Assembly: GCA_964408485.1 (NCBI GenBank)
Contig: CAYOZJ010000001.1
Span: 92,366-156,365, forward strand
Direction of reading: 5' to 3'
Origin: an uncultured Gammaproteobacteria bacterium
GTDB lineage: Bacteria > Patescibacteriota > Microgenomatia > Levybacterales > UBA12049
Length of the DNA stretch: 64,000 bases
Shown: in pieces, positions 1 through 64,000 of the stretch
Position numbering within the stretch: position 1 is the first letter of the stretch
How the letters are laid out: each line of letters opens with the position of its first letter
Translations under genes and position numbers: made by a program
Notes under the pieces: model-generated
The model's input: the letters and a program-made list of their open reading frames with translations, nothing else
Databases searched by the model: none
Told to the model about the DNA's origin: nothing

Positions 1-141
1 TGTATCCATAACAGGACCAACTGGAACAGTTGGATCTACTGGTGCAACTGGTGCTGGATCTGTTGGAACAGTTCCTGGCGTTGGAATTACTTGGTCCAAA
101 GGACCATTTGGTTGTGGCGTTGTTTGTGTATTATCATCCAT
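1..141 (-). CDS. Partial CDS, N-terminal fragment of a Pro/Thr-rich hypothetical protein. It runs off the window start. ATG at 141..139 on the minus strand.
   Basis: Minus-strand translation MDDNTQTTPQPNGPLDQVIPTPGTVPTDPAPVAPVDP... is open to the window edge. A perfect Shine-Dalgarno (AGGAGGTGA) lies 6 nt upstream. Confidence 0.4.
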   Translation of the reverse strand, partial: MDDNTQTTPQPNGPLDQVIPTPGTVPTDPAPVAPVDPTVPVGPVMDT

Positions 142-216
142 GACACTCACCTCCTCTCATTTTAAAAAATAGGTATACATCCATTAAATCGAAAAGTGAA
201 AGGGGTTGTCAATGTA

Positions 217-1557
217 TCAGTTTGCAGTTGTAACCGGAGTAGTATCTTGTCTCCTGTCCATACTGTAGAATTTAATTCTGTCTCCTCTAAATAGCAGGTT
301 AATTTCTCCTGTTGGGCCGTTACGATGCTTTGCAATAAGTAAATTAATAGGTAACGGTGATCCTGTTGCGTCTGGGTCTGCACGATACAAAAACATAACC
401 ACATCCGCATCCTGCTCGATTGCGCCGGATTCTCGAAGATCTGCAAGTTGTGGCTTTGCTTCCCCTCTATGCTCCACTGCACGAGAAAGCTGAGATAACG
501 CAAGGATTGGAATCTTTAACTCTCTTGCTAAATTCTTGAGTGATTGAGAAACAATAGAAACTTCCTGCACACGTGATTCTACTTTTCGTCCTGGGTTGAC
601 AAGCTGTAAATAGTCAACAACAATAAGTCCAACATTATGCTCTAACTGAAGCCTTCTGGCTTTTGTCCGCATTTCAGAAATAGTAATACCCGGTGTATCG
701 TCAATAAAAATTGGCGCATCAGCAAGTTGTCCCATGGCTTCGGATAACTTCGTAAAGTCCTGCTCTGACAATTTTCCTGTCTTTAATCTCCATGCATCAA
801 CATCTGCTTGACCAACAAGAAGTCTGTCAACCAATTCTTCTTGAGACATTTCTAAAGAAAAAATGCCAATTGGTGTTTTGTTATCTACTGCAATTTGCTG
901 TGCAATATTCATTGCCATTGCTGTTTTTCCTGTACCCGGGCGGGCCGCAAGAATAAGTAAGTTAGACGCCTGCATACCGGACAGCATATTATCTAAATCG
1001 GCAAACCCTGTCCTAACACCACGAAGTCCCTCTCCTTTTTTATGCAACTCATCAATTCTGTCAAAACTTGCTGCCAAGCTTTGTTTAATTGGAATAAAAC
1101 CTTTGGTAGTATTTCCCTGGGAAATAGAAAAAATACCAGATTCTGCTTTTTCTATTGTGTCACGCAATTCTCTTTCTTGATTAAATGAGTCTTCGGTAAT
1201 TTCTGCTGAGAGATGAATGAGACGCCTCTTTGTTGCACCGTCTTTAATAAGCCTCGCATATTGCTCAACATTACTTGCTGTTGGAACACTATTTACCAAC
1301 TCAGTAAGATACGCGCTTGTTATTCCGTCTGATGCTTTTAGCTTTTTAAGCTCTGATGAAAGAGTAACAATATCTATTGGACTTCTATTTTCATACAACG
1401 CAAGCATTGCATTAAAAATAGTGCCATTTTTATTGTCGTAAAAATCTCCTGGTCCTAAAATTTCTGACGCAATATTGATTGCATCTTTGTCTATAAGAAT
1501 TGCGCCCAAAACAGAAATTTCTGCTTCTAAATTATGTGGAGGAACTTTTGGTTTCAT
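217..1557 (-). CDS. dnaB: Replicative DNA helicase DnaB
   Basis: 446 aa. N-terminal DnaB motif NLEAEISVLGAIL, Walker A GARPGTGKTA, and RecA-like C-terminal motifs (IVVDYLQL, QLSR). Confidence 0.95.
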   Translation of the reverse strand: MKPKVPPHNLEAEISVLGAILIDKDAINIASEILGPGDFYDNKNGTIFNAMLALYENRSPIDIVTLSSELKKLKASDGITSAYLTELVNSVPTASNVEQYARLIKDGATKRRLIHLSAEITEDSFNQERELRDTIEKAESGIFSISQGNTTKGFIPIKQSLAASFDRIDELHKKGEGLRGVRTGFADLDNMLSGMQASNLLILAARPGTGKTAMAMNIAQQIAVDNKTPIGIFSLEMSQEELVDRLLVGQADVDAWRLKTGKLSEQDFTKLSEAMGQLADAPIFIDDTPGITISEMRTKARRLQLEHNVGLIVVDYLQLVNPGRKVESRVQEVSIVSQSLKNLARELKIPILALSQLSRAVEHRGEAKPQLADLRESGAIEQDADVVMFLYRADPDATGSPLPINLLIAKHRNGPTGEINLLFRGDRIKFYSMDRRQDTTPVTTAN

Positions 1558-1659
1558 ACAGGTTCAATCATAGTATACCAAACGATGTGAAAAGCAAGGG
1601 GAAAAAGATAATAAAAAAGACTTTACATTTCTTTTGATGTATTATATACTATAAGTTAT

Positions 1660-2028
1660 ATGTCGGCTGATATACCCGTAAATTGTTTTAGCTACGCAGT
1701 TGAGGAGGCACTACGTGAGGGAAAGGAAGAATTTATTGCTCCGGATGATATCGTGTATGTTCTTGGCAATCGCTTTGTACTTGTACAAAGCATAAATGAA
1801 GCAACTACGGCAGTTGCTATTGAATATCCCGATACCGCAGGGGATCCAAGAAGAGTTAAAGCGATTCATGCCGCAGCGATTGTACCGGGAACAACACTTG
1901 TTACAGAAAGACAACACGCTGGAGCAGATGTATGCCCTCCCAAGCCAATTGCTGAAGCAATGAAAGGATATCGATTTATTCGATATTATAGACCACGAGA
2001 ACTTCCACCGGTTAGCCCAAGAAGATAA
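1660..2028 (+). CDS. Hypothetical protein, 122 aa. A Cys9...His72 arrangement hints at a papain/NlpC-like fold, unconfirmed.
   Basis: ORF preceded by a TTTACA-17-TATACT promoter 9 nt from the ATG. No confident family match by eye. Confidence 0.35.
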   Translation: MSADIPVNCFSYAVEEALREGKEEFIAPDDIVYVLGNRFVLVQSINEATTAVAIEYPDTAGDPRRVKAIHAAAIVPGTTLVTERQHAGADVCPPKPIAEAMKGYRFIRYYRPRELPPVSPRR

Positions 2029-2530
2029 ATTCTGTTTCTTGGGGTAATTTATCTTTTGTTACAACGTATTTCCCAACAATTGCATGCGGCTTATCAAATG
2101 CTTTTGCATTCTCCTCTGCTTTTTCTCCAACAAATATAAGTACCCGCGCGTTAATTACTCCCATAACTGTTTGGCTAAGTACATCATTGGCAAAAAGCAC
2201 TGCAACATCATGTTCGTGCAATTTCTCTTTAAACATTACAGCAGAGGTTACATTGCCAACAAAAACAGCCATACCTTCCATAGTAACGGTATACATTACT
2301 TCTTCATCGATTTTAAATCCGGTAATTTTTGTCCCCTTCACTTCGTATTCGCCAGGTCCTTGAAAAATAATTCCTGATTCTTCTGTAAAAAATTCCTTTG
2401 ATTGCTCCGTACCCAATAGAAGGGATCCATCTGCTGGGGTTTTACTTTTCCCTGCTGGAAGATTGGTGACAAGCGTTACTTGTTTACCTTTTATTCTAAC
2501 GTTTGTAGGAGTTATGTATGAAATTTCCAT
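2012..2530 (-). CDS. MBL-fold metal-dependent hydrolase-like protein (Lactamase_B_3-like)
   Basis: 172 aa. Pattern resembles the small beta-lactamase-fold hydrolases common in streamlined genomes. 3' end overlaps the convergent upstream ORF by 17 nt. Confidence 0.45.
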   Translation of the reverse strand: MEISYITPTNVRIKGKQVTLVTNLPAGKSKTPADGSLLLGTEQSKEFFTEESGIIFQGPGEYEVKGTKITGFKIDEEVMYTVTMEGMAVFVGNVTSAVMFKEKLHEHDVAVLFANDVLSQTVMGVINARVLIFVGEKAEENAKAFDKPHAIVGKYVVTKDKLPQETEFIFLG

Positions 2531-2621
2531 TTTTCCATAGTATCAAACTACAATTGAATTGACAAGTCAACATGAGTATCGTATTATTCAATACACTTGA
2601 GCGTCCCCTGTCCTTTTTGTT

Positions 2622-3044
2622 ATGCGAATTGAGAAAATTATTTTAGCCGTGGCCGGAATTTTTGCAGGACTTTTTGTTGCGGGAATTGCATTTTACATTT
2701 ACCAAACAACCAAAACAATTTCGCCAAGTAGCATTAAGACTATTACATTGCAAAAACCCACACCTGCAGGAAATCTGGTCCCGCTTGTTATTTCTAGTCC
2801 GACCGATGAGAGTGTCATCACTTCACGGGTAGTGCAAATAAATGGCAAAACAAGCCCTCAGGCAACTGTTATTGTGACAACCGATGGAACAGATACGATT
2901 GTTAATCCAAGCAGTGATGGTAATTTTTCGCTCAGTATGACTGTTGATAGCGGCGAAGATAGACTAACCATTACTGCAATTATGCCTGACGGATCTGAGT
3001 CACAAAAGCAAATAACAATTAACGTAACAAGTGAAGATTTCTAA
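2622..3044 (+). CDS. Membrane-anchored exported protein with an Ig-like beta-rich domain, hypothetical
   Basis: N-terminal TM helix followed by a Thr/Ser/Val-rich beta-strand-like region. Confidence 0.45.
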   Translation: MRIEKIILAVAGIFAGLFVAGIAFYIYQTTKTISPSSIKTITLQKPTPAGNLVPLVISSPTDESVITSRVVQINGKTSPQATVIVTTDGTDTIVNPSSDGNFSLSMTVDSGEDRLTITAIMPDGSESQKQITINVTSEDF

Positions 3045-3071
3045 TACATTCGACAAGCTCAGTATACTATT

Positions 3072-3854
3072 ATGAAACGATATTTTTTTCTTTTATTTTT
3101 ACTTCTTACAATACTATTGTTGCCTAAGGTAAGTTGGGCTGCAACAACTCCAACCCCGATTAAATCGGGGCCGACCCCAACAGGTAATCAAATCGAACAA
3201 CAAATTAATAATTTAAAGGATAGAATTGCCAGTCGTGTTGCGCAATTAAATCTTGTTGAAAAAAAAGGATTTATCGGTAGCGTTACAGATATTTCTGAAA
3301 CGCAAATTACTATTCAGGATTTACAAGGTAACACACGAATTATTGACGTTGACGAGCTAACAAAATTCTCTTCTCCCTCTGCAAAATCCAGCTTTGGCAT
3401 TTCTGACATTGCGAAAGGTACAACAATTGGCGTAATTGGACTATACAATAAAGATTCCAGGCGCCTCTTGGCACGTTTTGTTGACGTTGTCCAATTACCA
3501 CAAATTTTCTCAGGAGGAATAGTAGGTATAGATAAAGATAACTTTACCTTTACTATGGCAACGGAAAAAAGCCAATCAGTAAATATCGACATTGAAAGTA
3601 TTACTAAAACAACAAGCTATACCAAAACAGATGGGTCTGTTAAAGCAGGATTCTCAAAATTAGCAATAGGACAACGAGTCTTGGTTATTGGTTTTCCAGA
3701 TGCGCGAAATAAAAACCTTACTATTGCATCACGTGTTATTGTTTTTCCTGACCTACCGGTAAATCCAAAAATTCCTCTTATTAATCCAACAGATCTTGCA
3801 CCAATTACGCCGTCCACAGGGAGCGGCAAAACACTGACCCCCATTAAAAAGTGA
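3072..3854 (+). CDS. Secreted hypothetical protein (signal peptide). Contains the PIKSGP palindrome insert.
   Basis: Signal peptide MKRYFFLLFLLLTILLLPKVSWA. Contains TPTPIKSGPTP encoded by the palindrome CCCCGATTAAATCGGGG at 3154-3170. Confidence 0.5.
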   Translation: MKRYFFLLFLLLTILLLPKVSWAATTPTPIKSGPTPTGNQIEQQINNLKDRIASRVAQLNLVEKKGFIGSVTDISETQITIQDLQGNTRIIDVDELTKFSSPSAKSSFGISDIAKGTTIGVIGLYNKDSRRLLARFVDVVQLPQIFSGGIVGIDKDNFTFTMATEKSQSVNIDIESITKTTSYTKTDGSVKAGFSKLAIGQRVLVIGFPDARNKNLTIASRVIVFPDLPVNPKIPLINPTDLAPITPSTGSGKTLTPIKK

Positions 3855-3957
3855 GCGTTAAGGGTATAGCGTCAAGCGTTAAGAAAGTTTTCTCTAAAAA
3901 ACTCATATTCTTTACCCTTCGCTTTACGCTTTCCCCTAGCTATGAGATAATAGCTCC

Positions 3958-5118
3958 ATGAAGTCCCGTCTTAACCATCTCCAGCAAATCATGTCAGCGG
4001 CAGCTGTCGATGGATTTCTTATCTCTTCAAGTAGTAATATTTTTTATCTGTCCGGATTTAATAGATTTTTAGAAGATCACGACGGATTTCTCCTTGTTAC
4101 CAAAAAGGATCACTATCTTATTACTAGTCCCCTCTATACAGAAGCAGTAAAAAAATTTACGCCAGATTTACAGATTCTGGAAACATCTCCTGATGCATGG
4201 TATGCGCAAATGGTAAAACAAGTTGCAGAAAAGCAAAATATAAAAGTGATTGGTTTTGAAGAAAAAGATTTACGTGTCGCAGAATTTTTTGATTTAGAGG
4301 AGCAGAAAATAGAACTAAAAAGCGTATCTCTACGCAACTTACGACTTCAAAAAGATGCTAAGGAAATTAGTGCAATTTCCAAAGCATGCATACTCACCGA
4401 TAAGGCGTTTGAGCATATTCTTCCATTTATTAAAGAAGGCGTAACCGAACTCGATTTAGCAAATAAGATGCAAGAATTTTTAAAGAAAAATAATTCCGAC
4501 ATGGGCTTTCCTGCGATAGTTGCTTTTGGCAGACACTCTGCTGTCCCCCACCATATGACGAGTGAGGAAAAGCTGATAAAAAACAGTTTTGTTTTATTTG
4601 ATTTTGGCGTAAAAGTAGATAGTTACCTCTCCGATATGAGTCGTACTGTTTTTTACGGTGTACCAAGTACTGGACAAATCAAATTATATGAAACAGTTAA
4701 AAAGTCCCAACAAGCAGCAATAGACTATATTGAAAAAAAGCTTCAAACTGTCATTCTGGGGAACGAGGAACGAGTGACACCAGAATCTCGTTCAAAGATA
4801 GATTCTGGACAAGCCAGAATGACGATACCCGACATTTTTACTAAAGACGTGGATGCTCTTTCCCGAAAAGTAATTGAAGACGCAAAATTTACAGCCTACC
4901 CTCACGCGCTAGGACATGGTATAGGACTCGAAGTCCATGAAGCGCCAACCCTCTCTTTGTATTCACCAGAGAAATTATTGGATGGAATGGTATTCACTCT
5001 TGAACCAGGAATCTACGAACCCTCAATGGGTGGAGTCAGAATTGAAGACATGTATGTAATCAGGAATCAGAAACTTGAACAATTGACTCACGCATCCAAA
5101 GAACTTATTGTAATATAG
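3958..5118 (+). CDS. pepP: Xaa-Pro aminopeptidase / M24 family metallopeptidase
   Basis: 386 aa. M24 metal-ligand motifs (HGIGLEVHEAP; C-terminal E...E). N-terminal creatinase-like domain. Confidence 0.85.
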   Translation: MKSRLNHLQQIMSAAAVDGFLISSSSNIFYLSGFNRFLEDHDGFLLVTKKDHYLITSPLYTEAVKKFTPDLQILETSPDAWYAQMVKQVAEKQNIKVIGFEEKDLRVAEFFDLEEQKIELKSVSLRNLRLQKDAKEISAISKACILTDKAFEHILPFIKEGVTELDLANKMQEFLKKNNSDMGFPAIVAFGRHSAVPHHMTSEEKLIKNSFVLFDFGVKVDSYLSDMSRTVFYGVPSTGQIKLYETVKKSQQAAIDYIEKKLQTVILGNEERVTPESRSKIDSGQARMTIPDIFTKDVDALSRKVIEDAKFTAYPHALGHGIGLEVHEAPTLSLYSPEKLLDGMVFTLEPGIYEPSMGGVRIEDMYVIRNQKLEQLTHASKELIVI

Positions 5119-5230
5119 TACCTTTGTTTTCCTCTACTAAAAATTCTTGAATTGTTATATTATTAAATTGTTATATTGTTTGAATAATTTTAGCAATTTA
5201 GCAATTCAACAATGTAGCAATGTATATCTT

Positions 5231-6232
5231 ATGCTCGAAGAATTCAAAAAACAATCCACCTTACTCAAAACCTTTCTTATTTTAGCATCCATTGCTCTCG
5301 GCATATATCTTTTTCAAATGCTCTGGGGAGTTTTGGGATTTTTCTCTGATGTACTGATTATCCTTTTTTCCGCTTGGATTGTTAGCTTTATTTTAGGACC
5401 AGCAGTAGGATTTTTAGAAAAGCGTCTTAAAATGCCAAAGATTGTTGCAGCACTTGTTGTGTATGTATTGTTTTTTGCGCTTTTTGCCGTTGCGATTATT
5501 AACTTTATTCCTGTTGTCACATCACAATATTTTGCTTTAGTTAAGGTACTACCAAAATATCAACATACCTTCCCTTATTATGTTAATCGTGCAACACAAG
5601 TTGCACTTACTACCGTTGGTAATTCTCTTACGCTTATCCCCGCAATTGGAAGCTTTTTTGTAGGACTTATTATGGTCCTTATTGCCTCCTTTTATTTTGT
5701 TGTTGATAAAGAGCGGATTAGTAAAGAAATATTTTTCCTTATCCCCAAAAAATATCATGATCAAGCATTGTATGTCCAAGAGCTTATCGATAACACGTTT
5801 GGGTCGTTTATTCGTGTGCAAATTATTTTTGGCATTATTGCAGGACTTGCAACGTGGTTGATTATGACAATTTTTGGTGTTGGCTTTGCTGCTTCCACTG
5901 CTCTTGTTGCTGGAATTTTAACAATTGTCCCTATTGTTGGCGGCCTTTTTGCACTTGTCCCCCCTGTTGCAATTGCTCTTCTTGCAGACCCATGGAAAGC
6001 ACTTTTTGTCTTAATCTCTCTTGTTGTCATGCAGCAAATAATATTCAATATTATCTTTCCCCGCGTTGTTGGTAATGCGCTAAAGCTACATCCTGTCGTT
6101 GTTATTTTTTCATTCTTTATTGGATATAAAATTGCAGGATCGTTTGGCGTTATTTTTGCCGTACCATTTATTGCTGTTATTTTTGTTATTCTCCACAGAC
6201 TCTCCCATCACTTCTTGGAAAAACAAGGCTAA
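5231..6232 (+). CDS. AI-2E family transporter (PerM/UPF0118)
   Basis: Multi-TM protein with the conserved AI-2E core. Start trimmed to the internal ATG (MLEEFKK...); the ORF-track start at 5147 is an extension. Confidence 0.8.
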   Translation: MLEEFKKQSTLLKTFLILASIALGIYLFQMLWGVLGFFSDVLIILFSAWIVSFILGPAVGFLEKRLKMPKIVAALVVYVLFFALFAVAIINFIPVVTSQYFALVKVLPKYQHTFPYYVNRATQVALTTVGNSLTLIPAIGSFFVGLIMVLIASFYFVVDKERISKEIFFLIPKKYHDQALYVQELIDNTFGSFIRVQIIFGIIAGLATWLIMTIFGVGFAASTALVAGILTIVPIVGGLFALVPPVAIALLADPWKALFVLISLVVMQQIIFNIIFPRVVGNALKLHPVVVIFSFFIGYKIAGSFGVIFAVPFIAVIFVILHRLSHHFLEKQG

Positions 6233-6284
6233 ATTTACCTCTTGACCCGATTTACTCCGATTAAATCGGAGTTAAAATCGGGGC

Positions 6285-6313
6285 TTGACTTTAGTTAAGT
6301 AAAGTACTATACT
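6285..6313 (+). promoter_or_regulatory. Sigma70-like promoter, TTGACT-17-TATACT
   Basis: Near-consensus -35/-10 with 17-nt spacer, 23 nt upstream of the ATG at 6337. Confidence 0.5.
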
Positions 6314-6336
6314 CTACACTAGAGTTAGTAATCTGT

Positions 6337-6657
6337 ATGGATTATTTGCATACGAAAGACACAAAAGAATTATTCAAAGCAATCTTACTTTTAAAAACAG
6401 AGGAAGATTGCAGACGATTCTTGCGAGACTTGCTCACCGAAGCAGAAATAAAAGAGTTTGCTAATCGGTGGAAAGTTGTTCGGATGTTGGATATTAAAAC
6501 GCCATACGAGACAATAACCAGCCAAACAGGCATGAGCAGCACAACAATTGCGCGAATTGCCAAATGGCTACACGGTAAAGTTGGAGGATATACATTTATG
6601 TTAAAACGAATAAAAAATGAAAAAGCAAGTCATCACGCTCCCCTAGCAGCGGCGTGA
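6337..6657 (+). CDS. TrpR-like YerC/YecD family DNA-binding protein
   Basis: 106 aa. A conserved YerC/YecD core (FLRDLLTEAEIKEFANRWKV...TGMSSTTIARIAKWL) with an HTH. Confidence 0.7.
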   Translation: MDYLHTKDTKELFKAILLLKTEEDCRRFLRDLLTEAEIKEFANRWKVVRMLDIKTPYETITSQTGMSSTTIARIAKWLHGKVGGYTFMLKRIKNEKASHHAPLAAA

Positions 6658-6679
6658 TTTGATGTGTTAGAAAAATAAA

Positions 6680-6705
6680 TCACCCGCCAGAGAGCGGGTT
6701 TTTTA
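6680..6705 (+). terminator. Rho-independent terminator
   Basis: Hairpin ACCCGC-CAGAGA-GCGGGT followed by TTTTTT, immediately downstream of the stop at 6657. Confidence 0.65.
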
Positions 6706-6727
6706 GTGATAATGGGAGCAAAAAAAT

Positions 6728-7876
6728 ATGAAAAAACAACAAGATTTAATAATTATTGGAGGAGGCATTATGGGCCTCATGACAGCGTATTTTGCTTCAC
6801 AGTTTGTGAAGAATATTACTGTGCTTGAAAAATTAACCATTGGTAATAAAGAGTCAGCATCATTTAGTTTTACGAGATCAATGCGTAGTGACTACTTAGA
6901 TCCTGAGTATTCCCGTCTTGCGTATGAATCACAACAGATCTGGAAGCAAATCCAAAAAAAGGTGAAAAAACAGTTTCTCTTTTCTTGCGGATGCATGAAT
7001 ATTGCCAAAAAATCTGTTACCCCTGATTTTGCTAACACATATGCGCAGATTGCATATAACAATGAGCTGTCCGTGAATCTCCCAACAAAAAAGTTCACAA
7101 AATCTACATTAAAAAAAGTTTTCCCTCAATTTAGTGCAGATATGGCTTGCCTTGATATCGAGGCAGGATTTTTGTATCAACCGGTAATCAATGAATTTAT
7201 TCTTAGAACTCTTCAGGAGAGAAACGTAACTATTATTGAAAACGTTACTACAGAAAAAATTGTAGACAAAGATAGTGTAACAATTACAACAAACAAAGGT
7301 ACCTTTATAGCAAAGAAATTAGTTATTACTGCTGCATTAGGAACAAATAATGTCATTCAAAAAATTCAAGGAAATACAATCCAATTCCCTATATATCCTG
7401 ATAAACCTCAGGAATGCAAATATATCTACATTCCAAAGCGATTGCAAAAATTATTCTCTCCTAAAAATTTTCCTGTTTTTGCTTATTTAGATGTAGGTAT
7501 TTACGGACACCCTATTTTTGATGCCAAGAAACAATGCATTAAAGTTGGATTTTATAATCCACCAGACGTATCAAAGAAATTGAATAAAAGAATAAATTCT
7601 ATTGATTCATTCATTACTGAATGCTTGCCGTTACTTAAAGATGCAAAAAGAGAGTTGGTAAAAGATGCTGATCAGTGCTCGTATGACTTGGTTAAAGACG
7701 ATAATTTTATTTTAGGTAAATTACCAAAGTTTAAAAATATTCTTGTTGGATGCGGATGGCGTGGAACAGGATATAAATATGCTCCTCTTATTGGAAAAAT
7801 TCTTATGCAAGAAGCGCTGCAAAAAGGAACTGTTTATAACATTACGCGTTTTTCGCCGGAAAGGTTTGCAAAATGA
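6728..7876 (+). CDS. FAD-dependent oxidoreductase of the sarcosine oxidase / N-methyltryptophan oxidase (MSOX) family
   Basis: N-terminal Rossmann FAD motif IIIGGGIMGLMTAYFAS. C-terminal block CGWRGTGYKYAPLIGKILMQ resembles MSOX GFSGHGFKF...G. Confidence 0.7.
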   Translation: MKKQQDLIIIGGGIMGLMTAYFASQFVKNITVLEKLTIGNKESASFSFTRSMRSDYLDPEYSRLAYESQQIWKQIQKKVKKQFLFSCGCMNIAKKSVTPDFANTYAQIAYNNELSVNLPTKKFTKSTLKKVFPQFSADMACLDIEAGFLYQPVINEFILRTLQERNVTIIENVTTEKIVDKDSVTITTNKGTFIAKKLVITAALGTNNVIQKIQGNTIQFPIYPDKPQECKYIYIPKRLQKLFSPKNFPVFAYLDVGIYGHPIFDAKKQCIKVGFYNPPDVSKKLNKRINSIDSFITECLPLLKDAKRELVKDADQCSYDLVKDDNFILGKLPKFKNILVGCGWRGTGYKYAPLIGKILMQEALQKGTVYNITRFSPERFAK

Positions 7877-8897
7877 AAAAAGGAATTCTTGAACGATTGC
7901 AAAAAGGGGTTGTTTTAGGGGCGGAAGGATATGTTTTTGAACTTGAATGCAGGGGGATATTAAAGCAGGTCCGTATGTACCTGAAGTGGTATTGGACGCA
8001 CCAAATGCAGTCAGAGAATTAAGCAATGAATTCCTGCGTGCTGGGGCAGAAGTAATTGTTGCACTTACCTACTACGCCAACAGAAATAAATTAAAAGATG
8101 TAGGACGGGAAGGAGATCTAGAGACATTAAATAGACAAGCAGTCAGAATTGCTAATCAGGTTGCCAAAAAAGGCAACGCGCTTGTTGCAGGAAATATCTG
8201 CAATACCTGGATGTACGATCCAAATGATAAAGAAAAAAGTGGCAAGGTTGTCAGGAAAATTTATCGCGAGCAACTACAATGGGCCATGCAGGAAGGAATA
8301 GATTTTGTTATCTCAGAAACAAATGATTACTTGGAAGAAGCGCTTATTGGACTACAGGAAATAAAACGCCTTGGTTTGCCTAGCATGGTTACCTTGGCTA
8401 CTATCCAAAAAGACAAAACAGCAGATGGATATGATTATATAGAAGCATGTAAAATTCTTGAAAAAAATGGAGCAGATATCGTTGGGCTTAACTGTGATAG
8501 AGGACCAGCAACCATGCTCCCCCTTTTGAAAAAAATTAGGAAAGCAGTAAAATGTTTTGTTGCTGCACAACCTGCACCATACCGAACAACACAGCAACAA
8601 TTTACTTTCGAATCACTCAAAAAAAATGGACAGCGCATTTTCCCTCTTGGACTCGATCCTTTTCTCCTTACTCGATTCGAAATGGCAGAATTTGCTAAAA
8701 AAGCAAAAGCAATCGGTATTAACTACATCGGCAGTTGCTGTGGAACAAACCCATCTATGACACGAGCCATGGCTGAGGCTTTGGGTCGAACGGTACCTGC
8801 AAGTAAATACTCGCCTGTTTTAGATTTACACCCTGTTATTGGCAATACTATTCAAACAGACAACAAAGAATTCATTGCAGATTGGAGAGATGACTAA
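7873..8897 (+). CDS. Betaine/homocysteine S-methyltransferase (BHMT-like, Pfam S-methyl_trans) with an apparent +1 frameshift at a G5 run (7951-7955)
   Basis: Frame A from the ATG at 7873 gives [28 protein letters not shown], which matches the BHMT N-terminus ([28 protein letters not shown]). Frame B from 7947 continues (Y/D)IKAGPYVPEVVLDAPNAVRE...QVAKKGNALVAGNICNT...NCDRG...IGSCCG, which also matches BHMT. The start overlaps the upstream gene as ATGA. Confidence 0.8.
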
Positions 8898-8898
8898 T

Positions 8899-9021
8899 AT
8901 GGAAATTGCACTCATTACTACCATTGTATTTTTTACTGTTAAAGGAATTATTTCTTTACTCGGAATTATCTGGGTTGGGAAAAAAGTTAAGAAATATATC
9001 AGAAGGGAAAATGAAAAATGA
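8899..9021 (+). CDS. Possible 40-aa single-TM micro-protein
   Basis: MEIALITTIVFFTVKGIISLLGIIWVGKKVKKYIRRENEK, one hydrophobic helix plus a basic tail. Weak evidence. Confidence 0.25.
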   Translation: MEIALITTIVFFTVKGIISLLGIIWVGKKVKKYIRRENEK

Positions 9022-9500
9022 AAAAGCAGACTGCCCAAACTTTTCCATTTGATTTAGAATTAATCTTAGGGGAACAAAGGGATAAATATGTGGACTTTAA
9101 TTTACCAATTTACAAAGTTTTTCGTGGTTGGGAAAGATTAAATCCGTATCTCGAACAAGATAACTATTTTGTTGTATTTGAGTCAAAAAGAAAAAGGTAC
9201 CCTTTCTTAGACCAATTACTCGATTTTGCAGATTACTTTGCATATCGGGAAGCAAAGAAGATGCCTGGATTCCGAGGGTACTACCGAGGTGAATTGGACA
9301 AAGAAACACACCTCTGCCGATCTTTTTGCGTTTGGGATAAAAAAGAATCTGCTAGGAATAGCGCAAGACAACCTAAACACAGGAAGGCAATGCTTATGAC
9401 AAAGGTTGCTTTTGACCTGTACAGAGTCAAAAGATATATTGTCCAAAAAAGAAAAGATAAAATCCTTTTCCAAGAATATATCCCGGAAAGGAGTAATTAA
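9018..9500 (+). CDS. Hypothetical protein, 160 aa, translationally coupled to hisS
   Basis: Stop/start overlap TAATG with hisS. AAGGAG Shine-Dalgarno for hisS lies inside its 3' end. Confidence 0.5.
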   Translation: MKKQTAQTFPFDLELILGEQRDKYVDFNLPIYKVFRGWERLNPYLEQDNYFVVFESKRKRYPFLDQLLDFADYFAYREAKKMPGFRGYYRGELDKETHLCRSFCVWDKKESARNSARQPKHRKAMLMTKVAFDLYRVKRYIVQKRKDKILFQEYIPERSN

Positions 9501-10753
9501 TGAAAACGAATAAGAATTCTGATATCATTACAAGTATGCAAGTACAAACACTAAAAGGATTCAGGGATTTTTTGGGAGCTGAAGCTCGAAAAAGAAAATA
9601 TGTTATGGACACTTTCAAAAGAGTGTTTGAGTCCTATGGATTTGAGCCACTTGAAACTCCTGTAATGGAATATGAGGAGATTCTTATGGGTAAATATGGT
9701 GAAGAGGGTGATAAATTAATGTATCGGTTTGAGGATAATGGGCAAAGACGTGTTGCACTTAGATACGACCAAACTGTTCCTAGTTCCCGATTTGTTGCAC
9801 AATACCTGAATACTCTTCCCATGCCTTTCAAGAGGTATCAAATGCAAAATGTATACCGCGCCGAGAATACACAAAAAGGACGGTATCGAGAGTTTTTACA
9901 ATGTGATATTGATATTTTTGGCATTGATTCTGCATTGGCAGATACAGAAATTATTCTTACCATGATAGCGAGTTATAAAGCGCTTGGTTTTAAGAATTTT
10001 AAGATTCTTCTTAACGACAGATCTAACTTTGAAGGACTTACTACAGAAACAATTATCGTAATTGATAAGCTTAAAAAAATTGGCGAGGACGGAGTCTGTC
10101 AAGAAATGGTTGATAAAGGAATTACGAAAACTAAAGAAGAAGCGTATAACTTACTCCAATCCGTGGTTGAAAAAAAACTAACAGAAAGACTAACTGAAGT
10201 GTTTGCTCTTCTTGAAAAAGAAGGAATCGATAAAGAGACTATTGTCTTCTCCCCTACTCTAGCTCGTGGACTTGATTACTACACAGGAATGATTATAGAA
10301 ATAGAAAGTCCTGATTATCCAGTTGGATCTCTCGCAGGGGGTGGACGATTTAATAATCTTATTGGCATGTTTGCAAACAAACAAATCCCAGCAGTTGGAA
10401 TTGCAGTTGGGTTTGATAGAACAATGGAAGCAATGGAAGCATTAGATTTATTTCCAAAAAATTTAAGCGAAGCATCAGCAAAAGTATTGGTAACAATCTT
10501 TAATAAAGAATTAGAAAAAAAATCATTGGAAATAAGTTCTCGCTTACGCTCGAACAATATAAATACTGAGGTCTACCTATCTGATTCTAAAATGGAAAAG
10601 CAGTTAAAATATGCTGATCAAAAAGGAATCCCGTATGTTGTGATTATTGGTCCAGAAGAACTAGATAAAAATGTTGTAACACTTAAGGATTTAAAAAATA
10701 GAACACAAGAACAAATGACTTTAGAAAACGTTATAAAAAAGCTTAATCAATAA
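9500..10753 (+). CDS. hisS: Histidine--tRNA ligase
   Basis: Class II aaRS motifs and HisRS signatures (GFRDFLG, RYDQTVP, QCDIDIFG, GGGRFNNL). C-terminal anticodon-binding domain. Confidence 0.95.
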   Translation: MKTNKNSDIITSMQVQTLKGFRDFLGAEARKRKYVMDTFKRVFESYGFEPLETPVMEYEEILMGKYGEEGDKLMYRFEDNGQRRVALRYDQTVPSSRFVAQYLNTLPMPFKRYQMQNVYRAENTQKGRYREFLQCDIDIFGIDSALADTEIILTMIASYKALGFKNFKILLNDRSNFEGLTTETIIVIDKLKKIGEDGVCQEMVDKGITKTKEEAYNLLQSVVEKKLTERLTEVFALLEKEGIDKETIVFSPTLARGLDYYTGMIIEIESPDYPVGSLAGGGRFNNLIGMFANKQIPAVGIAVGFDRTMEAMEALDLFPKNLSEASAKVLVTIFNKELEKKSLEISSRLRSNNINTEVYLSDSKMEKQLKYADQKGIPYVVIIGPEELDKNVVTLKDLKNRTQEQMTLENVIKKLNQ

Positions 10754-10798
10754 ATTCTGGATGCATCGCCTAAACGACTTACCAGAATGACCATGTCG

Positions 10799-11704
10799 TC
10801 ACTTCCCTATTAAAACAACTCCAACAAATGCAACAACTGCAGCAATAAGTTTTTTCCATAAATGGGATGTTTCTTTAAGTATAATAACAGCAAGTAAGAC
10901 GGTTAAAATAGTTGAAATTTGCGATATTGCAATGAGCTCTGCTGCATTTCGCGCAACTGCATAGGCTGAATAGATTGCAAACGCTGCTACTGCATATAAT
11001 GAAGAAAATAAAAACATTTTTAAAAAGGTTGGTCCATGGAAAAATTTTTTCATATGTTTTGTTGACTTTGGATAAATAATCCACGTAGCAAGAGCCGGCA
11101 GCAAGAATCCAAGCACTTCATATGAAGCAACATCACTGCCTCGGACAACATACGCATCATTGACAAATGCTATCCCTGTTGCTGCAGCGGCAATAAGTCC
11201 CCACCATGTCCCTTTATTAAATACAAATTTTCCTTCTCTATAACTCACCATCACAACGCTGAACAAAACAAGAAATGTACCAACAAATTGTAGAGGGAGA
11301 AAATGTTCGCCCAAAAAAGCGAATGCTGTAAAAATTGTCCAAAGCGATCGTGTCGCATACAAAATAATAAATTCAGATGCTTCGATGAAATGAATAGATT
11401 TAAACGAGAAGACTCCTGCAATAGTATATAGAATAATCATGACAATAAAGTTTGGCCAATAGTGAGCAATATTCGGCATATGAAAACCGGCAAACAAGGT
11501 ATAGATACCAATAATTATTGCGACTAAACCCTGGAATACAATGGAGTACGCAACAGGATCCGATTCATCATCTTTTAGAAGTATTTTTTGGACAAGTGTA
11601 GCTACAGCAACGCTCACCAAACTAATACTGACTAAGAATTGCCAGGAAGAAAAAGAGCCATGTTCTGATTGTACGGAAAAGTTATGAAAAAACACAAGAG
11701 ACAC
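10799..11704 (-). CDS. EamA/DMT family transporter
   Basis: Ten predicted TM helices in two EamA-like repeats. Confidence 0.75.
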   Translation of the reverse strand: MSLVFFHNFSVQSEHGSFSSWQFLVSISLVSVAVATLVQKILLKDDESDPVAYSIVFQGLVAIIIGIYTLFAGFHMPNIAHYWPNFIVMIILYTIAGVFSFKSIHFIEASEFIILYATRSLWTIFTAFAFLGEHFLPLQFVGTFLVLFSVVMVSYREGKFVFNKGTWWGLIAAAATGIAFVNDAYVVRGSDVASYEVLGFLLPALATWIIYPKSTKHMKKFFHGPTFLKMFLFSSLYAVAAFAIYSAYAVARNAAELIAISQISTILTVLLAVIILKETSHLWKKLIAAVVAFVGVVLIGK

Positions 11705-11749
11705 TTCCCTCTTGCGTAGTATTAAGAAATGCTTTCATAATAGATTTAT

Positions 11750-11818
11750 CGTCATTGCGAGCAAAACGCGAAGCAATCTTATAAGATCGCCACGGGAATT
11801 CCTGTTCCCTCGCGATGA
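11750..11818. repeat. Intergenic copy of the ~70-bp palindromic element (TIR GTCATTGCGAG...CTCGCGATGAC)
   Basis: Same terminal inverted repeats as the in-frame copies inside nadE, nadD and dnaX. Confidence 0.7.
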
Positions 11819-11822
11819 CAAA

Positions 11823-11861
11823 AAGAGATCCTTCGACTCTGTTTCACTTCGCTCAGGATGA
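11823..11861. repeat. Short repeat of the family GAGATCCTTCG...GCTCAGGATGAC
   Basis: Related copies at 43975-44008, 48205-48232, 60555-60625 and 63003-63032, plus a hairpin variant at 58490-58545. Confidence 0.65.
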
Positions 11862-11870
11862 CAACAGTAT

Positions 11871-12779
11871 ATGAAAAAGGCGAAACTTGGAATTCTTGCT
11901 CTTATCGTTGCAACTATTATCTGGGGAGCTGGTGCGCCAATTTTTAAATGGGCGCTTGTTGGAATTGCTCCCGAGCTCTTGGCATTTTTCCGTTTTGTCA
12001 TTCCGGTTATTCTTTTACTACCGTTTGCAAAGCATATCCAAAAAGTAAGACCTAAAGATTTGCCATTTATGCTAAGTCTTGGGATTGTTAATTGTGTTTT
12101 TAACATAGGACTCTATTTCTTAGGCCTATCTTTTGCACCAAGCATTAATCAATCAATTATTGCTTGCGCTGGACCTATTTTTATTATTATTGGATCCAGT
12201 ATTTTCCTTAAAGACAGGGCAACAAAGAAAATTTTGCTTGGTAATATTATTGGTCTGACTGGTGTCTTATTTATTGTTTTTCAACCAGTCAGAGGAATTA
12301 GTACACCCCTCGCACTTTTAGGCAATACACTTTTTATTCTATCTACTTTTTCCGCATCTATGGGTACCATACTGTCGCGAAAATTGGCTGAGCGCTATAA
12401 CCCGATAACGCTTATTTTCTGGAGCTTTTTAGTTGCAAGCATCTGCATGTCTCCATTTTTCTTTCATTCCCTTGCCAACAACACACTCATGAGTAGCATC
12501 AACACAAGAAGCCTGGTTGGCATCTTTTTTGGAGGGATTTTCTCTTCATTTACAGCATACTTATTATTCTATTTCGGGCTTCATTACATAAAGGCATCAG
12601 AAATCACCATTTTTACCTATATTGACCCTGTGGTAACTGTCCTTATTGCAGCTCCTCTTCTTCATGAATATCCTAATCTCATCTTTATTTTGGGCGCATT
12701 TTTGGTCTTTTTTGGCATTTTTGTGGCTGAAGGACGCATTCATTACCATCCGATACACAAGCTTTTTACCAAAGCTTGA
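11871..12779 (+). CDS. EamA/DMT family transporter (divergent paralogue of the upstream gene)
   Basis: Ten TM helices and EamA repeats. Divergently arranged with 10799..11704. Confidence 0.75.
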   Translation: MKKAKLGILALIVATIIWGAGAPIFKWALVGIAPELLAFFRFVIPVILLLPFAKHIQKVRPKDLPFMLSLGIVNCVFNIGLYFLGLSFAPSINQSIIACAGPIFIIIGSSIFLKDRATKKILLGNIIGLTGVLFIVFQPVRGISTPLALLGNTLFILSTFSASMGTILSRKLAERYNPITLIFWSFLVASICMSPFFFHSLANNTLMSSINTRSLVGIFFGGIFSSFTAYLLFYFGLHYIKASEITIFTYIDPVVTVLIAAPLLHEYPNLIFILGAFLVFFGIFVAEGRIHYHPIHKLFTKA

Positions 12780-12830
12780 ATTTCTAATTTCTAATTCCTA
12801 ATTTTTAATCAATTCCCAAATTTTCAATAC
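12780..12830. repeat. Partial copy of the TAATTAGGT-arm intergenic element
   Basis: TTTCTAATTTCTAATTCCTAATTTTTAATCAATTCCCAAATTTTCAATAC is near-identical to the left half of the element at 53375-53500. Confidence 0.55.
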
Positions 12831-12858
12831 AAAATAGCCTATATCGTAACGTAAGTAA

Positions 12859-13012
12859 AGGCCATGCGAACCGAAATAAAACTGAATCAAAAGTTGCTTG
12901 TGTGCATTATGATATCAGACTGGTAAGCAACTTTTGCTTAGCGAAGTTGGAATGGCTGTTGAAACCTAGAAAACCAAACTAAGCGTCATGTTTTATTTTG
13001 GTAAACATGGCC
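12859..13012. other. Structured intergenic element (candidate sRNA or MITE) with nested perfect stems
   Basis: Outer 10-bp inverted repeat AAAGGCCATG/CATGGCCTTT encloses an inner perfect 12-bp stem CAAAAGTTGCTT/AAGCAACTTTTG with a 24-nt loop. Sits just upstream of the rpmE promoter. Confidence 0.35.
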
Positions 13013-13027
13013 TTTTAGCCTTAATTA

Positions 13028-13056
13028 TTGCCTTTTCCACCTCTTTTTGCTATACT
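13028..13056 (+). promoter_or_regulatory. Sigma70-like promoter TTGCCT-17-TATACT, 7 nt upstream of the rpmE ATG
   Basis: Consensus spacing. Implies a leaderless or near-leaderless rpmE mRNA. Confidence 0.5.
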
Positions 13057-13063
13057 ATTACCT

Positions 13064-13363
13064 ATGAAACAAGGAATTCACCCACAATTTTTCCAAGCAA
13101 CCGTAACATGCTCTTCTTGTGGTACAAAATTTACCATAGGCTCAACTCAAGAAACATTCCATATTGAGCTTTGCTCTCATTGCCACCCATTCTACACAGG
13201 CGAAGAGAGATTTGTTGATACAGCATCCAAAATTGATAAGTTTAATAAAGCCAGAGATTTGGCACAGCAAATTAAAGCTAAAATGGTTGCTAAGAAAGAA
13301 GAGCAAGTACGAAAAGATAACGCTCCAAAGACACTAGCTGAAATGCTTGCTGCAGCAAAGTAG
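13064..13363 (+). CDS. rpmE: 50S ribosomal protein L31
   Basis: MKQGIHPQF..CSSCG...CSHCHPFYTG matches the L31 CxxC...CxxC signature. Lys-rich C-terminal extension. Confidence 0.85.
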   Translation: MKQGIHPQFFQATVTCSSCGTKFTIGSTQETFHIELCSHCHPFYTGEERFVDTASKIDKFNKARDLAQQIKAKMVAKKEEQVRKDNAPKTLAEMLAAAK

Positions 13364-13462
13364 CAGTCCTCATTTAACCTCGCAGTATGCCGTATGAATC
13401 ATGCAATACGCAATGTTATAATAAGCATAATTCATGTTGCATAGTGCATAATTCATAAACTT

Positions 13463-14371
13463 ATGGAAGACTACCGACTTGTACAAATTAAAGAGCTCGA
13501 AGATAAAATTGCCGAGACACAAAAACTCCTGGGAGACCCTGATATGGCTGAAATGGCACAGGATGAAATTAATCAATTAGAGCAAGAGAAAGCTGCTATC
13601 GAAGAAACAATGAAGCCTGAGCCAATTGAAGACACTCTCAACGAACGGAATGTTATTTTGGAGGTAAATGGCGCAGCAGGAGGAGAAGAGGCTAAGATTT
13701 GGGCAGATGAGTTGCTTCGTATGTACCAACGCTATGCAATCGAACATGGCTTTAAGGTTGAAGGCGTAGACGAAAATGTTATTACTATTTCGGGACACAA
13801 TGCATTTGGAACCTTTAAATACGAAGCAGGCGTCCATAGAGTGCAAAGAATCCCAGAGACCGAGAAAAAAGGCAGACTCCACACATCCACAGCAACTATT
13901 TATATTCTTCCAGAGCTGGAAGATATTGATTTACATATTGATCCACAAGATGTCACCTTTGAAGCATTTAGAGCAGGCGGACACGGTGGACAAAATGTCA
14001 ACAAAGTGAGTACTGCAGTACGACTTAAGCATATCCCTAGTGGCATTGTTGTAGTGAGTCGATCTGAAAGATTTCAAGGACAAAACAGAGAGATTGCCAT
14101 GGAAATGCTCAGAGCCAAACTCTGGGAAAAAGCACTGGAAGAGCAAAATGCAGAAGTTGGAGCACTTCGTTCAACCCAAGTTGGACGTGGCATGCGAAGT
14201 GAAAAAATCAGGACATATAATTTTCCGCAAGATAGACTAACAGATCATAGACTTGGTGAATCCTGGCATAATCTGCCAATACGTATGGAGGGACAAATTG
14301 ATGACATTATTAAAGACATGCAAAAGCTAGAAACCCAAGACGCCCTCCCCCCTACTTCCAATGAAGAATAA
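13463..14371 (+). CDS. prfA: Peptide chain release factor 1
   Basis: GGQ motif ([11 protein letters not shown]) and a PET tripeptide in the RF1 PxT position ([13 protein letters not shown]). Confidence 0.9.
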
Positions 14372-15352
14372 TCAGGAGTTTTGTAGTATTCTAATTTTCT
14401 TAAAGTTTTTGCCTATTTCATTCAAGCCGTCTATTTGAATATCTTCGAAATCAAACTTCGCTTCTTCTAACTGCTTTGGACTAAGCACCAATTCCGCAAA
14501 TGAATCTCCTTCTTTTTGCAATGCTCCCACTCCTGCCCAAAATTTTGCGTATGATCTCTTTGTACTGCCTGTTACAATAAGTCCATCATATTTCCCAGGA
14601 CATGTTGGAATAAGTCGTGGATCTTCCAAATATTTTAAAAGTGTAGGTGTATTAAAAATTGCTTGATGCTCCCATTCTACTTTCTCCATCCACTGCGAAT
14701 CGCTATCTTGATTTGGTCGAAGCTTTACATTTAACTGCGTTGCTAATTTCATCTTCTCATCCATTTCTGGATATTTACCGTTATTCTTCTTAAGTAATTC
14801 TTGTTTGGCTACTTCCAGTTCTTGATCGTATTCTGAAAGATCTTTAAATTCCTCTGCATGACGTCTATAGGTAACAGTTACGCCGTTAGGAATATACTGC
14901 TTAAGAAAACCAAGCATTTTTCTAAAACTTTCGGAATATTTATCTGTTTCACTGCGGGGAACGTTATTAAGAGACTCTATAGAAACGTCTTGTGAGTAAT
15001 AATCAAACCGCGCACCGTATTCATACACAGAAGCAATCCCCTTCATCCATTCAAGAAAGTAGGTTGCGCTAAATAATTCTGCCCAGTCAACTTCTGGTGC
15101 TTCATCAAACCGCCATAATTTATTTCCACCAAACAAGCTACTAATTGTAATGGGTTGCTTTTCTTCCACTGCCAAGTGAATTGCCTTTTTTGCAATGGCA
15201 ACAATCAGATCGTCAGCTTTAAGTTTTCTGAATTTTTTAGACATGACCTTTGCGTAGATAGCATCTTCTAGTGGAGTGCTACCAATGTCTTCCTCTTTTA
15301 CTGGCTCTTTCAGATGCTTAAGTGTAGATAGAATATATTCTTTAGGTGTCAT
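14372..15352 (-). CDS. Hypothetical protein, 326 aa, acidic and cytoplasmic
   Basis: Long ORF with no recognisable motifs. Convergent with prfA; the two stop codons abut. Confidence 0.45.
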   Translation of the reverse strand: MTPKEYILSTLKHLKEPVKEEDIGSTPLEDAIYAKVMSKKFRKLKADDLIVAIAKKAIHLAVEEKQPITISSLFGGNKLWRFDEAPEVDWAELFSATYFLEWMKGIASVYEYGARFDYYSQDVSIESLNNVPRSETDKYSESFRKMLGFLKQYIPNGVTVTYRRHAEEFKDLSEYDQELEVAKQELLKKNNGKYPEMDEKMKLATQLNVKLRPNQDSDSQWMEKVEWEHQAIFNTPTLLKYLEDPRLIPTCPGKYDGLIVTGSTKRSYAKFWAGVGALQKEGDSFAELVLSPKQLEEAKFDFEDIQIDGLNEIGKNFKKIRILQNS

Positions 15353-15473
15353 TTTGGAGATGCGGGGAGGAATTAAACCTCCGTCTTTTGTCTTGCGGAC
15401 AAACGCCTTAACACTTGACTACCGCATCACAAGCATTATACCAAGAATATAGCTATTTGCCCATAAAAGATTT

Positions 15474-16673
15474 TTGTGTAACAATTATTTCATGCCCATC
15501 CTTAAGCATCCGAAATTCCCCATAGCGCTATTTGTCCCCCGTCTTCTTACTGTTTTGCTTTTGCTCACAGTAGGAGTAGGAATTATTTTGGGTGTTAGGT
15601 TTTATCAGGAAAACCAAAACAAAAATTCTTTATCTAAACAATTACAGCTCACGCAAAAAGAATTAACTGCTCTTAAAAATGTTGACCAGTATAAAAGAAA
15701 TAATGATCTGCAAACAACAATCTCTGCTATTCAAAAAACATTTTCCCAAACAGTAGATAGCTATCAAGATTTAGTAGATCTCAAACCAAACCTTAAAGAC
15801 TCATCCGATTTTGACACTCTCTTTGCACAGGTTTTAAAGTATCTTTCAGATAAAAATTATGCGTCAGGAGCTGCAAGCTTGGACAAGCTGAATAAACAAA
15901 TTACTGCAGAAAAAGCAAAAATAGCAGCAGCTTCTATCCCATCAGTCCCACAAAATGCTCCTGCAAATAATGCAGCTCCGGGAAATGGATACAGTCGACA
16001 ATCTGTCTCAACACCGAATGGTAATTTTGTTGTCGATATTATTGCCGGAGACATAGGATCGACTCGTGTTGTTGTTGATACTGCTAGTGATGGAGATTGC
16101 GGAAATAATTGCCCAACCCTTCCCCTCTCTACCTATGTAAGTAGGAGCGGCGCATATGCAGGAATTAATGGATCATTTTTTTGTCCTACAGAATATCCAT
16201 CATGTGCGGGCAAAACAGGATCTTTTGATTTGCTTGTAATGAATAAAAATAAAGTCTACTTCAACTCATCTAATAACGTATACAGTACTAATCCTGCAGT
16301 GATTTTTGGCAGCGGATTTGTTCGTTTTGTTGGGCAAGCGTTGCAATGGGGACGAGACACAGGTGTTGATGGAGTACTATCTAATTTCCCTATGCTTGTG
16401 TCAGGAGGAGGAGTTGTTTTCTCAGGAAGTGATGATCCAAAATTTGGCAGTAAGGGAGCACGAGGATTTGTTGCCAATAAAGGTAATACGGTCTATATTG
16501 GTGATGTTTATAACGCAACCATGTCAGACAGCGCAGTTGTTATGAAGGCATTGGGAATGGATAATGCAATGAATTTAGACGAAGGTGGATCTACAGCACT
16601 TATGTTTAATGGAAGTTACTTAGCAGGACCCGGAAGAAACATTCCAAATGCAATTTTATTTTTACATAGGTAG
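15474..16673 (+). CDS. Phosphodiester glycosidase family protein (NAGPA-like), membrane-anchored
   Basis: N-terminal TM helix. C-terminal DEGGSTAL...GPGRNIPNAI block is typical of the phosphodiester glycosidase domain. Confidence 0.5.
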   Translation: MCNNYFMPILKHPKFPIALFVPRLLTVLLLLTVGVGIILGVRFYQENQNKNSLSKQLQLTQKELTALKNVDQYKRNNDLQTTISAIQKTFSQTVDSYQDLVDLKPNLKDSSDFDTLFAQVLKYLSDKNYASGAASLDKLNKQITAEKAKIAAASIPSVPQNAPANNAAPGNGYSRQSVSTPNGNFVVDIIAGDIGSTRVVVDTASDGDCGNNCPTLPLSTYVSRSGAYAGINGSFFCPTEYPSCAGKTGSFDLLVMNKNKVYFNSSNNVYSTNPAVIFGSGFVRFVGQALQWGRDTGVDGVLSNFPMLVSGGGVVFSGSDDPKFGSKGARGFVANKGNTVYIGDVYNATMSDSAVVMKALGMDNAMNLDEGGSTALMFNGSYLAGPGRNIPNAILFLHR

Positions 16674-16674
16674 A

Positions 16675-16938
16675 TTAATGAGTGTGTGCTGCTTGTTCTA
16701 ATTTGATAATTCTTTCCGTGTGATCTTGAATATCGTGTTTTATAAAATCCTGATCTTCTCTCATTTGCTCTAGTGACGAAAAATATTTATCCATTCTCGT
16801 TAGCACTTCGTCCTTATATTCATCAAACTTTTCAAGTAAAAAATTTGTCTGATGCTCCAATGCGTTTTTAAGCTTACTTTCTGTTACAATCGGATCGAGA
16901 ACTTTATTCTTCATATTTTTACTATAATGAAGAACCAC
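16675..16938 (-). CDS. Hypothetical coiled-coil protein
   Basis: Charged, helical composition. Confidence 0.35.
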   Translation of the reverse strand: MVLHYSKNMKNKVLDPIVTESKLKNALEHQTNFLLEKFDEYKDEVLTRMDKYFSSLEQMREDQDFIKHDIQDHTERIIKLEQAAHTH

Positions 16939-16956
16939 TAGTCTGTCAACAAAACC

Positions 16957-17343
16957 TTAGAACAGATTCATTCTATTGAATGCCCAGAGAATAATAATTC
17001 CCAATGCTAAGGAAATAAATGAATACGAAACAAGTGGTGTCGCATCAAAAATGCCTGTTAAACCCCGCCATACCAAAACAACACCTGCAGTAATGATAAG
17101 AGGAAATAGCAATTTGTGATGTTTGGCTTTGGTAATAAGATTTTGCTGTACCATACTAATGGATTCAACCTTTTCAAATTGTTCTTCCACTTCTTTTCCT
17201 TCTTTCTCCTCAACAACTACCTGCTCTAGGATAACATTCTGCTTTTCTGCTAAATCTTTTTGCTGATCAATAACCGTATCAACTTTACTCAGAAGCTCTT
17301 CTACTTTTTTATCTACTTTTTGGGCAATTTTTGGATCATCCAT
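16957..17343 (-). CDS. Hypothetical protein with C-terminal TM anchor
   Basis: Acidic coiled-coil N-terminus and two C-terminal hydrophobic helices. Confidence 0.4.
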   Translation of the reverse strand: MDDPKIAQKVDKKVEELLSKVDTVIDQQKDLAEKQNVILEQVVVEEKEGKEVEEQFEKVESISMVQQNLITKAKHHKLLFPLIITAGVVLVWRGLTGIFDATPLVSYSFISLALGIIILWAFNRMNLF

Positions 17344-17405
17344 GTAGTATCTAGGATATCTAATTTTGAGGGTATTTGCAAGAAATGATAATTATAATGG
17401 AGGTT

Positions 17406-17720
17406 TTATACATTGGGCTCGTGCACAATTCTTATACGACGTCCATCCTGATCAGTACCAGATGCTTCCTGTTTGTCAAATGATGTTCGCCTATTACCAA
17501 GTCCATTCCCTCTTGCATATCCTCTTCCATCAGTGTCACGGACTGAGATCTTATCTAACATTTCTGTCCCACTAGTAACCTGTCCTACTTTTTTACCATC
17601 AATATAAAGAGTTGTTTTTAATTGAGGATACACAGAAACATGATCCAATCGAGGATAACCCCATGGACGAGCGTTGTGTCCTGAAGCAACTTTTCTATTT
17701 GGCATATTTCTTTCTACCAT
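17406..17720 (-). CDS. Small basic Gly/Arg-rich hypothetical protein
   Basis: 104-aa ORF, disordered composition. Confidence 0.3.
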   Translation of the reverse strand: MVERNMPNRKVASGHNARPWGYPRLDHVSVYPQLKTTLYIDGKKVGQVTSGTEMLDKISVRDTDGRGYARGNGLGNRRTSFDKQEASGTDQDGRRIRIVHEPNV

Positions 17721-17877
17721 GGAGATATTTTAGCACTATATACCCTTTTGTGCTTGACTAAATTTTGACTGGATCCTGACTGTAATTCTGTAAGGAACTT
17801 ACTAGATAGCTTGAGCGGAGGCGAAAACATATACAGCAGAATTTCCTGGTATCACGAAGTGATAAATTCTACTAATT

Positions 17878-18597
17878 TTATCTGTGGTCTTTATACTGTT
17901 GGTGAAGAGGCTTGTGGCGGACAACTTCGGAAACAAAGTTAAATCCATATTTTGCAGCTGTTCGCAACACTCCTTCTGCTTCTATTCTTCGTCCGGAGCT
18001 ATCTACCAAAGACCTGCGGAGGAATTTTACTTTACCGATTTTATGAAGTCTCCTGGCAATATCGGTATCTTCGCCGTAAAACTCGATATTTTGGTCAAAT
18101 CCACCAATTTTTAGAAGTACAGACCGCTTGGCGACAAAATTTGCCCCTAAAATCATATATTGCATAAGCAGCTTGTATGTTGGGTATGCGAGAAAATTCC
18201 ACCACGACCAAACCAAAACGCGCTTCCACTTGGACACATCATACAGATTATACGGCGCAGACAGACATACCAGCCTCGGATTTTTTTCAAATTCCCTAAG
18301 TACGCGATGAAACCATCCGGGCTTTACATGGGTATCTGCATCAATATAGGCAACCAAATCCCCTTTTGCAGCCATAAGTCCTGCCTGACGAGCACGGGTA
18401 AGTCCCTTTCTTTTTTCGTGAACAACTTTTACTCCCTTGTATTTTTTAGCTATTGTCGAGGTCTTATCTGTTGAGGCATTATCGACAACAATAATTTCAA
18501 AAATATCATCTCCTGCCTGAGTGATGAGCTCTTCCAAACACGCACCAATATATTTTTCTTCATTGTAGGCTGGAATGACAACAGACAATTTCATCAT
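17878..18597 (-). CDS. Family 2 glycosyltransferase
   Basis: MKLSVVIPAYNEE...VVDNASTDKT...DAD motif. Start trimmed from the ORF-track extension, which would overlap the NUDIX gene. Confidence 0.8.
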   Translation of the reverse strand: MMKLSVVIPAYNEEKYIGACLEELITQAGDDIFEIIVVDNASTDKTSTIAKKYKGVKVVHEKRKGLTRARQAGLMAAKGDLVAYIDADTHVKPGWFHRVLREFEKNPRLVCLSAPYNLYDVSKWKRVLVWSWWNFLAYPTYKLLMQYMILGANFVAKRSVLLKIGGFDQNIEFYGEDTDIARRLHKIGKVKFLRRSLVDSSGRRIEAEGVLRTAAKYGFNFVSEVVRHKPLHQQYKDHR

Positions 18598-18622
18598 ATA
18601 TTCATTATAGCAAAGTGCGCAT

Positions 18623-19138
18623 CTATAAACCCAATTCCTTAGCAAAGTAACGTTTTAAAGCAATCACCATAATAGGGTGAAGTCTGTCTTTTTCTTCATC
18701 AATCATACGACGCATTACTTCCCAACTAACAAACTGAACAGCATCCACTTCTTCCGTATGCTCCTCTATTGGTCCATCAAAAACAGTTGTATATATCTTA
18801 TAAATAACAGGAGCGCCTGATTGCTCTACATGTGCTCCTTCACCGCGAAAGATAAAATCTTTTTCTTCAAATATAACGCCAATTTCTTCTTTTCCCTCTC
18901 TTACCAACCCTTTTTGATATGATTCCCCTTTTCTCACATGTCCTCCAAAAGAAAATGACCAATGAGAAGGATAGGCGCTTTTGCTGGCTGAGCGAAGTTG
19001 AAGAAGTATTTCTCCTCCCTCATTGGAAAGCATACAGACGACTACATGATGCCTAAGCTTTTCTTGATGGACTTTTTCATATGAAGCGCTACCTATAACT
19101 TCATCTTTCTCGTTGATAATATCTAATATTTCTCTCAT
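18623..19138 (-). CDS. NUDIX hydrolase
   Basis: Nudix box GGHVRKGESYQKGLVREGKEEIG. Confidence 0.8.
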   Translation of the reverse strand: MREILDIINEKDEVIGSASYEKVHQEKLRHHVVVCMLSNEGGEILLQLRSASKSAYPSHWSFSFGGHVRKGESYQKGLVREGKEEIGVIFEEKDFIFRGEGAHVEQSGAPVIYKIYTTVFDGPIEEHTEEVDAVQFVSWEVMRRMIDEEKDRLHPIMVIALKRYFAKELGL

Positions 19139-19274
19139 AGTTCTCGACTTCCCGACTCGGTACTAGTGCTCGATTCAGCATTTTCCTCGCCGAGGTGGCG
19201 TTCGCCAAACTGTCGCACACGTTCGCTCGAACAATAAACCTTTCTTTACGCTTTACGCTTTACCATTTACGCTT

Positions 19275-20159
19275 TTAAAATTCTCCCACAAAACTAATTT
19301 CTGGTTCCATTTCTAAACGCAGCTGGTCTCGTACAGTCTGGATTACTAAAGTAATAAGTGCTCTTACATCCGCTGCGGTAGCATTCCCTAAATTCACAAT
19401 AAAATTTGCGTGAGTCAGAGAAATCTGAGCACCTCCAATTATTTTTCCTTTAAGTCCTACTTTTTCAATAAGTCTCCCTGCCCCATACCCTTCTATTTTT
19501 TTAAAAATTGACCCTGCACTGCATTGTGTGGCATTTTTGGGATGTTTTTCTGCTCTCCATGCAACATTGTCATCAATTGTCTTTTGGATTGTTTCTTTCG
19601 TACTTGGTGTCAGACGAAATGTTGCTGATAAAACAATATCGCCACTAGTATGCAAAATGCTTTTATCGTATTCAAATGCAAAATAACCTTTTGTTACAAT
19701 ATCTGTCGTGCCATCTTTAAAAAGGAGACTTGCGCTATCCAAAATATCGGCAATATAGAGTGTTTTACTTCTATCAGGACTTAAAAAATGAAGATTTTGC
19801 CATAGCGCACCTCCAACGGTTGATGGAATCCCAGCAAAATGCTCGAGTCCTGAAAGACTCTGCTCTTTTGAAGCTTCAATTAAATTTTCTATTGTCGCGC
19901 CTGATTGAGCAATGAGAAGATTCCCAGCAAACTCATATTCTTTTGCTTCATTTTTAATTACTAGTCCTCGAAACCCTTTATCACTCACCAAAATATTTGC
20001 ACCACTTCCAAGAACAAAAACTTGTTGGTTATTCTTTTTAGCGAAGGAAAGCGCCTCTTTTAACTCGTCTAGTGTAGTTGTTGTGACAAAATAATCTGCA
20101 GGACCACCAATGTGAAATGTTGTGTATTGGGCAAGAGGAATATTTTGCTGCATTTGCAT
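19275..20159 (-). CDS. murB: UDP-N-acetylenolpyruvoylglucosamine reductase
   Basis: FAD-binding PCMH domain at the N-terminus (TTFHIGGPADYF...VLGSGANIL). Conserved MurB C-terminal domain. Confidence 0.9.
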   Translation of the reverse strand: MQMQQNIPLAQYTTFHIGGPADYFVTTTTLDELKEALSFAKKNNQQVFVLGSGANILVSDKGFRGLVIKNEAKEYEFAGNLLIAQSGATIENLIEASKEQSLSGLEHFAGIPSTVGGALWQNLHFLSPDRSKTLYIADILDSASLLFKDGTTDIVTKGYFAFEYDKSILHTSGDIVLSATFRLTPSTKETIQKTIDDNVAWRAEKHPKNATQCSAGSIFKKIEGYGAGRLIEKVGLKGKIIGGAQISLTHANFIVNLGNATAADVRALITLVIQTVRDQLRLEMEPEISFVGEF

Positions 20160-20196
20160 AGGAGTATTATCTCACACACACAGAAGGATTTACAGC

Positions 20197-22725
20197 TTAT
20201 TGGTCAGGAGTTGTTGTATTGTTAGTTTCATTTGTAAGATCGTACGCATTCTCCATACGCTTTGCAATGTGTTGTAAATTAAAAGGCAAACTATATAACC
20301 CTAAGTCATATATATCTTCAGCAGAAAGTTCTTGATTAGTTTCTAGCTTGGCATGTAAGCTCTGCACCCTCTTAAGAGCCTCTTCCCTATTTCCAAAAAG
20401 CTGTTCTATTCTTTCCTGCGGAAATGCATTCGGCACCTGTTGATTGAGATTGGTAAAATAATTGCCAATTTGCGGGACTGCATCGGGATACTGCTGATAC
20501 ATACTACTAACTTGTCCAAAAAGGTTTCTCACCAACCTTGCTTGATGAGTCGGATGAACAGTTGCTTCGTACACGTATGAAAAAAGTGTATTTGGCCCAT
20601 GATACGAAGACTCTAACTGATTGAAAGAAAATTGCGAAAGAGTATTATCTTCTCTCACCCGCGCAATAAAGGAATTTGGAATCATATTATACAATATACT
20701 AGAACGTGAGTCTGTTTCTCCAATAGTAAATAAACCTAATTCTCCACGATTGTCTGTTACTTCAAAATGCTCAATATCTTCGTTAAGAGAAATTGGACTC
20801 ATAAGCGACGGGTCAACAACAGCAAAGTCGCCCTCTCGGCGTGGTAACGTACCTTCAGAGACAGGTGTTTTAGTTGGATCATCCAATTGTTCAAAAAGAC
20901 TTGTAAGTGTTATGGATTTGGGTAATTCCACAACTTCTGGCATTGCTGCAGTAGCTTGCTCAACAACTTCTTGCTCGACAACTGGAGCTTCGACTTGCAT
21001 CGGAAGTATTATTTCCTCTCCCTTAAGCATTTCCATGACCTTTTTAATATCAACACTATGTCCTAAAAATTCAATTTGGCGAATTTGCTCGGGAGTAAGA
21101 GTAAGTGGATCTATTTTCAGAACTTCTTCCAATGCTTTTCTTCTTTCAGGCCATACAGCGAGAGTCTGCTCGGTGTTAACTGTATAAGGAAAAAGTTCGT
21201 CTACAACTACCTCTTCATTAATGGTTGGCTCAACGGAATCAATAGCAACAAGCCTATTAGGAGTAGATACATCATGAAGTATTGCTTGTTCTTTTTGAAT
21301 AAATGGAACAAGTTGTTCTTCAATAAAATCCTGCTCCTCTGAAGAGAGATTTTCTTGCAACCCCGCATATTCTCTATGAAACTGTTGTTGAAAGGCAATC
21401 TGTATTACCTGACCCTCTTCATTATTATTTCCGATCAGTTGTGGTTCTATAACTTGCAAATCATGAAATGCAAATTGCCTTAATGAGTCTGGTGTTTGAG
21501 CTTCAAAAAATTCTTGAAGAAGCTGTGGATTAACCTCATGAACACGCAGAATTGTCTCCCCTATTTGTTGATAAAGCATTGCTTGCTCTTCGGGGCTTTC
21601 TGCAGATGCAGCAGCTAAAGCAAATGTACCAGAGTCATTGTCGGTTAATGCTTCTGCATTTTTAAAACGCTTATTTTCTTCTAAAACACGGGCTGGTGGA
21701 AAAACTTCCTCATTGGGGAAGAGATGTTCTCCATCAGGTTCAAGAACAAAGAAATTTTTACGAAGCTGTAATTCTTTTAGTTGCTCAAATGTAAGATTTT
21801 GCGCAAAATCCACAGGAACACCTTTTTCTAGCCAATAAGGATTGCCAGGTTGTGCAGGTGGTTGAAGACGTGCTAAAACATCTTTCACATTATGAGGCTT
21901 CCCTTTTTCTAATGCCTGCGGTCTTTCAGCTTGTTCTCTATGCTTCTGCAACCATTCCCATGCAGTGCTCTCGTCTTCATTCAATGTTGCGTCAGGTGTG
22001 ACTTGCTCTAATGCTTGCTGATCATGTAATGCTCGGGTTTTTGCAACAAGGAGAGCACCCAGTGCATGCTGCGCTTTCTCACCTGCAACTTGCAAAAGAG
22101 GAGCAACTCTTTGAAGATTATCAATAATTTTTTCAGGATCTCCATTACTTTCTCGACTTGCTGCCTCGACCAGAGTATCAATAAGCTTTTTTGTATCATT
22201 TCCGCTTTTGTCTGTAGGACTTAGGTAAGTAGCATAGAAAATAAGCATACGAGCAAAATCATTGTCGATACTTTCCTGAGATAAGGGACGTTCGCCTCCT
22301 ATAGCCTGCAAGTCATTATTTATAGTGGCTATAAGAGAAATTACTTTTGGGTCCTGTAATTCTTGTTGTGTTTGGTCTATTGACCCATGGAGACCAACAG
22401 CCTGCAATATATGTATAACATCTATGTCTGTTTGCTTAGCAACCCACTGACGAATTCCAGGTTTTTCTCTATCTCCTGCAATCCATGTAATCAATTCTTG
22501 CCCAAAATTTAACTTTTTCCCCTGGGATTGTTGTTCTTGCCAATACCCATCCCTATCTGAAAGGGATCCTCCCTGAAAAGCAGCAAGTACATCTGCAGGA
22601 ATGTCTTGACCAAGTGGATGAGATCCTTCTTGCGTAAGAATTCTCTTACTCACGTTTACAGAGTATCGAGAAAGTAAAAGTCGACGTTTCTTCTCCTCTT
22701 CAGGAGTACGTCTTCGTTCAATCAT
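20197..22725 (-). CDS. Large acidic hypothetical protein, 842 aa, no TM and no recognisable domain
   Basis: Uninterrupted 2.5-kb ORF rich in E/Q/L. Co-oriented between ctpA and murB with two small P/G-rich ORFs upstream. Confidence 0.55.
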   Translation of the reverse strand: MIERRRTPEEEKKRRLLLSRYSVNVSKRILTQEGSHPLGQDIPADVLAAFQGGSLSDRDGYWQEQQSQGKKLNFGQELITWIAGDREKPGIRQWVAKQTDIDVIHILQAVGLHGSIDQTQQELQDPKVISLIATINNDLQAIGGERPLSQESIDNDFARMLIFYATYLSPTDKSGNDTKKLIDTLVEAASRESNGDPEKIIDNLQRVAPLLQVAGEKAQHALGALLVAKTRALHDQQALEQVTPDATLNEDESTAWEWLQKHREQAERPQALEKGKPHNVKDVLARLQPPAQPGNPYWLEKGVPVDFAQNLTFEQLKELQLRKNFFVLEPDGEHLFPNEEVFPPARVLEENKRFKNAEALTDNDSGTFALAAASAESPEEQAMLYQQIGETILRVHEVNPQLLQEFFEAQTPDSLRQFAFHDLQVIEPQLIGNNNEEGQVIQIAFQQQFHREYAGLQENLSSEEQDFIEEQLVPFIQKEQAILHDVSTPNRLVAIDSVEPTINEEVVVDELFPYTVNTEQTLAVWPERRKALEEVLKIDPLTLTPEQIRQIEFLGHSVDIKKVMEMLKGEEIILPMQVEAPVVEQEVVEQATAAMPEVVELPKSITLTSLFEQLDDPTKTPVSEGTLPRREGDFAVVDPSLMSPISLNEDIEHFEVTDNRGELGLFTIGETDSRSSILYNMIPNSFIARVREDNTLSQFSFNQLESSYHGPNTLFSYVYEATVHPTHQARLVRNLFGQVSSMYQQYPDAVPQIGNYFTNLNQQVPNAFPQERIEQLFGNREEALKRVQSLHAKLETNQELSAEDIYDLGLYSLPFNLQHIAKRMENAYDLTNETNNTTTPDQ

Positions 22726-22774
22726 ACTATTTTTAGTGTACTAAGAATTGGAGAAAATGAAAAGGAAGAAGAAA

Positions 22775-23137
22775 CTATTTGCCCTGACCTTGAGGACCAC
22801 TTTGTCCCCCCGAACGATCCTGTAAACCAATTGGTCGCCCAGGCTGAGTTCCCGGCATGTCACTTAATTTTTTAAGTTTACTCGGAGGTACAGACGAAAG
22901 TGGTTGCGTCACTCTCTCTTCTTCATCAAGACCTATTCCGCCAATGCTTCCTCTTACTGTTGGGCGAACACCAGAATCACCAGGAAACTGAACGCGGTCA
23001 TATGGCCTTGTATCTCCTAGTTGATGTGTGACAATTGGAACACTTGGATTTGTCTCTGCTGAATCTGCTGGATTTGTACCTGTTTTATTCAATTGTTCAA
23101 TTCTATCAGGTCTAACAGAATCTCCATTGTCTATCAT
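22775..23137 (-). CDS. Pro/Gly-rich low-complexity hypothetical protein
   Basis: 120-aa ORF in operon-like arrangement. Confidence 0.35.
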   Translation of the reverse strand: MIDNGDSVRPDRIEQLNKTGTNPADSAETNPSVPIVTHQLGDTRPYDRVQFPGDSGVRPTVRGSIGGIGLDEEERVTQPLSSVPPSKLKKLSDMPGTQPGRPIGLQDRSGGQSGPQGQGK

Positions 23138-23180
23138 AATCTAACTTAATCAAATTCCTATAAGCTTTGCAAGAGGAAAC

Positions 23181-23498
23181 TTATTTACCCCCACCATTGG
23201 TTGGCTTTTCGCCACCAGAAGTATTAGAACCCGCAGATCCCTTATCTTTAAATTGAGGTCTAAGAATTTTTGCTTTTGTAAGAGGAGTTGTCGGCTTACT
23301 TTGTAACTGTTCTAGAAAATAGTCACCATCTGTATTAAGAGGAGCATTTCGAGGAGCGGTAAGATCTGGAGCGCCGGGGTTATTTGGTATTCCCTTTACG
23401 GAAGGCTTCTCTGGATACTCAGGATCAGGGGCACCTCCTTCAAAAAGATCAGTTGGGCGTTCAGGCATATTACCTTCATTCATATCACCAGCATACAA
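23181..23498 (-). CDS. Pro/Gly-rich low-complexity hypothetical protein
   Basis: 105-aa ORF in operon-like arrangement. Confidence 0.35.
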   Translation of the reverse strand: MYAGDMNEGNMPERPTDLFEGGAPDPEYPEKPSVKGIPNNPGAPDLTAPRNAPLNTDGDYFLEQLQSKPTTPLTKAKILRPQFKDKGSAGSNTSGGEKPTNGGGK

Positions 23499-23522
23499 AG
23501 AACTTTTTTAAGAGTCAAGACT

Positions 23523-24797
23523 CTACTGTAGCACTGTTTGAATTGCTTTTTCTAGCTGCGTGTCATGTGTTGGATCTTTATCGTCCAGACTCACTTGCAC
23601 ATCTGGCGTAAGGCCTATTCCATTTACTCCCTTACCAACCCATGTACCATTTGGTGTAAGCCATTTGGCAATTGTTACATGAAGTCCTGCTCCTCCACCC
23701 AAATCCAATGCTTCTTGTACTGTCCCTTTTCCAAAAGATACTTCTCCTACCAACTTTGCCCGCTTGTTGTCTCGAAGAGCACCACTCACAATCTCTGCAG
23801 CAGATGCTGAGCCTTTATTAATAAGGACTACGAGTGGGACTTTGTTTACCAATAGACCGTTCCGCGTAACAGAGAGTGTTGTTCTGTTACCACTTGCCTC
23901 TTCTTCCATAACAACTGGTGTTCCTTGAGACAAGAATTCTCCTGCAATAAATGTTGCATCAGTTAAGTATCCTCCAGGATTATTACGAAGGTCTAAAATA
24001 ATTCCCTTTACTGTCCCATCTTTTACTTTTCCACTAAGTGAATTCACTAAATTCTGCCAATCAACATTGGTATTATCTCCAAACTGTGAAAGTCTTAGAT
24101 ACATAACAGACGTATCTGCAAGTGGGCTGTCTTTCAGATTAATCGCATCAACATCTTTTACTTTCTTTACCCATCCTGCAACACTTTTTACGGTAATCGT
24201 GTCACGAGTTATATTCATTGTTACAGGTGACTTTGCATCTTTGTGTAAAATACCAAGCGCTACACTGCTTCCTTTTGGTCCACGGATAGTATTAACTGCC
24301 TTATCCAGTGTCCACCCATCCGTTGACATATCATTAACACTTACAATCATATCCCCTGCCTTTATCCCTGACTTTTGCGCAGGACTCCCATCCAGAGGCG
24401 CTACAATAACAATTTTTCCATCTTTTAGTCCCAATTCTGCTCCAATACCACTAAATTGTCCTGCCATTTGTTGTTGAAAAGATGTTTGCTGAGCTGGTGG
24501 AAGAAAAAGTGTATAGGGATCACCAACAGACGCAACCATTCCAGAAATTGCACCATACAGCAATTTTTGCGGATCAACTGCTTTTTGGTCGTAGTAATTG
24601 CTCGTTAACTTAGCCCAAACATTCCAGAATAAATTAAAGTCCACCAAAGACGCATTGCTTGGCGGCTCTTTATTAACAACAGTAATATTTGGTTTGTAAT
24701 TCTTCCAATCAAGATTTACTTTCGCTGTACCCACATAAAATCCAATTAAAAATACGATAAGAAGAATAACAAGGTAACGAATTTTTCCTGGGGTCAT
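23523..24797 (-). CDS. ctpA: C-terminal processing peptidase (S41 family, tail-specific protease)
   Basis: N-terminal TM anchor, PDZ domain (GDMIVSVND) and S41 catalytic region (GSASAAEIVSGALRD...K). Confidence 0.9.
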   Translation of the reverse strand: MTPGKIRYLVILLIVFLIGFYVGTAKVNLDWKNYKPNITVVNKEPPSNASLVDFNLFWNVWAKLTSNYYDQKAVDPQKLLYGAISGMVASVGDPYTLFLPPAQQTSFQQQMAGQFSGIGAELGLKDGKIVIVAPLDGSPAQKSGIKAGDMIVSVNDMSTDGWTLDKAVNTIRGPKGSSVALGILHKDAKSPVTMNITRDTITVKSVAGWVKKVKDVDAINLKDSPLADTSVMYLRLSQFGDNTNVDWQNLVNSLSGKVKDGTVKGIILDLRNNPGGYLTDATFIAGEFLSQGTPVVMEEEASGNRTTLSVTRNGLLVNKVPLVVLINKGSASAAEIVSGALRDNKRAKLVGEVSFGKGTVQEALDLGGGAGLHVTIAKWLTPNGTWVGKGVNGIGLTPDVQVSLDDKDPTHDTQLEKAIQTVLQ

Positions 24798-24927
24798 AAA
24801 GAACAGTTTACTAGAGTTTTAAAAGAGTGTCCAGGAGAAAATTGAAGAAAATTACTGCGACTTCGCGCTAGCGAAGAATAAAGATAACTAAACTCCTATG
24901 CAGCAAGACAAGGATTTATCCTTTGTC

Positions 24928-25176
24928 TTATACTCGTAAAACAAAAGGAAGAAGGGCTAAATGTCTTGCATGTTTAACTGCAGTAGTGACTCTTCTTTGA
25001 TGAAGTGCACAAAGACCTGTGCGTGCACCACTAATAATCTTGCCTCGCTCGGTAATATATTTTTCGAGTGACTTACTATCCAAGAAATTTGGATTAGTCC
25101 CATCTTTACAGAAAGGGCAATTTCTTGGCACTACTATTTTCTTCATTTTTGATCGTGATTGTTGTTTTTTTGGCAT
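24928..25176 (-). CDS. rpsR: 30S ribosomal protein S18
   Basis: KYITERGKII..RTGLCA..QRRVTTAVKHARHLALLP matches the S18 core. Confidence 0.85.
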   Translation of the reverse strand: MPKKQQSRSKMKKIVVPRNCPFCKDGTNPNFLDSKSLEKYITERGKIISGARTGLCALHQRRVTTAVKHARHLALLPFVLRV

Positions 25177-25189
25177 ATAATTTTACTCC

Positions 25190-25705
25190 TTAAAACGGTA
25201 TATCATCTGCAACGTCATCTGCGCTCATTCCCTGATCTTGTGCTGAGCTTGCCGAAGCATCTGCTTCTTTTTTTACTTCTTTTACTTTTGGCGTTGGCGC
25301 TTCTGTCACTTGCCCTGAGCTAGCCGAACGGGTTGGTTCTACAGAACTTTCAAAATTCCCAGTTCCCTCACGTCTACTATCCAAAACCATCATATCATCG
25401 ATGACGATTTCTGTTGAGTCTTTTTCTACGCCGTCTTTATTCGTATACTTCCTATACGCAATTCTACCCTCAACATATACTTTTCGTCCTTTTGAAAGTA
25501 ACTGGCTACACAGCTCGCCCAACTTATTCCAGGCAACGATTTTATGAAACTCTGTCTCCTCTTTCTTCTCACCTGTATCAGTTGTCCAACTTCTATTGGT
25601 TGCTAAACCAAATGTGGCAACTGCTGTCCCTGTTGGTGTATATCGCAATTCCGGATCTCGTGTTAAATTTCCAATCAACTGTACGCGATTTAAACTTCGT
25701 GCCAT
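25190..25705 (-). CDS. ssb: Single-stranded DNA-binding protein
   Basis: OB-fold N-terminus (VQLIGNLTRDPELRYTPTG), disordered linker, acidic tail ending DDIPF. Confidence 0.92.
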   Translation of the reverse strand: MARSLNRVQLIGNLTRDPELRYTPTGTAVATFGLATNRSWTTDTGEKKEETEFHKIVAWNKLGELCSQLLSKGRKVYVEGRIAYRKYTNKDGVEKDSTEIVIDDMMVLDSRREGTGNFESSVEPTRSASSGQVTEAPTPKVKEVKKEADASASSAQDQGMSADDVADDIPF

Positions 25706-25789
25706 AAGTAATTATTTATTTATTATTTATTAACGAGTTTTGCGAGTTAACGGGTTTCTCAACTCATTAACGCGTTAACCCATTAATAG

Positions 25790-26062
25790 CTAATTAGATC
25801 GTAATACCAACTGCCTTAGGATTTCATCATTTTCCATAAGTTTTCGCTCAAAATCGGAAGGCATTGTCTCTGCCTCAACTGTTAACTCATAAAAATGCCC
25901 TGAAAGCTCGTGCTTAATTTTATATGCTAAAGCCTTACTTCCTAAATCTTCCTCTTTTGTGATTTTTACGCCTTTCAGAAGGTCTTTTACCCATCCAACG
26001 GTTTTCTTGCGAGCATCATCAGACCCAGTTTTAACAACCAAAACAACTTGATAACTTCTCAT
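25790..26062 (-). CDS. rpsF: 30S ribosomal protein S6
   Basis: MRSYQVVLVV... with S6 fold signature. Sits in the conserved rpsF-ssb-rpsR order. Confidence 0.85.
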   Translation of the reverse strand: MRSYQVVLVVKTGSDDARKKTVGWVKDLLKGVKITKEEDLGSKALAYKIKHELSGHFYELTVEAETMPSDFERKLMENDEILRQLVLRSN

Positions 26063-26124
26063 GTTGTCCTATTTTACTCAATTTTGAGGCACAAAACAAG
26101 AGGCAGGTTACTAAAACCATTACC

Positions 26125-26153
26125 TTGACAGAAGAAAAACTTTCCATTACATT
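26125..26153 (+). promoter_or_regulatory. Sigma70 promoter TTGACA-17-TACATT, 6 nt upstream of the ATG at 26160
   Basis: Consensus -35 at 26125-26130. Effectively leaderless. Confidence 0.5.
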
Positions 26154-26159
26154 CTAGTC

Positions 26160-26444
26160 ATGGCAGCAGACAGAGAGACAGATATACAACAGGCGGTTGA
26201 GCAATGGCTTATTGAAACAAGACGTCTCAGAGCTCCAAAAGCTCCAGGGAAAACACACGAGGCTTGGTTAGCTCCAACAGAAACTGTAGTAGAGCCACCA
26301 CAAGCAACTCCCCCAGTTGGTGCTCCCTCACTTCACCCAGACAGATATTTTAGAGATTCCACCGGTCTAAGACATATAGACAATCCGTCTCCGCGAGGAT
26401 CAAGTCGGGTGAGAGGTCCCCGCGAACGTGGCAACAGAAGCTAA
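26160..26444 (+). CDS. Small basic/Pro-rich disordered hypothetical protein
   Basis: 94-aa ORF with its own consensus promoter. Composition is locally GC-richer. Confidence 0.35.
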   Translation: MAADRETDIQQAVEQWLIETRRLRAPKAPGKTHEAWLAPTETVVEPPQATPPVGAPSLHPDRYFRDSTGLRHIDNPSPRGSSRVRGPRERGNRS

Positions 26445-26451
26445 AAGTCTC

Positions 26452-26480
26452 TTGACATAACTACGCTGATTCTGTACAAA
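26452..26480 (+). promoter_or_regulatory. Sigma70 promoter TTGACA-17-TACAAA, 8 nt upstream of the ATG at 26489
   Basis: Consensus -35 at 26452-26457. Confidence 0.5.
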
Positions 26481-26488
26481 TAGTAGCT

Positions 26489-26791
26489 ATGGGAAAACAC
26501 AAGAAAGGTAGCCCTGCAACAAGTAAGCTCGCAAAAGACCATGCATACTCCGATACAAGGGATGCTCCTCGTCTTCACTCTAATAGACTAGGCAAACGTC
26601 CTCCAGAAACCGACATGTCTCAGGAGGGAGAAAGCAATGACTCAACAAAAAGAGAAACACCAGGTTTGCGATTTGTACAAGCACCACCAATAACAAGAAG
26701 ACCATCGTCTATTAGACCAAAGCCTGAAACAGAAAGAAGTGCGTACAAAGATATGGTAGATGAGTGGAATGGGAATAAGGAAGAAAAATAA
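26489..26791 (+). CDS. Small basic disordered hypothetical protein
   Basis: 100-aa ORF with its own promoter. Confidence 0.35.
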   Translation: MGKHKKGSPATSKLAKDHAYSDTRDAPRLHSNRLGKRPPETDMSQEGESNDSTKRETPGLRFVQAPPITRRPSSIRPKPETERSAYKDMVDEWNGNKEEK

Positions 26792-26796
26792 AAAAA

Positions 26797-27942
26797 TTAG
26801 CTCCCTATTTTAAATTCAACTACGTCGCCGTCTTTCATTATGTAATCTTTTCCTTCGAGCCGTGCTTTTCCTTTTTCTCTAGACCCCTTCCAACCATTTT
26901 GATCAACAAAGTCCTCATACCCAACAACTTCTGCTTTAATAAATTTCTTTATAAAATCTGTATGAATCTCCCCTGCTGCTTCTGGCGCACTACTTCCTTT
27001 TCGTATTGTCCAAGCCCGCACTTCTTTTTCCCCACAAGTCAAAAAACTTATTAGACCTAACTGCGTATAGGCTTTTTGTATCAAACGCTCTAAGCCCGAC
27101 GCGCTAAGCCCTAAGCCGGCAAGGTATTCTTTTTGCTCATCATCCGAAAGACCTGCTAATTCAGATTCAATTTGCGCACAGATGACAACAATATTGTCTA
27201 CCCCAATGTCATTCCCGCGCAGGCGGGAATCTAGGGAACTGGATCCCTGATCGGAGTCAGGGATGACAGCAGAAAGTAATGAACGATACTCTCTCGTTAC
27301 TTTTTCAATTCCTTCAGGATTATATTGTGATTCACTCACGTTTAGGACAACTAACTCAGGCTTTGAGCTTAGCAGGAATAGCTCTCTTATTGCTTCCCTT
27401 TCTTCCTCGCTAAGATCCATTGCCCTCACCGGTACCCCTTGTTCTAATAGCTTTTGGACTTTCTCATGATTTGCGTTTTTTACTTTGCGATTTACATTCT
27501 GCAGAGTCTGCAGGTCAGCAAGCATAAGCTCAGTATTAATGACTTCATAGTCAGATTTTGGATCTACAGCACCTTCCTTAATAACATTCTCGTCTTCAAA
27601 CGCTCTGACAACATGCGCAACAACCGACACTTCTTTAATGTGCCCTAGGAATTTATTGCCAAGTCCTGCTCCCTCTGATGCACCTTTCACAAGTCCTGCA
27701 ATATCGACAAATTCAACAGTTGCAGGCTTGAGTGGTGGCAATTCACTCATCTTTTCTTCTTCTTTGGTAATCTCAGCAAGCTTGTTAAGTCGCGGATCTG
27801 GCACGGCAACAATCCCTACATTTGGCTCAATAGTTGCAAAAGGATAATTTGCAGCTAACGCTTGCTGCTTTTTAAGAAGCGCATTAAACAATGTAGATTT
27901 TCCTACATTCGGAAGACCGACAATCCCAACACTCAAGTTCAT
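26797..27942 (-). CDS. ychF: Ribosome-binding ATPase YchF (Obg-family GTPase)
   Basis: G1 motif GIVGLPNVGKSTLFNAL. TGS domain C-terminus (DFIKKFIKAEVVGYEDF...VVEFK). Carries an in-frame 60-bp repeat insert. Confidence 0.92.
   Translation of the reverse strand: MNLSVGIVGLPNVGKSTLFNALLKKQQALAANYPFATIEPNVGIVAVPDPRLNKLAEITKEEEKMSELPPLKPATVEFVDIAGLVKGASEGAGLGNKFLGHIKEVSVVAHVVRAFEDENVIKEGAVDPKSDYEVINTELMLADLQTLQNVNRKVKNANHEKVQKLLEQGVPVRAMDLSEEEREAIRELFLLSSKPELVVLNVSESQYNPEGIEKVTREYRSLLSAVIPDSDQGSSSLDSRLRGNDIGVDNIVVICAQIESELAGLSDDEQKEYLAGLGLSASGLERLIQKAYTQLGLISFLTCGEKEVRAWTIRKGSSAPEAAGEIHTDFIKKFIKAEVVGYEDFVDQNGWKGSREKGKARLEGKDYIMKDGDVVEFKIGS
27208..27267. repeat. In-frame 60-bp hairpin-rich insert within ychF (TIR GTCATTCCC...GGGATGAC)
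   Basis: Encodes DSDQGSSSLDSRLRGNDIGV on the minus strand. Contains hairpins CCCGCGCAGGCGGG and CCCTGATCGGAGTCAGGG. The termini are inverted repeats related to the other GATGAC-ended elements. Confidence 0.7.
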
Positions 27943-27956
27943 AGAGGAATTATAGA

Positions 27957-28265
27957 TTAGTTGTCTTTACTTTGGTATACCCAAGCTTCTTTTCCACTTA
28001 ATAACACAACCTTTGCTCTTTTATAGGCAGACTCATACACATCAATTTTTGCTAACTCTTCTGAAGTAACAGAAAGAATCTTTCCTTCAATAGTCCCCTC
28101 TCCCTCAGAAATAATAGGATATGTTTTGCCATCAACTTTAATAGTCGATTTACTGAATCCAGGTAATGCGTCTGGTACGCCGCTAACAAACCGGCCAATA
28201 ATACGCTGCTGAACTTCCGGAATTAGTAATGTTCCATAACTAAAAATTTGCTCTGATGGATTCAT
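27957..28265 (-). CDS. Gamma-glutamylcyclotransferase-like (GGCT/AIG2 family) protein
   Basis: N-terminal FSYGTLL motif and a conserved Glu region typical of AIG2/GGCT folds. Confidence 0.6.
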   Translation of the reverse strand: MNPSEQIFSYGTLLIPEVQQRIIGRFVSGVPDALPGFSKSTIKVDGKTYPIISEGEGTIEGKILSVTSEELAKIDVYESAYKRAKVVLLSGKEAWVYQSKDN

Positions 28266-28309
28266 GAGGCTAATTATAGCAGAAGATTGTTTTCTGTTAT
28301 ACTTTTTCT

Positions 28310-28696
28310 ATGGTTACTCCTTTAGATAAAGCACGAGAGCTTATTCTCAAACAATCTACACCTGAGGACGCAAAGAAAAAAATTGAACTATTAAAAAATA
28401 TTTCTGAGGAAGAATTACAAGAAGCGCTTATTCAATATTTTGACACTGCCGAACCCTTGGCATATTCAGGAAACGTACAAGCAATTAGCACCATGCTTCG
28501 AGTACTCGAACATTTTGGAGATAAGTCTCATGATCGAATGCTTCTTCACTATATTGCGCAGGCTGCAGCAAATAACGCTCTCTCAGAACTGAAGTCTGAA
28601 TCTCATCCACATCATGTAAATATGGTTACAGCTCTAACTCTTATTTCCGAGGCTTTTGCCGATGCAGACCAGATAAATGATAGTAAGACTTCTTAG
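28310..28696 (+). CDS. Hypothetical protein, 128 aa, helical
   Basis: ORF only. Confidence 0.35.
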   Translation: MVTPLDKARELILKQSTPEDAKKKIELLKNISEEELQEALIQYFDTAEPLAYSGNVQAISTMLRVLEHFGDKSHDRMLLHYIAQAAANNALSELKSESHPHHVNMVTALTLISEAFADADQINDSKTS

Positions 28697-28733
28697 ATAA
28701 CTTGCAGGACTACTTATCCTTTAGGGGAAAGCC

Positions 28734-30560
28734 CTAGCGCACAGGGCTTCCTGGATTAAACGAGATTGTTGGAGTAGCTGTTGGTTTTGTTGTCGGTGTT
28801 GGCGTAATAGTAGGAATAGATGTAGGAATGGGAGTTATGGTAGCAGTAACAGTTGAAACAGATGTTGGTACAATAACTGTTGGTGTTGCAGAAAGTGTTT
28901 GAGTAATTTGTGCAACAGCTGCACTAGCAGAAACATTAGAAAGCCTCGTTATAGAATATGGAGGTAATTGTAGAAGAGTTGGTGGCACTTGACCTGAAAT
29001 ACTTGTTGTCAAAAATGAACTATCTCCTGTTGAAAGAGCTGAGGGAGTTGCGCTTAATTGATTATAAAATTGGGCATTCAGATTTGGAGACAATGAAATT
29101 GTATACGCTGTTGATGAAAGATTGAAAATAATTGCTTGCTTGTATTGTCCACCAGAGAAAAGATACCCAACAAGAGATGGAAAACTGCCAGCGCGTCCAG
29201 AAAGCTGTGGATTGGATGAAAACTGAAGAGAAGCAAATGTTTTTTGTCCATACATCCCTCTCATTACTTCAGTCAAAACAAGTCCTGCAGAACTTAATCC
29301 ATCTTGAATAGTTGTTGGAGCATTTGTACAACCGCTTCGATGGGTATATGCGTCTGTTGTCTTAAAAATGAGTGAAAAATTTGCATTTGCCCATAACGTA
29401 TAGTTAGTAGCTAAATTAATTCTACTGTCAGAAAGCATGCTTGTCAGGAATATTCCATCAAAAAGGCCACTTCCCCAACTTCCATCAATAGCATTATACG
29501 GATCGGAGTAGTTGTATTCTGTAAACCAAAACTTTCCATTTCCCCATGTTTGTAATTGATTCAAAAATGGTTTAATTCCATTTTTCTCATAAAGATATGC
29601 TTGACTCAATAAATCTTTTACACCCTGATCTGTCTGAAGATGTGCATATTCTGATTGCTGCTTCTGGCAATATGTTGTGCCTGTTACTGCCATATTCGGC
29701 GCGGGATATGGATGAATCGTGAGATAATAATTTTTTCCTTTGAGTGCTGTAATAAGCTGGCTATTCCATGTACTATTCGTCCCAAAAACTGCATTTACTC
29801 CCACCTGAACTGTACCATCCCATGCATGAATTCCGTCAATCCATCGCTTGGCAATATTTCCATACGAAGTACCACTTGGAAAAATGCATGTTTCATCTGG
29901 ACTAGAGTTTGGTTGATTTTTATATACCTCATTCCCAAGTTCTACATATTTTACCGATATTCCCATTTGTCTTGCAGCTTTCAGGAAATTTAGTTGATCG
30001 GTTAACACACTTTGCCATTTGCTATCCCATACTTCATTGCATTTCAGATTTATTCCATTGGTTGGTGTAATAAGATTTAATACAAAGATAGGAGTCCCAT
30101 GTGTTTTATCAACCATAGTCTTAAGATCGGTGAGTGTTTGGGTGTAATGAGTGAGATAATATGGATACCCATTTACATACGTCGAACTATATTTTGGTCC
30201 ATGAAGATTCCAGAAAGTTCCATCGTGCCAATTATAATAATTAGCCACTCCCGATGGAAAACGAAAAACAGTTGGTAAGAGATTTCCCAGATTTTGTCCA
30301 AGTGTCCCACCAAGACGTGAGGGATCAATACCATCTATATCTACTCCTGCAAAAGGACCATGAAGCGAAGATTGACTACCAATGCTTACAGAAATTGTAC
30401 CCGTTGATGCTCCTAGTACATTTGACTTAGTCAATATAAGCACTCCAATTAGTACTATGGCCATAAGAAGTGAAAAAGAAATACCAATATATTTAAGATT
30501 AAAAAATGATTTATGCTTCTTATGCCTTACAACCTTTTTAACAACTTTCTTTTTCTTCAC
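28734..30560 (-). CDS. Membrane-anchored exported putative glycoside hydrolase (clan GH-A-like TIM barrel) with a Thr/Pro-rich C-terminal tail
   Basis: Basic N-terminus plus TM helix. VELGNEVY resembles the NEP acid/base motif of clan A glycosidases. C-terminal TPT/IPT repeats. Confidence 0.4.
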   Translation of the reverse strand: MKKKKVVKKVVRHKKHKSFFNLKYIGISFSLLMAIVLIGVLILTKSNVLGASTGTISVSIGSQSSLHGPFAGVDIDGIDPSRLGGTLGQNLGNLLPTVFRFPSGVANYYNWHDGTFWNLHGPKYSSTYVNGYPYYLTHYTQTLTDLKTMVDKTHGTPIFVLNLITPTNGINLKCNEVWDSKWQSVLTDQLNFLKAARQMGISVKYVELGNEVYKNQPNSSPDETCIFPSGTSYGNIAKRWIDGIHAWDGTVQVGVNAVFGTNSTWNSQLITALKGKNYYLTIHPYPAPNMAVTGTTYCQKQQSEYAHLQTDQGVKDLLSQAYLYEKNGIKPFLNQLQTWGNGKFWFTEYNYSDPYNAIDGSWGSGLFDGIFLTSMLSDSRINLATNYTLWANANFSLIFKTTDAYTHRSGCTNAPTTIQDGLSSAGLVLTEVMRGMYGQKTFASLQFSSNPQLSGRAGSFPSLVGYLFSGGQYKQAIIFNLSSTAYTISLSPNLNAQFYNQLSATPSALSTGDSSFLTTSISGQVPPTLLQLPPYSITRLSNVSASAAVAQITQTLSATPTVIVPTSVSTVTATITPIPTSIPTITPTPTTKPTATPTISFNPGSPVR

Positions 30561-30650
30561 ATAAGTAGTGTGAGGTATTTATTTTTTTTCGTCAAGGACT
30601 GAGAAGCTTATGAAGATAAAAGTGATAAAAAAGAATAATTTTTAAAAAAC

Positions 30651-31589
30651 CTATAAAATACTTATTACTACTTTCCCTCTGGGGTGAATATCTTCTTGAT
30701 ACGTAAATGCTTCTTTTGCTTGATCTAATGGATACACTTTATCTACTTGGATTTTTATATGTCCTTCGTCAACTAATTTTGCCAATTCTATTAGTCTTTT
30801 TGTTGTTGTCCGTGTCTGTTGACCAATACTTGTAATGCCCAATTCTTTTGCTTTTTCAGGATTGACTTGCCCAAGCATTGATACAATGATTCCTCCCTTT
30901 TTCAAAACACCAAGAGATTTCTCTCCAGTCTCTCCACCAACCGTATCAAAGACAGCATCCATATCTTTAACGATTGTTTCAAAATGCTGTGTTTTGTAAT
31001 CTATAACTTCATCTGCTCCAAGACCTTTAACAAAATCTATATCTTCTGTCTTAACTGTTGTCACAACATATGCACCCAGAGATTTTGCTAACTGAATTGC
31101 TGTACTCCCAATTCCCCCTGCTCCTCCATGAATGAGAATTTTTTGTCCAGATGAGAGATGCATTTCTTCAGTGAGTGCCTGCAATGCGCTTACGCCAACC
31201 AAAGGTAATGCAGCTGCTTCTGTCCAATTTGCTTTGGCAGGTTTTTTGGCTATACTGGTAATTGGCGCTAAAACGTATTCTGCCATAGATCCACTTCCTC
31301 CTCCTAAAATAATTGCACTGCCATAGACTTCATCTCCTTTAGCAAATTCTGCAACACCATCAAGTACTTCGGTAACTACTCCTGCAAAATCTCCACCCAA
31401 AGTTACGGGAAATTGGAGGGGTACATTTTTAGAAAGCATACCTTCTGAGATTTTCCAATCAATTGCATTAATACCTGCTGCATGGACTTGGACTACAATT
31501 TTACCTTCTGTTGCTTGAGACATGGGAGCATTGGGATTTACCTGAATAACATCAGGCTTTCCGTAGGAATTAATCTGCACTGCTTTCAT
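30651..31589 (-). CDS. NADPH:quinone oxidoreductase / zinc-type alcohol dehydrogenase-like (MDR superfamily)
   Basis: GroES-like N-terminus and Rossmann GGAGGIGS motif. Confidence 0.85.
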   Translation of the reverse strand: MKAVQINSYGKPDVIQVNPNAPMSQATEGKIVVQVHAAGINAIDWKISEGMLSKNVPLQFPVTLGGDFAGVVTEVLDGVAEFAKGDEVYGSAIILGGGSGSMAEYVLAPITSIAKKPAKANWTEAAALPLVGVSALQALTEEMHLSSGQKILIHGGAGGIGSTAIQLAKSLGAYVVTTVKTEDIDFVKGLGADEVIDYKTQHFETIVKDMDAVFDTVGGETGEKSLGVLKKGGIIVSMLGQVNPEKAKELGITSIGQQTRTTTKRLIELAKLVDEGHIKIQVDKVYPLDQAKEAFTYQEDIHPRGKVVISIL

Positions 31590-31658
31590 ACAAACAGCAT
31601 AGCACTATTTATTAAAATCAGTAAAGTAGTTACAAAAAATAAAGTAAGAGAAGTAAAT

Positions 31659-32315
31659 TTAACCTATATGAGCAGATTTTGCTATTATATTTGCGAGCAA
31701 GTTTATACCTAAATCTTTACCTAATCCCAATGCAAAAATAGTCCATTTTTTAATTGTTTCCCAATTCGGATTTCCTTTCTCTATTTCTTCTTGTATTTTT
31801 CTTATTTCTCTTACAATTTCTTCTTTATTTTCTTCGTCAGATTTCTCTATGCTTTCTATAAGAACATTAAAATTACTTACATTATACTTAACAGCAACAT
31901 TATTTTTATTTTCATTAACCTGTATTATTTGGAACAGTGTGTCCTTTTTCTCAAACACAGGAGGTTTCTCTTCTAGAATACTTCCGTCTGTATAACCTTT
32001 TTTAACGGCATTTAATATTCCTATGCCTTGCTTAAGATTATGTTCTGTTGAATTAGATCCACAATTATGCTCAAATTCTTTAACATACGTACTGTGATTT
32101 CCTAAAAAATTCTTGAGATTTGCTAACGATTCCATTCTCCAACTTGGATATAAGTCACTATTCACAGTTGTGAAGTATACAATTTGTGGTTTACTTGCAG
32201 AAAAAGGATCGTATGAATAATCATGTTGCTCATAAGACTCATGCATGACCAAACTCTGCCCTTCACCAATAAGGGTTTCTAACTTATTGACTCTTTCTTG
32301 CTTAGATAAAAGCAT
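31659..32315 (-). CDS. Hypothetical protein, 218 aa
   Basis: ORF only. Acidic Lys/Glu-rich C-terminus. Confidence 0.35.
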   Translation of the reverse strand: MLLSKQERVNKLETLIGEGQSLVMHESYEQHDYSYDPFSASKPQIVYFTTVNSDLYPSWRMESLANLKNFLGNHSTYVKEFEHNCGSNSTEHNLKQGIGILNAVKKGYTDGSILEEKPPVFEKKDTLFQIIQVNENKNNVAVKYNVSNFNVLIESIEKSDEENKEEIVREIRKIQEEIEKGNPNWETIKKWTIFALGLGKDLGINLLANIIAKSAHIG

Positions 32316-32334
32316 AAAAAATTATATTAGAATG

Positions 32335-32697
32335 TTATATCGCAAAATTAAAATACTTACTTTCTCCATAATCATATAAAGAAATTGCATTTCCACTTAC
32401 TGCTCCAGAAAAATGTTTTCCCGTATGATAATCGTAACCATCAAAAGTATTTTGATTAATCGCTAAGTTTATGTATGCACTATTTCCGTAGTGATAAAGC
32501 GAAAAGGTTCCGTTTGATCCAGAACCAGAGATATGTTTTTGGAGAACATAATCAAAAACAGCTATACTCTCCTCTTCCACATTACCATTGATGCTGAGAT
32601 GCTTTGACTGAGAATAATCGTAAACAGCGGAAACGTTTTGCTTAGATATAATTCTTGCTGCAATATATGCAACAGCGTATCTTGTATGTGTTTTCAT
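32335..32697 (-). CDS. Small tandem-repeat protein with three ~35-aa YDY...SG.SGN..SLY.YG.S.Y.N.AI repeats
   Basis: Internal repeats are visible in translation: VYDYSQSKHLSINGNV / VFDYVLQKHISGSGSNGTFSLYHYGNSAYINLAIN / YDYHTGKHFSGAVSGNAISLYDYGESKYFNFAI. Confidence 0.4.
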   Translation of the reverse strand: MKTHTRYAVAYIAARIISKQNVSAVYDYSQSKHLSINGNVEEESIAVFDYVLQKHISGSGSNGTFSLYHYGNSAYINLAINQNTFDGYDYHTGKHFSGAVSGNAISLYDYGESKYFNFAI

Positions 32698-32861
32698 ATT
32701 TTCACCTCCTTTCTTAGAGTTAAAAAAAGGGTAAATGAGTTATTCGTGGGTGTAGCTGATCTGAGGTGGGCAGATAGTTTCTTCACGTAGCTCTCGCCTA
32801 AAGAACAGCATAAACATATCAAACTATGCAAGAAAAATCAACATATGAAAGTTTTATAGGA

Positions 32862-33353
32862 TTATTTTTTATTCCTCAGTAGCACAAAATGGTCAACTTT
32901 TTCACCTCCCAAATGTTTTACTATTTTTTCAATATTTTTTATAAGGGTTTCGTTAGTTTTTATATTGTGCAGATATCTATTAATTTCTTTTTGACGAGAA
33001 GGAGGATATTTTTCAAAAGTGTCTTTTGCTTTCTTATTTTGCGCTAATGCTTTTTGAAGAAGCGGATGTATAGATACTTCGCGAGAAGATTTATCTACAA
33101 AAATTTCAAACTCTGCCCTATCACCTACTTTTACTTTTGTTGCTTTTACCATTATCCCATTTACATATAATCTCCATGCACCCTGATACTTTATTAAAGT
33201 CTGCACAAAATCTTTTCCATTAATTTTTCCAATGACCGGAATTGGACCACGATCTTTACCAAAAGATTTAAATAATTCGGAAAGAACTTTTTCCGGAAGT
33301 AAAACATAAGGATTTACGCCAATAATTTCAATTTCTGCAGAAAAAGTAAGCAT
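32862..33353 (-). CDS. DUF1905 / YdeI-OmpD-associated family protein
   Basis: N-terminal DUF1905-like beta region (PYVLLP...GKINGKDFVQTLIKYQGAWRLYVN) and C-terminal YdeI-like helical region (PPSRQKEINRYL). Confidence 0.6.
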   Translation of the reverse strand: MLTFSAEIEIIGVNPYVLLPEKVLSELFKSFGKDRGPIPVIGKINGKDFVQTLIKYQGAWRLYVNGIMVKATKVKVGDRAEFEIFVDKSSREVSIHPLLQKALAQNKKAKDTFEKYPPSRQKEINRYLHNIKTNETLIKNIEKIVKHLGGEKVDHFVLLRNKK

Positions 33354-33356
33354 TTC

Positions 33357-33977
33357 TTATTTGGATTTATTTAACTTTGCAAGAAAAAGAAGCGTGTTAC
33401 CTACTAAAAATGCTCCTACCAAAATCCCTAGTGTCCATTCCCCTACTCCTCTATACCCAACAATAGTTGGATTAAGGAAAGGATACGGATACCAATGCAC
33501 AAATACTCCACGAAAAAGTGTATACACAACAAATGTCAAAGGAAATATAAGCCACATTGCAACGCTTTTCCATGTATACGTCTTTATTGGAAACACAACC
33601 CACCCAACAACTACCGCAATTGGCATAAGCCCGTGAAGGACCAGCGTTATCCATTCAACGTCTGTTGTTAATTGCTTGCCTCCATGCAAAATTGTCCAGT
33701 ACACAATGCCTGTTATGCACATATATAAAACAGCAGGACCATAACAGTTTTGAATAAACATGTTCTTTTTCAGAGTTTTTAAAGGAGATGCTCCAAGAGT
33801 AAGAAAAACTACAGTAATGAGTATATTGCTAAGAATTGTGAAATAACTAAAGTAATCAACAATAACAGTAAGTGACAATAATAATGCAACCCCAAGCGCA
33901 AGTAAATTAATGAGTCCGAAGAGTAAAAAATACCATCGCATATACTCAGCATAGAGCAAATCTTCTTGTGAATGCAA
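33357..33977 (-). CDS. Integral membrane protein (possibly Pr6Pr family)
   Basis: Six predicted TM helices. HWYPYPFLNP motif. Confidence 0.45.
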   Translation of the reverse strand: MHSQEDLLYAEYMRWYFLLFGLINLLALGVALLLSLTVIVDYFSYFTILSNILITVVFLTLGASPLKTLKKNMFIQNCYGPAVLYMCITGIVYWTILHGGKQLTTDVEWITLVLHGLMPIAVVVGWVVFPIKTYTWKSVAMWLIFPLTFVVYTLFRGVFVHWYPYPFLNPTIVGYRGVGEWTLGILVGAFLVGNTLLFLAKLNKSK

Positions 33978-34000
33978 TGGATTTGTGAAATAGTAACAGT

Positions 34001-34873
34001 ATGAAGAAAGTTTGGCTCACTGTCATTGCAGTTTTGCTTCTTCTTATTGCAGGACTTGTTTTTTACAAACTCCATATCCAACCCAAACCTGCAGACCTTT
34101 CCAAAACACCAGAGACTGCTCTTCTTGCACAAGTTGCCCTTTGGTATCCATCTGCCGGCTGGTCTTCTCCAAAGATAGATAAACAAACAACACTATACGG
34201 CTCCTTTACTGGAGAAAGTATGCAGGCAACGATAAAAAGCGATAAAGCATTTATGGAGCATTACGAAAATGCAGATACGCTCAAGCAAATGGGATTTTTG
34301 CCTGATACCAATCTTTCTGCAGATGGACCAGGGTCGTCTAGTTGGGGATATTCCAATATAACAAGTAACTCCAAACAATTAATTATTTTTTCGTACCGCA
34401 CCAAGCCAACCAATACTAATCCCAACGAACCTGCTCAATTTACCTGCCCTTGTGATAAAACAATTTCTGTTTTTGTAAGTCTCTCCTCTACCCCAACACA
34501 AGCTACTCACGTTAGCACAACGCCAACCCTGAGTTCCTCCGGTTCAACCGGAGTTCAATCGGGGCCAACACTTGCCAATCCTGCATCGGTCAACTGCACC
34601 AACAAAGGCGGAACCTTACTTATTAAAAAGCGCGGAGACGGCGGTGAATATGGACTATGTGATTTTGGTGATAATATGCAATGCGAAGAATGGGCTCTTT
34701 TCCGAGGAGATTGCCCAGTTGGAGGCAGAAAAACAACAGGATTTGATACGATCGATCAAAAATACTGTGCGTGGCTTGGAGGATCTACCTATGCTGTAGA
34801 AAATGCTACATGCCAATTACCCAACGGCCACAATTGCCTAGATACAGATTTGTATAACGGGACGTGTCAGTAA
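34001..34873 (+). CDS. Exported protein with tandem C-terminal DUF333 (putative hemolysin-like) domains
   Basis: NPASVNCTNKGGTLLIKKRGDGGEYGLCDFGDNMQCEEWALFRGDC matches the DUF333 consensus (NPASVYC..GG......G..Y..C.F.DG..CEEWA..RGEC). A second degenerate copy follows. Confidence 0.65.
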   Translation: MKKVWLTVIAVLLLLIAGLVFYKLHIQPKPADLSKTPETALLAQVALWYPSAGWSSPKIDKQTTLYGSFTGESMQATIKSDKAFMEHYENADTLKQMGFLPDTNLSADGPGSSSWGYSNITSNSKQLIIFSYRTKPTNTNPNEPAQFTCPCDKTISVFVSLSSTPTQATHVSTTPTLSSSGSTGVQSGPTLANPASVNCTNKGGTLLIKKRGDGGEYGLCDFGDNMQCEEWALFRGDCPVGGRKTTGFDTIDQKYCAWLGGSTYAVENATCQLPNGHNCLDTDLYNGTCQ

Positions 34874-34874
34874 A

Positions 34875-35603
34875 TTACTTCGTTAGTTTAAATGTAGAAA
34901 GAAATAGTGCAAAATTATTCAATTCCTCAGGCGTTGTGTAGCTATTAGAAATCATATAAATATTTCCATTTGATTTTACATATACTCGATGCTGCTTGTA
35001 TGTACCTGTTGCCACCTCAATAGTCAGGGCTGATTGTCCATTTACTATCGTATCAGGAAGTTTGGTAAATGTTGCTCCTCCACTTGTTGTACTCTGACCA
35101 TTTTGCATTGTTGAGAAAAGATTTATGAAGTCACTAGACATATAGTTGTAGACTGCAATATCTTTTGCATTAAACGTGTCAGAGATAACTGCTGTAAGAA
35201 AGGTTGGCAGTACAGGTTCGTTACTAGGCGTTTTAAAATCCACATAATGGTAATACGTATTGTCCTCATGGGTCGTGAGAGCAGATGGATACTTAACGCT
35301 GTATCCGTATTTATCATTTGTATATGTTGACCAGCTTGCTGTTGGATCTGGAGTTGGTGTTGCTGTTGGGACTAGGGTAACAATGGGCTTTGCAGATTGC
35401 TGCATAGAGGAATTGCTTTGTTTGGTTCCTAAATAGTATCCTCCACAACCAACTCCAGCAATAAGAATAACAACTACAAGAGCAAGAAGGATTTTATTAA
35501 ATGTATTTCCTGATTTTTTCTCTGGAGCTGTTGGTTGTTGTGCAACAATAACAGGCTGTTGTGCTATCGATTGTGACACTGGTTGATTAGGTAATGGATC
35601 CAT
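34875..35603 (-). CDS. Membrane-anchored exported hypothetical protein
   Basis: Gln/Pro-rich N-terminus, a TM helix, then a beta-rich domain. Confidence 0.4.
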   Translation of the reverse strand: MDPLPNQPVSQSIAQQPVIVAQQPTAPEKKSGNTFNKILLALVVVILIAGVGCGGYYLGTKQSNSSMQQSAKPIVTLVPTATPTPDPTASWSTYTNDKYGYSVKYPSALTTHEDNTYYHYVDFKTPSNEPVLPTFLTAVISDTFNAKDIAVYNYMSSDFINLFSTMQNGQSTTSGGATFTKLPDTIVNGQSALTIEVATGTYKQHRVYVKSNGNIYMISNSYTTPEELNNFALFLSTFKLTK

Positions 35604-35621
35604 AAGATAAGTATAGCAAAT

Positions 35622-36275
35622 TTACTCTTCAAACTTCTGTTTCACTATTTCTTCAACTTCTTTGAATGAATTTGCTACCGCATCTGCCTTTTCAGTCTGC
35701 AAGTACCCTTCCCGAAGAAGCGGTGTAAATCCAATAACAAAAGCGCCAGTAGCATTTGCTGACTTAATTCCATTATTGGAATCTTCAAGAATAATTGTTG
35801 TCTCTGGTACAACACCAAGATCCTTCATTGCGTGAAGATATCCTTCAGGACTTGGCTTTGATAAGAGTCCTTCTTCATTGAGTGAAATTGTATAATCAAA
35901 AAGCGTTTTATCCTCTATTTTATCCAAAACCATTTGTATCCATGACCTGCGAGACGAACTAACAATACCAACAATAAATCCTAAATTCTTAAGGGAGGAA
36001 ATAAGATCTTTTAATCCGTCTGTTATAACTGCTTTTTCATACATTTTTTCCGCCTGAACGTCATATTGATGATAGTATTCATTAAGGTCCATTGAAAAAC
36101 CATGCGCTTTTGCAATTGCGTATTCATGATCAAGACTTGTTCCGGTCGTATCCCCCATTGCATCAACAATCTTGTCTCCATAGAGTTTTCTAGCAAAATC
36201 TGCACCGTAAGTTTGCCACTTTTTTTCACTATCAACAATAACCCCATCCAAATCAAAGAGAAATGCGCGTTTCAT
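35622..36275 (-). CDS. HAD-IA family hydrolase (beta-phosphoglucomutase-like)
   Basis: Motif I FLFDLDGVIVDS, motif II S/T, C-terminal EDSNNGI...D. Confidence 0.85.
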   Translation of the reverse strand: MKRAFLFDLDGVIVDSEKKWQTYGADFARKLYGDKIVDAMGDTTGTSLDHEYAIAKAHGFSMDLNEYYHQYDVQAEKMYEKAVITDGLKDLISSLKNLGFIVGIVSSSRRSWIQMVLDKIEDKTLFDYTISLNEEGLLSKPSPEGYLHAMKDLGVVPETTIILEDSNNGIKSANATGAFVIGFTPLLREGYLQTEKADAVANSFKEVEEIVKQKFEE

Positions 36276-36296
36276 GGAGTAATTATACCAAACGTA

Positions 36297-36971
36297 TTAT
36301 AAAGAAGCTTTTTCTACTTCAGAAAGTTTTTTTCGGTGAAACACATTGTTTAGAATAACTATTCCAACCACGATAAAAATCCATGAGAGCGGAGCAAGAA
36401 CCGGATGAATAGAGATAAGTGGAATAGACATCGTAAAAACAACCGGCGCAATGAGCATTCGCATTGTATAGTAACGAATATCTCTCTCGCTCATGTGCGT
36501 ATCTACCAATCTATTATGATGACTAGCATACACCCAAATGGCTGCTAAAAAATAACCCACAACTGCCAAGCTTGCACTATAAAACACCACGATAACAGGT
36601 GTCATAAAGAAATCTCCATACAAATCAACAGGAAATGGTAAAAAGGATAAAAAGATAAGAAATACTAAATTCAACCACACAAGAGAACCGTTATACTTTT
36701 TAACCATACTAAAAATAGCATGATGGTTAAGCCAATAGTACCCAATAACAAGAAAGCTAATAATATTTGCTAAATATTGCGGCCAAAGTATAGTAAATGC
36801 AGATAAAAATTGTGTACTTACTTGTTGTCTAACAATTTGGGGTAAGTCAATTTTTAACACAAGGAGTGTTGCAGCAAAAGCAAAAACAGCATCGGAAAAT
36901 CCTAATACCCTGTCTTCGCTAATAAGATTTCCTACTTCACCGGCAATCTTTTTCTCCTCTTTGTCTTCCAT
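36297..36971 (-). CDS. TMEM175/DUF1211 family potassium channel-like membrane protein
   Basis: Signature RVLGFSDAVFAFAATLLVLKI in TM1 and a six-TM architecture. Confidence 0.7.
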   Translation of the reverse strand: MEDKEEKKIAGEVGNLISEDRVLGFSDAVFAFAATLLVLKIDLPQIVRQQVSTQFLSAFTILWPQYLANIISFLVIGYYWLNHHAIFSMVKKYNGSLVWLNLVFLIFLSFLPFPVDLYGDFFMTPVIVVFYSASLAVVGYFLAAIWVYASHHNRLVDTHMSERDIRYYTMRMLIAPVVFTMSIPLISIHPVLAPLSWIFIVVGIVILNNVFHRKKLSEVEKASL

Positions 36972-37021
36972 GAATTTAGTATAGCATTAACCCTTCGACC
37001 TAGCTCAGGGTTTCGCTTCGC

Positions 37022-38206
37022 TCAAAATGCAGTTTCTTTTGGCTCGACATGACTAATAACCCGAAGAGACAAGAAGTAACAAACAAGCACTAATACACTT
37101 CCAACAAGAAATGGCAAAGGTACAGAAATTGTAGCGACAATTCCTCCCAAGATGGGACCAACAATCATACCAATACTTTGATATGACGCATTAAGTCCCA
37201 TGATAGATCCTTGAGATTTAGCATCTGCTTCCTGCGAGAGAATTGCTGGAATAAGCGTCTGCGCAACGCTATTCACAAATCCCAGAAGAAGTGATATAGC
37301 AACAAACAAATACAATGAGTGTGCAAAAAACATCGCAAAGAAAACAATTGCGGTAAAAAGAAAGCTAAGAGAAAATGCTTTCTTCATACCAAACATTTTA
37401 GAGAATCTCTGAACAAGAAACGTCTGAGAAATAAGCCCAACGATTCCAAAAAGTGTAAAAAGGATTGCATTTTGCTGGGAGGTGACTTTTAGAATATTAA
37501 TGGTGAAGGGCTGAAATCCATAAATAATTGCGCACGAAAATGCAAGGAAGTAAATAAGTGAAATGATAAATGTTGCTCCAAGATTTGGGTCAAATAATGT
37601 ATGCCACAAATGAGAAAAATCGAATAACGACTTCTTCTCTACCTCACCCATATGCTTGTTGGTCTCTGGCAAGTAAAGAGCTGTCAAAACAATTGCAAGA
37701 ATAGTAATTGCCGCTGCGATAAGGAAAGGGACACTCAGGCCAAACCCAACAGTGAGCGCTGAAATTGCAGGACCAAAGACAAATCCAAAGCTAAAAGCCG
37801 CACCGACCAAACCAAATGCTTTTGGCCTTTCTTGTGGCTCTGTCGAATCAGAAATAACTGCAAAAGCAACAGGAATATTACCTGCAGTAATTCCGTCCAA
37901 CATTCGTGCTAAAAAGAGAAATAGTGCATTTGGCGCAAATGCCATAAGGAGAAATGACAATGCTGTACCGGTAATAGATATAAGGAGCAACGGCTTTCTT
38001 CCATATTTATCAGATAGTCTCCCAATAATTGGTGTTGAAATAAATTGGCAAATCGAAAATGACGCAAATAATAATCCATTTTGAAAATCCGATAACCCAA
38101 AATGCTTTGAGTAAGAATACAAAATAGGAATAACAATGCCATAACCAAGCATATTCACGAGTGCAATGAGTGCAATAATTAAAAAGTTGCGGTTTTTGTG
38201 TAACAT
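37022..38206 (-). CDS. MFS transporter
   Basis: 12 TM helices. MFS motif GRLSDKYGRKP between TM2 and TM3. Confidence 0.85.
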   Translation of the reverse strand: MLHKNRNFLIIALIALVNMLGYGIVIPILYSYSKHFGLSDFQNGLLFASFSICQFISTPIIGRLSDKYGRKPLLLISITGTALSFLLMAFAPNALFLFLARMLDGITAGNIPVAFAVISDSTEPQERPKAFGLVGAAFSFGFVFGPAISALTVGFGLSVPFLIAAAITILAIVLTALYLPETNKHMGEVEKKSLFDFSHLWHTLFDPNLGATFIISLIYFLAFSCAIIYGFQPFTINILKVTSQQNAILFTLFGIVGLISQTFLVQRFSKMFGMKKAFSLSFLFTAIVFFAMFFAHSLYLFVAISLLLGFVNSVAQTLIPAILSQEADAKSQGSIMGLNASYQSIGMIVGPILGGIVATISVPLPFLVGSVLVLVCYFLSLRVISHVEPKETAF

Positions 38207-38343
38207 GTATAGCCCATTGTATCAACACACCAAAGACCAAACAACCCAGCAAATTTGCTACGGGCTATTTGACTGCTTCTTTGCAACACAAAGCATAACG
38301 ATACATTTCCTTAACAGCAAATCTAAGCATTTATGCCTTAGAT

Positions 38344-38769
38344 TTGACAGATGATTGTATCCATGATTTGATGAATATAATGCATCTTCCTGAAAGGACT
38401 AAACAAATTATTCTCGCCTGTGTTGTTAGTATTGTTGTTGTCGGACTTGGGCTTTTTGCATCAACCCAATCAGTTACCTATTCCGGCACTCTTCCCTGCG
38501 CTGACTGTGTCGGCATCAAGACAACGCTTACTCTTTACGCCAATCAGACCTACCAATTAAAGTCTCTTTATATCGATAAGGGAGCGCCATTTACCGAAAA
38601 AGGGTCATGGCAAGAAGAGTGGAAAAATAATATGCAGGTGTATGTACTAAAAAGTAACGGAATGCCTAGTTATTACCAAATCATTACCTCAACGACAATA
38701 AAAATGCTTGATGGAGATGGCAATCAAATTCAGGCGCCTTTTAACCAGATACTCAGACGCGTAGATTAG
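38344..38769 (+). CDS. NlpE N-terminal domain (copper-resistance lipoprotein-like) protein
   Basis: YSGTLPCADCVGIKTTLTLYANQTYQL matches the NlpE_N CXXC region. N-terminal TM/signal anchor. Confidence 0.65.
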   Translation: MTDDCIHDLMNIMHLPERTKQIILACVVSIVVVGLGLFASTQSVTYSGTLPCADCVGIKTTLTLYANQTYQLKSLYIDKGAPFTEKGSWQEEWKNNMQVYVLKSNGMPSYYQIITSTTIKMLDGDGNQIQAPFNQILRRVD

Positions 38770-39140
38770 TGAACTACTTTTTGTGCGTGGTTTTTTATCT
38801 TCGTAAGTAATTCTTCCATATCAAATGGTTTTGCAATATAGTCATCAAAGACAGCACGAGCTGCATTTTTCTTAATTTCACTATTTGCTGAGACTAAAAT
38901 AACAGGAAGATTTTTCATTTCCTTATTTCTTCTAATTTCATTGCATACATCAACCCCATTTACTCCCGACATCCACAAGTCGAGAAGAAGTAAGTCTGGC
39001 TTAGTGTCTCGTATCCGTGAAATAACCTTCTTCCCTTCTCTCACCACATCAACATCGTAATCTGCAATTTGTAACATAAGTTGTATTGCATCAAGAATGC
39101 CCTGGTCGTCATCTGCAATAAGGATTTTCGGTTTTACCAT
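38766..39140 (-). CDS. Stand-alone response regulator receiver domain (CheY-like)
   Basis: ILIADDD...D52-like LLLLDLWMSG...K. No output domain. Confidence 0.85.
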   Translation of the reverse strand: MVKPKILIADDDQGILDAIQLMLQIADYDVDVVREGKKVISRIRDTKPDLLLLDLWMSGVNGVDVCNEIRRNKEMKNLPVILVSANSEIKKNAARAVFDDYIAKPFDMEELLTKIKNHAQKVVH

Positions 39141-39181
39141 GGCTATAAGTGTAAAGTATACGTATAAGAATCATGTAAGAA

Positions 39182-41104
39182 TTACATTATTCTTCTTTTC
39201 TGGATAGGAACGCTCATGTGAAATGTTGAGCCTTTTCCTTCACTACTGTCTACCCAAATTTCTCCACCTAACCGCTTCATAATTTCGCTAGAGATATACA
39301 ACCCTAGCCCAAGACCGGGGAATGTTTCTGTACTTGGTCCGCTTACCCTAAAAAATTGCCTAAAGACACTTTTTTGTTTTTTCTTTGGTATCCCAATGCC
39401 AAAATCTCTAACAGCAATTTCTACACTGGATTTCTTTACCTTTGCAGTTATGATAATTTCTTTTGCATTTGGTGAGTACTTAATTGCATTAGAGAGGAGA
39501 TTAATGATAACTTGCTCAGTCCTCTCTTTGTCTCCATATACTTCTCTTTTAATATTTCCCTGAAGTACAATTTCATGTTTTTCTGTTGTTAACTGCATTG
39601 ACTCAACAGTATCTCGAAGCATGCTATCAAAATCAAAAAAATCAACATTTAATGGAAGCTGCCCTGATTGCATTTTTGTAATATCAAGCAAATCGCCAAT
39701 CAAATTAGTAAGCTTGGTTAGCTGTCCATTCATTTTATCTAAAAGCTGTAAGGATTTTTCATCCCCTCGACGCTGCGCAAAAACGTGTAATACGTGAGTA
39801 AATCCCTTAAGCGATGTGAGAGGCGTTTTTAGCTCATGCGATGCGGTTGCAATAAAGTTATCTTTTTGTTTTTCTAATTCTTTCTGTCCTGTGATATCTC
39901 GAGTAATATTGGAAACCCCAATGACCTCACCCTTATTATTCGTAACAGGAGAAATACTCATCGAGACAGGAATAGTTTGCTTATTCTTTTTTAACCGCAA
40001 TGTTTCTATGTGTTCTATGCTTTTCCCTTTACCAATTTGTTGAATAATTTCCCCTTCTTGTTGACGTAAATTTTTCGGAATAATAAGATTAATGGACTGC
40101 CCAACAGCCTCTTTACTTGTGTATCCGAGAAGTTTCTCCGCACCTTTATTCCATGTTGTAATAATTCCTTCCAATGTTTTACCCATAATTGCATCTTCTG
40201 ACGATTCAACAAGCGCAGCTAAACGGTACTTTGCTTCCTCCTCCTGCTTTTTTTCAGTAATGTCATCTATCGTGGAAACAGCAGCAATAATCTGATTTTT
40301 GGCATTTTTAATTGGCGCAGCACTGACACGAAGAAAAACGTGCTTTTTGTCTTTCCTCACATATTCTATTTCTTCAGAGCTAATTGTTTCACCTTTCGTC
40401 AGAGCCCTCGTAATTGGCCAATCTTTTGCCTCCAAAAATAGATTTCCCCGCAAAGCACTCGAAGACTTACCATCCTTTCGCAAGCTTGTTTTTATTTCCT
40501 TTCCCAAAAAAGAAATCAGCTGCTTATTTCCTTCTACTCTTCTTTTCTTATCTACAATGAGTACCCCTATGGGCAACTGCTGCATAATCGCAGAAAGTCG
40601 TCTCTCATTTTCCTCGGCTAGTATACGTGCTTCCATTTCTCGACCTATCAAAATGTCTATTGCGTGCTTAAGATACGCAATGACTGTAGACATACCAAGA
40701 TATACAATTCCCAGAAGGATTGTTGTTTGAATCCCTGAATACAGTTGACTTCCTGAGTACTGCTTGGAAAGAATAATAAAGAGGTAATACAACACTGTCA
40801 TTCCAACGGTAGTAAAGCCTCCCACAAAAGCATCGCGAAAAGAAAAATACAGAATAAGCGTGATAGACATTACGATAACAATGCCACTGTATAAACCGTT
40901 GTTATGAAGAATAAAAAAGGATAAAACTTCAATAGCAATGAATACAATAAGACTTACTAAAAACGGGAAACCAAATGAGTACCTTTGCACACCTAATCTA
41001 CTAAATGGATTGATGTAATAGGAAAAATTTCGCAAAAGCGATTTGTGTAATTTTTCTTCTATTCGCTGTTCTATTCTATTAAGAAGGGTCACGTGAGCCA
41101 GCAA
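39182..41104 (-). CDS. Sensor histidine kinase with membrane N-terminus and PAS domains
   Basis: H-box HELKTPLTSL, N/G1/G2 boxes (NLLSNAIKY, DFGIGIP, GLGLGLYIS). About 5 N-terminal TM helices and two PAS-like segments. Confidence 0.9.
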   Translation of the reverse strand: MLAHVTLLNRIEQRIEEKLHKSLLRNFSYYINPFSRLGVQRYSFGFPFLVSLIVFIAIEVLSFFILHNNGLYSGIVIVMSITLILYFSFRDAFVGGFTTVGMTVLYYLFIILSKQYSGSQLYSGIQTTILLGIVYLGMSTVIAYLKHAIDILIGREMEARILAEENERRLSAIMQQLPIGVLIVDKKRRVEGNKQLISFLGKEIKTSLRKDGKSSSALRGNLFLEAKDWPITRALTKGETISSEEIEYVRKDKKHVFLRVSAAPIKNAKNQIIAAVSTIDDITEKKQEEEAKYRLAALVESSEDAIMGKTLEGIITTWNKGAEKLLGYTSKEAVGQSINLIIPKNLRQQEGEIIQQIGKGKSIEHIETLRLKKNKQTIPVSMSISPVTNNKGEVIGVSNITRDITGQKELEKQKDNFIATASHELKTPLTSLKGFTHVLHVFAQRRGDEKSLQLLDKMNGQLTKLTNLIGDLLDITKMQSGQLPLNVDFFDFDSMLRDTVESMQLTTEKHEIVLQGNIKREVYGDKERTEQVIINLLSNAIKYSPNAKEIIITAKVKKSSVEIAVRDFGIGIPKKKQKSVFRQFFRVSGPSTETFPGLGLGLYISSEIMKRLGGEIWVDSSEGKGSTFHMSVPIQKRRIM

Positions 41105-41128
41105 ATTATAGCATATGTATGCAAGAAG

Positions 41129-42658
41129 TTAGACAAATCCTGGAAAGAAATCTTTCTTTATGTGGAATTGAGAAATACCAATTTCCTTAAGCGTTTTTTC
41201 AAATCCCACAACCATACCATGTGGACCGGACAGATAAAAGAGTCTCTCTGTAAAATCTGGAATTTCTTTTCGTATCATATCAGGAGTAATTCTCCCAACC
41301 TGCCCTTTCCAATTTTTTGGCACACTGTCTATATCGGTAAGTGTGTAGATTGTTTTTACTCCAATTTTTTCGCCAATTTGGAAAACATTTTTATACATTA
41401 TTTCCGAATCCGCTTTATTGGAATACATAAGGATAATATCTCGCTTTTCGTCACTATCTATACAATATTTAATCATGCTTCTGAAAGGTGTTATTCCTAT
41501 ACCACCGGCTATAAAGACAAGCTTTTTCTCTAACGACTTTGGCAATGTAAACTCACCACCAAGACTTCCCACTGTAATACTGTCTTTGTCTGAGAGATGG
41601 TGCAAAGCGCGCTTAAAACTACTCCCATTTTCATAAAATTTTACTCCCAAATGAATTGCATTTTCTGTTGGAGAAGATGCAACAGTAAAATACCGCCTGT
41701 TTCCCCTGCTGTCAGTGCTCGGGTGCTTAAGTGTCCACTCCATGTATTGTCCTGGCATAAAGTGAAGCTTTTCTTGAGACGCAAAAACAAATTCCACTTC
41801 GTCTGCACCATATTGTGTTTTTTCTTTCAAATGCAACAGAAGCTTTTGTTTAGGACTTACAATATACGAAAAAATATTTGCAACAACTAATGTTAGCTCT
41901 GGTGAAGAATAAAAAGCGCCAACATGGATATGTGGATCAATAAGCAAAACAACTATTGTCCCGTATACTACTTGTAACAATTTTGTTGGTGGAGATGTAA
42001 GTGGTTCTGTTAACATAACAGTTGCAAAAAATACAATTGCAGAATCTAAGAAAAGTGAAGTAACACTGCTATACATAGGTGTCCCCTGCCAAATTGCAAA
42101 GAGAATAGTTATACCAATAACTCCGAGAAGAAATACAGAAATAAGAATAACTTTTTGAAGTTTTTTAAGGATAAGAAATCCGCCAATAGCGACAAACGGC
42201 AACATAACCGCAGTTCCAATCCACCAACTTGCATATCTCCCTAAAATAAATGCTGTTAAAACAACAGCAATTGCCGCGGGATTAAAAAGATGCTTTTTTT
42301 TGATTGCTAAAATATATTTTGACGCCATGGCAAAAACGCCAGCAAAAATAAAAAATGGAATATCCCTGACAGAAGTCATGGGAGTAATAATAAAAGTGAG
42401 AATAAGTGCGGTAATGTATACAGATTCTACATTCGTTGGCGCTTTAAAAAGGAATGCAAGTATCTTATTGCTTATCCAACAAACAATTGTCAAGAAAAGT
42501 GAAGAAAGTATGAGCGCACCTGGTGAGTAGGAGAGTAATCCACCATATGAAAGGATTGCTGCACACGCTACCCAACCAATTAAAACATACAGCACTACAC
42601 GGTACATGGTAATTCTGTCTAAAAAATTATCTAAAAGATTCAACATAAAAATCGTCAT
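41129..42658 (-). CDS. Fusion protein: RnfD/NqrB-like polytopic membrane domain plus C-terminal FNR-like FAD/NAD(P)-binding oxidoreductase domain
   Basis: N-terminus has KHLFNPAAIAVVL and MLTEPLTSPP, resembling the RnfD/NqrB FNPA and TDPVT motifs. C-terminus has FNR motifs RRYFTVASSP (RxYS), GGIGITP and SGPHGMV. Confidence 0.65.
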   Translation of the reverse strand: MTIFMLNLLDNFLDRITMYRVVLYVLIGWVACAAILSYGGLLSYSPGALILSSLFLTIVCWISNKILAFLFKAPTNVESVYITALILTFIITPMTSVRDIPFFIFAGVFAMASKYILAIKKKHLFNPAAIAVVLTAFILGRYASWWIGTAVMLPFVAIGGFLILKKLQKVILISVFLLGVIGITILFAIWQGTPMYSSVTSLFLDSAIVFFATVMLTEPLTSPPTKLLQVVYGTIVVLLIDPHIHVGAFYSSPELTLVVANIFSYIVSPKQKLLLHLKEKTQYGADEVEFVFASQEKLHFMPGQYMEWTLKHPSTDSRGNRRYFTVASSPTENAIHLGVKFYENGSSFKRALHHLSDKDSITVGSLGGEFTLPKSLEKKLVFIAGGIGITPFRSMIKYCIDSDEKRDIILMYSNKADSEIMYKNVFQIGEKIGVKTIYTLTDIDSVPKNWKGQVGRITPDMIRKEIPDFTERLFYLSGPHGMVVGFEKTLKEIGISQFHIKKDFFPGFV

Positions 42659-42725
42659 TCTGGCTTGTCCAGAATCTGATCATACAGAAAGATCCTGGAT
42701 GCGCTCCGCTTACCAGGATGACAGT

Positions 42726-43469
42726 TTAAACAACATATTTCTCAAATCCACTTGTCATGGTTGCAATACCATTCGTATCTATCATATATCCTTCAAGTCC
42801 CTTTTGTCTTTCAAGAAATTGTACGCTCATTTTCTGCATAGCAAAACAAGCAGTTGCAAACCTGTCTGCTTCATAAATATTTGGACCTATTACTGTCAAA
42901 CTAACGATAGTTTGTAACGGAGCACTCGGTGCAAAAGGATTATACACATGTTGGCCACGTACATATGTGCCAGTTGTTGCAATACCTTCTGTTGCCAAGC
43001 AAACACGTTTGATAATTTCTGATTGATTGAATGGATTTCTTATCCCAACTGTCCATTTTTCTCCTTTTCCATTTTCCCCTGCTACTTGTATATCCCCTCC
43101 CGCATCAATAAAAAAGTTTTTAAATCCATCACGTGTTAGTTGCTGTGCAGCTTGCCAAATTGCCCATCCTTTAACCATACCTGATGGATCAATGAGTCCA
43201 TTTAATTTTTTAATATCAAAGTAACCATTTGTTTCTTGCTTAGTCAGTTCTGATAAATGTAAAACTTCTTTCATTTCTTTTGAAAGATCTTTTTCCTTTA
43301 TTTCGTGACGGTTAAGCTTTGAGATTTCGCTATTTTCTTTATAGGTGCTAAATCTGTTATCTATTTCTTGAAAATAGGCAAAGATTGCATCGATATCTTT
43401 TTGAGATGCTTTTCTATCAACAATCTCAACGGTTATGGGCATACCCATGAGAAGTCTTGTCTCATGCAT
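42726..43469 (-). CDS. apbE: FAD:protein FMN transferase (ApbE family)
   Basis: RLLMGMPITVEIV N-terminus, IDAGGDIQVAG motif and the conserved ApbE C-terminal Mg/FAD-binding region. Confidence 0.8.
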   Translation of the reverse strand: MHETRLLMGMPITVEIVDRKASQKDIDAIFAYFQEIDNRFSTYKENSEISKLNRHEIKEKDLSKEMKEVLHLSELTKQETNGYFDIKKLNGLIDPSGMVKGWAIWQAAQQLTRDGFKNFFIDAGGDIQVAGENGKGEKWTVGIRNPFNQSEIIKRVCLATEGIATTGTYVRGQHVYNPFAPSAPLQTIVSLTVIGPNIYEADRFATACFAMQKMSVQFLERQKGLEGYMIDTNGIATMTSGFEKYVV

Positions 43470-43475
43470 AGAAGA

Positions 43476-43922
43476 TTAATTTGCTTGTGCTAAGGCGGAT
43501 GCTAAAGATTTTTGAAACGCTTCTGTATCTTGTGTTGCACCACTGACAATGTCTACCTGAGAACTTTGTACAGCAATCGCCTCCTGCTTAAGAAGAGGTT
43601 TTGCAAAATCAGTTACTTCCTGTGTATGTCCAAATCCCTCTCCAGGCATCTGAAGGAAAATAACATCAGTCAATTTTCCCCCACTAATTACTGCTTTTAC
43701 CTGAATTGGTCCATATCCCCTGTCTGCCTGCACTGTGTTGCCTGTATACGTACCGTCCTTATACGTTGTCGAACTAGAAGAAGGGGTTGGTGTATTCCCA
43801 GAAGAGTTACCAGGTGTTGGAGTCGGAGTCCCCATCATATCTTGATCACCTTTTTTCAAATAAAAGAATGCGCCACCACCAATAATAAGTAAGATAACAG
43901 CAGCAAGTAAAACTTTTTTCAT
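43476..43922 (-). CDS. FMN-binding domain (FMN_bind, NqrC/RnfG-like) exported protein with SGAT flavinylation motif
   Basis: Signal anchor, a Thr/Pro/Ser linker, then YKDGTYTG...GGKLTDV...VDIVSGATQDTEAF. The Thr in SGAT is the canonical ApbE flavinylation site. Confidence 0.75.
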   Translation of the reverse strand: MKKVLLAAVILLIIGGGAFFYLKKGDQDMMGTPTPTPGNSSGNTPTPSSSSTTYKDGTYTGNTVQADRGYGPIQVKAVISGGKLTDVIFLQMPGEGFGHTQEVTDFAKPLLKQEAIAVQSSQVDIVSGATQDTEAFQKSLASALAQAN

Positions 43923-44033
43923 GTTGTTCCATTATTCTAAAAATCCTTTATGAATGCAAGATGAAAAATGAAGATGAGATCCTTCGTTATCGCTCAGGAT
44001 GACAAAAGAATTTTAAAATTATAAATCCTTTTG

Positions 44034-44495
44034 TCAATTTTGACTTTGCGTCATTCCATTAGGAAGAGTTTGTGATTGGGATTGACTATCACTATCTTGA
44101 TTTTGTGACTGACTGCCTTGTGAATTAGAACTACTTTGTGATTGATAATACCAAACAGTCGGTTGAGTTGTATATGTTGTTGTAGTTGTCGTTGTTGTCG
44201 TATTTACTCCACCTTTTGTTGTGCTTCCTTTTTGAAAGGACGGTGTTGGCCCCGATTTAATCGGGGTTGGTGTTGGAGTTGATGCAACAAATCCATATGG
44301 TGTTGGTGTTGGGGAAATTGTTGGAAAAGATGAAGGCTGTGTTACTACTGGCTTTTTATTAAAAAATAATCCTCGAATAACAAAAAATAGGATAAATATA
44401 ACAACGATTACTGCCACAATTCCTAAGATAAGTCGTCCGCGTGATCCTTCTTCTTCCATGACCGGTAGTATAGCACTTCCGAGGCTAATTGACAA
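44034..44495 (-). CDS. Membrane-anchored Thr/Ser/Gln-rich low-complexity protein. Contains the PIKSGP palindrome insert.
   Basis: TM helix plus a TPTPTPIKSGPTPS segment encoded by CCCCGATTTAATCGGGG (44250-44266). Poly-Thr and SQSQ repeats. Confidence 0.4.
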   Translation of the reverse strand: MSISLGSAILPVMEEEGSRGRLILGIVAVIVVIFILFFVIRGLFFNKKPVVTQPSSFPTISPTPTPYGFVASTPTPTPIKSGPTPSFQKGSTTKGGVNTTTTTTTTTYTTQPTVWYYQSQSSSNSQGSQSQNQDSDSQSQSQTLPNGMTQSQN

Positions 44496-44524
44496 TATAG
44501 GACGCTCCAGGACTAGTTTTGAGG

Positions 44525-44929
44525 CTATTTTTTACTTTCAGGCTGGAGAAGACCAAAGATATTTCCTTCTGTATCCAGACACATTGCATTCATTCCAACG
44601 CCTGGAATATTTTGAGGTTGGCTTGTCGACTTACCCCCATTCGCTTTTACTTTTTCTAAAATGTCTGTCAAGTTTTCTACCTGAATTGTGCAGACATACC
44701 CATTACTTGCCTCGCCACGCGGTACTGCTCCTTTCCCTTTTCGTGGAAATAACCCACCATTAATTCCGCCACCTGGTTTGTTACTTCCCCATTCAGGCGC
44801 CCCAGTACTTACCATCCAATATTCTTGATCTCCCCACTGTTTTAATTCCCATCCAAAAACAGATTCATAAAACTTCTTTGCGCGAGCTGGGTCATCTGCT
44901 TGAATTTCAAAGTGAACAACAAGATTCAT
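44525..44929 (-). CDS. VOC family (glyoxalase/bleomycin-resistance fold) protein
   Basis: HFEIQADDPARAKKFYESVFGW N-terminus with the typical VOC beta-alpha-beta-beta-beta pattern. Confidence 0.65.
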   Translation of the reverse strand: MNLVVHFEIQADDPARAKKFYESVFGWELKQWGDQEYWMVSTGAPEWGSNKPGGGINGGLFPRKGKGAVPRGEASNGYVCTIQVENLTDILEKVKANGGKSTSQPQNIPGVGMNAMCLDTEGNIFGLLQPESKK

Positions 44930-44967
44930 TATTTTTTACTGTATACTACTTTTAGGGAATTTTCAAT

Positions 44968-45555
44968 ATGAATATACTACAAATTTTAGGAATCTCTGCG
45001 GGAATTATTAGCACAATCGGAGGAATCCCCTACATCATAGATATTTTCAAACGAAAAACAAAACCCGAGCGCGCAACATGGTTTATTTGGTCAATACTTG
45101 GAGGAATTGCATTTTTCTCGCAACTTGCAAAAGGAGCAACAAACTCTTTATGGATTACAGGATTTGAATCTGTTGGCCAGGTTATTATTTTCATATTGTC
45201 CCTGCGATATGGATACGGAAAATTTAAGAAAAAAGATGGCATTACCCTTTTTATTGCACTGATAGGACTTATTATTTGGTTTGTAACCAAAGAAGCAGTA
45301 TACGCGCTCTACATTATTATGACAATAGATTTTATTGGATCTATTTTAACTATTCAAAAGTCATACCAGGATCCAGAAAGTGAAACACTCAGCACATGGG
45401 TGCTATCAACTATCGCAGGATTTCTATCAATTCTATCTGTAGGGAAATTAAATATTTTTCTCTTAAGTTATCCTGTATTTATATTTGTCATAAATGGGAC
45501 AATAGCTCTGGCAGTTATTTTTGGAAGGAAAAATCAAAAAAAAATTAAGAAGTAG
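44968..45555 (+). CDS. Integral membrane protein, hypothetical (~6 TM)
   Basis: Hydrophobic helices throughout. Confidence 0.45.
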   Translation: MNILQILGISAGIISTIGGIPYIIDIFKRKTKPERATWFIWSILGGIAFFSQLAKGATNSLWITGFESVGQVIIFILSLRYGYGKFKKKDGITLFIALIGLIIWFVTKEAVYALYIIMTIDFIGSILTIQKSYQDPESETLSTWVLSTIAGFLSILSVGKLNIFLLSYPVFIFVINGTIALAVIFGRKNQKKIKK

Positions 45556-45783
45556 ACTTATCTTGTTTGTGTGTTCTAATTAATCCTTCTTGTATAAGTG
45601 ATGCTATTACTTCTTGTGCTTGAGCCTGAGTTATTCCACCTAAAACTTGTGTATTAGGATCTATTATTTTTCTCATTCTCCTCTCCACTTTTCTCCTACC
45701 CCTTTCTGGTTTTGGTGGAAACTGAACAACTTCTCCAGTCATAAAGGTATTATAGGATAAATTTTCTCTTGTGTCGAGCAGGT

Positions 45784-46338
45784 TCAATGTGCAGAAGATG
45801 AAGCAGTAGGAGCTGCTGTTGGCGACCCTGTATACGTAAATGTCCTCGTAAGGGTTTTCTGATCCGAGCTAACAGTGCTATTTACCCGCAAGTTAAATTG
45901 CACTTGTCCACTTGGCAAATTATAGAGACACGGGCTAGAGTTACCAAAATCAGACCATGCCCCTCCATTAATTCGATACGACCACACAACCGAACAATAC
46001 GTTGCGTCTGAGTATTGAATTGTTATACAGACTGGATTATCACTCACGCTGTCCCCTTCTTGCGGAGATGTAATACTAATAGGTCCTACTGTTTTTTGGC
46101 ATGACGGAGAAGATGTTGGCTGATTAGATGCATTTTGCGGAACAATAATAACCTGAGGTGATGGAGAAGCAGAAGGTGTTACCGCTTTATTTTGATGAGT
46201 AAGACTTGTCCAATTAAGGATAATTGCTGTAACAAGAACAGGAATAGAAAGAATACCAATCAACCAATCTAAATGTATTTTTTGAAGTCGCACTCTGGCA
46301 AACCTCTGCCAAGCTCGTTGCATTTTTGCAATATTCAT
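45784..46338 (-). CDS. Membrane-anchored exported hypothetical protein
   Basis: TM helix near the N-terminus, then a Ser/Thr/Pro-rich and Cys-containing ectodomain. Confidence 0.4.
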   Translation of the reverse strand: MNIAKMQRAWQRFARVRLQKIHLDWLIGILSIPVLVTAIILNWTSLTHQNKAVTPSASPSPQVIIVPQNASNQPTSSPSCQKTVGPISITSPQEGDSVSDNPVCITIQYSDATYCSVVWSYRINGGAWSDFGNSSPCLYNLPSGQVQFNLRVNSTVSSDQKTLTRTFTYTGSPTAAPTASSSAH

Positions 46339-46401
46339 ACCTAATTCTTAGTATATATCTTAAATACAAACTTGGAAACCCTTAAGAAAACTATTCGAAG
46401 A

Positions 46402-47022
46402 TTAGTATCCGGTTGGAGCACCATATTGTTGCATCATTTGCTTTACTTGCTCTTGAGACATACCTGTTGGAGCACCGGACGGCATTGCTTTCATCATTTC
46501 AGACATATCGGTAAATTTTACGTCAGTTGGAGGTACAAAAAGCTCATCATCAACTACTGCGACCTTACAGGAATCCTTGAATTTTTCAAGCATAGAGAGT
46601 GCATTTGAGCCTTGATTTTGCGCAGATTCCGTTGACTTCACTGCCGAACTCGTTGGCATAGGAGTAACCGTAATGCTGGGAATAGTCATAACACTTCCTG
46701 TTTTACTGCTTACCTGCCAAAAATAGATTTTTTTGTCCTTCATTATCATGCTTTGTGCATCAGGCTTTTGTGGGTTGGTATCTACGCGTACTGCTCCTGA
46801 CTTTATGTAGGCTGTTGTTGCTGTCCCATTGTCTGCAGTAAATTGACACTGCAAAGAAAGATTGCGTGTTAACGCATCTTGAATAGTATTAAAAACTCCC
46901 CCGTGCTCTTCTCCGGCCATACTCGGTGATTTCACACTATGTGCAAATTTATAATATGCAAGACTACCTGCAGCAATGAGGAGTAAAACAATAACCAGAA
47001 GTCCCCACATCCACTTTTTCAT
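46402..47022 (-). CDS. Secreted hypothetical protein
   Basis: Signal peptide MKKWMWGLLVIVLLLIAAGSLA. Confidence 0.45.
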   Translation of the reverse strand: MKKWMWGLLVIVLLLIAAGSLAYYKFAHSVKSPSMAGEEHGGVFNTIQDALTRNLSLQCQFTADNGTATTAYIKSGAVRVDTNPQKPDAQSMIMKDKKIYFWQVSSKTGSVMTIPSITVTPMPTSSAVKSTESAQNQGSNALSMLEKFKDSCKVAVVDDELFVPPTDVKFTDMSEMMKAMPSGAPTGMSQEQVKQMMQQYGAPTGY

Positions 47023-47082
47023 TTCATAATGAGCGTAGTAAAATTTTTATTCCTTGTCAATACATGCTACACTTTTATTGTC

Positions 47083-47385
47083 ATGGAAGAATCAACATCT
47101 CGAAAAAAAGAAATTCTAGAACTTCGTTACGAAGTACTTCGGAAAAGAAAAGAAATCATGCCAAGTATTTGGCTTTTTATTGGACTTTTGTGGGGACTTC
47201 TTCTTAATTTGTTAGCCAATATTATTCACGATATGTTTAAGTCGCTCAATTACTGGCTGTATGTAGAAATAGTTTTTGGACTTACTGTCTTAACACTCAT
47301 TATCTTTTTGTGGTTTTTAAATAAATATTATTTTGCCCCAATAGAAAAAGATCGTGAAGAGATTAGAAAATTAGAAGAATTGTAA
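47083..47385 (+). CDS. Small membrane protein, hypothetical
   Basis: Two predicted TM helices. Start trimmed to MEESTS. Confidence 0.3.
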   Translation: MEESTSRKKEILELRYEVLRKRKEIMPSIWLFIGLLWGLLLNLLANIIHDMFKSLNYWLYVEIVFGLTVLTLIIFLWFLNKYYFAPIEKDREEIRKLEEL

Positions 47386-47386
47386 C

Positions 47387-48037
47387 CTACTTATCGTCGA
47401 AGATATGAGACGTTGACATTATTACTGCACCAACTGTCACTCCATTACTATCTTTAACTGGTACTACTACTTCATCTACTCCTGCTGGATAATCTGGACT
47501 TTTTTCTGTAAATCGTCTTGGCTTGCCGTCTTTTATGGTCTGTAAATCTGCATTTCCACCATTGGTATACATTTTCCCAACATTTGCAGGAAGTGTATCT
47601 GCCAAAACAAATTGATGCGTATCTTCGACAACAATGTCACGTCCTGTTTGGTGAGATAAAAGTGAAACTAGTTTTTGCAGACTCTCTTTATCTGTCCACA
47701 ACACCTTTCCTGTGGGTACATTTACAATAGTTGTTGCAAGCATCTGAGCATCCTCTGTTGCATCTGCTCCAATATATTGCTGCTTACTTGCCATTGCCGC
47801 TTGCTGAGCAAAGAAATACATTGCACCCTTTAACTTTTCATGCTTGAATACTAAAACAACTACAGCCAAAACCAAAACAACGCAAAAAAGAAGAACAACT
47901 GCATTAAGAAAAATATGAAGCTCTGGTCCAACCTTCTTTATAACTTTGTGTAACATTATATATCTATCATGCACACAAATATTTTTATCTGTCAAGGGCT
48001 TCTTGGTTCTTATTCGCCAATCTGCTGTTTTGTGCAT
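47387..48037 (-). CDS. Membrane-anchored hypothetical protein
   Basis: One TM helix (residues ~45-65) followed by a soluble domain. Confidence 0.4.
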   Translation of the reverse strand: MHKTADWRIRTKKPLTDKNICVHDRYIMLHKVIKKVGPELHIFLNAVVLLFCVVLVLAVVVLVFKHEKLKGAMYFFAQQAAMASKQQYIGADATEDAQMLATTIVNVPTGKVLWTDKESLQKLVSLLSHQTGRDIVVEDTHQFVLADTLPANVGKMYTNGGNADLQTIKDGKPRRFTEKSPDYPAGVDEVVVPVKDSNGVTVGAVIMSTSHIFDDK

Positions 48038-48226
48038 GAAGAGTGAATAAATGACTCAGGGGGATTCCTCGCAAACTTGTCGAGGAAGGGGTGAAATCCC
48101 CCGAGGAATGAGTGAACGATGAAAGCACAAAACGAGGCTTGGCAGGAGGCTTTGGTACTTTCGCCGGAACGAAAGTACGGAAAAAGAAAATTATTTAAGT
48201 CTTTATATCCTTCGACTCTGCTCAGG

Positions 48227-48640
48227 ATGACAAAATATACTGTTTTAGATATAATCATACCCATGACAATTGATGAAATTAGACATGCATTTGGGGGCAG
48301 GTTGGTTGGGACAAAGATTCTGAAAGAAAATGTTTGCGAGGTTGTTGCCCTTCTTCCCCAGGATTTACAGGAATATGTAACAGAATATGTGTGGTTTGTG
48401 GGATCTATGGAGGATGCATGGGGATACACCTTTACCGGCAATGATCTAGCAGACCAACATTTAATTTTCTTGGGCGACGATCTACTCCGAGAGGACAAAG
48501 ATCAAATTCACTGGTCTATTGCTCATGAAATAGGACATGTTGTCCTAGGACACAAAAATAATATTTTTGTAAAACAAAGTAAGGTTGCTATTGGTCATCA
48601 GGAAGAAGAAGCAGATGAATTTGCCAGTAAGTACGCGTAA
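48227..48640 (+). CDS. ImmA/IrrE family (DUF955/COG2856) zinc metallopeptidase-like protein
   Basis: HEIGHVVLGH followed by E..EADEFASKYA matches HExxH...E..A..FA. Start trimmed to the ATG inside the upstream repeat copy (MTKYTVLD...). Confidence 0.55.
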   Translation: MTKYTVLDIIIPMTIDEIRHAFGGRLVGTKILKENVCEVVALLPQDLQEYVTEYVWFVGSMEDAWGYTFTGNDLADQHLIFLGDDLLREDKDQIHWSIAHEIGHVVLGHKNNIFVKQSKVAIGHQEEEADEFASKYA

Positions 48641-48641
48641 C

Positions 48642-49484
48642 TTATTTCCTTATTCGCACATCCTGAACATTCCCCGTAAAAGTCTCTTTTCTTTGCACTT
48701 CTAATCGTTTTCTCTCTCCTCTTCCTCGTAATCGATCCAACGCATTTTGTATGCCAAAATTCTTAATTCCTCGAAACGCTGCAAGAAAATGATGTGATGA
48801 TATACTTTCTTCCATATACGCGCGAGATGCTGCGCTTTTTCTATCTTTTCCGCCAACACCTGAAGACATAACTTGATTGTATCCTTCTCGAAGCTGAGAA
48901 AACTGGGGTTTTTCTTCCTGTGTAATTGGTTGTTGATCTCTCGGCACTTGTTGTAACATTCTTTGTGATTGAAAACGCTCCATTTTTGCAAGTCCTTCTG
49001 CCGAACTTCCTTCTTCAGAAAGCGTAATTGCCTGATTGAATGCGGTAATAGCATCTGCTAAAAAAATCGGATTACCGGTAAGAGAAAATATCGCTATATT
49101 CAGCTTTCCTTCATCGCGTTTCATTTCTGGGGGCAAGTGGTAGGGATCTTCTCTGTCAAGCGTTTGCAGCTGACTATCGTAACGTATTCTTTCCTGAAAA
49201 GGATCATATTTGTTACGGATTACCTCAGCGGCTCTCGCAAAGTTTTCTGCAGCTTTATTACCATTCTCTTGCCTATTTCCTTGACTTGTCTCACTAACTG
49301 TCTCATCTCTCCATAATTTTGCTTTATCTCGCAGTATTGTCGGGTCTTCTGCTGCAATGGAACTTATTGCACCATGCTCCTTGGCTAGACGAATTGCCTC
49401 TGAATAATCTCCTGTTTTATTTCCCTCAAGTCGCGCCTCTTCTGCCTTTTGCAACTCTTCTGATATATCAGATTGTTCGTTCAT
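48642..49484 (-). CDS. Hypothetical protein, 280 aa
   Basis: ORF only. Confidence 0.4.
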   Translation of the reverse strand: MNEQSDISEELQKAEEARLEGNKTGDYSEAIRLAKEHGAISSIAAEDPTILRDKAKLWRDETVSETSQGNRQENGNKAAENFARAAEVIRNKYDPFQERIRYDSQLQTLDREDPYHLPPEMKRDEGKLNIAIFSLTGNPIFLADAITAFNQAITLSEEGSSAEGLAKMERFQSQRMLQQVPRDQQPITQEEKPQFSQLREGYNQVMSSGVGGKDRKSAASRAYMEESISSHHFLAAFRGIKNFGIQNALDRLRGRGERKRLEVQRKETFTGNVQDVRIRK

Positions 49485-49561
49485 AGCTATAATTTAATAC
49501 AATATATGAAAACAATCAAATTCTCTTGTCCATCTCTTAAAAATTCTTTATACTATTCTTC

Positions 49562-49849
49562 ATGACCAAATCACAGCAATATTTTCAAGATATGGTGGAA
49601 AATCATAAAGATCTTTTTGATGCATTTAAAGTGGTTCATGACCAATATGTGCTAGACGCTAAAAAATACCAACAGCAATTAAACGAACTCGGAGAAGACG
49701 TATTAAAAATTATTCGTCGTTATGAAAATATGCTCTGCTCAGAGTCAGAGGGTGGAAAATTTGGTAAATTTAGCAGTAAAACAGCAGATAAATTCTGGGA
49801 ATATGTGCGTGGATTTCTTCCAAAAATTGATTCAGTAGGTCTTAAGTAA
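49562..49849 (+). CDS. Hypothetical protein, 95 aa
   Basis: ORF only. Confidence 0.3.
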   Translation: MTKSQQYFQDMVENHKDLFDAFKVVHDQYVLDAKKYQQQLNELGEDVLKIIRRYENMLCSESEGGKFGKFSSKTADKFWEYVRGFLPKIDSVGLK

Positions 49850-50155
49850 ATATATTGTTCGAATGCAGTGAGAACTAAAACTTCTCGCTTTGCTCGAAGA
49901 ATAAATATTTTACTTTTGTACAGATTGGCTTTTCTCCAACTGAACCGGAGTCGGGGTTGGAGTAATTGAAGATAAAACAGTCAGATATTTTTGATTAAAA
50001 AGCATACCTGCATAAAACGCAACTCCTAAGAAAGCCAAAACAAGAAGAAGGGCTAGCATTTTAGAAAACGCAGTAACTTTGGTAAGTGATTTAGGAAGTT
50101 TGACCATACATCTACTTTCCTACAAAAACCAGAAAAAATCAAGTCGATTTCGTGC

Positions 50156-50184
50156 TTGACAGATAATAAAGGGCTCTCTATAAT
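50156..50184 (+). promoter_or_regulatory. Sigma70 promoter TTGACA-17-TATAAT, 7 nt upstream of the ATG at 50192
   Basis: Perfect consensus hexamers. The ORF-track TTG start is actually the -35 box. Confidence 0.6.
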
Positions 50185-50191
50185 TTTGGCC

Positions 50192-50485
50192 ATGAGACAC
50201 ACTTTAGAAGTAAGCGAGCCAGGAGGAGCAAGAATCTGGACAAATGAAGGCACACCAATCACTTATGGTGCAGAAACTCGCGACGGAGTGGTCGGAGACG
50301 AAGTCCCCCTAAGAACCGTTGGAGTTGCTTCTGCAAGAATCCATGGAAGCTTAGAGTATAAAAGGATTGCTCGGCCACATTTTGGTGAAGAACCTACAAG
50401 AACACGAAATAGAGCTGGTCATTATGTTACTCAAACGCTGGCAGATGCAATCGTTGCAGCTCATAATACAAGAAAAAACTCATAA
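50192..50485 (+). CDS. Small basic hypothetical protein, paralogue A
   Basis: MRHTLEVSEPGG...TYGAETRDGVV...VGVASARIHGSL, homologous to the downstream gene. Confidence 0.4.
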   Translation: MRHTLEVSEPGGARIWTNEGTPITYGAETRDGVVGDEVPLRTVGVASARIHGSLEYKRIARPHFGEEPTRTRNRAGHYVTQTLADAIVAAHNTRKNS

Positions 50486-50515
50486 CACTTCTAAAAAAAT
50501 CATCCAATTTCGTGC

Positions 50516-50545
50516 TTGACAAGTAATATAGGTCTAATTTATAAT
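50516..50545 (+). promoter_or_regulatory. Duplicated sigma70 promoter TTGACA-18-TATAAT, 6 nt upstream of the ATG at 50552
   Basis: The upstream context ATTTCGTGCTTGACA is shared with the promoter at 50156. Confidence 0.6.
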
Positions 50546-50551
50546 TTGACT

Positions 50552-50788
50552 ATGGCTGACAGAATTCGCTCAAATTCAGGTTCAGAAATTATAAGAGACA
50601 CTGATTCTTACACGTATGGTGCAGTCTCAGAAAGGGTAGTTATTTTTGGTTTTTCACAAAGGGATGTAGCAAGTGCTCGTGCGAGAGTTAGAAAAGAGCT
50701 AGATGAAGATAAGGCTATTGATGAGCAGGCACAAATTCTCGCTAGACGCGGGTTACGTATGATGGAAGAAAGAAATCAATGGAATTAG
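50552..50788 (+). CDS. Small basic hypothetical protein, paralogue B
   Basis: MADRIRSNSGSE...TYGAVSERVVI...DVASARARVRKEL aligns with paralogue A. Confidence 0.4.
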   Translation: MADRIRSNSGSEIIRDTDSYTYGAVSERVVIFGFSQRDVASARARVRKELDEDKAIDEQAQILARRGLRMMEERNQWN

Positions 50789-50790
50789 TT

Positions 50791-51126
50791 TCATAACCCC
50801 AAATTTGAATAGCTATTCATCTGATTTTGTACTCCCTGCAAAAATGCTCCCATTGTCCACAATGTTAGGATAACTGCCAGAATAGTCAAAACTAAAGCTA
50901 TCCATCCAATTCTTTTTGCTTTTGAATCACTGGATCTAAGATATTTCCATGTCCAGATAAGTCCAAGTGGCGGAAGAAAAAAACTAACAAAGTAAATCCA
51001 GACCTGCTTCCCTGTCCCAATAGTTGGCGTGTGATTTGTCAATTTTGCACCACAATGACTACAAAATGTATCATCAGGAGCAGTTATGCTTCCGCAATTT
51101 GGACAGATAAATTGAGAATTATCCAT
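50791..51126 (-). CDS. Zinc-ribbon domain membrane protein
   Basis: CPNCG...CSHCG zinc ribbon followed by two TM helices. Confidence 0.5.
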   Translation of the reverse strand: MDNSQFICPNCGSITAPDDTFCSHCGAKLTNHTPTIGTGKQVWIYFVSFFLPPLGLIWTWKYLRSSDSKAKRIGWIALVLTILAVILTLWTMGAFLQGVQNQMNSYSNLGL

Positions 51127-51244
51127 AATGTATTCTCCCTGAGCGATTCATTCTTCTTCGAGTGAGTCCGAAGGATGAATCGAGAAGTTTTGTTCTAAAC
51201 TTATTTAAAGTTCTCGACTCATTTTATTCGCTCGAACAAGAATA

Positions 51245-52645
51245 TTATTTTTTATTTACCCTCGGACCATCTTTACCGTCCATAACATCAAAGCCTAAGT
51301 CGCTTATTTTCTTTCTCAGCTCGTCAGATGCCTTATAATCCCCTGCTTTTCGAAAAGTCTCTCTTTCTTTGAGTAAGTCCTCAACATTCTTTGGTATCTT
51401 TACGCTTTCCGCTTTACGCTTTCCGCTTGCGAGGCCTAAGCCTAAAATGCGATCCATTTCCAAAAGCGTTGCCTTTTTTTCGCCAGGATTAATAATGCGC
51501 TTTGTCATATCCCACACAATACTCAATGCTTTTGCTGTATTTAAGTCGTCGTTAAGAGCTTCCATAAATTGCTCTATCCAAAAAAGATTTGGTGAAGCAG
51601 TAGGATCATTGGTAATATGAGATCGTAATTTCTTAAGACTACTTGCTGCAGCGTCCAAACTTTCCCAGGTAAAATTCATTTCTTGTCTATAATGCGTTTG
51701 TAAATATAAATAACGAAGGCTGAGTGGGTCATACCCTTTTGCAACAACATCCTCCACTGTATAAAAATTACCCAATGACTTACTCATTTTCTGACCTCCA
51801 ACAACCAGAAAATTATGGTGCACCCAGTAATTAACAAATTTCTTGCCCGTTGCAGCCTCAGATTGCGCTATTTCATTTGAATGATGAATTGCAATATGAT
51901 CGATTCCACCTGTGTGAATATCGAGCGTTGGCCCAAGCGCTTTCATGGACATTGCACTACATTCTATATGCCACCCTGGGAAACCCACTCCCCACGGACT
52001 ATCCCATTCCATTTGACGCTTTCCTTGCCCTGAGCCTGCCGAAGGGTCATCTTTGGGAGAAAACTTCCAAAGAGCAAAATCACTAGCATTTTTTTTGCCT
52101 TCAATAAAATCTACTCGTGCTCCTTTTTGCAATTCATCTGGATTTTGCCTGGACAATGCAAAGTAATTTTTAAATTTTGATGTATCAAAATAAATTCCAT
52201 CAGACAAACGGTATGTATATCCTTTCTCTTCTAATTCCTGCACTAATTTAATTTGTTCTTTAATATAATCTGTTGCATGCATGAGATCTTTAGGTAAATC
52301 TATATTAAGCAACTTGCATGAATCTTTAAACTGCTCTTCAAACATTTTTGCAACATCCCACACAGACTTACCAAATTTCTTCGCACCTTTTTCCATTTTA
52401 TCCTCCCCTGTGTCACTATCACTTACTAAGTGACCAACATCGGTAATATTCATTACATGGTGTACTGAATACCCATTTGCTTCCAAAACCCGAATAAGGA
52501 TATCGTCCCAAACGTAACGCCTCATATGCCCAATATGCTGATAGTCATAGACTGTTGGCCCGCAAGAATACATAGCCACTTGTAGTGGCTTTAGTGACTT
52601 AAATTCCTCAACGCTTCTTGTTAATGTGTTATAAATTCGTAACAT
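51245..52645 (-). CDS. cysS: Cysteine--tRNA ligase
   Basis: HIGH (HIGHMRRYV) and KMSKS motifs, and Zn-binding Cys residues. Class I aaRS. Confidence 0.95.
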   Translation of the reverse strand: MLRIYNTLTRSVEEFKSLKPLQVAMYSCGPTVYDYQHIGHMRRYVWDDILIRVLEANGYSVHHVMNITDVGHLVSDSDTGEDKMEKGAKKFGKSVWDVAKMFEEQFKDSCKLLNIDLPKDLMHATDYIKEQIKLVQELEEKGYTYRLSDGIYFDTSKFKNYFALSRQNPDELQKGARVDFIEGKKNASDFALWKFSPKDDPSAGSGQGKRQMEWDSPWGVGFPGWHIECSAMSMKALGPTLDIHTGGIDHIAIHHSNEIAQSEAATGKKFVNYWVHHNFLVVGGQKMSKSLGNFYTVEDVVAKGYDPLSLRYLYLQTHYRQEMNFTWESLDAAASSLKKLRSHITNDPTASPNLFWIEQFMEALNDDLNTAKALSIVWDMTKRIINPGEKKATLLEMDRILGLGLASGKRKAESVKIPKNVEDLLKERETFRKAGDYKASDELRKKISDLGFDVMDGKDGPRVNKK

Positions 52646-52728
52646 AGTTTTTTTGAATTATGAATAATGAATTATGCAGTATGCTTTCTTAGGTGCTTTA
52701 TTCATATTGCATATTGCCTATCGCAATA

Positions 52729-53316
52729 TTACCCTATTCCTCCTCCTTTATTTTCTGTTGCGCGCTGTGCTTTTAGCAAATTATCATCTTGTTGTTTTTT
52801 CTCTTCTTTTTTCTGCATATCTTGGAATTTTTCCTCCTGCTTATCTTGCTCTTTTTCGTTATTTTCAACGACAGTCTTTCTGTCTCGTCCTTCTGCTTTT
52901 GCTAAAAAGTCCTGATAATACTCTTGGTGAAGACTCCTAAGTTCTTGCTCGATTTTCTGAATCTTTTCTATATCCTCTGGCGACTTACTCCCAGGATCTG
53001 CAACCAATTGTTGACCTGCTTTTGTAAGCATTTGCGGAGCTTGACCTTGTCCTTGTTGCTTTTGCTTACCACCAGCTGCATCCGGACTAAATAAGTCTCC
53101 TCCTTGTAGCGTATTTGCCCCGATTGAATCGGGGTTAAATGATCCATTTTGGGGCTGCTGCTTAGGAGGAGTAAAACTACCACTTATCCCGCCGCTTCCT
53201 TTTACTTGACCTGCTACAGATTTAGTAAAGTCAGCAATTGTCCCACCAATTGCCTGTTTTGTATTTGCTGTTAAATCCTCTAATGCTTCACCAAATCCAT
53301 TTGATCCATCTGACAT
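52729..53316 (-). CDS. Gln/Lys/Glu-rich low-complexity hypothetical protein. Contains a palindrome variant.
   Basis: Encodes NPDSIGAN from CCCCGATTCAATCGGGG (53118-53134). Confidence 0.35.
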   Translation of the reverse strand: MSDGSNGFGEALEDLTANTKQAIGGTIADFTKSVAGQVKGSGGISGSFTPPKQQPQNGSFNPDSIGANTLQGGDLFSPDAAGGKQKQQGQGQAPQMLTKAGQQLVADPGSKSPEDIEKIQKIEQELRSLHQEYYQDFLAKAEGRDRKTVVENNEKEQDKQEEKFQDMQKKEEKKQQDDNLLKAQRATENKGGGIG

Positions 53317-53374
53317 ATTGAGTCTAGTTTAACACAGAATGAGACCAATATCATTGTCGTTTGTAAAATCGATG

Positions 53375-53500
53375 AAAAATTTCTAATTTCTAATTACCTA
53401 ATTAACCTAAAGAAATCCCAAATTCCAATTTCTAACATTTTGTCATTGGTGCTTTTTTAGAAATTAGGGTAATTAGGTAAATTAGGTTAATTTTCTTTAA
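53375..53500. repeat. Intergenic ~120-bp element with TAATTAGGT-rich inverted-repeat arms
   Basis: Arms CTAATTACCTAATTAACCTAA / TTAGGGTAATTAGGTAAATTAGGTTAATT. Its core is homologous, in inverted orientation, to the element at 57437-57555. Confidence 0.65.
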
Positions 53501-54308
53501 TGTAAGGCACATGATGTTTAAAGTTATTTTTATCAACAAATCCTAAGACTTTTTTAACGATCTTTTCATCAATTCCTGATGCAACAATTTCTCCATTCGT
53601 CATCCCTTCATCAAACGCACGGTACAAAATTTTGTCTGCTTCTGCATAAGAAAATCCAAATTCATTTTCATCTGCTTGCGAATCCCAGAGCCCTGCAGAA
53701 GGAGCTTTTTCTACAATTTCTTTCGGCACACCTAAATATTTTGCCATTTCCCATACCTGCGTCTTATACAACCCTCGTATTGGCTCAATATCTGATGCCT
53801 CATCTCCAAAACGTGTAAAGTACCCTAAATAGTGCTCACTCTTATTTTCTGTCCCAACTACGAGTGCTTCCAGCTGCTTTGCCAAATCAAATAGATAAAT
53901 CATGCGGACACGTGCCATCATATTGCCTTTGCGCACAGCAAATATGTCATTGCGAGGAGCTTGCGACGCGGCAATCTCTTCATTTGTATTAGATTGCTTC
54001 GTTTCACTCGCAATGACGTCAACTGCACTTTTAATATCCCTCACAAAAATATGATCTTCTTTAAGACCAGCAGCCTCCACTACCATTTGTCCATGCTGGG
54101 AAGACTTTTGACTCATTTCCCCATAGGGCAAAAGTACGGCATAGACATTTTCTTTTCCTAATGCCTTTACTGCCAAGAAAAGTGATGTTGCACTATCCAC
54201 TCCACCTGACACAGCAAGAATAACACGGGAAAAACCCGCAGTTACTACTGTTTGACGAATCCAGGCAATAATCTCCTCTGATTTATTTTTGTAATCAAGA
54301 TCGTTCAT
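53487..54308 (-). CDS. nadE: NH3-dependent NAD+ synthetase, carrying an in-frame repeat insert
   Basis: PP-loop SGGVDSA and the conserved NadE core. 24-aa insert VIASETKQSNTNEEIAASQAPRND. Confidence 0.9.
   Translation of the reverse strand: MNDLDYKNKSEEIIAWIRQTVVTAGFSRVILAVSGGVDSATSLFLAVKALGKENVYAVLLPYGEMSQKSSQHGQMVVEAAGLKEDHIFVRDIKSAVDVIASETKQSNTNEEIAASQAPRNDIFAVRKGNMMARVRMIYLFDLAKQLEALVVGTENKSEHYLGYFTRFGDEASDIEPIRGLYKTQVWEMAKYLGVPKEIVEKAPSAGLWDSQADENEFGFSYAEADKILYRAFDEGMTNGEIVASGIDEKIVKKVLGFVDKNNFKHHVPYIKEN
53946..54017. repeat. 72-bp palindromic element in-frame within nadE
   Basis: TIR GTCATTGCGAG/CTCGCAATGAC. Internal sequence is identical to the copy in nadD and ~90% identical to the copy in dnaX. 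Confidence 0.85.
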
Positions 54309-54358
54309 TGTTAAATGATTAAATTCTTAAATTATTAGCAATATAGCAATTTAGCAAT

Positions 54359-54994
54359 TTAAGAATATAGCTTGTGCTCTATTATATACTTTTCTACACT
54401 TTCAGGCACAAGTCCTGTGATTGATTGACGATCTTTGATTAGATCCCGAATCCGTGTTGCACTATCTTCGAGTGGCACATAATTTGGATCTGTAATAACC
54501 GTTGCATTGCTGGGTGCATTTTCTACAGAAGAGCCTTTGCGAGCAACGACAAGAAAATGTACTTCTTTAAGAAGCTCTTCCCAGTGTGTCCACTTGTGAA
54601 ATACATTCATATTGTCTGACCCCACAACAAAAACAAACTCATGCTCTGGGTATTTCTGACGTAATCTTCGAACAACGGCTATTGTTTCTGTCGCTCCTCC
54701 TATTTCTACTGGTGTCATATCCACCTTCAAAGTGTCATTGCGAGGAGCTTGCGACGCGGCAATCTCTTCATTTGTATTAGATTGCTTCGCTTTGCTCGCA
54801 ATGACGGAAGAAATTGCCAACTCAGCCATTGCTTTTCTGTCTTTTGCAGATGCAACAATTGGCCGCCATTGATGCTGATTCTCTACGCTAAGCCATACCT
54901 CATCTGCCAAACCAATTTTAAGAACCTCTTTTGCAACAGCCAAGTGACCATTATGGATAGGGTCAAATCGTCCACCAAAAATCGCGACCTTCAT
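54359..54994 (-). CDS. nadD: Nicotinate-nucleotide adenylyltransferase, carrying an in-frame repeat insert
   Basis: MKVAIFGGRFDPIHNGH (the HxGH nucleotidyltransferase motif). Insert IASKAKQSNTNEEIAASQAPRND. Start trimmed to MKVAIF. Confidence 0.85.
   Translation of the reverse strand: MKVAIFGGRFDPIHNGHLAVAKEVLKIGLADEVWLSVENQHQWRPIVASAKDRKAMAELAISSVIASKAKQSNTNEEIAASQAPRNDTLKVDMTPVEIGGATETIAVVRRLRQKYPEHEFVFVVGSDNMNVFHKWTHWEELLKEVHFLVVARKGSSVENAPSNATVITDPNYVPLEDSATRIRDLIKDRQSITGLVPESVEKYIIEHKLYS
54734..54805. repeat. 72-bp palindromic element in-frame within nadD
   Basis: Same TIRs and core as 53946-54017. Confidence 0.85.
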
Positions 54995-55182
54995 GAGGAG
55001 TATTTTAGTATTATTGTTCGAGCTTGTCGAGAACTTATTAGGAGAAAAACCGATATCGAATGATACTTGGCCACATCCACCGTATGTTCGCACTTAGCTT
55101 TTCAATACTATTCGTATACGCCTCGTGCCAACATTATTGGTGGATTATGTACTATTTATACTTTAGCTATGGAACATAAAAA

Positions 55183-55207
55183 AACTCCCTTTCAGGAGTT
55201 CTTTAAT
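55183..55207 (-). terminator. Rho-independent terminator on the minus strand
   Basis: Minus-strand hairpin AACTCC-TGAAAG-GGAGTT followed by TTTTTTT, downstream of the 55221..56168 gene. Confidence 0.55.
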
Positions 55208-55220
55208 CCAATCTTAAATC

Positions 55221-56168
55221 TTATCTAATAAATCCAGGTGAAGTTGGTTTTCTTCTTGATCTTCCTACACCATTTCCACCATTATCTGCTACAGGTTCAT
55301 CTGTACCAACCATATGATCATACAGACCCAAAACTCTTACAGTCTGCTCTACAATATTTGCCTCTCGAGGCTGTGTATTTCTTCCATTAGATACCCTTGG
55401 ATCTCGAGGAGTTAAAGGTTGAGATGCATCTCGTTGTGCTGGCTGTCTATCCCCATTTCTTGCTGCTCTTACAACCTCTTCCACTGTCTGCCTACTAGGT
55501 GCACCTGTAAACTGTTCTACTGCCGATCCCTTCACTCTTTCATGGGTATTTACTATTTGATGGGCAAGGGCTGCTGTTGCTTTATTCGCAAGATATGTTT
55601 TTGCAAATCTCCATGGATGTACCTTACCCTTTGCATCAACTGCAGCATCTGCTGCTGCTCGCAAGCTGGATTCTGCTTCAATTTGCGCACGCTCTGCATC
55701 AGACAAGGCTGCTTGTTCTGCGTGCATTCGTTGTCCAGCAACGTCTGCAACAGCTCTTGGATGAATACCATGTCGGAAAATAGCTCCCTGTGTGGCGTCA
55801 CTGTGTGCACCAAGTGTTTTAGCCCATCCCTCCACTTGTTCTGCTCGCTCTGCAACTTCTCCTGCTACATCAAATAGCATTTCTTCTACCCCTTCTACTC
55901 CTCTATCACGAACTGTTCTTACTAATCCACCAACTAATGCTCCAAAGAAATTCTCTCTTTGTGGAACATATGACTCTGGTGCTTGTACAGGTTCTACTGC
56001 TCGTTGCTGTGGTTGTGGCTGTCTTGGTGCTCTTCCACCTCTTACTGAAGGCATATCACTTGCTTCAACACCAGGATATACTGGATCTTGTTGTCTTTCT
56101 GGTCTTGCAAGTGGAACTCGTGGTGCTCCCTTTGCTCTACTTCTATCTCTTTGTTCTGCTTTTCCCAT
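55221..56168 (-). CDS. Ala/Arg/Glu/Gln-rich hypothetical protein, 315 aa, compositionally atypical for this genome
   Basis: Long ORF driven by a perfect consensus promoter; the antisense plus-strand ORFs are Cys-rich junk. Confidence 0.5.
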   Translation of the reverse strand: MGKAEQRDRSRAKGAPRVPLARPERQQDPVYPGVEASDMPSVRGGRAPRQPQPQQRAVEPVQAPESYVPQRENFFGALVGGLVRTVRDRGVEGVEEMLFDVAGEVAERAEQVEGWAKTLGAHSDATQGAIFRHGIHPRAVADVAGQRMHAEQAALSDAERAQIEAESSLRAAADAAVDAKGKVHPWRFAKTYLANKATAALAHQIVNTHERVKGSAVEQFTGAPSRQTVEEVVRAARNGDRQPAQRDASQPLTPRDPRVSNGRNTQPREANIVEQTVRVLGLYDHMVGTDEPVADNGGNGVGRSRRKPTSPGFIR

Positions 56169-56180
56169 ATTATTGTTGTC

Positions 56181-56209
56181 ATTATAAATATACTATATTA
56201 AGTTGTCAA
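56181..56209 (-). promoter_or_regulatory. Perfect sigma70 promoter TTGACA-17-TATAAT on the minus strand, 12 nt upstream of the ATG at 56168
   Basis: -35 is the reverse complement of 56204-56209; -10 is the reverse complement of 56181-56186. Confidence 0.6.
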
Positions 56210-56350
56210 TAGGGTATTTTTATCTTCTTTATATTTGATATTGTAAGAGAATGATATATTTATGCAGTCTATACACTCTTTTATTAAAAATCACTATTTA
56301 GCCCTATAACCTTCAGTTATGAGATAATTTCTAAATTCCACTTTCCCCTC

Positions 56351-56379
56351 TTGACAAGACCGTACTACTGCTATTATTA
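56351..56379 (+). promoter_or_regulatory. Sigma70 promoter TTGACA-17-TTATTA, ~9 nt upstream of the ATG at 56389. Divergent partner of the minus-strand promoter.
   Basis: Consensus -35 with an AT-rich -10. Confidence 0.5.
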
Positions 56380-56388
56380 TGCGGGTAT

Positions 56389-56805
56389 ATGTCAATCGCA
56401 GTAAAACCAGGTACATCGGCTCGAATAAGAAGAGGGAGAGGAATCACTATTCCTACTGATATTAGTATTTCAGTTGAAGGTATTAAAACAACTGCGGTAG
56501 AACCATCTACTCAGACTGCTTCAGAACCTCGAAAAGGAAGAGCTGCAAAGCGCCTTGATTTAGCTTCTTTGGATCCGCAGATCTCAGTGGGACTTGTTGG
56601 TCATAGAGAAACATATCCAGCAGGTGTATTAAATCGTAGAAAAGCTACTGATAGTCCTGTGGCAAGGGAACCTCGCCAAAACGAAGAACCTCGTGTAGAC
56701 AAGGTAGTAACACCAAAAAGAAAACATGGAACACCAGGTACAGATTTGGGTGATGTAAAACTTCCTGATTGGGTTTTGAGAGAAGCTCATTTGCCACGTT
56801 CTTAA
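56389..56805 (+). CDS. Small basic disordered hypothetical protein, 138 aa
   Basis: Arg/Lys/Pro/Thr-rich ORF with its own promoter. Confidence 0.4.
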   Translation: MSIAVKPGTSARIRRGRGITIPTDISISVEGIKTTAVEPSTQTASEPRKGRAAKRLDLASLDPQISVGLVGHRETYPAGVLNRRKATDSPVAREPRQNEEPRVDKVVTPKRKHGTPGTDLGDVKLPDWVLREAHLPRS

Positions 56806-56831
56806 TTCATTTTCAGAATCATTGACTATAC

Positions 56832-57437
56832 TTATACTTCGCTTCTTCCTTCCATTGCACGTTGTAATGTAACTTCATCTGCGTACTCTAAATCTGCACC
56901 TACTGGCAAACCTCGACCTATACGAGTAATTCGCAGTTCGTGGTTCATAGTTCGTAGTTGTTTGGAGATATACATTGCCGTTGCTTCCCCTTCCATCGTT
57001 GGATTGGTTGCTAAGATAACTTCCTTGACCTCGTCATTATCCTTAAGCCTTTCAAAAAGCTTTCCTACATATATCTCATCTGGACCTAAATTATTTAATG
57101 GATCAATTCTGCCATGAAGCACGTGATAGATTCCCCTGTATTTGCCTGATTTTTCTAACGCCAAGACATCTAATGGCTGCTCAACAACGCAAATAGTACT
57201 GTGATCCCGTTGATTATCACTACAAATTGAGCAAGGGTCTGTCTCGTCAATGGACATACAGATAGAGCAAAGCTTGGTACCCGTTTTAAGACCCGTTAGC
57301 GCATTGGCAAAATTATCGAGCTCGGGTTGGGGTACATGAAGCAGATAAAACGTAAGACGCTGAGCTGATTTTGGCCCTACACCGGGTAATTTTTCAAAAG
57401 ACTCAATAAGAGACTGAACAGCTTTGGGTATACGCAT
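56832..57437 (-). CDS. recR: Recombination protein RecR
   Basis: HhH (LPGVGPKSAQRL), C4 zinc finger (C..C...C..C) and Toprim domain. Confidence 0.92.
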   Translation of the reverse strand: MRIPKAVQSLIESFEKLPGVGPKSAQRLTFYLLHVPQPELDNFANALTGLKTGTKLCSICMSIDETDPCSICSDNQRDHSTICVVEQPLDVLALEKSGKYRGIYHVLHGRIDPLNNLGPDEIYVGKLFERLKDNDEVKEVILATNPTMEGEATAMYISKQLRTMNHELRITRIGRGLPVGADLEYADEVTLQRAMEGRSEV

Positions 57438-57555
57438 AATGAATTGACCTAATTACTCTAATTGATCTAATTAACCTAATCAAGCACCAATTTAAAAATT
57501 TTGTCATTAGGATTTCTTTAGAATAATTAGAAATTAGGTGAATTAGGTTAATTGT
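57437..57555. repeat. Intergenic ~120-bp element with TAATTAGGT-rich inverted-repeat arms (second full copy)
   Basis: Arms CCTAATTACTCTAATTGATCTAATTAACCTAAT / ATTAGAAATTAGGTGAATTAGGTTAATTG. Core GCACCAAT...TTTTGTCATT..GGATTTCTTTAG is shared with the 53375-53500 copy. Confidence 0.65.
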
Positions 57556-58451
57556 ATTGCCTCTGCTAACAGTGACGCTACAGATAAAACAGTGAGTTTG
57601 GAAAACAACTTTTCCTTAGGTAAAACAACCGTGTCTGTTACAAAAACACTAGAGATAAAAGACTTTTCAAGAGCGCTTGGTGCATCTTCGGAAAAGATTG
57701 CATGCGTTGCCATAACAATTACTTCTGTTATACCATGGCTTTTAAGAAAATCACTGCCTAAGATAATTGTCTTACCTGATGAAATAAGGTCATCCACCAT
57801 AATTGCCCGTTTTTTACCTTTAATTGACCCTTCTTTAACACCTGTTATTTTTACTTCCCCTGTTTCTAGATCCCTATCCTTTTCCAAGGCAACATATGGC
57901 ATATCATCTAAAAGCTCTGAAAGTTTTTTGATTCTGGCTATGCCTCCCATGTCTGGAGAAACAAGCACCGTATCTTCGGTATTCCAATTATTTTTTCTTA
58001 TTTCCTCAGCAAAAAGAGGCAGAGCACTCACATGCTTAACTGGAATATGAAAAAGGCTAGGAATTCTAATAGAATGCATATCCACACTAACCAACTTGTC
58101 TATTCCTAAATTTTCTAATATGCGGATAACTACTTCCAACGATACTGCTTCCCCATCTCGAAAAATATGGTCTTGTCTCTGGTATCCAAAATACGGGACA
58201 ACTGCAGTAACAAACTCTGCACCGCTGCGCTTTAGCGCGTCTATAAGGAAGAATAATTCCATATAGTTAGTATCAACAGGAGGATATGCAGACTGAACCA
58301 CCACGACAGAATCACTAACAACTGCTTCATTTACCCTAACTCGCCTTTCCCCATCTGGGAAAATATGTTGGTCAACTGGTAACTCCTTTACACCTAAAAC
58401 CTTACCCATTTTCTGGGCTAAGTCCTGACTTGCTGTGCCACCAAAGAGTTT
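57543..58451 (-). CDS. prs: Ribose-phosphate pyrophosphokinase
   Basis: MKLFGGTASQDLAQKMGK N-terminus and a PRPP-binding loop (MVDDLISSGKT). Start trimmed to MKLF. Confidence 0.9.
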   Translation of the reverse strand, partial: KLFGGTASQDLAQKMGKVLGVKELPVDQHIFPDGERRVRVNEAVVSDSVVVVQSAYPPVDTNYMELFFLIDALKRSGAEFVTAVVPYFGYQRQDHIFRDGEAVSLEVVIRILENLGIDKLVSVDMHSIRIPSLFHIPVKHVSALPLFAEEIRKNNWNTEDTVLVSPDMGGIARIKKLSELLDDMPYVALEKDRDLETGEVKITGVKEGSIKGKKRAIMVDDLISSGKTIILGSDFLKSHGITEVIVMATHAIFSEDAPSALEKSFISSVFVTDTVVLPKEKLFSKLTVLSVASLLAEAIQLT

Positions 58452-58533
58452 CATATGTAAAACAAATTTCCTTCGACGCACTACGTTTGCTCAGGAAAAA
58501 TTTATCCCTGAGCGAAGTCGAAGGGTCTCCAAT

Positions 58534-58815
58534 TTACTGTCCTCCCATAAGGCCTCCTAAGCCTCCTCCCATTTGAGAAAGTTTTTTGGCTGCGATTTCT
58601 TGAGATTTTTTAATTGCTTCATTGATACAATCTTTAACATCGTTGTCAGACCTACCATTGGTATTAATACTTACAACTTTCTGGTCTCCTGTCATAACAA
58701 CAGTAACTCCTGATTTTTCAACGGTTATTTGCTCAGCTTGCAACGCTTTTTGAATTTGCATTGCCTGATCTCGCATTTTCTTTAAATCTCCTAATTGTTG
58801 AAATGGATTTAACAT
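58534..58815 (-). CDS. ybaB: Nucleoid-associated protein YbaB/EbfC
   Basis: 93 aa with the conserved YbaB core and a Gly-rich C-terminus. Sits in the canonical dnaX-ybaB-recR order. Confidence 0.85.
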   Translation of the reverse strand: MLNPFQQLGDLKKMRDQAMQIQKALQAEQITVEKSGVTVVMTGDQKVVSINTNGRSDNDVKDCINEAIKKSQEIAAKKLSQMGGGLGGLMGGQ

Positions 58816-58956
58816 ATATCTTACATCACCCCACCTTCTGTTTTAAATGTCATTCTAAATTTTATTCAAAATCTATTCAAAAAATATATTGCTACATTGC
58901 TAAATTGCTAAATGACTAAAGACAACAATTTAATAATTTAAGAATATAACAATTAT

Positions 58957-60453
58957 TTACTTCTTTAATTCTACCACCACACGAAGCTGTTTGCCAGTTA
59001 TCTCCCGTACTACTTTTTCTAGAATCTCAACTATTTGTGCTTCTCCAAGTTTTTCTTTATGAAATGCGTATGCTGTCTGGAGTACCAACTGAGTATCGGT
59101 AAGAGATTTTACCGTGCAACCTCTGAGTACTCCTGCAACAGAATGATTGTAAGGCTTTACCTTATAAATAAGATTCTCAAGCAAAACGCTCGTATCTTTA
59201 ATATCTTTTGGTAAATCTGTTTGAGTACTTGTTGACTCCTCCTTTTTGGGAGCAACCGGCTTTACACCGCTTAATACTTGCTTTACTTTAAGATTCTGCT
59301 CTTTTTTAAGCATGTCTTTCATGGTATTCCGGTCATTGTGAGGAGCTAAAGGCGACGCGGCAATCTCTTTATCCGTATTAGATTGCTTCGTTTCACTCGC
59401 AATGACAGCGCCTTGCTGACACCACACAACCACAGCTAATTCTAAAGGAAGGGATGGAATAGGGGCATATTTGGTACCTTGATACGCCTCCTCAAATAAG
59501 GGAATGAGTATTTGCATATCTGAAAGAGAAATTTTTATATCGCCCGTGCTATTTGTATTTCCTATTTCCCTTAGTAGTCTCTTATGCAAGTCTGACAAAA
59601 TTTGATAGAGGAAGAATTTTACATCTGTTCCTTCTTCAACAACTTGACTGACTACCTGAAGCGTAGCCTTTGCATCTTTTTTAAGAAAGTTTTCCATAAA
59701 ATCATGAAGATGAGGAAGAATATTCGTTGTTTTAAATGAAGTTTCAAAAACCTCTTTCGTAATCTTTTTTCCATTTGATAATGCAACAACTTCTTCTAAA
59801 ATTTTGGTTGTATCTCTGTATCCCCCATCTCCCATTTCTGCTATTAACCCAAGCGCTTCATCATCTATATCTATTTTTTCCTCTTTTACAATTCTTTTTA
59901 ATGCATGAGTTAGCTCTTCTTTGCTTGCTCTATTTAGAGAAATATGAAAACATCTGGAGATAATGGTTGCGGGGACTTTTTGCGGCTCTGTTGTTGCAAA
60001 AATAAAAACCACATGTGCTGGGGGCTCTTCAATTGTCTTAAGAAGTGCATTAAATGCTTCGTTGGTAAGCATATGCACTTCATCGATAATATAAACTTTT
60101 TTCCGACTAGCGCTTGGTGCTAGATTAACCCGTTCGCGAAGCTCTCTAATTTCATCGATGCCTCTATTGGATGCACCGTCAATTTCCAAAACATCAATGT
60201 TTGATCCATTGGTAATACTTACACATTGGTCACACTCATTACATGGTTCTATACCGTTACGCTTAGAACTTGTACAGTTGAGGACTTTGGCAATGATTCT
60301 GGCAGTTGATGTCTTCCCAAGTCCCTTGGGACCGGTAAATAGAAAGGCATGAGGGATTTCTTTTTGAGACAAAACTGCTGTTAGGGTCTCTCTGAGCTTT
60401 GGACTATCTAACTCTGCAATTGTTTGGGGACGGTATTTTCTGTAGTAAACCAT
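58957..60453 (-). CDS. dnaX: DNA polymerase III subunit gamma/tau, carrying an in-frame repeat insert
   Basis: AAA+ Walker A GPKGLGKTS, zinc module CNECDQC, SRC/sensor motifs. Insert VIASETKQSNTDKEIAASPLAPHNDRN between domain III and the C-terminus. Confidence 0.92.
   Translation of the reverse strand: MVYYRKYRPQTIAELDSPKLRETLTAVLSQKEIPHAFLFTGPKGLGKTSTARIIAKVLNCTSSKRNGIEPCNECDQCVSITNGSNIDVLEIDGASNRGIDEIRELRERVNLAPSASRKKVYIIDEVHMLTNEAFNALLKTIEEPPAHVVFIFATTEPQKVPATIISRCFHISLNRASKEELTHALKRIVKEEKIDIDDEALGLIAEMGDGGYRDTTKILEEVVALSNGKKITKEVFETSFKTTNILPHLHDFMENFLKKDAKATLQVVSQVVEEGTDVKFFLYQILSDLHKRLLREIGNTNSTGDIKISLSDMQILIPLFEEAYQGTKYAPIPSLPLELAVVVWCQQGAVIASETKQSNTDKEIAASPLAPHNDRNTMKDMLKKEQNLKVKQVLSGVKPVAPKKEESTSTQTDLPKDIKDTSVLLENLIYKVKPYNHSVAGVLRGCTVKSLTDTQLVLQTAYAFHKEKLGEAQIVEILEKVVREITGKQLRVVVELKK
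59332..59406. repeat. 75-bp palindromic element in-frame within dnaX
   Basis: TIR GTCATTGTGAG/CTCGCAATGAC. About 90% identical to the nadE and nadD copies. Confidence 0.85.
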
Positions 60454-60682
60454 AGTAATTTGTCATTCTGGGTTTTTCATTTTGTCATCCCGGACTTGAT
60501 CCGGGATCCACTCCTTTTTCTGGATTCCTGCTTTCGCAGGAATGACGCTTAATGAGATCCTTCACTCGACTCAGTATTTGCTTCACCGAAACGGCACACT
60601 TCGTTCAGGATGACAGAGACGAAGCATGATTTAGGATACTACAAAAGGAGGGGTATTAAAAGATTGCAAAGTGTATCGAAAA
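60454..60682. repeat. Cluster of at least four hairpin/MITE-like repeat units upstream of dnaX
   Basis: TTGTCATTCTGGG; TTGTCATCCCGGACTTGATCCGGGAT hairpin; ATTCCTGCTTTCGCAGGAATGAC hairpin; GAGATCCTTC...TTCAGGATGACAGAGACGAAG hairpin. Confidence 0.65.
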
Positions 60683-60994
60683 TTAGGTTCTCGGGGAATT
60701 AGGTCTTTGTCTTGAGCCAGAAGTTCGTCTTTTTGGTCTTGCTGCATCATATCCCCTAGCAATAGCCGCATCTACAGCAGCAACATCAAATGGTTGACCA
60801 GCATCTTGATATGCGGCCTCTGCTGCATATCGTGCTTCCCAAAGGCGCTTTGAACTTTCAACTGCTTCCTGACCCGCTCTCCGAGCAGCAGGCGTATTTC
60901 TTATCCCAACCTTGTTAAATCTTCTATGCCATCTTTCTGAAGCTTCCGCAGCTTCCGTGAGTCTTTCTAATGCGCCTTCAACCATAGAATGCAC
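60683..60994 (-). CDS. Ala/Arg-rich small hypothetical protein, 103 aa
   Basis: ORF in an operon-like array downstream of ybeY. Confidence 0.35.
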   Translation of the reverse strand: MHSMVEGALERLTEAAEASERWHRRFNKVGIRNTPAARRAGQEAVESSKRLWEARYAAEAAYQDAGQPFDVAAVDAAIARGYDAARPKRRTSGSRQRPNSPRT

Positions 60995-61039
60995 TATAAC
61001 AGATTTTTATGGGATGTCAAGAAAAAAAGCGTAACGGAG

Positions 61040-61255
61040 TTAATGAAGAGTAGCATTTCTCGCCCGAGCACGTGCCTGATGTACTCTACTATGTGCAACT
61101 TCGACGGGAACACCTTCTCTTTCCACGTTCGCAAATGCACTATGAAATGTTATCTTTGCTAAAGAATGACCAGGTCCTTTCGGTTTCCAGCCTACTGCTG
61201 CATTTTCTAATTTTCCCAATGCCTCTTCCTGTTCGGGACTTAGTTCAAAATTCAT
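61040..61255 (-). CDS. Small hypothetical protein, 71 aa
   Basis: ORF only. Confidence 0.3.
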   Translation of the reverse strand: MNFELSPEQEEALGKLENAAVGWKPKGPGHSLAKITFHSAFANVEREGVPVEVAHSRVHQARARARNATLH

Positions 61256-61301
61256 ACCGGATTATTATATAACTCTTACATGAGGTTTCAAGAGGAATCT
61301 T

Positions 61302-61595
61302 TTATACCACGTTTTTGAGTAACGATGTGTATCTTCTTTTCCACTCTGTATATTCTTTCTGCGCAGTGATTCCTGAATACATCCACTCCCTTGCTACACC
61401 CACCGGAATAACACCAATATCAACCTTTCTTTGGAGAGCTTGCTGTCTATTTCTCATTATAGCGTTGTGATGCTTTCTTAAGGGGTCAGAGGTGGGCATT
61501 TCACGCGTTTGCTCCCAATGTCTACCAAACTCAAATGCTTCGCGTTGAAGTTGAGAACCTATTTCGTAAGCCAATAATCTATAATTTGCTACCAT
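61302..61595 (-). CDS. Small hypothetical protein, 97 aa, start overlapping the ybeY stop
   Basis: 4-nt overlap with ybeY suggests translational coupling. Confidence 0.4.
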   Translation of the reverse strand: MVANYRLLAYEIGSQLQREAFEFGRHWEQTREMPTSDPLRKHHNAIMRNRQQALQRKVDIGVIPVGVAREWMYSGITAQKEYTEWKRRYTSLLKNVV

Positions 61596-61598
61596 AAG

Positions 61599-61985
61599 TT
61601 ATTCGTGGTGGATTCCAAGAAGATGATTCATACCATGCTCAACAAGCATATCCATGCGGTCGTCTACTAATTCTTCTTCCCTTGCTGCTTCGGTAATAAG
61701 CACAGGATACGAAATAACAATGTCACCTAAGCGTAATTTGTCTGTTGGCAGCACTGTTGCCTCACCTTCTGAGAGAGAAAAGCTAAGAATATTTCGCGTT
61801 TTATCCTCGCCTTTGTATTTACGGGACAATTCACGCATTTTGCGATCTCCAACAATGGCAAGAGATACTTCAACCGGTCCTGAGACATTTTGCTCACGAA
61901 TTACCTTTTCAACGGCTTTTTTAATGCGCTTGCGATTGACTTTGTATCTACTTTCTACAAAAAGTAAGACAGTGACGTCATTCAT
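61599..61985 (-). CDS. ybeY: Endoribonuclease YbeY (rRNA maturation factor)
   Basis: C-terminal H..H.....H zinc motif HGMNHLLGIHHE. Start overlaps the rpsU stop. Confidence 0.7.
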   Translation of the reverse strand: MNDVTVLLFVESRYKVNRKRIKKAVEKVIREQNVSGPVEVSLAIVGDRKMRELSRKYKGEDKTRNILSFSLSEGEATVLPTDKLRLGDIVISYPVLITEAAREEELVDDRMDMLVEHGMNHLLGIHHE

Positions 61986-62188
61986 TATATTGTTGGTTGC
62001 AGGGATCTTTTCAGAAGTCTGGCTTTTCTTTTATCTTGCTTCTTCTGGGCACGAGCCGCAGATGGCTTTAGGTAAAATTGGCGTCTTTTTGCTTCCTGAA
62101 CAATACCGGCATCTTGTACTTTTCTGGTAAAATCGCGAATAACTTTGTCATCGCTATCACCTGGTTTTTTCTTAACAATTAATGTCAT
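61985..62188 (-). CDS. rpsU: 30S ribosomal protein S21
   Basis: MTLIVKKKPGDSDDKVIRDFTRKVQDAGIV..KRRQFYLKPS...RKAR resembles S21. Start trimmed to MTLIV. Confidence 0.8.
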   Translation of the reverse strand: MTLIVKKKPGDSDDKVIRDFTRKVQDAGIVQEAKRRQFYLKPSAARAQKKQDKRKARLLKRSLQPTI

Positions 62189-62371
62189 AAATATTACACC
62201 TCCCCCGTTAGATAGTCCCGTTAGGACATCTAACGGGGCCACATGAGATGTCTCAAGACTATCTCATTGTGGCTAAAATCTATCCTTTTTGAAGCTTGAA
62301 TTGCCTTATTATAGCATATGAATGTGGAAAACTAAACGTTCTTAACGCTTGACGCTTTACCCTTTGCGCTT

Positions 62372-62695
62372 TTATACTGCTTTTCCCATTGGTCCCATTA
62401 AATGGACATGAAAATGATCGATTTGCTGTCCCCCTCCACCATTTGTTGAAAGCCTAAATCCTGTCTCAACAAGATTAAATTCTCTTACCATGTTTTGGGC
62501 AACCTCACGGATTTTGTTCCAAATCATTTCCTCATCCAATGCTAAAAGATCGATAAAATGCTTTTTGGGGACAATAAGTAAATGTGTTGGCTTAAGTGGA
62601 TGAGTATCTGGGAAAACCATAATATCCTCGTCTTCGTAGGTAAAATCTTTTGGTTCTATGTGGTTGGCTATTTTGCAAAAAATACAGTCATCCAT
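62372..62695 (-). CDS. HIT family (histidine triad) hydrolase
   Basis: C-terminal HFHVHLMGP histidine-triad motif. Confidence 0.85.
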   Translation of the reverse strand: MDDCIFCKIANHIEPKDFTYEDEDIMVFPDTHPLKPTHLLIVPKKHFIDLLALDEEMIWNKIREVAQNMVREFNLVETGFRLSTNGGGGQQIDHFHVHLMGPMGKAV

Positions 62696-62816
62696 AAGTA
62701 ATTTTTCCCTTTTTCTCTCCTTCTCCTTTCAGGAGAAGGTTGGGATGAGGTTCGCTGATTTTCTGCTCCTCAACCTCACCCTGGCCCTCTCCTCGCAGGA
62801 GAGGGAAATAATATGG
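62696..62816. repeat. Paired intergenic hairpin repeats
   Basis: CTCCTTCTCCTTTCAGGAGAAGG and CCCTCTCCTCGCAGGAGAGGG, related to the CGCAGG-loop hairpins in ychF and at 60520. Confidence 0.5.
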
Positions 62817-63770
62817 TCAAGTCTTTTCCAAGACTTTTACGATTTCGTCTAGACTCAATCGTGTTGGAACCATTTTGGGATTTTTTGGTGTACCATTTAA
62901 AAGCATTTTATTAGACACGTGTAAAAACCATGTTGCCTCAGGATCCATTTTTTCAAGCTGATCTCTTACTAAAGACAAATTAATATCAGGGACATTGTCA
63001 AACAAATGAGATCCTTCGCTTCGCTCAGGATGACGAGGGGGTGCGGGCACTGCTTTTATACGCACATACCCTTTTCGTGGATCGCGTCTTATAACCACTA
63101 CATATCCCATCTTTTGCGCAAGCTTAATAACGCTATCGTTAATTGTTTCTAGCGCAAGTCCTTTTCCCCATTTTGTTGTAAATTCTCTGCCTTTGTCTAT
63201 TTCTTTCTCTGCCCAAATGCGACTTTCAAATCTCTTAAGCATTGCGTCTAAAATCTCCATTCCCCAGCTTACAAAAAATTCGTCATTATCTGGATGGAGT
63301 CCTTTCATTCCCTCTAGAATTCCATATAGACTAAATTCATGAATATCAGATCCTGCATCTGGCCAAAAAATCTCCTGAAAATGATCAAGACTTACAATAT
63401 AACTAACAATGCGCTCCATGGCAGCAATTTTATCTTCTCTTTTGCCATCTGACGTTGTTGCGTGAAGCGCTGGATTTTCTTTAACAACATACTCCCAGCA
63501 TCTACTTGTACTGCAAATATTGGTGTCATAAATTTGATGATGATCAAGAGGTGTAAGACCAGTATCGACGTGGATTATTTTGGTATCGTCTGACTCAACA
63601 ATGATTTGTGTATCTGCTTCTTTTTCTTTTCGCAAAACTCGTGGACTTCTCTGTCCTGCTGGGACAAATTCTACTTTTGCATTATCCCATCCAGGTAAAA
63701 ATCTTTTAAGAATCCAGACCGATCCAATGGCATCCCAATCAGGAGATGCGTGTGCAATGATAACGTGCAT
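62817..63770 (-). CDS. DHH family phosphoesterase (NrnA-like nanoRNase/pAp phosphatase), with an in-frame short repeat insert
   Basis: Motif I HASPDWDAIGS and motif III IIHVDTGLTPLDHH. The repeat GAGATCCTTCGCTTCGCTCAGGATGAC (63003-63032) encodes PERSEGS inside the ORF. Confidence 0.75.
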   Translation of the reverse strand: MHVIIAHASPDWDAIGSVWILKRFLPGWDNAKVEFVPAGQRSPRVLRKEKEADTQIIVESDDTKIIHVDTGLTPLDHHQIYDTNICSTSRCWEYVVKENPALHATTSDGKREDKIAAMERIVSYIVSLDHFQEIFWPDAGSDIHEFSLYGILEGMKGLHPDNDEFFVSWGMEILDAMLKRFESRIWAEKEIDKGREFTTKWGKGLALETINDSVIKLAQKMGYVVVIRRDPRKGYVRIKAVPAPPRHPERSEGSHLFDNVPDINLSLVRDQLEKMDPEATWFLHVSNKMLLNGTPKNPKMVPTRLSLDEIVKVLEKT

Positions 63771-63822
63771 AGAGGTAGTATAGCGATTTTAGAAATGAAT
63801 TAAAAGACAATACGTAAAATTA

Positions 63823-64000
63823 TCAAGAAGAACGCTGTGGTGTCTGAGGTTGTACTTTTGAATTGGGTTGAACTTTTCTCATAGCTCGTTTTCTATTTCT
63901 TCTATGTTGGTCTATTTCATCTATTCTTTCCCCAAAATCCTGCATTTGCTCTATATCACCTCTTAACGTAGGTTCGGGTCCTGCAACAGGATACAAACGC
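63823..64000 (-). CDS. Partial CDS (C-terminal end) of a hypothetical protein running off the window end
   Basis: Minus-strand frame ...GDIEQMQDFGERIDEIDQHRRNRKRAMRKVQPNSKVQPQTPQRSS* is open to the window edge. Confidence 0.3.
   Translation of the reverse strand, partial: RLYPVAGPEPTLRGDIEQMQDFGERIDEIDQHRRNRKRAMRKVQPNSKVQPQTPQRSS

Follow-up and report, generated by a model that had tools for sequence, protein, structure and literature searches.

The stretch of DNA analysed here, called the window throughout, comprises 64,000 nt and carries a repeated 17-bp palindrome, CCCCGATT-N-AATCGGGG. It is built as 8 + 1 + 8: the 8-bp arms CCCCGATT and AATCGGGG are perfect terminal inverted repeats and the centre base is variable. 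Three perfect copies are located in three unrelated ORFs (Table 1), encoding a DUF5666 secreted protein, a small membrane protein with a Pro-Thr linker and an uncharacterised protein. For the membrane protein, no Pfam family was found. A first-pass annotation of the same DNA had already noticed the palindrome and was right about its reality and its length, but the form written there, CCCCGATT(T)AAATCGGGG, is an 18-mer without a match even at two mismatches. It had also stated that each coding copy specifies PIKSGP. The three unrelated hosts are real; PIKSGP, however, is found in only two of them. The copies at 3154 and 44250 both translate as TPTPIKSGPTP, whereas the copy at 53118 is read in a different frame as N-PDSIG-A within NPDSIGAN. 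The flanking repeat of this third copy has decayed (TTTG / TTAA). Altogether, the window contains seven copies in 64 kb, i.e. about one per 9 kb.

Table 1. Copies of the 17-bp palindrome in the window and the repeats that flank them.
Feature	Position	Sequence	Location	Remark
Perfect copy	3154..3170	CCCCGATTAAATCGGGG, centre A	DUF5666 secreted-protein gene 3072-3854 (+)	reads T-PIKSG-P
Left target-site duplication of 3154 copy	3150..3153	CCAA		
Right target-site duplication of 3154 copy	3171..3174	CCGA		3/4 match (one mismatch)
Perfect copy	44250..44266	centre T on +, A on gene strand; CCCCGATTAAATCGGGG on gene strand	ORF 44034-44495 (-)	reads T-PIKSG-P
Left target-site duplication of 44250 copy	44246..44249	TTGG (CCAA on gene strand)		
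Right target-site duplication of 44250 copy	44267..44270	TTGG		perfect 4-nt direct repeat with 44246-44249
Perfect copy	53118..53134	centre G on +, C on gene strand; CCCCGATTCAATCGGGG on gene strand	uncharacterised-protein ORF 52729-53316 (-)	
Nested pair	6246..6283	outer CCCGATT..AATCGGGG; central inner copy CTCCGATTAAATCGGAG at 6255-6271	intergenic	38 nt = 17 + 21
Left direct repeat of 6246 nested pair	6241..6245	CTTGA		
Right direct repeat of 6246 nested pair	6284..6288	CTTGA		
Probable nested pair, partly decayed	34527..34564	outer CCCTGAGTT..CAATCGGGG	linker of DUF333 protein gene 34001-34873 (+)	38 nt

About 3.5e-6 perfect copies are expected in the window (hand arithmetic from base composition), and 100 dinucleotide-preserving shuffles yielded none, compared to the three observed. 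Away from the palindrome, the half-sites CCCCGATT and AATCGGGG occur at chance frequency, both in the window and in 1.84 Mb of related loci. In the 17,920 codons of the window, the peptide PIKSG is expected 0.02 times and was seen twice. Given the peptide, the exact codon string of these copies has a probability of 6e-4, because the rare codons CCG (12%), TCG (7%) and GGG (15%) are used. Chance given codon usage, which the first-pass annotation had named beforehand as the outcome that would speak against its reading, is ruled out by the shuffles, the peptide count and the codon string. Likewise, it is scarcely credible that PIKSGP is a peptide motif shared by exported proteins or a product of codon usage in Pro/Thr-rich linkers. 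This proposal can draw on the double occurrence of TPTPIKSGPTP in Pro-Thr linkers that follow a signal peptide or transmembrane helix. However, the third copy in the window uses another frame, all three frames are found across the collections searched, and copies exist in intergenic DNA and in RNA genes. Together with the rarity of both peptide and codon string, the frame and codon analyses refute it.

The intergenic copy, previously described as a tandem at 6257-6284, is in fact a nested pair, in which the inner copy lies within the outer one and CTTGA flanks both sides. The TTGA of the right-hand CTTGA is at the same time the start of a -35 box (TTGACT, 6285-6290), which is followed by a 17-nt spacer and TATACT (6308-6313) and forms the promoter of a Trp-repressor-like gene (6337-6657). 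The pair folds into a single long hairpin (DNA -16.2, RNA -22.1 kcal/mol). A reading of the element as a terminator was rejected; no terminator-like site was found at this intergenic pair. The single element forms a hairpin with a 7-bp stem and a 3-nt loop (about -8 kcal/mol as DNA). Rfam at gathering thresholds detected only tRNA-Cys in the window; the hairpin of the element is therefore not a known RNA family. A site at 34545-34565, formerly listed as a partial copy, is indeed derived from the element, but it appears to belong to a larger, partly decayed nested pair, judging from the length of 38 nt and the CCAA direct repeats that bracket it (34523-34526 and 34565-34568). Its inner perfect palindrome CTCCGGTTCAACCGGAG is located at 34537-34553, and the pair translates as LSSSGSTGVQSG. 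Among 32 orthologues, the DUF333 protein of the window has the longest linker at the insertion point. The second supposed partial copy (49940-49960) has to be discarded: it is a Pro-Thr linker encoded on the minus strand by CCA ACC CCG ACT CCG GTT. Nested pairs of 38 nt are found not only twice in the window, but also at the loci L099 and L109, where they have the same architecture as the pair at 6246-6283. Such pairs originate when a new copy inserts at the TTNA centre of one already present.

When the window and three public collections were pooled, 48 of 271 unique copies among the matches listed were flanked by a perfect direct repeat of 4 nt, compared to about one in 128 expected. This corresponds to only about 18% of the exact copies listed, which counts against a general insertion mechanism; many of the remaining copies, however, come from unrelated contexts, i.e. 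terminators and other repeat families in Nitrospirota and Cloacimonadota. In the set composed of genome_contigs and the window, 17 of the 127 listed copies have such a repeat, compared to 1.0 expected upon shuffling of the left/right pairing. An independent metagenome scan revealed it at 29 of 128 copies among the matches listed. Unrelated perfect 8-1-8 palindromes from the same 1.84 Mb were used as control, and at most two of about 230 carried a repeat. The repeats vary between copies, even within one MAG (CAYQAW01 with CAAA, CCAA and TTGA at different copies), and represent therefore duplicated target and not element sequence. The preferred target is TTGA, more loosely Y-Y-R-A: TTGA/TCAA accounts for 22 of 46 targets, with TTGA as the commonest, and A occupies position 4 in 45 of 46. 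This replaces the flanking preference for TPT codons suggested before, since the target comprises 4 nt and CCAA occurs in CCA-ACN (Pro-Thr). In nine of 20 TTGA-flanked cases, the copy directly adjoins a promoter of the sigma-70 type and the right-hand duplicate provides its -35 box. About 20 of the 48 repeat-flanked copies are located inside ORFs of at least 150 codons, where they are read in all three frames (PIKSG, PDSIG/PDLIG and PRLNRG).

Empty sites were found for several of these insertions. L109 differs from the orthologous locus L119 by exactly CCCCGATTTAATCGGGG and a second TTGA. The RNase P RNA gene of L095 contains a 21-nt insertion that is absent in the relatives L044, L204 and L139. 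Since this gene is non-coding, selection on the reading frame cannot account for the size of 21 nt. In the case of the DUF5666 protein, only the window protein and P0045 contain PIKSGP among the 120 orthologues listed, and the closest orthologue (L265, 79% identity) displays the empty site ACT CCG ACA CCA ACA. By contrast, the orthologue L264, though only 54% identical, carries the identical 17-mer with CCAA on both flanks, i.e. a perfect duplication. Such identity in a distant orthologue implies either a recent independent insertion or a strong constraint at the DNA level. All 20 orthologues of the protein encoded at 52729-53316 lack, in the alignment, a block of 6-7 residues exactly at the 53118 copy. 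The target is duplicated and the insertion comprises 21 nt. The first-pass annotation had proposed insertion of a DNA element instead of protein homology, and this view is borne out by the different frames, the orthologues of two hosts without the segment, the target-site duplications and the filled/empty pair that differs by 17 + 4 nt.

The alternatives offered at that time, a restriction/methylation site, an uptake signal or a recombinase site, predict neither a 4-nt flanking duplication nor a 21-nt insertion, and they do not agree with half-sites at chance frequency. It is very improbable that drive or selection has enriched the palindrome genome-wide as a DNA uptake sequence or as a restriction/methylation motif. 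Such a role would fit a strict and over-represented palindrome, and Patescibacteria encode competence machinery. However, uptake sequences (DUS/USS) are functional as single non-palindromic units and reach about one copy per kb, compared to about seven copies in 64 kb here, and the half-sites are hardly present away from the palindrome. Moreover, uptake sequences build up by substitution, not by 21-nt insertions with target duplication, and restriction sites are normally avoided rather than enriched.

CCCCGATT-N-AATCGGGG is very probably a non-autonomous mobile DNA element in which a single central base separates two inverted termini of 8 bp and nothing else is present. An enzyme acting in trans might insert it at a 4-nt staggered cut. 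Gap repair would then copy the 4 nt, and each event would add 17 + 4 = 21 bp. The candidate enzyme is probably a DDE-type transposase that would bind the palindrome as a dimer. To our knowledge, 17 bp is far below any substrate of a DDE transposase, which counts against this mechanism. Pfam searches detected no transposase, integrase, reverse transcriptase or HUH domain in about 80 ORFs of the window. No longer element with the same termini at a spacing of 40-5000 bp, with or without a matching 4-nt duplication, was found in 264 sequences (1.84 Mb); this search returned only pairs of the 17-mers themselves and one chance match. Since no parent element was found in these sequences and no transposase domain in the window, the mobilising enzyme is entirely putative. 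The survival of inserted copies might have different reasons. As 21 nt correspond to seven codons and no stop arises when frame and centre base are suitably combined, copies could persist in tolerant protein segments, e.g. Pro-Thr linkers downstream of signal peptides. Promoter copies may survive because the right-hand duplicate restores the -35 TTGA(CA), and in structural RNA genes the stable hairpin would be accommodated at helix tips.

Alternatively, the copies could be footprints of a larger transposon with CCCCGATT termini, which generated the 4-bp duplication and was subsequently excised, leaving 8 bp of each end and a joining base. A variable centre base (A/T in 34, C/G in 12 copies of the repeat-flanked set) would fit a repair junction. 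In TTGA orientation, the centre base is A in 10, T in 8, C in 4 and G in no copies, and its correlation with target orientation is not significant. In addition, a 21-bp footprint would restore the reading frame, and CCC..GGG termini at a TTNA-like target recall piggyBac and IS1380. Nevertheless, excision footprints are a distinctly unlikely explanation: in 1.84 Mb, no full-length element was found and solitary ends are not above chance. Furthermore, nested copies would each require that the transposon entered and left the same centre repeatedly, and a cell with the full-length element in an rRNA, RNase P RNA or essential gene would die before it could be excised.

Transposition of a single-stranded hairpin by an HUH tyrosine transposase (RAYT or IS200/IS605 TnpA), as proposed for REPs and REPINs, with insertion beside a short target like TTGA, is quite unlikely, too. 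The short GC-rich hairpin has the size of a REP (about -8 kcal/mol as DNA), and TTGA is similar to the targets of IS200/IS605, which have four or five nucleotides and include TTAC and TTGAT. In addition, REPs are known to occur within ORFs (PMC3733652). However, HUH transposition proceeds without target duplication, whereas a duplicated tetranucleotide that varies from copy to copy was observed here. The copies have no GTAG or CGTC tag and are not arranged as inverted doublets, and a Y1 transposase domain (Y1_Tnp) was not found in the ORFs of the window.

The same hairpin is also present in structural RNAs. It constitutes helix P3 of RNase P RNA; in rRNA, it caps at least five different helices of the 16S molecule and several of the 23S molecule. 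The copies in rRNA genes are mostly devoid of flanking duplications and seem to have replaced helix tips instead of having simply been inserted. There may thus be a second route, or the hairpin itself may be under selection. One could assume a functional site that largely arose in situ and is kept by selection, either in DNA, as an operator or a chromosome-organising site of the parS/NBS type, or in RNA, as a protein-binding or stabilising hairpin. Besides the RNase P and rRNA helices without duplications, the many copies that directly adjoin promoters agree with this assumption. The same holds for symmetric double changes that keep the palindrome (TCCC..GGGA, CTCC..GGAG), for which 18 cases were found compared to none for the control arm. 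This includes the orthologous copies in L109 and L119. However, symmetric changes can also arise by hairpin-templated correction of quasi-palindromes. No candidate binding protein was identified, and variable 4-nt duplications, exact 21-nt insertions compared to empty sites and nested copies would be left unexplained. A functional site is, on the whole, unlikely, and works better as an explanation for retention after insertion than for origin.

Among at least 120 genome matches, about one third are labelled Patescibacteria. All repeat-flanked cases among the matches listed originate from MAGs that are either labelled Patescibacteria or are Patescibacteria-like with low GC content; in confidently non-Patescibacteria genomes, no repeat-flanked copy was found among the matches listed. 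Many exact matches in other phyla do not represent this element. They are either terminator stems with A-run/T-run inverted-repeat flanks or variant cores of hairpins from other repeat families, such as ggatt..aatgaca in Nitrospirota and Methylomirabilis, cattgcgag..cgaagcaatc in Dehalococcoidia, and a family in Cloacimonadota.

Taken together, the palindrome behaves like a mobile DNA element, among the smallest seen so far. It is tolerated in genes, promoters and structural RNA genes of uncultivated Patescibacteria as well as in its own copies; this group makes up a large share of bacterial diversity and has hardly been brought into culture. If confirmed, this would lower the size limit of a unit that transposes with target duplication to 17 bp. 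It would also imply an enzyme that can excise or integrate a substrate of less than two helical turns, and that might be developed into a compact tool for the insertion of short tags. At the same time, a mechanism would be provided by which linkers of secreted and membrane proteins in Patescibacteria change by seven residues per event, by which promoters are hit without being destroyed since the -35 box is regenerated, and by which the tips of helices in rRNA and RNase P RNA come to carry an identical hairpin. Furthermore, the copies could serve as ready-made markers of recent insertions for strain tracking in metagenomes. A more far-reaching scenario is possible, though rather doubtful: among DNA elements whose transposition duplicates the target site, a bare 17-bp palindrome would be the smallest, moved either by a putative enzyme for which both ends form one dimeric site or via an RNA or single-stranded-DNA hairpin route. 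It would have spread across Patescibacteria, where it would reshape proteins seven residues at a time and supply hairpin caps to rRNA and RNase P RNA. If this were true, such caps would have been supplied repeatedly in organisms with reduced ribosomes.

Literature searches with the half-sites yielded only primers and guide RNAs, and those on CPR, palindromic repeats and rRNA insertions led solely to studies of long insertions in rRNA. The element appears to be an as yet undescribed, very small mobile repeat akin to MITEs, REPs and cyanobacterial SDRs. PiggyBac and IS1380 duplicate 4 bp of a TTNA-like target, and their ends, which are of the type 5'-CCC...GGG-3', directly abut the duplication. 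The element shares the 4-bp duplication and such termini (here CCCC...GGGG). However, piggyBac is strict for TTAA, which was used in only 2 of 46 targets here, compared to 22 of 46 for TTGA/TCAA, and its ends need far more than 8 bp. Bacterial MITEs (Correia/NEMIS, RUP, Nezha) comprise 50-400 bp with 15-30 bp terminal repeats, an internal core and a traceable parent IS (PMC3184786, PMC10969869). Like MITEs, the element is non-autonomous, forms an RNA hairpin and has terminal inverted repeats and a flanking target-site duplication, the latter confirmed against an empty site. In contrast to MITEs, it has only 17 bp, 8-bp repeats and a single central base instead of a core, and a MITE-type parent IS with the same termini was found neither in the window (Pfam) nor in 1.84 Mb of loci.

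REPs and REPINs carry a GTAG or CGTC tag, cause no target duplication, are mostly extragenic and often arranged as inverted doublets, and are linked to RAYTs (PMC3116915, PMC3733652). With REPs, which are GC-rich palindromes of 20-40 bp, the element has in common that it is highly repeated, occurs occasionally in flexible ORF regions and has a proposed mobile origin. Instead of a tag, it is flanked by variable tetranucleotides, mostly TTGA, and these are duplicated. Rickettsia palindromic elements (RPEs), reportedly restricted to Rickettsia, have a length of about 100-150 bp and code for 30-50 residues (Ogata et al. 2000, cited in PMC3184786, PMC3733652). They are likewise palindromic and inserted in-frame in many unrelated protein genes and also in RNA genes, but they add 30-50 residues compared to seven per event here. 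HIP1 (GCGATCGC) of cyanobacteria, an 8-bp sequence with about one copy per gene, spreads through nucleotide substitutions (PMC5861425). Like HIP1, the element is a short palindrome that is strongly over-represented in coding as well as non-coding DNA; the element, however, spreads by insertion with target duplication.

The SDRs of heterocystous cyanobacteria (SDR1-8), which Elhai et al. reportedly described in 2008 (Genome Res 18:1484, cited in PMC5861425 and PMC3116915), are said to be dispersed, 21-27 nt long and able to form hairpins. They were reportedly judged mobile by presence/absence comparison, are said to be often nested in their own copies and have no associated gene. Going by this description, SDRs and the element are alike in being very small, dispersed, self-nested, able to form hairpins, judged mobile by presence/absence and without an associated gene, with 21 nt per event in our case. 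By the same description, the hosts differ (Nostocaceae versus Patescibacteria) and the sequences are probably unrelated. Beyond what is reported for SDRs, the element displays a 4-nt target duplication, a preference for TTGA, frequent in-frame insertion into ORFs and the occupancy of rRNA and RNase P RNA helices.

The 17-mer CCCCGATT-N-AATCGGGG is a very small mobile palindrome found in Patescibacteria; it is non-autonomous and creates a 4-nt target duplication. The motif typed in the first-pass annotation is an 18-mer without a match in the window, which contains seven element copies of this 17-mer unit at five loci (see table). None was found in 100 shuffles of the window, and half-sites occur there almost solely within the palindrome. 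The window has a GC content of about 38% and a compact, ordinary chromosomal gene content including DnaB, HisRS, RF, MurB, SSB, S6/S18, YchF, CysRS, NadE, RecR, DnaX and PRPP synthetase. Protein matches place it in Patescibacteria, near Levybacteria (Microgenomatia). Negative GC skew in 14 of 16 4-kb bins (cumulative -1.19) and the predominance of minus-strand genes from 14 kb onward suggest that the window lies within a single replichore. Two of its large ORFs match no Pfam family at E<=1e-4.

Features of the window (nt positions; strand in brackets where given)
Feature	Position	Description
Perfect 17-mer copy	start 3154	flanks CCAA / CCGA
Perfect 17-mer copy	start 44250	flanks TTGG / TTGG
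Perfect 17-mer copy	start 53118	flanks decayed
Symmetric variant	6255	CTCCGATTAAATCGGAG
38-nt composite	6246-6283	between CTTGA repeats
Promoter beside intergenic copy	-35 6285-6290, -10 6308-6313	TTGACT, TATACT; upstream of Trp-repressor-like gene
38-nt composite	34527-34564	between CCAA repeats; linker of DUF333 protein
Large ORF without Pfam match	20197-22725 (-)	842 residues
Large ORF without Pfam match	28734-30560 (-)	608 residues
ychF gene	26797-27942 (-)	
Two in-frame palindromic units in ychF	27208-27270	tGTCATTCCCGCGCAGGCGGGAATCTAG and CTGGATCCCTGATCGGAGTCAGGGATGACA
dnaX gene	58957-60453	
Repeat cluster	60460-60620	intergenic, upstream of dnaX
GC-rich hairpin	62719-62739	CCTTCTCCTTTCAGGAGAAGG
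GC-rich hairpin	62785-62805	CCCTCTCCTCGCAGGAGAGGG; same intergenic stretch

The claim that PIKSGP recurs in at least three unrelated genes holds for copies 3154 and 44250, read as CC-CCG-ATT-AAA-TCG-GGG (TPIKSGP) in a DUF5666 secreted protein and a small membrane protein, but not for copy 53118, which is read as C-CCC-GAT-TCA-ATC-GGG (PDSIG) in an unrelated protein. Codon usage cannot account for the copies, which answers the condition for refutation set in the first-pass annotation: among the 17,920 codons of the window PIKSG would be expected 0.02 times, and once the peptide is fixed the exact string of codons used has a probability of 6e-4, CCG, TCG and GGG being rare in this sequence. With these corrections the original observation is real, and its core interpretation as an inserted DNA element is right.

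Comparisons of filled and empty sites reveal the size of the insertion. Two loci from the collection scans, L109 and L119, share orthologous coding regions with about 80% identity. The L109 sequence exceeds that of L119 by exactly 21 bases, namely CCCCGATTTAATCGGGG and another TTGA; the point of insertion is the central TTGA of an older copy common to both. When four Rfam-identified RNase P RNA genes were aligned, that of L095 displayed a 21-nt insertion (17-mer + 4) absent from the other three, and that of L139 another one at a different position. Since this gene has no reading frame, the 21-nt size reflects the mechanism and not selection alone. Among 120 DUF5666 orthologues, PIKSGP is confined to the window protein and P0045, with decayed versions in two more. 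In the closest orthologue (79% identity) the site is empty and reads ACT-CCG-ACA-CCA-ACA; P0045, just 54% identical, carries the 17-mer unchanged between perfect CCAA duplicates, TCT CCA A/CC CCG ATT AAA TCG GGG CCA A/CG. All 20 orthologues of the 52729-53316 protein lack a block of 6-7 residues located precisely at the palindrome.

The main finding is a target-site duplication. Among the matches listed, a 4-nt direct repeat flanks the 17-mer in 17 of 127 copies of the first set, where random re-pairing of left and right flanks predicts 1.0, and in 29 of 128 of an independent metagenome set; the pooled total is 48 of 271 unique copies. Perfect 8-1-8 palindromes unrelated to the element yielded at most 2 repeat-flanked cases among about 230 in the same 1.84 Mb. 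The duplicated tetranucleotide varies between copies, even within a single MAG. TTGA/TCAA accounts for 22/46 targets among the matches listed, followed by CTGA, CCAA, CAAA, TAAA and TTAA, and position 4 is A in 45/46. HUH/RAYT-driven movement is unlikely because this mechanism makes no target duplication, and the 17-mer copies show one. The 4-nt stagger points to a candidate DDE-type enzyme that would be supplied in trans.

Each insertion of 17 + 4 = 21 nt corresponds to seven codons. Of the 48 copies with a duplication among the matches listed, about 20 reside in ORFs no shorter than 150 codons. All three frames are used (PIKSG/PIQSG/PIESG; PDSIG/PDLIG; PRLNRG/PRFNRG), and the centre bases of ORF-located copies avoid stop codons. 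The coding insertions of the window are located in Pro-Thr linkers, where CCA-ACN provides the CCAA target. In 9 of 20 TTGA-flanked copies among the matches listed, a sigma-70-type promoter follows directly downstream. In these nine the right-hand duplicate is the start of the -35 hexamer, often TTGACA; thus, insertion regenerates the -35 box. The intergenic copy of the window belongs to the same type.

The element centre, TT-N-A, is itself a good target. In L099 and L109, an inner copy with TTTA or TTGA flanks lies within an outer one, leaving 38 nt between the outer duplications. Both 38-nt composites of the window match this arrangement, that at 6246-6283 as a nested pair; we infer nesting for the partly decayed DUF333 composite too, and among 32 orthologues none has a longer linker than this DUF333 protein. 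The 17-mer is computed to form a hairpin with a stem of 7 bp and a loop of 3 nt, at free energies of -7.4 to -8.4 kcal/mol for DNA and -11 to -13.9 kcal/mol for RNA; nested pairs reach -16 and -22 kcal/mol, respectively. Symmetric variants (TCCC..GGGA, CTCC..GGAG, GTCC..GGAC) are common, 18 vs 0 for a control arm, and between L109 and L119 the older copy that they share shows one symmetric double change. Such changes could reflect selection for pairing, but equally hairpin-templated correction of quasi-palindromes, which is an established process.

About 14 exact copies among the matches listed are in 16S or 23S rRNA genes. The L215 23S rRNA gene (5452-9500) contains seven family copies, three of them clear insertions compared with the other 23S genes of the set, one nested. 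In 16S rRNA (L212, L076, L117, L165, L126, L237), the hairpin or its symmetric variants form helix tips, approximately h6, h9, h17, h26 and h40 depending on the organism, with up to four copies per gene. Helix P3 of the L044 RNase P RNA is likewise the 17-mer hairpin. Most rRNA copies have no flanking duplication and appear as helix-tip replacements or caps; they may be old insertions whose form structural constraint has since altered, or products of a separate process. The published work found on rRNA insertions in CPR bacteria concerns long intron-like sequences only (PMC11270868).

Other repeats are also present in the window. The ychF units, which belong to a different family, add about 20 residues (VIPDSDQGSSSLDSRLRGND) to the conserved GTPase; they are absent from L109 YchF, and in L169 YchF this position holds a different insertion. 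The cluster upstream of dnaX is of the same family, with the pattern GTCAT(T/C)CC-hairpin-GG(A/G)ATCC / GGATT..AATGAC (e.g. GTCATCCCGGACTTGATCCGGGATCC, CTGGATTCCTGCTTTCGCAGGAATGAC); loci of Nitrospirota, Methylomirabilis and Nitrospinota carry a CCCCGATTNAATCGGGG core inside the same outer flanks. The two GC-rich hairpins may represent another family.

One 17-mer scan per collection returned at least 120 stretches each from genomes and metagenomes and 22 from viruses. About one third of the genome matches listed are labelled Patescibacteria, particularly Levy-, Davies-, Roizman-, Gottesman-, Beckwith-, Ames- and Woykebacteria, Microgenomates and Saccharibacteria. Many matches in other phyla are unrelated to this element; there, the same hairpin forms terminator stems or cores of other repeat families. 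Eight genome contigs with 36-45% GC are titled 'uncultured Gammaproteobacteria' (L011, L020, L035, L075, L076, L085, L101, L103; TPA binchicken and co-assembly bins). Several such low-GC MAGs are probably mislabelled, judging from an L011 transporter with 56% identity to a window protein and the L076 16S rRNA, alignable with that of other loci in the set. The predicted viral/mobile contig IMGVR_UViG_3300025015_000021 (93.9 kb; L247, L262, L263) has three copies and offers a possible route for horizontal spread. One of them displays a TTGA duplication with the promoter TTGATT-17-TATAAT directly downstream; its neighbours encode an integrase-like protein, replication initiator, helicase, HNH nuclease and DNA methyltransferase.

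Among the window ORFs, no gene able to mobilise the 17-mer was found. In the loci sequences examined, solitary ends occur at chance frequency and no longer element has 17-mer termini. The 17-mers might be regarded as excision footprints of a larger element, but this reading fails because such a parent is missing from these sequences and because a full-length intermediate would kill the cell when inserted in an RNA gene that is essential. No prior description of this mobile palindrome was found in the literature searched. Its CCC..GGG ends and TTNA-like target resemble those of piggyBac and IS1380, but it is not specific for TTAA. Closest in kind are cyanobacterial SDRs, MITEs, REPs and Rickettsia RPEs, from each of which it differs in defining features.

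Follow-up and report, generated by a model that had tools for sequence, protein, structure and literature searches.

Animal betaine-homocysteine S-methyltransferase (BHMT, EC 2.1.1.5; PDB 1umy, 1lt7/1lt8), with glycine betaine as methyl donor, is a protein of 406-407 residues with a (beta/alpha)8 Zn-dependent Hcy-methyltransferase domain, a KKGILERL...RGY[IV]KAGP stretch and metal ligands provided by one Cys followed by a Cys-Cys pair. In animal-type BHMT, some 90 residues past the barrel form a C-terminal oligomerisation region. Alphaproteobacterial Bmt, represented by the NCBIfam equivalog NF005718, is another member of the PF02574 superfamily, with the same chemistry proposed for it; it has been studied in PMC12478193 and PMC12366255. 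A bacterial family of BHMT-like proteins of 340-345 residues is found in Ktedonobacteria, Actinomycetota, Saccharimonadales-labelled MAGs and other groups. Here we describe a copy of this family encoded in the window, the whole 64,000-nucleotide stretch of DNA analysed in this work, whose reading frame is broken by a single base. The copy shares 62-87% identity, length and the same upstream oxidase gene with its bacterial relatives; unlike it, every listed relative is intact, and the loss of a base together with a nearby change to Cys is confined to the window copy. The family of the disrupted enzyme is already well known, and a single-base disruption is in itself ordinary.

The BHMT-like gene lies on the + strand, starts with the ATG at 7873 and ends with the TAA stop codon at 8895-8897, spanning 341 codons once repaired. 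Two open reading frames cover it in the DNA as deposited, and both exist as the first-pass annotation described them: a frame 0 ORF of 49 aa (7873..8022) and an ORF of 316 aa (7947..8897) in the -1 frame relative to the first. The first 28 codons, in frame 0 (7873..7956, +), encode the N-terminal helix, barrel strand beta-1 and a short helix; the gene then resumes in the -1 frame, and this 3' fragment (7957..8897, +), running from (Y)IKAGP to DWRDD, encodes the remainder of the (beta/alpha)8 barrel. The break falls between 7956 and 7957, at the 3' edge of the sole run of five G residues here (7952..7956, +; placed one base too far upstream, at 7951-7955, in the first-pass annotation). Frame 0 continues past the junction for 21 out-of-frame codons and reaches a premature TAA at 8020..8022 (+). 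Calling the event a +1 frameshift, as had been done, mislabels it: one base is missing from the DNA, the sequence past the junction is in the -1 frame, and a ribosome could follow it only by shifting -1. The ATG of the 316-aa ORF (7947..7949, +) stands in the -1 frame immediately after a TGA in that frame. The true start of the gene is 7873, with the SD-like element GGAAAGG 8 nt upstream; the 316-aa 'gene' that the ORF finder returns, which public protein databases list as P0001, is truncated.

A single base inserted directly after the G5 run restores a 341-aa protein, as had been proposed, and the assignment of this protein as BHMT-like was borne out. The repaired protein matches PF02574 with an E-value of 4.4e-41 and 142.1 bits (gathering cut-off 22), residues 38-304 aligning with positions 25-283 of the 283-position profile, while residues 2-306 align with rat BHMT (1umy, E 1.6e-54) and human BHMT (1lt7, E 2e-53). 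Judged from these comparisons, homology to BHMT is far above chance. The alignment to the solved BHMT structures passes the junction without interruption, and the (beta/alpha)8 Zn-dependent domain, the stretch around RGY[IV]KAGP and the Zn triad are shared: NCDRG (8490..8504, +), with the first Zn-binding Cys, is intact and aligns with VNCHFDP of BHMT (NCHFD), and SCCGT (8733..8747, +), with the second and third Zn-binding Cys, is intact and aligns with GGCCGFEP (GCCGF). The first-pass annotation had the first 28 codons matching the BHMT N-terminus almost residue for residue, which holds for the bacterial relatives (24-25 of 28 residues identical) and overstates the likeness to rat BHMT (18 of 28).

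The differences from the animal enzyme are those of extent, of one loop and of frame. The alignment stops near chain residue 316 of the 407 in animal BHMT, and the part of the animal chain past this residue is without a counterpart in the 341-aa repaired protein; the C-terminal region of about 90 residues seen in animal-type BHMT is accordingly absent. The window motif GAEGY takes the place of GDGGF in BHMT, whose GDGG loop we take to be in contact with homocysteine. In the unrepaired DNA the barrel lacks the single continuous frame expected of a PF02574 protein, since the break follows codon 28 and leaves beta-1 upstream. Alphaproteobacterial Bmt is a more distant comparison: the repaired protein scores 72.9 bits against NF005718, where the cut-off is 338, so that it falls outside this equivalog and is nearer to the animal enzyme by sequence.

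A search of 5.8 billion proteins returned more than 7,000 relatives of the BHMT-like protein. Among the matches listed, those spanning the whole query have 339-378 residues, and the sole truncated entry is P0001, the window's own 316-aa product, in a singleton cluster. The closest relatives by identity are P0002 (87%), P0003 (86%) and P0004 (78%). At the level of DNA, the junction motif ELE[R/K/H]RGY[I/V/L]KAGP is uninterrupted and in one frame in all 81 loci compared, which represent many phyla, and it is intact in all the close syntenic relatives (L002/L003, L004 and L005/L006). The Tyr at the junction is found in 81 of 81 loci, and mammalian BHMT also has RGY. One further relative, P0005 (JGI, 439 aa), has about 95 of its residues duplicated in tandem within the chain, with MVALTYYAHREKLRDVGRE... 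present twice; this duplication may be either real or an assembly artefact.

These alignments also bear on which base is missing. Where the closest syntenic relatives read GGC-TAT-ATT, GGA-TAT-ATA or GGT-TAT-ATA, the window reads GGG-AT-ATT; because the Tyr is invariant and the DNA of these relatives has the form GGN-TAT-ATT, the most parsimonious reading is that the missing base is the T of the invariant TAT codon, lost next to an unchanged G5 run. A loss of this kind, with the run at its original length, is not the classic pattern of a homopolymer-length miscall. The repair first suggested, a sixth G giving RGD, is probably wrong, as it would call for an additional, non-conservative change, putting Asp at a Tyr invariant in the 81 relatives and in mammalian BHMT, and the DNA favors loss of T. 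Two codons upstream of the break, a Cys codon (TGC, 7948-7950) replaces a conserved basic residue, which is R in 79, K in one and H in one of the 81 relatives and K in mammalian BHMT. This change creates the -1-frame ATG at 7947, so that the 316-aa ORF begins there. The substitution and the deletion may have arisen in a single complex mutational event or may coincide by chance.

Apart from the break, the gene shows no sign of decay. With the T restored, 116 of 117 near-invariant columns (those invariant or single-deviant among 79 sequences) are kept, the single deviation being V235A. No second lesion was found in the 313 downstream codons, in a genome that is AT-rich (38% GC). Pairwise dN/dS against the three closest relatives is about 0.05-0.10, equal to that among the intact relatives themselves, and the branch leading to the window copy is not longer than theirs; synonymous sites are saturated in these comparisons (dS 1.6-2.0 to the nearest relatives), and we therefore rejected dN/dS as a means of dating the lesion.

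The gene immediately upstream (6728..7876, +) is intact and encodes an FAD-dependent oxidase resembling monomeric sarcosine oxidase and N-methyltryptophan oxidase (PF01266, E 1.3e-33, profile positions 1-351 of 353); its residues 2-381 also align with positions 2-376 of the 377-position NF008425 profile, at a score below the cut-off. The oxidase stop overlaps the BHMT-like start in the tetranucleotide ATGA (7873-7876), and a 4-nt overlap of start and stop is also seen in relatives with the oxidase gene upstream. In about 70 of 85 related loci (the L002-L086 set) the two genes are adjacent, with the oxidase immediately upstream, and the paired loci are labelled Ktedonobacteria, Actinomycetota, Dormiibacterota and Saccharimonadales. 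Identity of the methyltransferase ranges from 60-87% among these loci, which come from several phyla, so the pair is a conserved, probably horizontally mobile two-gene module; the pairing itself is suggestive of a module for methylamine or betaine-type methyl donors.

Downstream of a terminator-like hairpin (6682-6699), the window carries a + strand run of oxidase, BHMT-like gene, a 39-aa ORF, PB2B2_08 and HisRS, separated by short gaps or overlapping. The BHMT-like gene is probably transcribed regardless of the break, because it sits within this closely spaced run. The 39-aa ORF (8900-9019, +; MEIALITTIVFFTVKGIISLLGIIWVGKK...), between the BHMT-like gene and PB2B2_08, is hydrophobic and has no Pfam match; a 40-aa gene is called at the matching position in L001 and L003. 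The genes for P0003 and P0004 have the same surroundings as the window gene (TrpR-like, FAD oxidase, BHMT-like, 40-aa ORF, PB2B2_08, HisRS, EamA, L31 and RF1), and P0002 is encoded on short contigs on which the oxidase or PB2B2_08 flank can be seen. The order TrpR-like, oxidase, BHMT-like, with HisRS downstream, was also observed in L007 (DASQJJ010000064.1, labelled 'Candidatus Eisenbacteria') and L008 (CAYQEE010000004.1, 'uncultured Gammaproteobacteria'), with 57-86% protein identity to the window; the next closest matches after these two are the Saccharimonadales-labelled MAGs L009 and L010, and the taxon labels of the L007 and L008 bins may be unreliable.

The break is present in two assemblies. 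The Logan contig SRR9179560_670989 comes from a k-mer assembly independent of the deposited 157,916-bp NCBI contig. Its 2,231 bp match window positions 7385-9615 exactly, across the junction, and the base is therefore absent from the majority path of the reads and not lost through a slip of one assembler. The two assemblies may share the same reads, and may thus not be independent at the read level; the shortness of the Logan contig (2.2 kb) may also reflect modest or low coverage. A strain-level sibling was not found by exact-protein look-up, among cluster members, in the search of 5.8 billion proteins or in a scan of GTDB genomes, nor in JGI metagenomes searched with the junction DNA pattern carrying 0-3 extra bases; the sole return from the sibling searches was the Logan contig from SRR9179560. 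When the neighbouring oxidase and HisRS proteins were looked up by exact sequence, no match came back, and a literature search for SRR9179560 found no paper. Elsewhere in the window about 80 ORFs tile the 64 kb tightly. In five suspicious same-strand ORF pairs that were checked, six of the ten ORFs have separate, essentially full-length domains and the remaining four have no confident Pfam match; no pair shares a family, and no further frame break was seen in these pairs. The window contains more than 600 homopolymers of at least 5 nt, 38 of which reach at least 7 nt and which include A9 and A8/T8 runs. The assembly is not prone to indels.

We consider it likely that the break is a real and evolutionarily very recent 1-bp deletion in the sampled population, making the gene a young pseudogene or null allele; its frame is disrupted relative to intact orthologues in conserved synteny, as in a recent pseudogene. 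The proposed course of events is that the T of the invariant Tyr codon was deleted (GGG-TAT to GGG-AT) at the 3' edge of the G5 run, after codon 28. Translation from 7873, coupled to that of the upstream oxidase gene, would then terminate at 8020-8022 and yield a 49-aa peptide, and the 313 remaining native codons would stay open with no credible initiation signal ahead of them. As a product begun at the ATG at 7947 would lack beta-1 and the GAEGY loop, the enzyme would be inactivated. The Cys change two codons upstream suggests a local mutational event. Against a real deletion stands the fact that the gene otherwise looks fully functional, and a sequencing artefact would look identical. It is nonetheless unlikely that the genome carries an intact gene (GGGGG-TAT or, less likely, GGGGGG-AT) from which sequencing or consensus calling lost a base at the edge of the G run. 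The otherwise conserved sequence (116 of 117 columns, dN/dS near 0.05), the intact and translationally coupled partner oxidase gene, the position of the break next to the G5 run and the hint of modest coverage in the short Logan contig are all what such an error would leave behind. On the other side, the two assemblies are identical over 2.2 kb, no other gene checked in the 64 kb appears frameshifted despite the more than 600 homopolymers, and the Tyr is restored by adding T rather than by lengthening the run. The exact 2.2-kb k-mer contig, moreover, argues for accurate short reads, in which one-base deletions carried by the majority of reads are rare, and the reads are presumably accurate here. 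The first-pass annotation had left four explanations side by side, pseudogene, sequencing error, phase variation and programmed frameshifting; the real pseudogene is now the best supported of these and sequencing error the less likely reading, while the other two find no support.

Even when phase variation and every form of bypass are taken together, they are improbable. Bypass would require either -1 slippage of tRNA-Gly on G_GGG (7953-7956) before ATA, low-level or programmed, giving a full-length ...ECRGDIKAGP... enzyme, or a split enzyme in which the 49-aa peptide, holding native residues 1-28, complements the 316-aa product from the ATG at 7947. We regard this as very improbable, and the chance that the break is both real and tolerated, with an active enzyme arising by -1 slippage or from a two-piece barrel, as a little slighter still, even if an active enzyme of this kind would explain the absence of decay in the 313 downstream codons. 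The downstream ORF is indeed fully preserved, and GGG re-pairs perfectly one base back (7954-7956 to 7953-7955). The junction does share with programmed -1 sites (for example dnaX, with A_AAA_AAG, an upstream SD and a downstream hairpin) a downstream frame of -1 and a run of identical bases; unlike them, it lacks a tandem-slippery heptamer, an SD at the correct spacing and a significant hairpin, and it is not conserved among relatives. No X_XXY_YYZ heptamer is present, the zero-frame sequence being C_AGG_GGG, so that the A-site codon alone re-pairs and the P-site AGG would face CAG. The predicted fold of 7945-8045 has a z-score of -0.93, with 30 of 200 shuffled sequences folding as well, and the sole SD-like element, GGAAGGA (7923-7929), ends 22 nt before the run and 17 nt before the ATG at 7947. 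Slippage would moreover put Asp at the invariant Tyr, and the frameshift occurs in none of more than 80 relatives. Programmed frameshifting at a slippery site, which had been put forward for testing, was rejected for want of a heptamer, of downstream structure or SD and of conservation in orthologues.

As for the split enzyme, the Cys change does place an ATG ahead of the junction, where the -1 frame is open for just three codons, and none of the seven closest relative loci would offer a start in that stretch. When the same T deletion was simulated in the relatives, a chance ATG in the open new frame appeared in 10 of 81; the coincidence of a new ATG is only mildly unusual, and the ATG at 7947 is probably incidental. 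The 316-aa product is without beta-1, which the AlphaFold model of P0002 (87% identical; pLDDT 86.8) places at residues 15-18, between helices at 6-12 and 22-27. Internal initiation at 7947 was rejected as a candidate: no SD is suitably spaced, a -10 box is missing at the distance of about 6 nt found in the apparently leaderless genes of this genome, and the product is without beta-1. The break is presumably not bypassed. Phase-variable (contingency) switching by slipped-strand mispairing in the G tract is the least credible of these readings. A homopolymer does lie at the break, early in the gene, as in such systems, but the tract is only 5 nt long, and known contingency tracts are usually at least 7-8 nt. 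The tract is also missing from the relatives, which have GAGGC, GCGGA and GTGGT at this position, the lost base is most simply T and not G, and a housekeeping methyltransferase is an atypical target.

If the deletion is real, as we favor, the sampled population has only just given up a BHMT-like way of converting homocysteine to methionine but retains the partner oxidase, a minor example of gene loss still under way in a Saccharimonadales-like soil lineage with a small genome. Should it be an artefact, the BHMT-like gene ought to be annotated as intact. The significance of either outcome is slight outside annotation.

The start signals of the window were also surveyed as a whole. An SD-like duplex of -5 kcal/mol or better was found at 8 of 58 putative starts, and in many apparent first-in-operon genes a -10-like box (GCTATACT, GGTATAAT, GCTATAAT) ends about 6 nt before the ATG; starts that exemplify the survey are 35603(-), 36275(-), 36971(-), 63770(-), 28265(-), 20159(-) and 3958(+). 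This arrangement suggests that leaderless mRNAs are widespread in this genome. Rfam and tRNA scans of the window returned nothing relevant to the break in the BHMT-like gene, the sole RNA gene found in the 64 kb being a tRNA-Cys (GCA) at 15355-15428 on the - strand. The operon-internal genes starting at 6728, 7873, 9018 and 9500, among them the oxidase and BHMT-like genes, have SDs of the GGAG/AAGG type.

Follow-up and report, generated by a model that had tools for sequence, protein, structure and literature searches.

We analysed a 64,000-nt window of a Levybacteria (CPR) genome in which two small open reading frames, ORF1 and ORF2, lie on the forward strand between rpsF and ychF, with about nine look-alikes elsewhere in the window (Table 1). 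ORF2 is convergent with ychF, their stop codons being 5 nt apart, while the ORF1 promoter stands back to back with the divergent rpsF promoter in a block that is conserved in two sister genomes (L003 and L004, the latter the same as L083). The neighbours of the class genes are housekeeping genes. The window sequence recurs at 100% identity in two independent assemblies, which supports its reality but leaves no variation usable for dN/dS or population comparison.

Table 1. Class genes and their promoters, with related features; promoters are given as -35 box / spacer (nt) / -10 box / nt to ATG
Feature	Position	Strand	Promoter	Remarks
rpsF promoter	26071..26099	-	TTGTTT / 17 / TAAAAT / 8	divergent; ATG 26062
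ORF1 promoter	26125..26153	+	TTGACA (26125-26130) / 17 / TACATT (26148-26153)	
ORF1	26160..26444	+		94 aa; orphan; Arg/Pro-rich; mostly disordered by prediction
ORF2 promoter	26452..26480	+	TTGACA (26452-26457) / 17 / TACAAA (26475-26480) / 8	
ORF2	26489..26791	+		100 aa; orphan; hydrophilic; disordered by prediction
ORF 1660-2028	1622..2028 with promoter	+	TTTACA / 17 / TATACT / 9	122 aa
rpmE	start 13064		TTGCCT / 17 / TATACT / 7	
ORF 22775-23137	within 22775..23518	-		120 aa; additional class member found in follow-up
ORF 23181-23483	within 22775..23518	-	TTGACT / 17 / TATGCT / 6	100 aa; Pro/Gly-rich; additional member found in follow-up
ORF 50192-50485	50156..50485 with promoter	+	TTGACA / 17 / TATAAT / 7	97 aa; consensus promoter
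ORF 50552-50788	50516..50788 with promoter	+	TTGACA / 18 / TATAAT / 6	78 aa; consensus promoter
ORF 55221-56168	55221..56209 with promoter	-	TTGACA (56204-56209) / 17 / TATAAT (56181-56186) / 12	315 aa; orphan
ORF 56389-56805	56351..56805 with promoter	+	TTGACA / 18 / TATTAT / 8	138 aa; net charge +9; divergent from 55221
ORF 60683-60985	60683..61020 with promoter	-	TTGACA / 16 / TATAGT / 7	100 aa; Arg 16%
ORF 61040-61255	61040..61291 with promoter	-	TTGAAA / 16 / TATAAT / 8	71 aa
Slot-1 ORF in L003	7182-7430	-	matching type	small ORF between rpsF and ychF
Slot-1 ORF in L004	7098-7334	-	matching type	small ORF between rpsF and ychF

The original prediction had named eight starts at which a -35 box, a -10 box and the ATG follow in close order with no Shine-Dalgarno (SD) sequence, and we found this layout at all eight. 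The A of the ORF1 ATG lies 6 nt past the -10 box, which puts the predicted transcription start site (TSS) on the ATG, and with C in position -1 and A in position +1 the site obeys the Y-1/R+1 rule. The gap is 8 nt at ORF2, whose -10 box is weak and without the conserved final T, and 7, 6, 8, 7, 8 and 6 nt at other members; at 55221 it is 12 nt, and a short leader is therefore probable there. No SD-like 4-mer was found upstream of any class member. The full motif, TTGACA-N16-19-TANNNT-N5-9-ATG, occurs seven times, compared to 0.47 ± 0.62 occurrences (maximum 3) expected from 200 Markov-1 simulations.

Across the window, a -10 box lies 5–9 nt before the ATG at 39 of 86 genes, compared to 9.9% of other ATGs, and the gap peaks at 6–7 nt; the layout is therefore a property of the genome and does not single out the class. 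Among others, ychF, rpsF and rpmE have it. It occurs at 44% of genes in the window, compared to 42% in loci of related Levybacteria, 36% in loci of other CPR and 6% in non-CPR loci. An SD-like motif precedes 11% of window genes against 54% in non-CPR loci, AGGAG-type sites being present at rpsR, hisS and 32335. A pyrimidine occupies position -1 at 92% of leaderless-type starts but only 42% of controls (p = 8e-11), and the predicted 5′ ends are unstructured.

This arrangement agrees with the published group C pattern of GeneMarkS-2, in which a Pribnow box lies 6–8 nt from the start in 25–50% of operons (PMC6028130). As with the group C leaderless genes of Mycobacterium tuberculosis, Deinococcus deserti and Streptomyces, we found the short spacing, the absent SD sequence, a share of about 25–50% and SD sequences kept at internal genes. 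The present case differs from group C in its lineage, the low-GC CPR/Patescibacteria (Levybacteria), in TSSs that are predicted from sequence, and in the perfect -35 TTGACA that class members add. As predicted from these patterns, a promoter next to the ATG is the default leaderless start mode, both here and in related CPR genomes. A literature search for leaderless initiation in CPR returned no direct report.

Only its perfect TTGACA -35 box distinguishes the class; this box is restricted to genes with no Pfam domain. Among leaderless-type genes, it precedes 7 of the 26 that lack a Pfam domain and none of the 16 that have one, a comparison of small numbers (Fisher p = 0.03; MWU p = 0.007). 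The coordinated promoter design that had been proposed for these genes does not extend to the -10-to-ATG spacing, while the perfect -35 box stands as distinctive. Because the class has the window's best promoters, its regulation is probably strong or tight.

The products are 71–138 aa long, with one of 315 aa, and are Cys-free, poor in hydrophobic residues and rich in Arg, Pro, Ala and Gly; several end in RG-rich basic tails. They had been described as Arg/Pro/Thr-rich and basic. Compared to Pfam-bearing genes, Arg is enriched 2.9-fold (10.8 versus 3.7%) and Pro 2.1-fold (8.3 versus 3.9%), but Thr is not (6.1 versus 6.0%), and the basic character holds for only part of the class, with net charges from -1 to +9. 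ORF1 has 13.8% Arg, 12.8% Pro, 6.4% Gly, a GRAVY of -1.05 and a net charge of +3; ORF2 has 10% Arg, 11% Lys, 10% Pro, 6.0% Gly, a GRAVY of -1.57 and a net charge of +5. On the charge-hydropathy plot, which like single-sequence AF2 modelling is a weak predictor of disorder, most class members fall in the disordered zone as had been suggested, with 1660 and 61040 outside it and 55221 borderline; 14 of 40 genes without Pfam domains are placed there, compared to 2 of 46 Pfam genes. ORF 1660, with a GRAVY of -0.19 and no predicted disorder, shares the promoter type and GC pattern of the class. The single-sequence AF2 models of ORF1 (pLDDT 65.6, pTM 0.22; helix at 3–23, hairpin at 62–73) and ORF2 (pLDDT 67, pTM 0.20; a single C-terminal helix at 81–99) were too poor for a fold search.

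Searching a word-indexed library of 5.8e9 proteins with ORF1, ORF2 and 55221 returned only self-matches. A full phmmer search with ORF1 against 1.84e9 representatives returned ORF1 itself and three weak, multi-stretch matches to larger proteins; the two of these that were inspected are repeat proteins. The small ORFs had no tblastn matches in 160 related loci, and the class had none in Pfam, NCBIfam, PHROG, PADLOC or PDB sequences. The view of these as independent genes, each behind a strong promoter of its own and lacking an SD sequence, is supported, as is that of fold-less-looking products of no known family. In particular, no known small basic ribosomal or nucleoid-associated family in Pfam or NCBIfam matched at E<=0.1, although the products may still be analogous to such families in function. 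Neither sequence nor profile searches thus found a homologue outside a narrow clade, and the genes are orphans by that measure. A single homologous protein family was considered and rejected, all-versus-all Smith-Waterman alignments with shuffles giving z<=3.3 over 153 pairs.

All candidates carry a pronounced codon-position skew, with GC3 of 0.17–0.31 against GC1 and GC2 of 0.43–0.68 (chi-square p from 0.0045 to 6e-38), and GC2 exceeds GC3 by Fisher test (p from 0.009 to 3e-20). GC1/2/3 are 0.63/0.58/0.31 in ORF1 (p = 8.6e-6), 0.50/0.50/0.29 in ORF2 (p = 0.002) and 0.68/0.51/0.17 in 55221 (p = 6e-38). In simulations, the probability that such an ORF stays open ranges from 0.03 to <0.0002 (0.03 for ORF1 and 0.006 for ORF2), and the simulated ORFs that do stay open lack the GC3 dip. 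In frame, relative synonymous codon usage (RSCU) correlates with that of Pfam-bearing genes at 0.91, compared to -0.34 and 0.18 in the remaining two sense frames. The ORFs had been noted as locally GC-richer, and their GC is indeed 0.405–0.505 against a window mean of 0.383 and an intergenic 0.34. When GC and codon usage are compared with the genome, as had been advised, the excess turns out to lie at codon positions 1 and 2 only, and its source is therefore amino-acid composition and not foreign DNA; class GC3 lies below or near that of housekeeping genes (0.29). The same logic of codon-position GC skew has been applied to M. tuberculosis sORFs (PMC9094748). By these statistics, the class, with ORF1 and ORF2, appears to consist of true coding genes that are native to the genome.

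Small ORFs with the matching promoter type also occupy the interval between rpsF and ychF (slot 1) in L003 and L004, although YchF and RpsF of the genomes that share the slots are only 77–80% identical. The slot-1 sequences could not be aligned, and no counterpart of ORF2 was found in the slot in sister genomes. Because these proteins are unalignable and class pairs are not significantly similar, orthology in slot 1 is argued from position, promoter and composition. A second slot, that of ORF 23181, is likewise syntenic in L003 and L004, with its -35 and -10 boxes conserved; its proteins are 22–31% identical and have P.PE and NT[SP]GG motifs in common. Compositions correlate at 0.71–0.86 within a slot, compared to 0.43–0.70 between slots. 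In a third relative (L084), purD-purN occupies the gap instead, and a metagenome scan found no relative nearer than 77–78% YchF identity. Between species, sequence thus becomes nearly unrecognizable while slot, promoter, ORF length and amino-acid composition persist, and we infer that selection acts on bulk physico-chemical properties.

The sequence analysis shows the promoter geometry, the leaderless pattern across the lineage, the coding signature, native codon usage, orphan status and the conservation of slot and composition, whereas TSS position, translation, disorder, abundance and function are inferred. We consider it probable that the class, ORF1 and ORF2 included, consists of true protein-coding genes that are native, restricted to the lineage and expressed from leaderless mRNAs. 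A sigma-70-type promoter would set the transcription start on, or a few nucleotides from, the A of the ATG, and the message would have neither a 5′ UTR nor an SD sequence, so that ribosomes would begin directly at the 5′-terminal AUG. Such messages would be standard for the first genes of operons in this Levybacteria genome and its relatives, while internal genes keep their SD sequences.

As to function, composition, the RG-rich basic tails of several members and promoter strength are what suggest our best guess, that the products may be abundant, polycationic, disordered binders of RNA, DNA or ribosomes, or else hydrophilin-like protectants. Since orphan disordered proteins here stand behind the region's strongest promoters, they may rank among the cells' most abundant proteins. 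That they serve ultra-small soil cells as hydrophilin- or LEA-like protectants, under desiccation or osmotic stress, instead of as nucleic-acid binders, has only a small chance of being right. Hydrophilins and other small disordered stress proteins (yeast Hsp12 and Stf2; LEA-like) are similarly small, very hydrophilic, disordered by prediction and defined by composition instead of by homology; the promoters here are strong; and the closest genomes are labelled 'SMAG' isolates, which we take to mean soil MAGs. By the hydrophilin thresholds of Gly>6% and GRAVY<-1 (PMC4190154), ORF1, 23181 and 52729 pass, as do L003_7430 and L003_9980 from the sister genome L003, but ORF2, 50192, 50552, 55221, 56389, 60683, 61040 and 1660 do not, most failing on GRAVY and ORF2 having exactly 6.0% Gly. 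A richness in Arg and Pro is likewise atypical of hydrophilins, in which Gly, Gln, Asn or Glu would be expected, and so are the basic RG tails. As most members fall outside the Gly/GRAVY thresholds, the class is not filed under hydrophilins.

It is unlikely that these ORFs are proto-genes, young and largely functionless by-products of strong promoters that turn over quickly in a cell where any AUG-first transcript is translated. Such an origin would agree with their complete orphan status, their predicted disorder and the unalignable slot-1 counterparts; moreover, a 5′ AUG reportedly suffices for leaderless translation, and most novel M. tuberculosis sORFs are unselected (PMC9094748). The leaderless sORFs and 'pervasive translation' of M. 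tuberculosis (Smith et al. 2022, PMC9094748) are alike in that many short ORFs of unknown function sit at the transcript 5′ end, but every candidate here is skewed to the level of annotated genes, is longer (71–315 codons, open at P of 0.03 or less) and has native in-frame codon usage, and the class has conserved slots. Furthermore, GC1 of about 0.6 and GC2 of about 0.5 run against both intergenic GC and the AT mutational bias. Maintenance of composition against that bias argues for an established function over recent birth. The persistence of ORF presence, length and composition in the slots at the stated YchF/RpsF divergence also speaks against proto-genes.

A further possibility, which we regard as very improbable, is that the promoters drive non-coding or antisense RNA, for example read-through antisense to the ychF 3′ end, and that the ORFs are incidental. 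No terminator was detected after ORF1 or after ORF2, the latter facing the convergent ychF, and the protein sequences are unconserved in sister genomes. The original prediction had itself named unconserved ORFs behind promoters of non-coding RNA as grounds for giving it up; the first half of this we found, but slot, promoter, length and composition are conserved, and both the three-base periodicity in GC and the native codon usage in frame favour coding. At every site, a long ORF starts from an ATG that coincides with the predicted TSS. Nor did the loci look like structured RNAs, as Rfam gave no match at the gathering score or even at E<=1 and folding energies showed no excess over shuffled controls (z from -0.19 to +1.12). 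That the class genes are GC-rich islands of foreign DNA, either horizontal acquisitions or the remnants of mobile DNA once suggested, is barely credible: local GC, at 0.42–0.50, is above the genome's 0.38 and the genes are orphans and often paired, but GC3 and RSCU are native, L003 and L004 share both slots in synteny, and no flanking repeats, adjoining mobility genes, phage or plasmid similarity, or PHROG or PADLOC matches were found.

Building on the reading of the class as native leaderless genes, a wider proposal is tentative and less likely than not to be correct. A narrow, probably soil-dwelling Levybacteria clade would keep leaderless genes with top promoters for Arg/Pro-rich disordered proteins (about 7–12% of genes in sampled regions), selected for composition and position and not for sequence. 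Their products could be undescribed, abundant 'bulk' proteins of ultra-small cells, such as RNA- or ribosome-coating polycations, condensate scaffolds or desiccation protectants, and CPR Microgenomates as a whole would form, unremarked until now, a large lineage dependent on leaderless translation. Should Levybacteria and other Microgenomates begin translation on leaderless messages by default, gene finders tuned to SD sequences will misplace starts and miss small CPR genes, and the finding would bear on translation initiation by the reduced CPR ribosome.

Orphan disordered proteins are invisible to homology-based annotation, and the class would offer a clean case of place, promoter and composition conserved without sequence, useful for the study of disordered-protein evolution. 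Taxonomically restricted orphan genes for disordered proteins are comparable in having no detectable homologues beyond a narrow clade, in turning over rapidly in sequence and in duplicating in tandem, but in contrast to typical orphan genes, the class here lies behind the region's strongest promoters. At least one pair arose through tandem duplication: BLASTP found no match between the proteins of 50192 and 50552, and only in a DNA alignment do the two genes become visible as diverged tandem duplicates.

The 734 bp gap between rpsF and ychF holds two plus-strand open reading frames, ORF1 and ORF2, each with a separate promoter. The region is 100% identical in two independent assemblies from other sequencing runs, and genes are called there as well. 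The window (38.3% GC) also carries dnaB, rpmE-prfA, rpsF-ssb-rpsR, hisS, cysS, dnaX-ybaB-recR and others. A search with YchF identified Candidatus Levybacteria and other Patescibacteria MAGs as the nearest genomes, yet the top two relatives, which provide the sister loci L003 and L004, have just 77–78% YchF identity.

The original prediction placed ORF1, ORF2 and several look-alikes (named here by start coordinate) immediately downstream of near-consensus promoters, and this observation was upheld. The window contains 7 copies of the complete motif TTGACA-N16-19-TANNNT-N5-9-ATG, as compared to 0.47 ± 0.62 (maximum 3) in Markov-1 simulations, so the observation is real and above chance; the remaining named sites share the layout of ORF1 and ORF2. 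The layout does not, however, mark a class, but is the genome's default. In a crude set of 86 window genes, TANNNT ends 5–9 nt upstream of the ATG in 39 (including ychF, rpsF, rpmE, murB-region genes and many enzymes) versus 9.9% of other ATGs, and its distance to the ATG has a sharp maximum at 6–7 nt. The base directly before the ATG is a pyrimidine at 92% of these starts, as compared to 42% among control ATGs (P = 8e-11); transcription starting on that A would be expected to show such a Y(-1)R(+1) preference. SD-like 4-mers are found at just ~11–14% of window genes, chiefly internal operon genes such as rpsR (24928), hisS (9500) and 32335, where AGGAG-type Shine-Dalgarno sequences are clear. 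Because these genes retain them, the organism seems to use both SD and leaderless initiation.

The leaderless pattern is lineage-wide. A -10 box at the ATG and an SD-like motif were found, respectively, at 44% and 11% in the window, 42% and 11% in Levybacteria-like loci, and 36% and 11% in other CPR loci, versus 6% and 54% in the non-CPR loci (Staphylococcus, Clostridia and others) that served as the method control. The CPR pattern corresponds to the GeneMarkS-2 'group C' leaderless architecture, with a Pribnow box 6–8 nt from the start in 25–50% of operons (PMC6028130). The promoter layout of the class is thus ordinary for this genome and represents leaderless gene expression of an already-known kind. 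We found no report of leaderless initiation in CPR/Patescibacteria in the single literature collection searched, which does not prove novelty. Within this leaderless lineage, ORF2 adjoins ychF, whose product is reported as a regulator of how leaderless mRNAs are translated (Landwehr et al. 2021, as cited in PMC12641178); the adjacency is probably a coincidence. Both prfA and cysS lack a leaderless -10 box and are preceded by paired copies of the 9-mer CATAATTCA, which have no Rfam match and may be a common leader or operator element.

Positions of features in the window
Feature	Position	Strand	Remarks
rpsF	25790-26062	-	borders gap on one side
ORF1	26160-26444	+	94 aa; TTGACA (26125-30) / 17 nt / TACATT / 6 nt / ATG
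ORF2	26489-26791	+	100 aa; TTGACA (26452-57) / 17 nt / TACAAA / 8 nt / ATG
ychF	26797-27942	-	borders gap on other side; convergent with ORF2
Class member	22775-23137	-	beyond original prediction
Class member	23181-23483	-	beyond original prediction
Class member	60683-60985	-	beyond original prediction
Class member	61040-61255	-	beyond original prediction
Larger no-Pfam gene	20197-22725	-	842 aa
Larger no-Pfam gene	28734-30464	-	576 aa
Larger no-Pfam gene	48642-49484	-	280 aa; GRAVY -0.93
Larger no-Pfam gene	52729-53316	-	195 aa; GRAVY -1.11
tRNA-Cys (GCA)	15355-15428	-	sole RNA gene detected
Paired 9-mer	13426, 13447	+	upstream of prfA
Paired 9-mer	52676, 52662	-	upstream of cysS
REP-like hairpins	27195-27262		inside ychF
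REP-like hairpins	11856, 42716, 43997, 48225, 60608	+	
REP-like hairpin	60491	-	
nadD	54359-54994		product contains 'EEIAASQAPRND'

What sets the class apart is promoter strength and composition. Among 42 genes with a leaderless-type -10 box, a perfect TTGACA -35 box precedes 7/26 that lack a Pfam domain and 0/16 Pfam-bearing genes (Fisher P = 0.03; rank test of -35 match, P = 0.007). TTGACA is also present at ORF2 and 46402, and three promoters (50192, 50552 and 55221) match the complete 12-base consensus. Perfect promoters in related loci are likewise mostly on small accessory genes. Class members have a GC content of 0.405–0.505 and net charges of -1 to +9; their proteins are enriched in Arg (10.8% versus 3.7% in the proteome), Pro (8.3% versus 3.9%), Ala and Gly, depleted in Ile, Leu, Phe and Lys, and devoid of Cys. 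The predicted Thr enrichment is absent. The disordered zone of the charge-hydropathy plot contains 14/40 no-Pfam genes versus 2/46 Pfam genes; ORF1 and ORF2 both fall within it. Single-sequence AlphaFold2 models are coil apart from one short helix and, in ORF1, an additional hairpin (pTM 0.20–0.22), weak evidence that is consistent with disorder. ORF 1660 has the promoter and GC pattern of the class without its disordered look. Of the larger no-Pfam genes, the 280-aa and 195-aa products are strongly hydrophilic and may be larger representatives of the disordered class.

At these promoters, RNA polymerase would start at the A of the ATG or 1–2 nt upstream (at 55221, with a leader of ~5 nt), and the 5′-AUG message would be translated without an SD sequence. 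The products would be abundant, mostly disordered polycations whose function is set by bulk properties. Because several members carry basic RG-rich C-terminal tails (ORF1, ...RVRGPRERGNRS; L003, ...RPARGRGY; L004, ...NDRRGY), we tend to favour a role in RNA, DNA or ribosome binding. The main alternative is a hydrophilin-like protective role, although most members fall outside the hydrophilin definition (Gly > 6% and GRAVY < -1).

Every candidate carries a coding signature: GC1 and GC2 are 0.43–0.68 and GC3 is 0.17–0.31 (chi-square P from 0.0045 to 6e-38; one-tailed Fisher for GC2 versus GC3, P from 0.009 to 3e-20), whereas random open sequences matched for local composition lack a GC3 dip. In M. 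tuberculosis, the same reasoning has identified small ORFs under selection (PMC9094748). The probability of an open frame from the promoter-proximal ATG ranges from 0.03 to <0.0002 per ORF. In the annotated frame, the pooled class resembles Pfam-bearing genes in synonymous codon usage (r = 0.91), as compared to correlations of -0.34 and 0.18 in the other two sense frames. Therefore, the proposed frames are correct, and the GC excess (intergenic GC is 0.34) reflects an amino-acid composition kept against the genome's AT bias rather than foreign DNA. A proto-gene reading keeps some weight, although these codon statistics contradict it. They also contradict a non-coding RNA reading; Rfam gave no match even at E ≤ 1, folding showed no structure beyond controls, and the ORF1 message is predicted to lack pairing over its first ~27 nt. 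The suggested origin in mobile DNA is contradicted by native codon usage and by the lack of similarity to phage and plasmid records. The ORFs look like genuine, native orphan genes that encode small disordered proteins and are driven by unusually strong promoters; the original interpretation is partly right.

ORF1, ORF2 and the 315-aa ORF 55221 matched only themselves among 5.8 billion proteins. Beyond that result, a full HMMER scan of 1.84 billion representatives with ORF1 returned just three weak, multi-stretch matches to larger proteins, and the two inspected were repetitive. No pair of class members is significantly similar, so a single protein family was rejected and the class is compositional.

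Slot, promoter and composition are conserved. In L003 and L004, the rpsF-ychF gap is occupied by a single small ORF (82 and 78 aa) that has the same orientation and the same kind of promoter and resembles ORF1 in composition (GRAVY -1.5 and -1.7, Arg 13–17%, Pro 12–14%); the rpsF-side promoter block is alignable with the window, but the ORFs are not. ORF2 has no counterpart there, and in a third relative, L084, purD-purN occupy the gap instead. At a second slot (23181-23483), 3′ of the S41 peptidase gene, the -35 and -10 boxes are conserved and the Pro/Gly-rich proteins are 22–31% identical in a three-way alignment, with common P.PE and C-terminal NT[SP]GG motifs. Composition vectors correlate at 0.71–0.86 within slots and 0.43–0.70 between them. 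The way these genes evolve is notable, in that the small-ORF arrangement is inherited despite sequence turnover. A strict filter for small genes with GRAVY < -0.8, raised GC and GC3 as the lowest codon-position value retained 7% of genes in the window and 12% in L003/L004; in the 40 CPR loci that are more distant, SSB was the only match. L004 has an extra 121-aa leaderless ORF (8533-8898, plus strand), hydrophilic and GC-raised, with one segment that by eye resembles a helix-turn-helix.

The pair 50192/50552 (50136-50791) arose by tandem duplication and has since diverged. The two genes have little more in common than an identical 15-nt promoter block, ATTTCGTGCTTGACA, and patches in the same phase that encode TYGA and VASAR; BLASTP found no similarity between the proteins. 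Extra copies such as ORF2 can arise in this way.

Short GC-rich, REP-like hairpins ending in ...GG(G/A)ATGACA are scattered over the window. Two such elements lie in frame in ychF and contribute 'SDQGSSSLDSRLRGNDIGVDN', which the L004 YchF lacks; NadD contains 'EEIAASQAPRND', identical to the peptide inserted in the L003 YchF.
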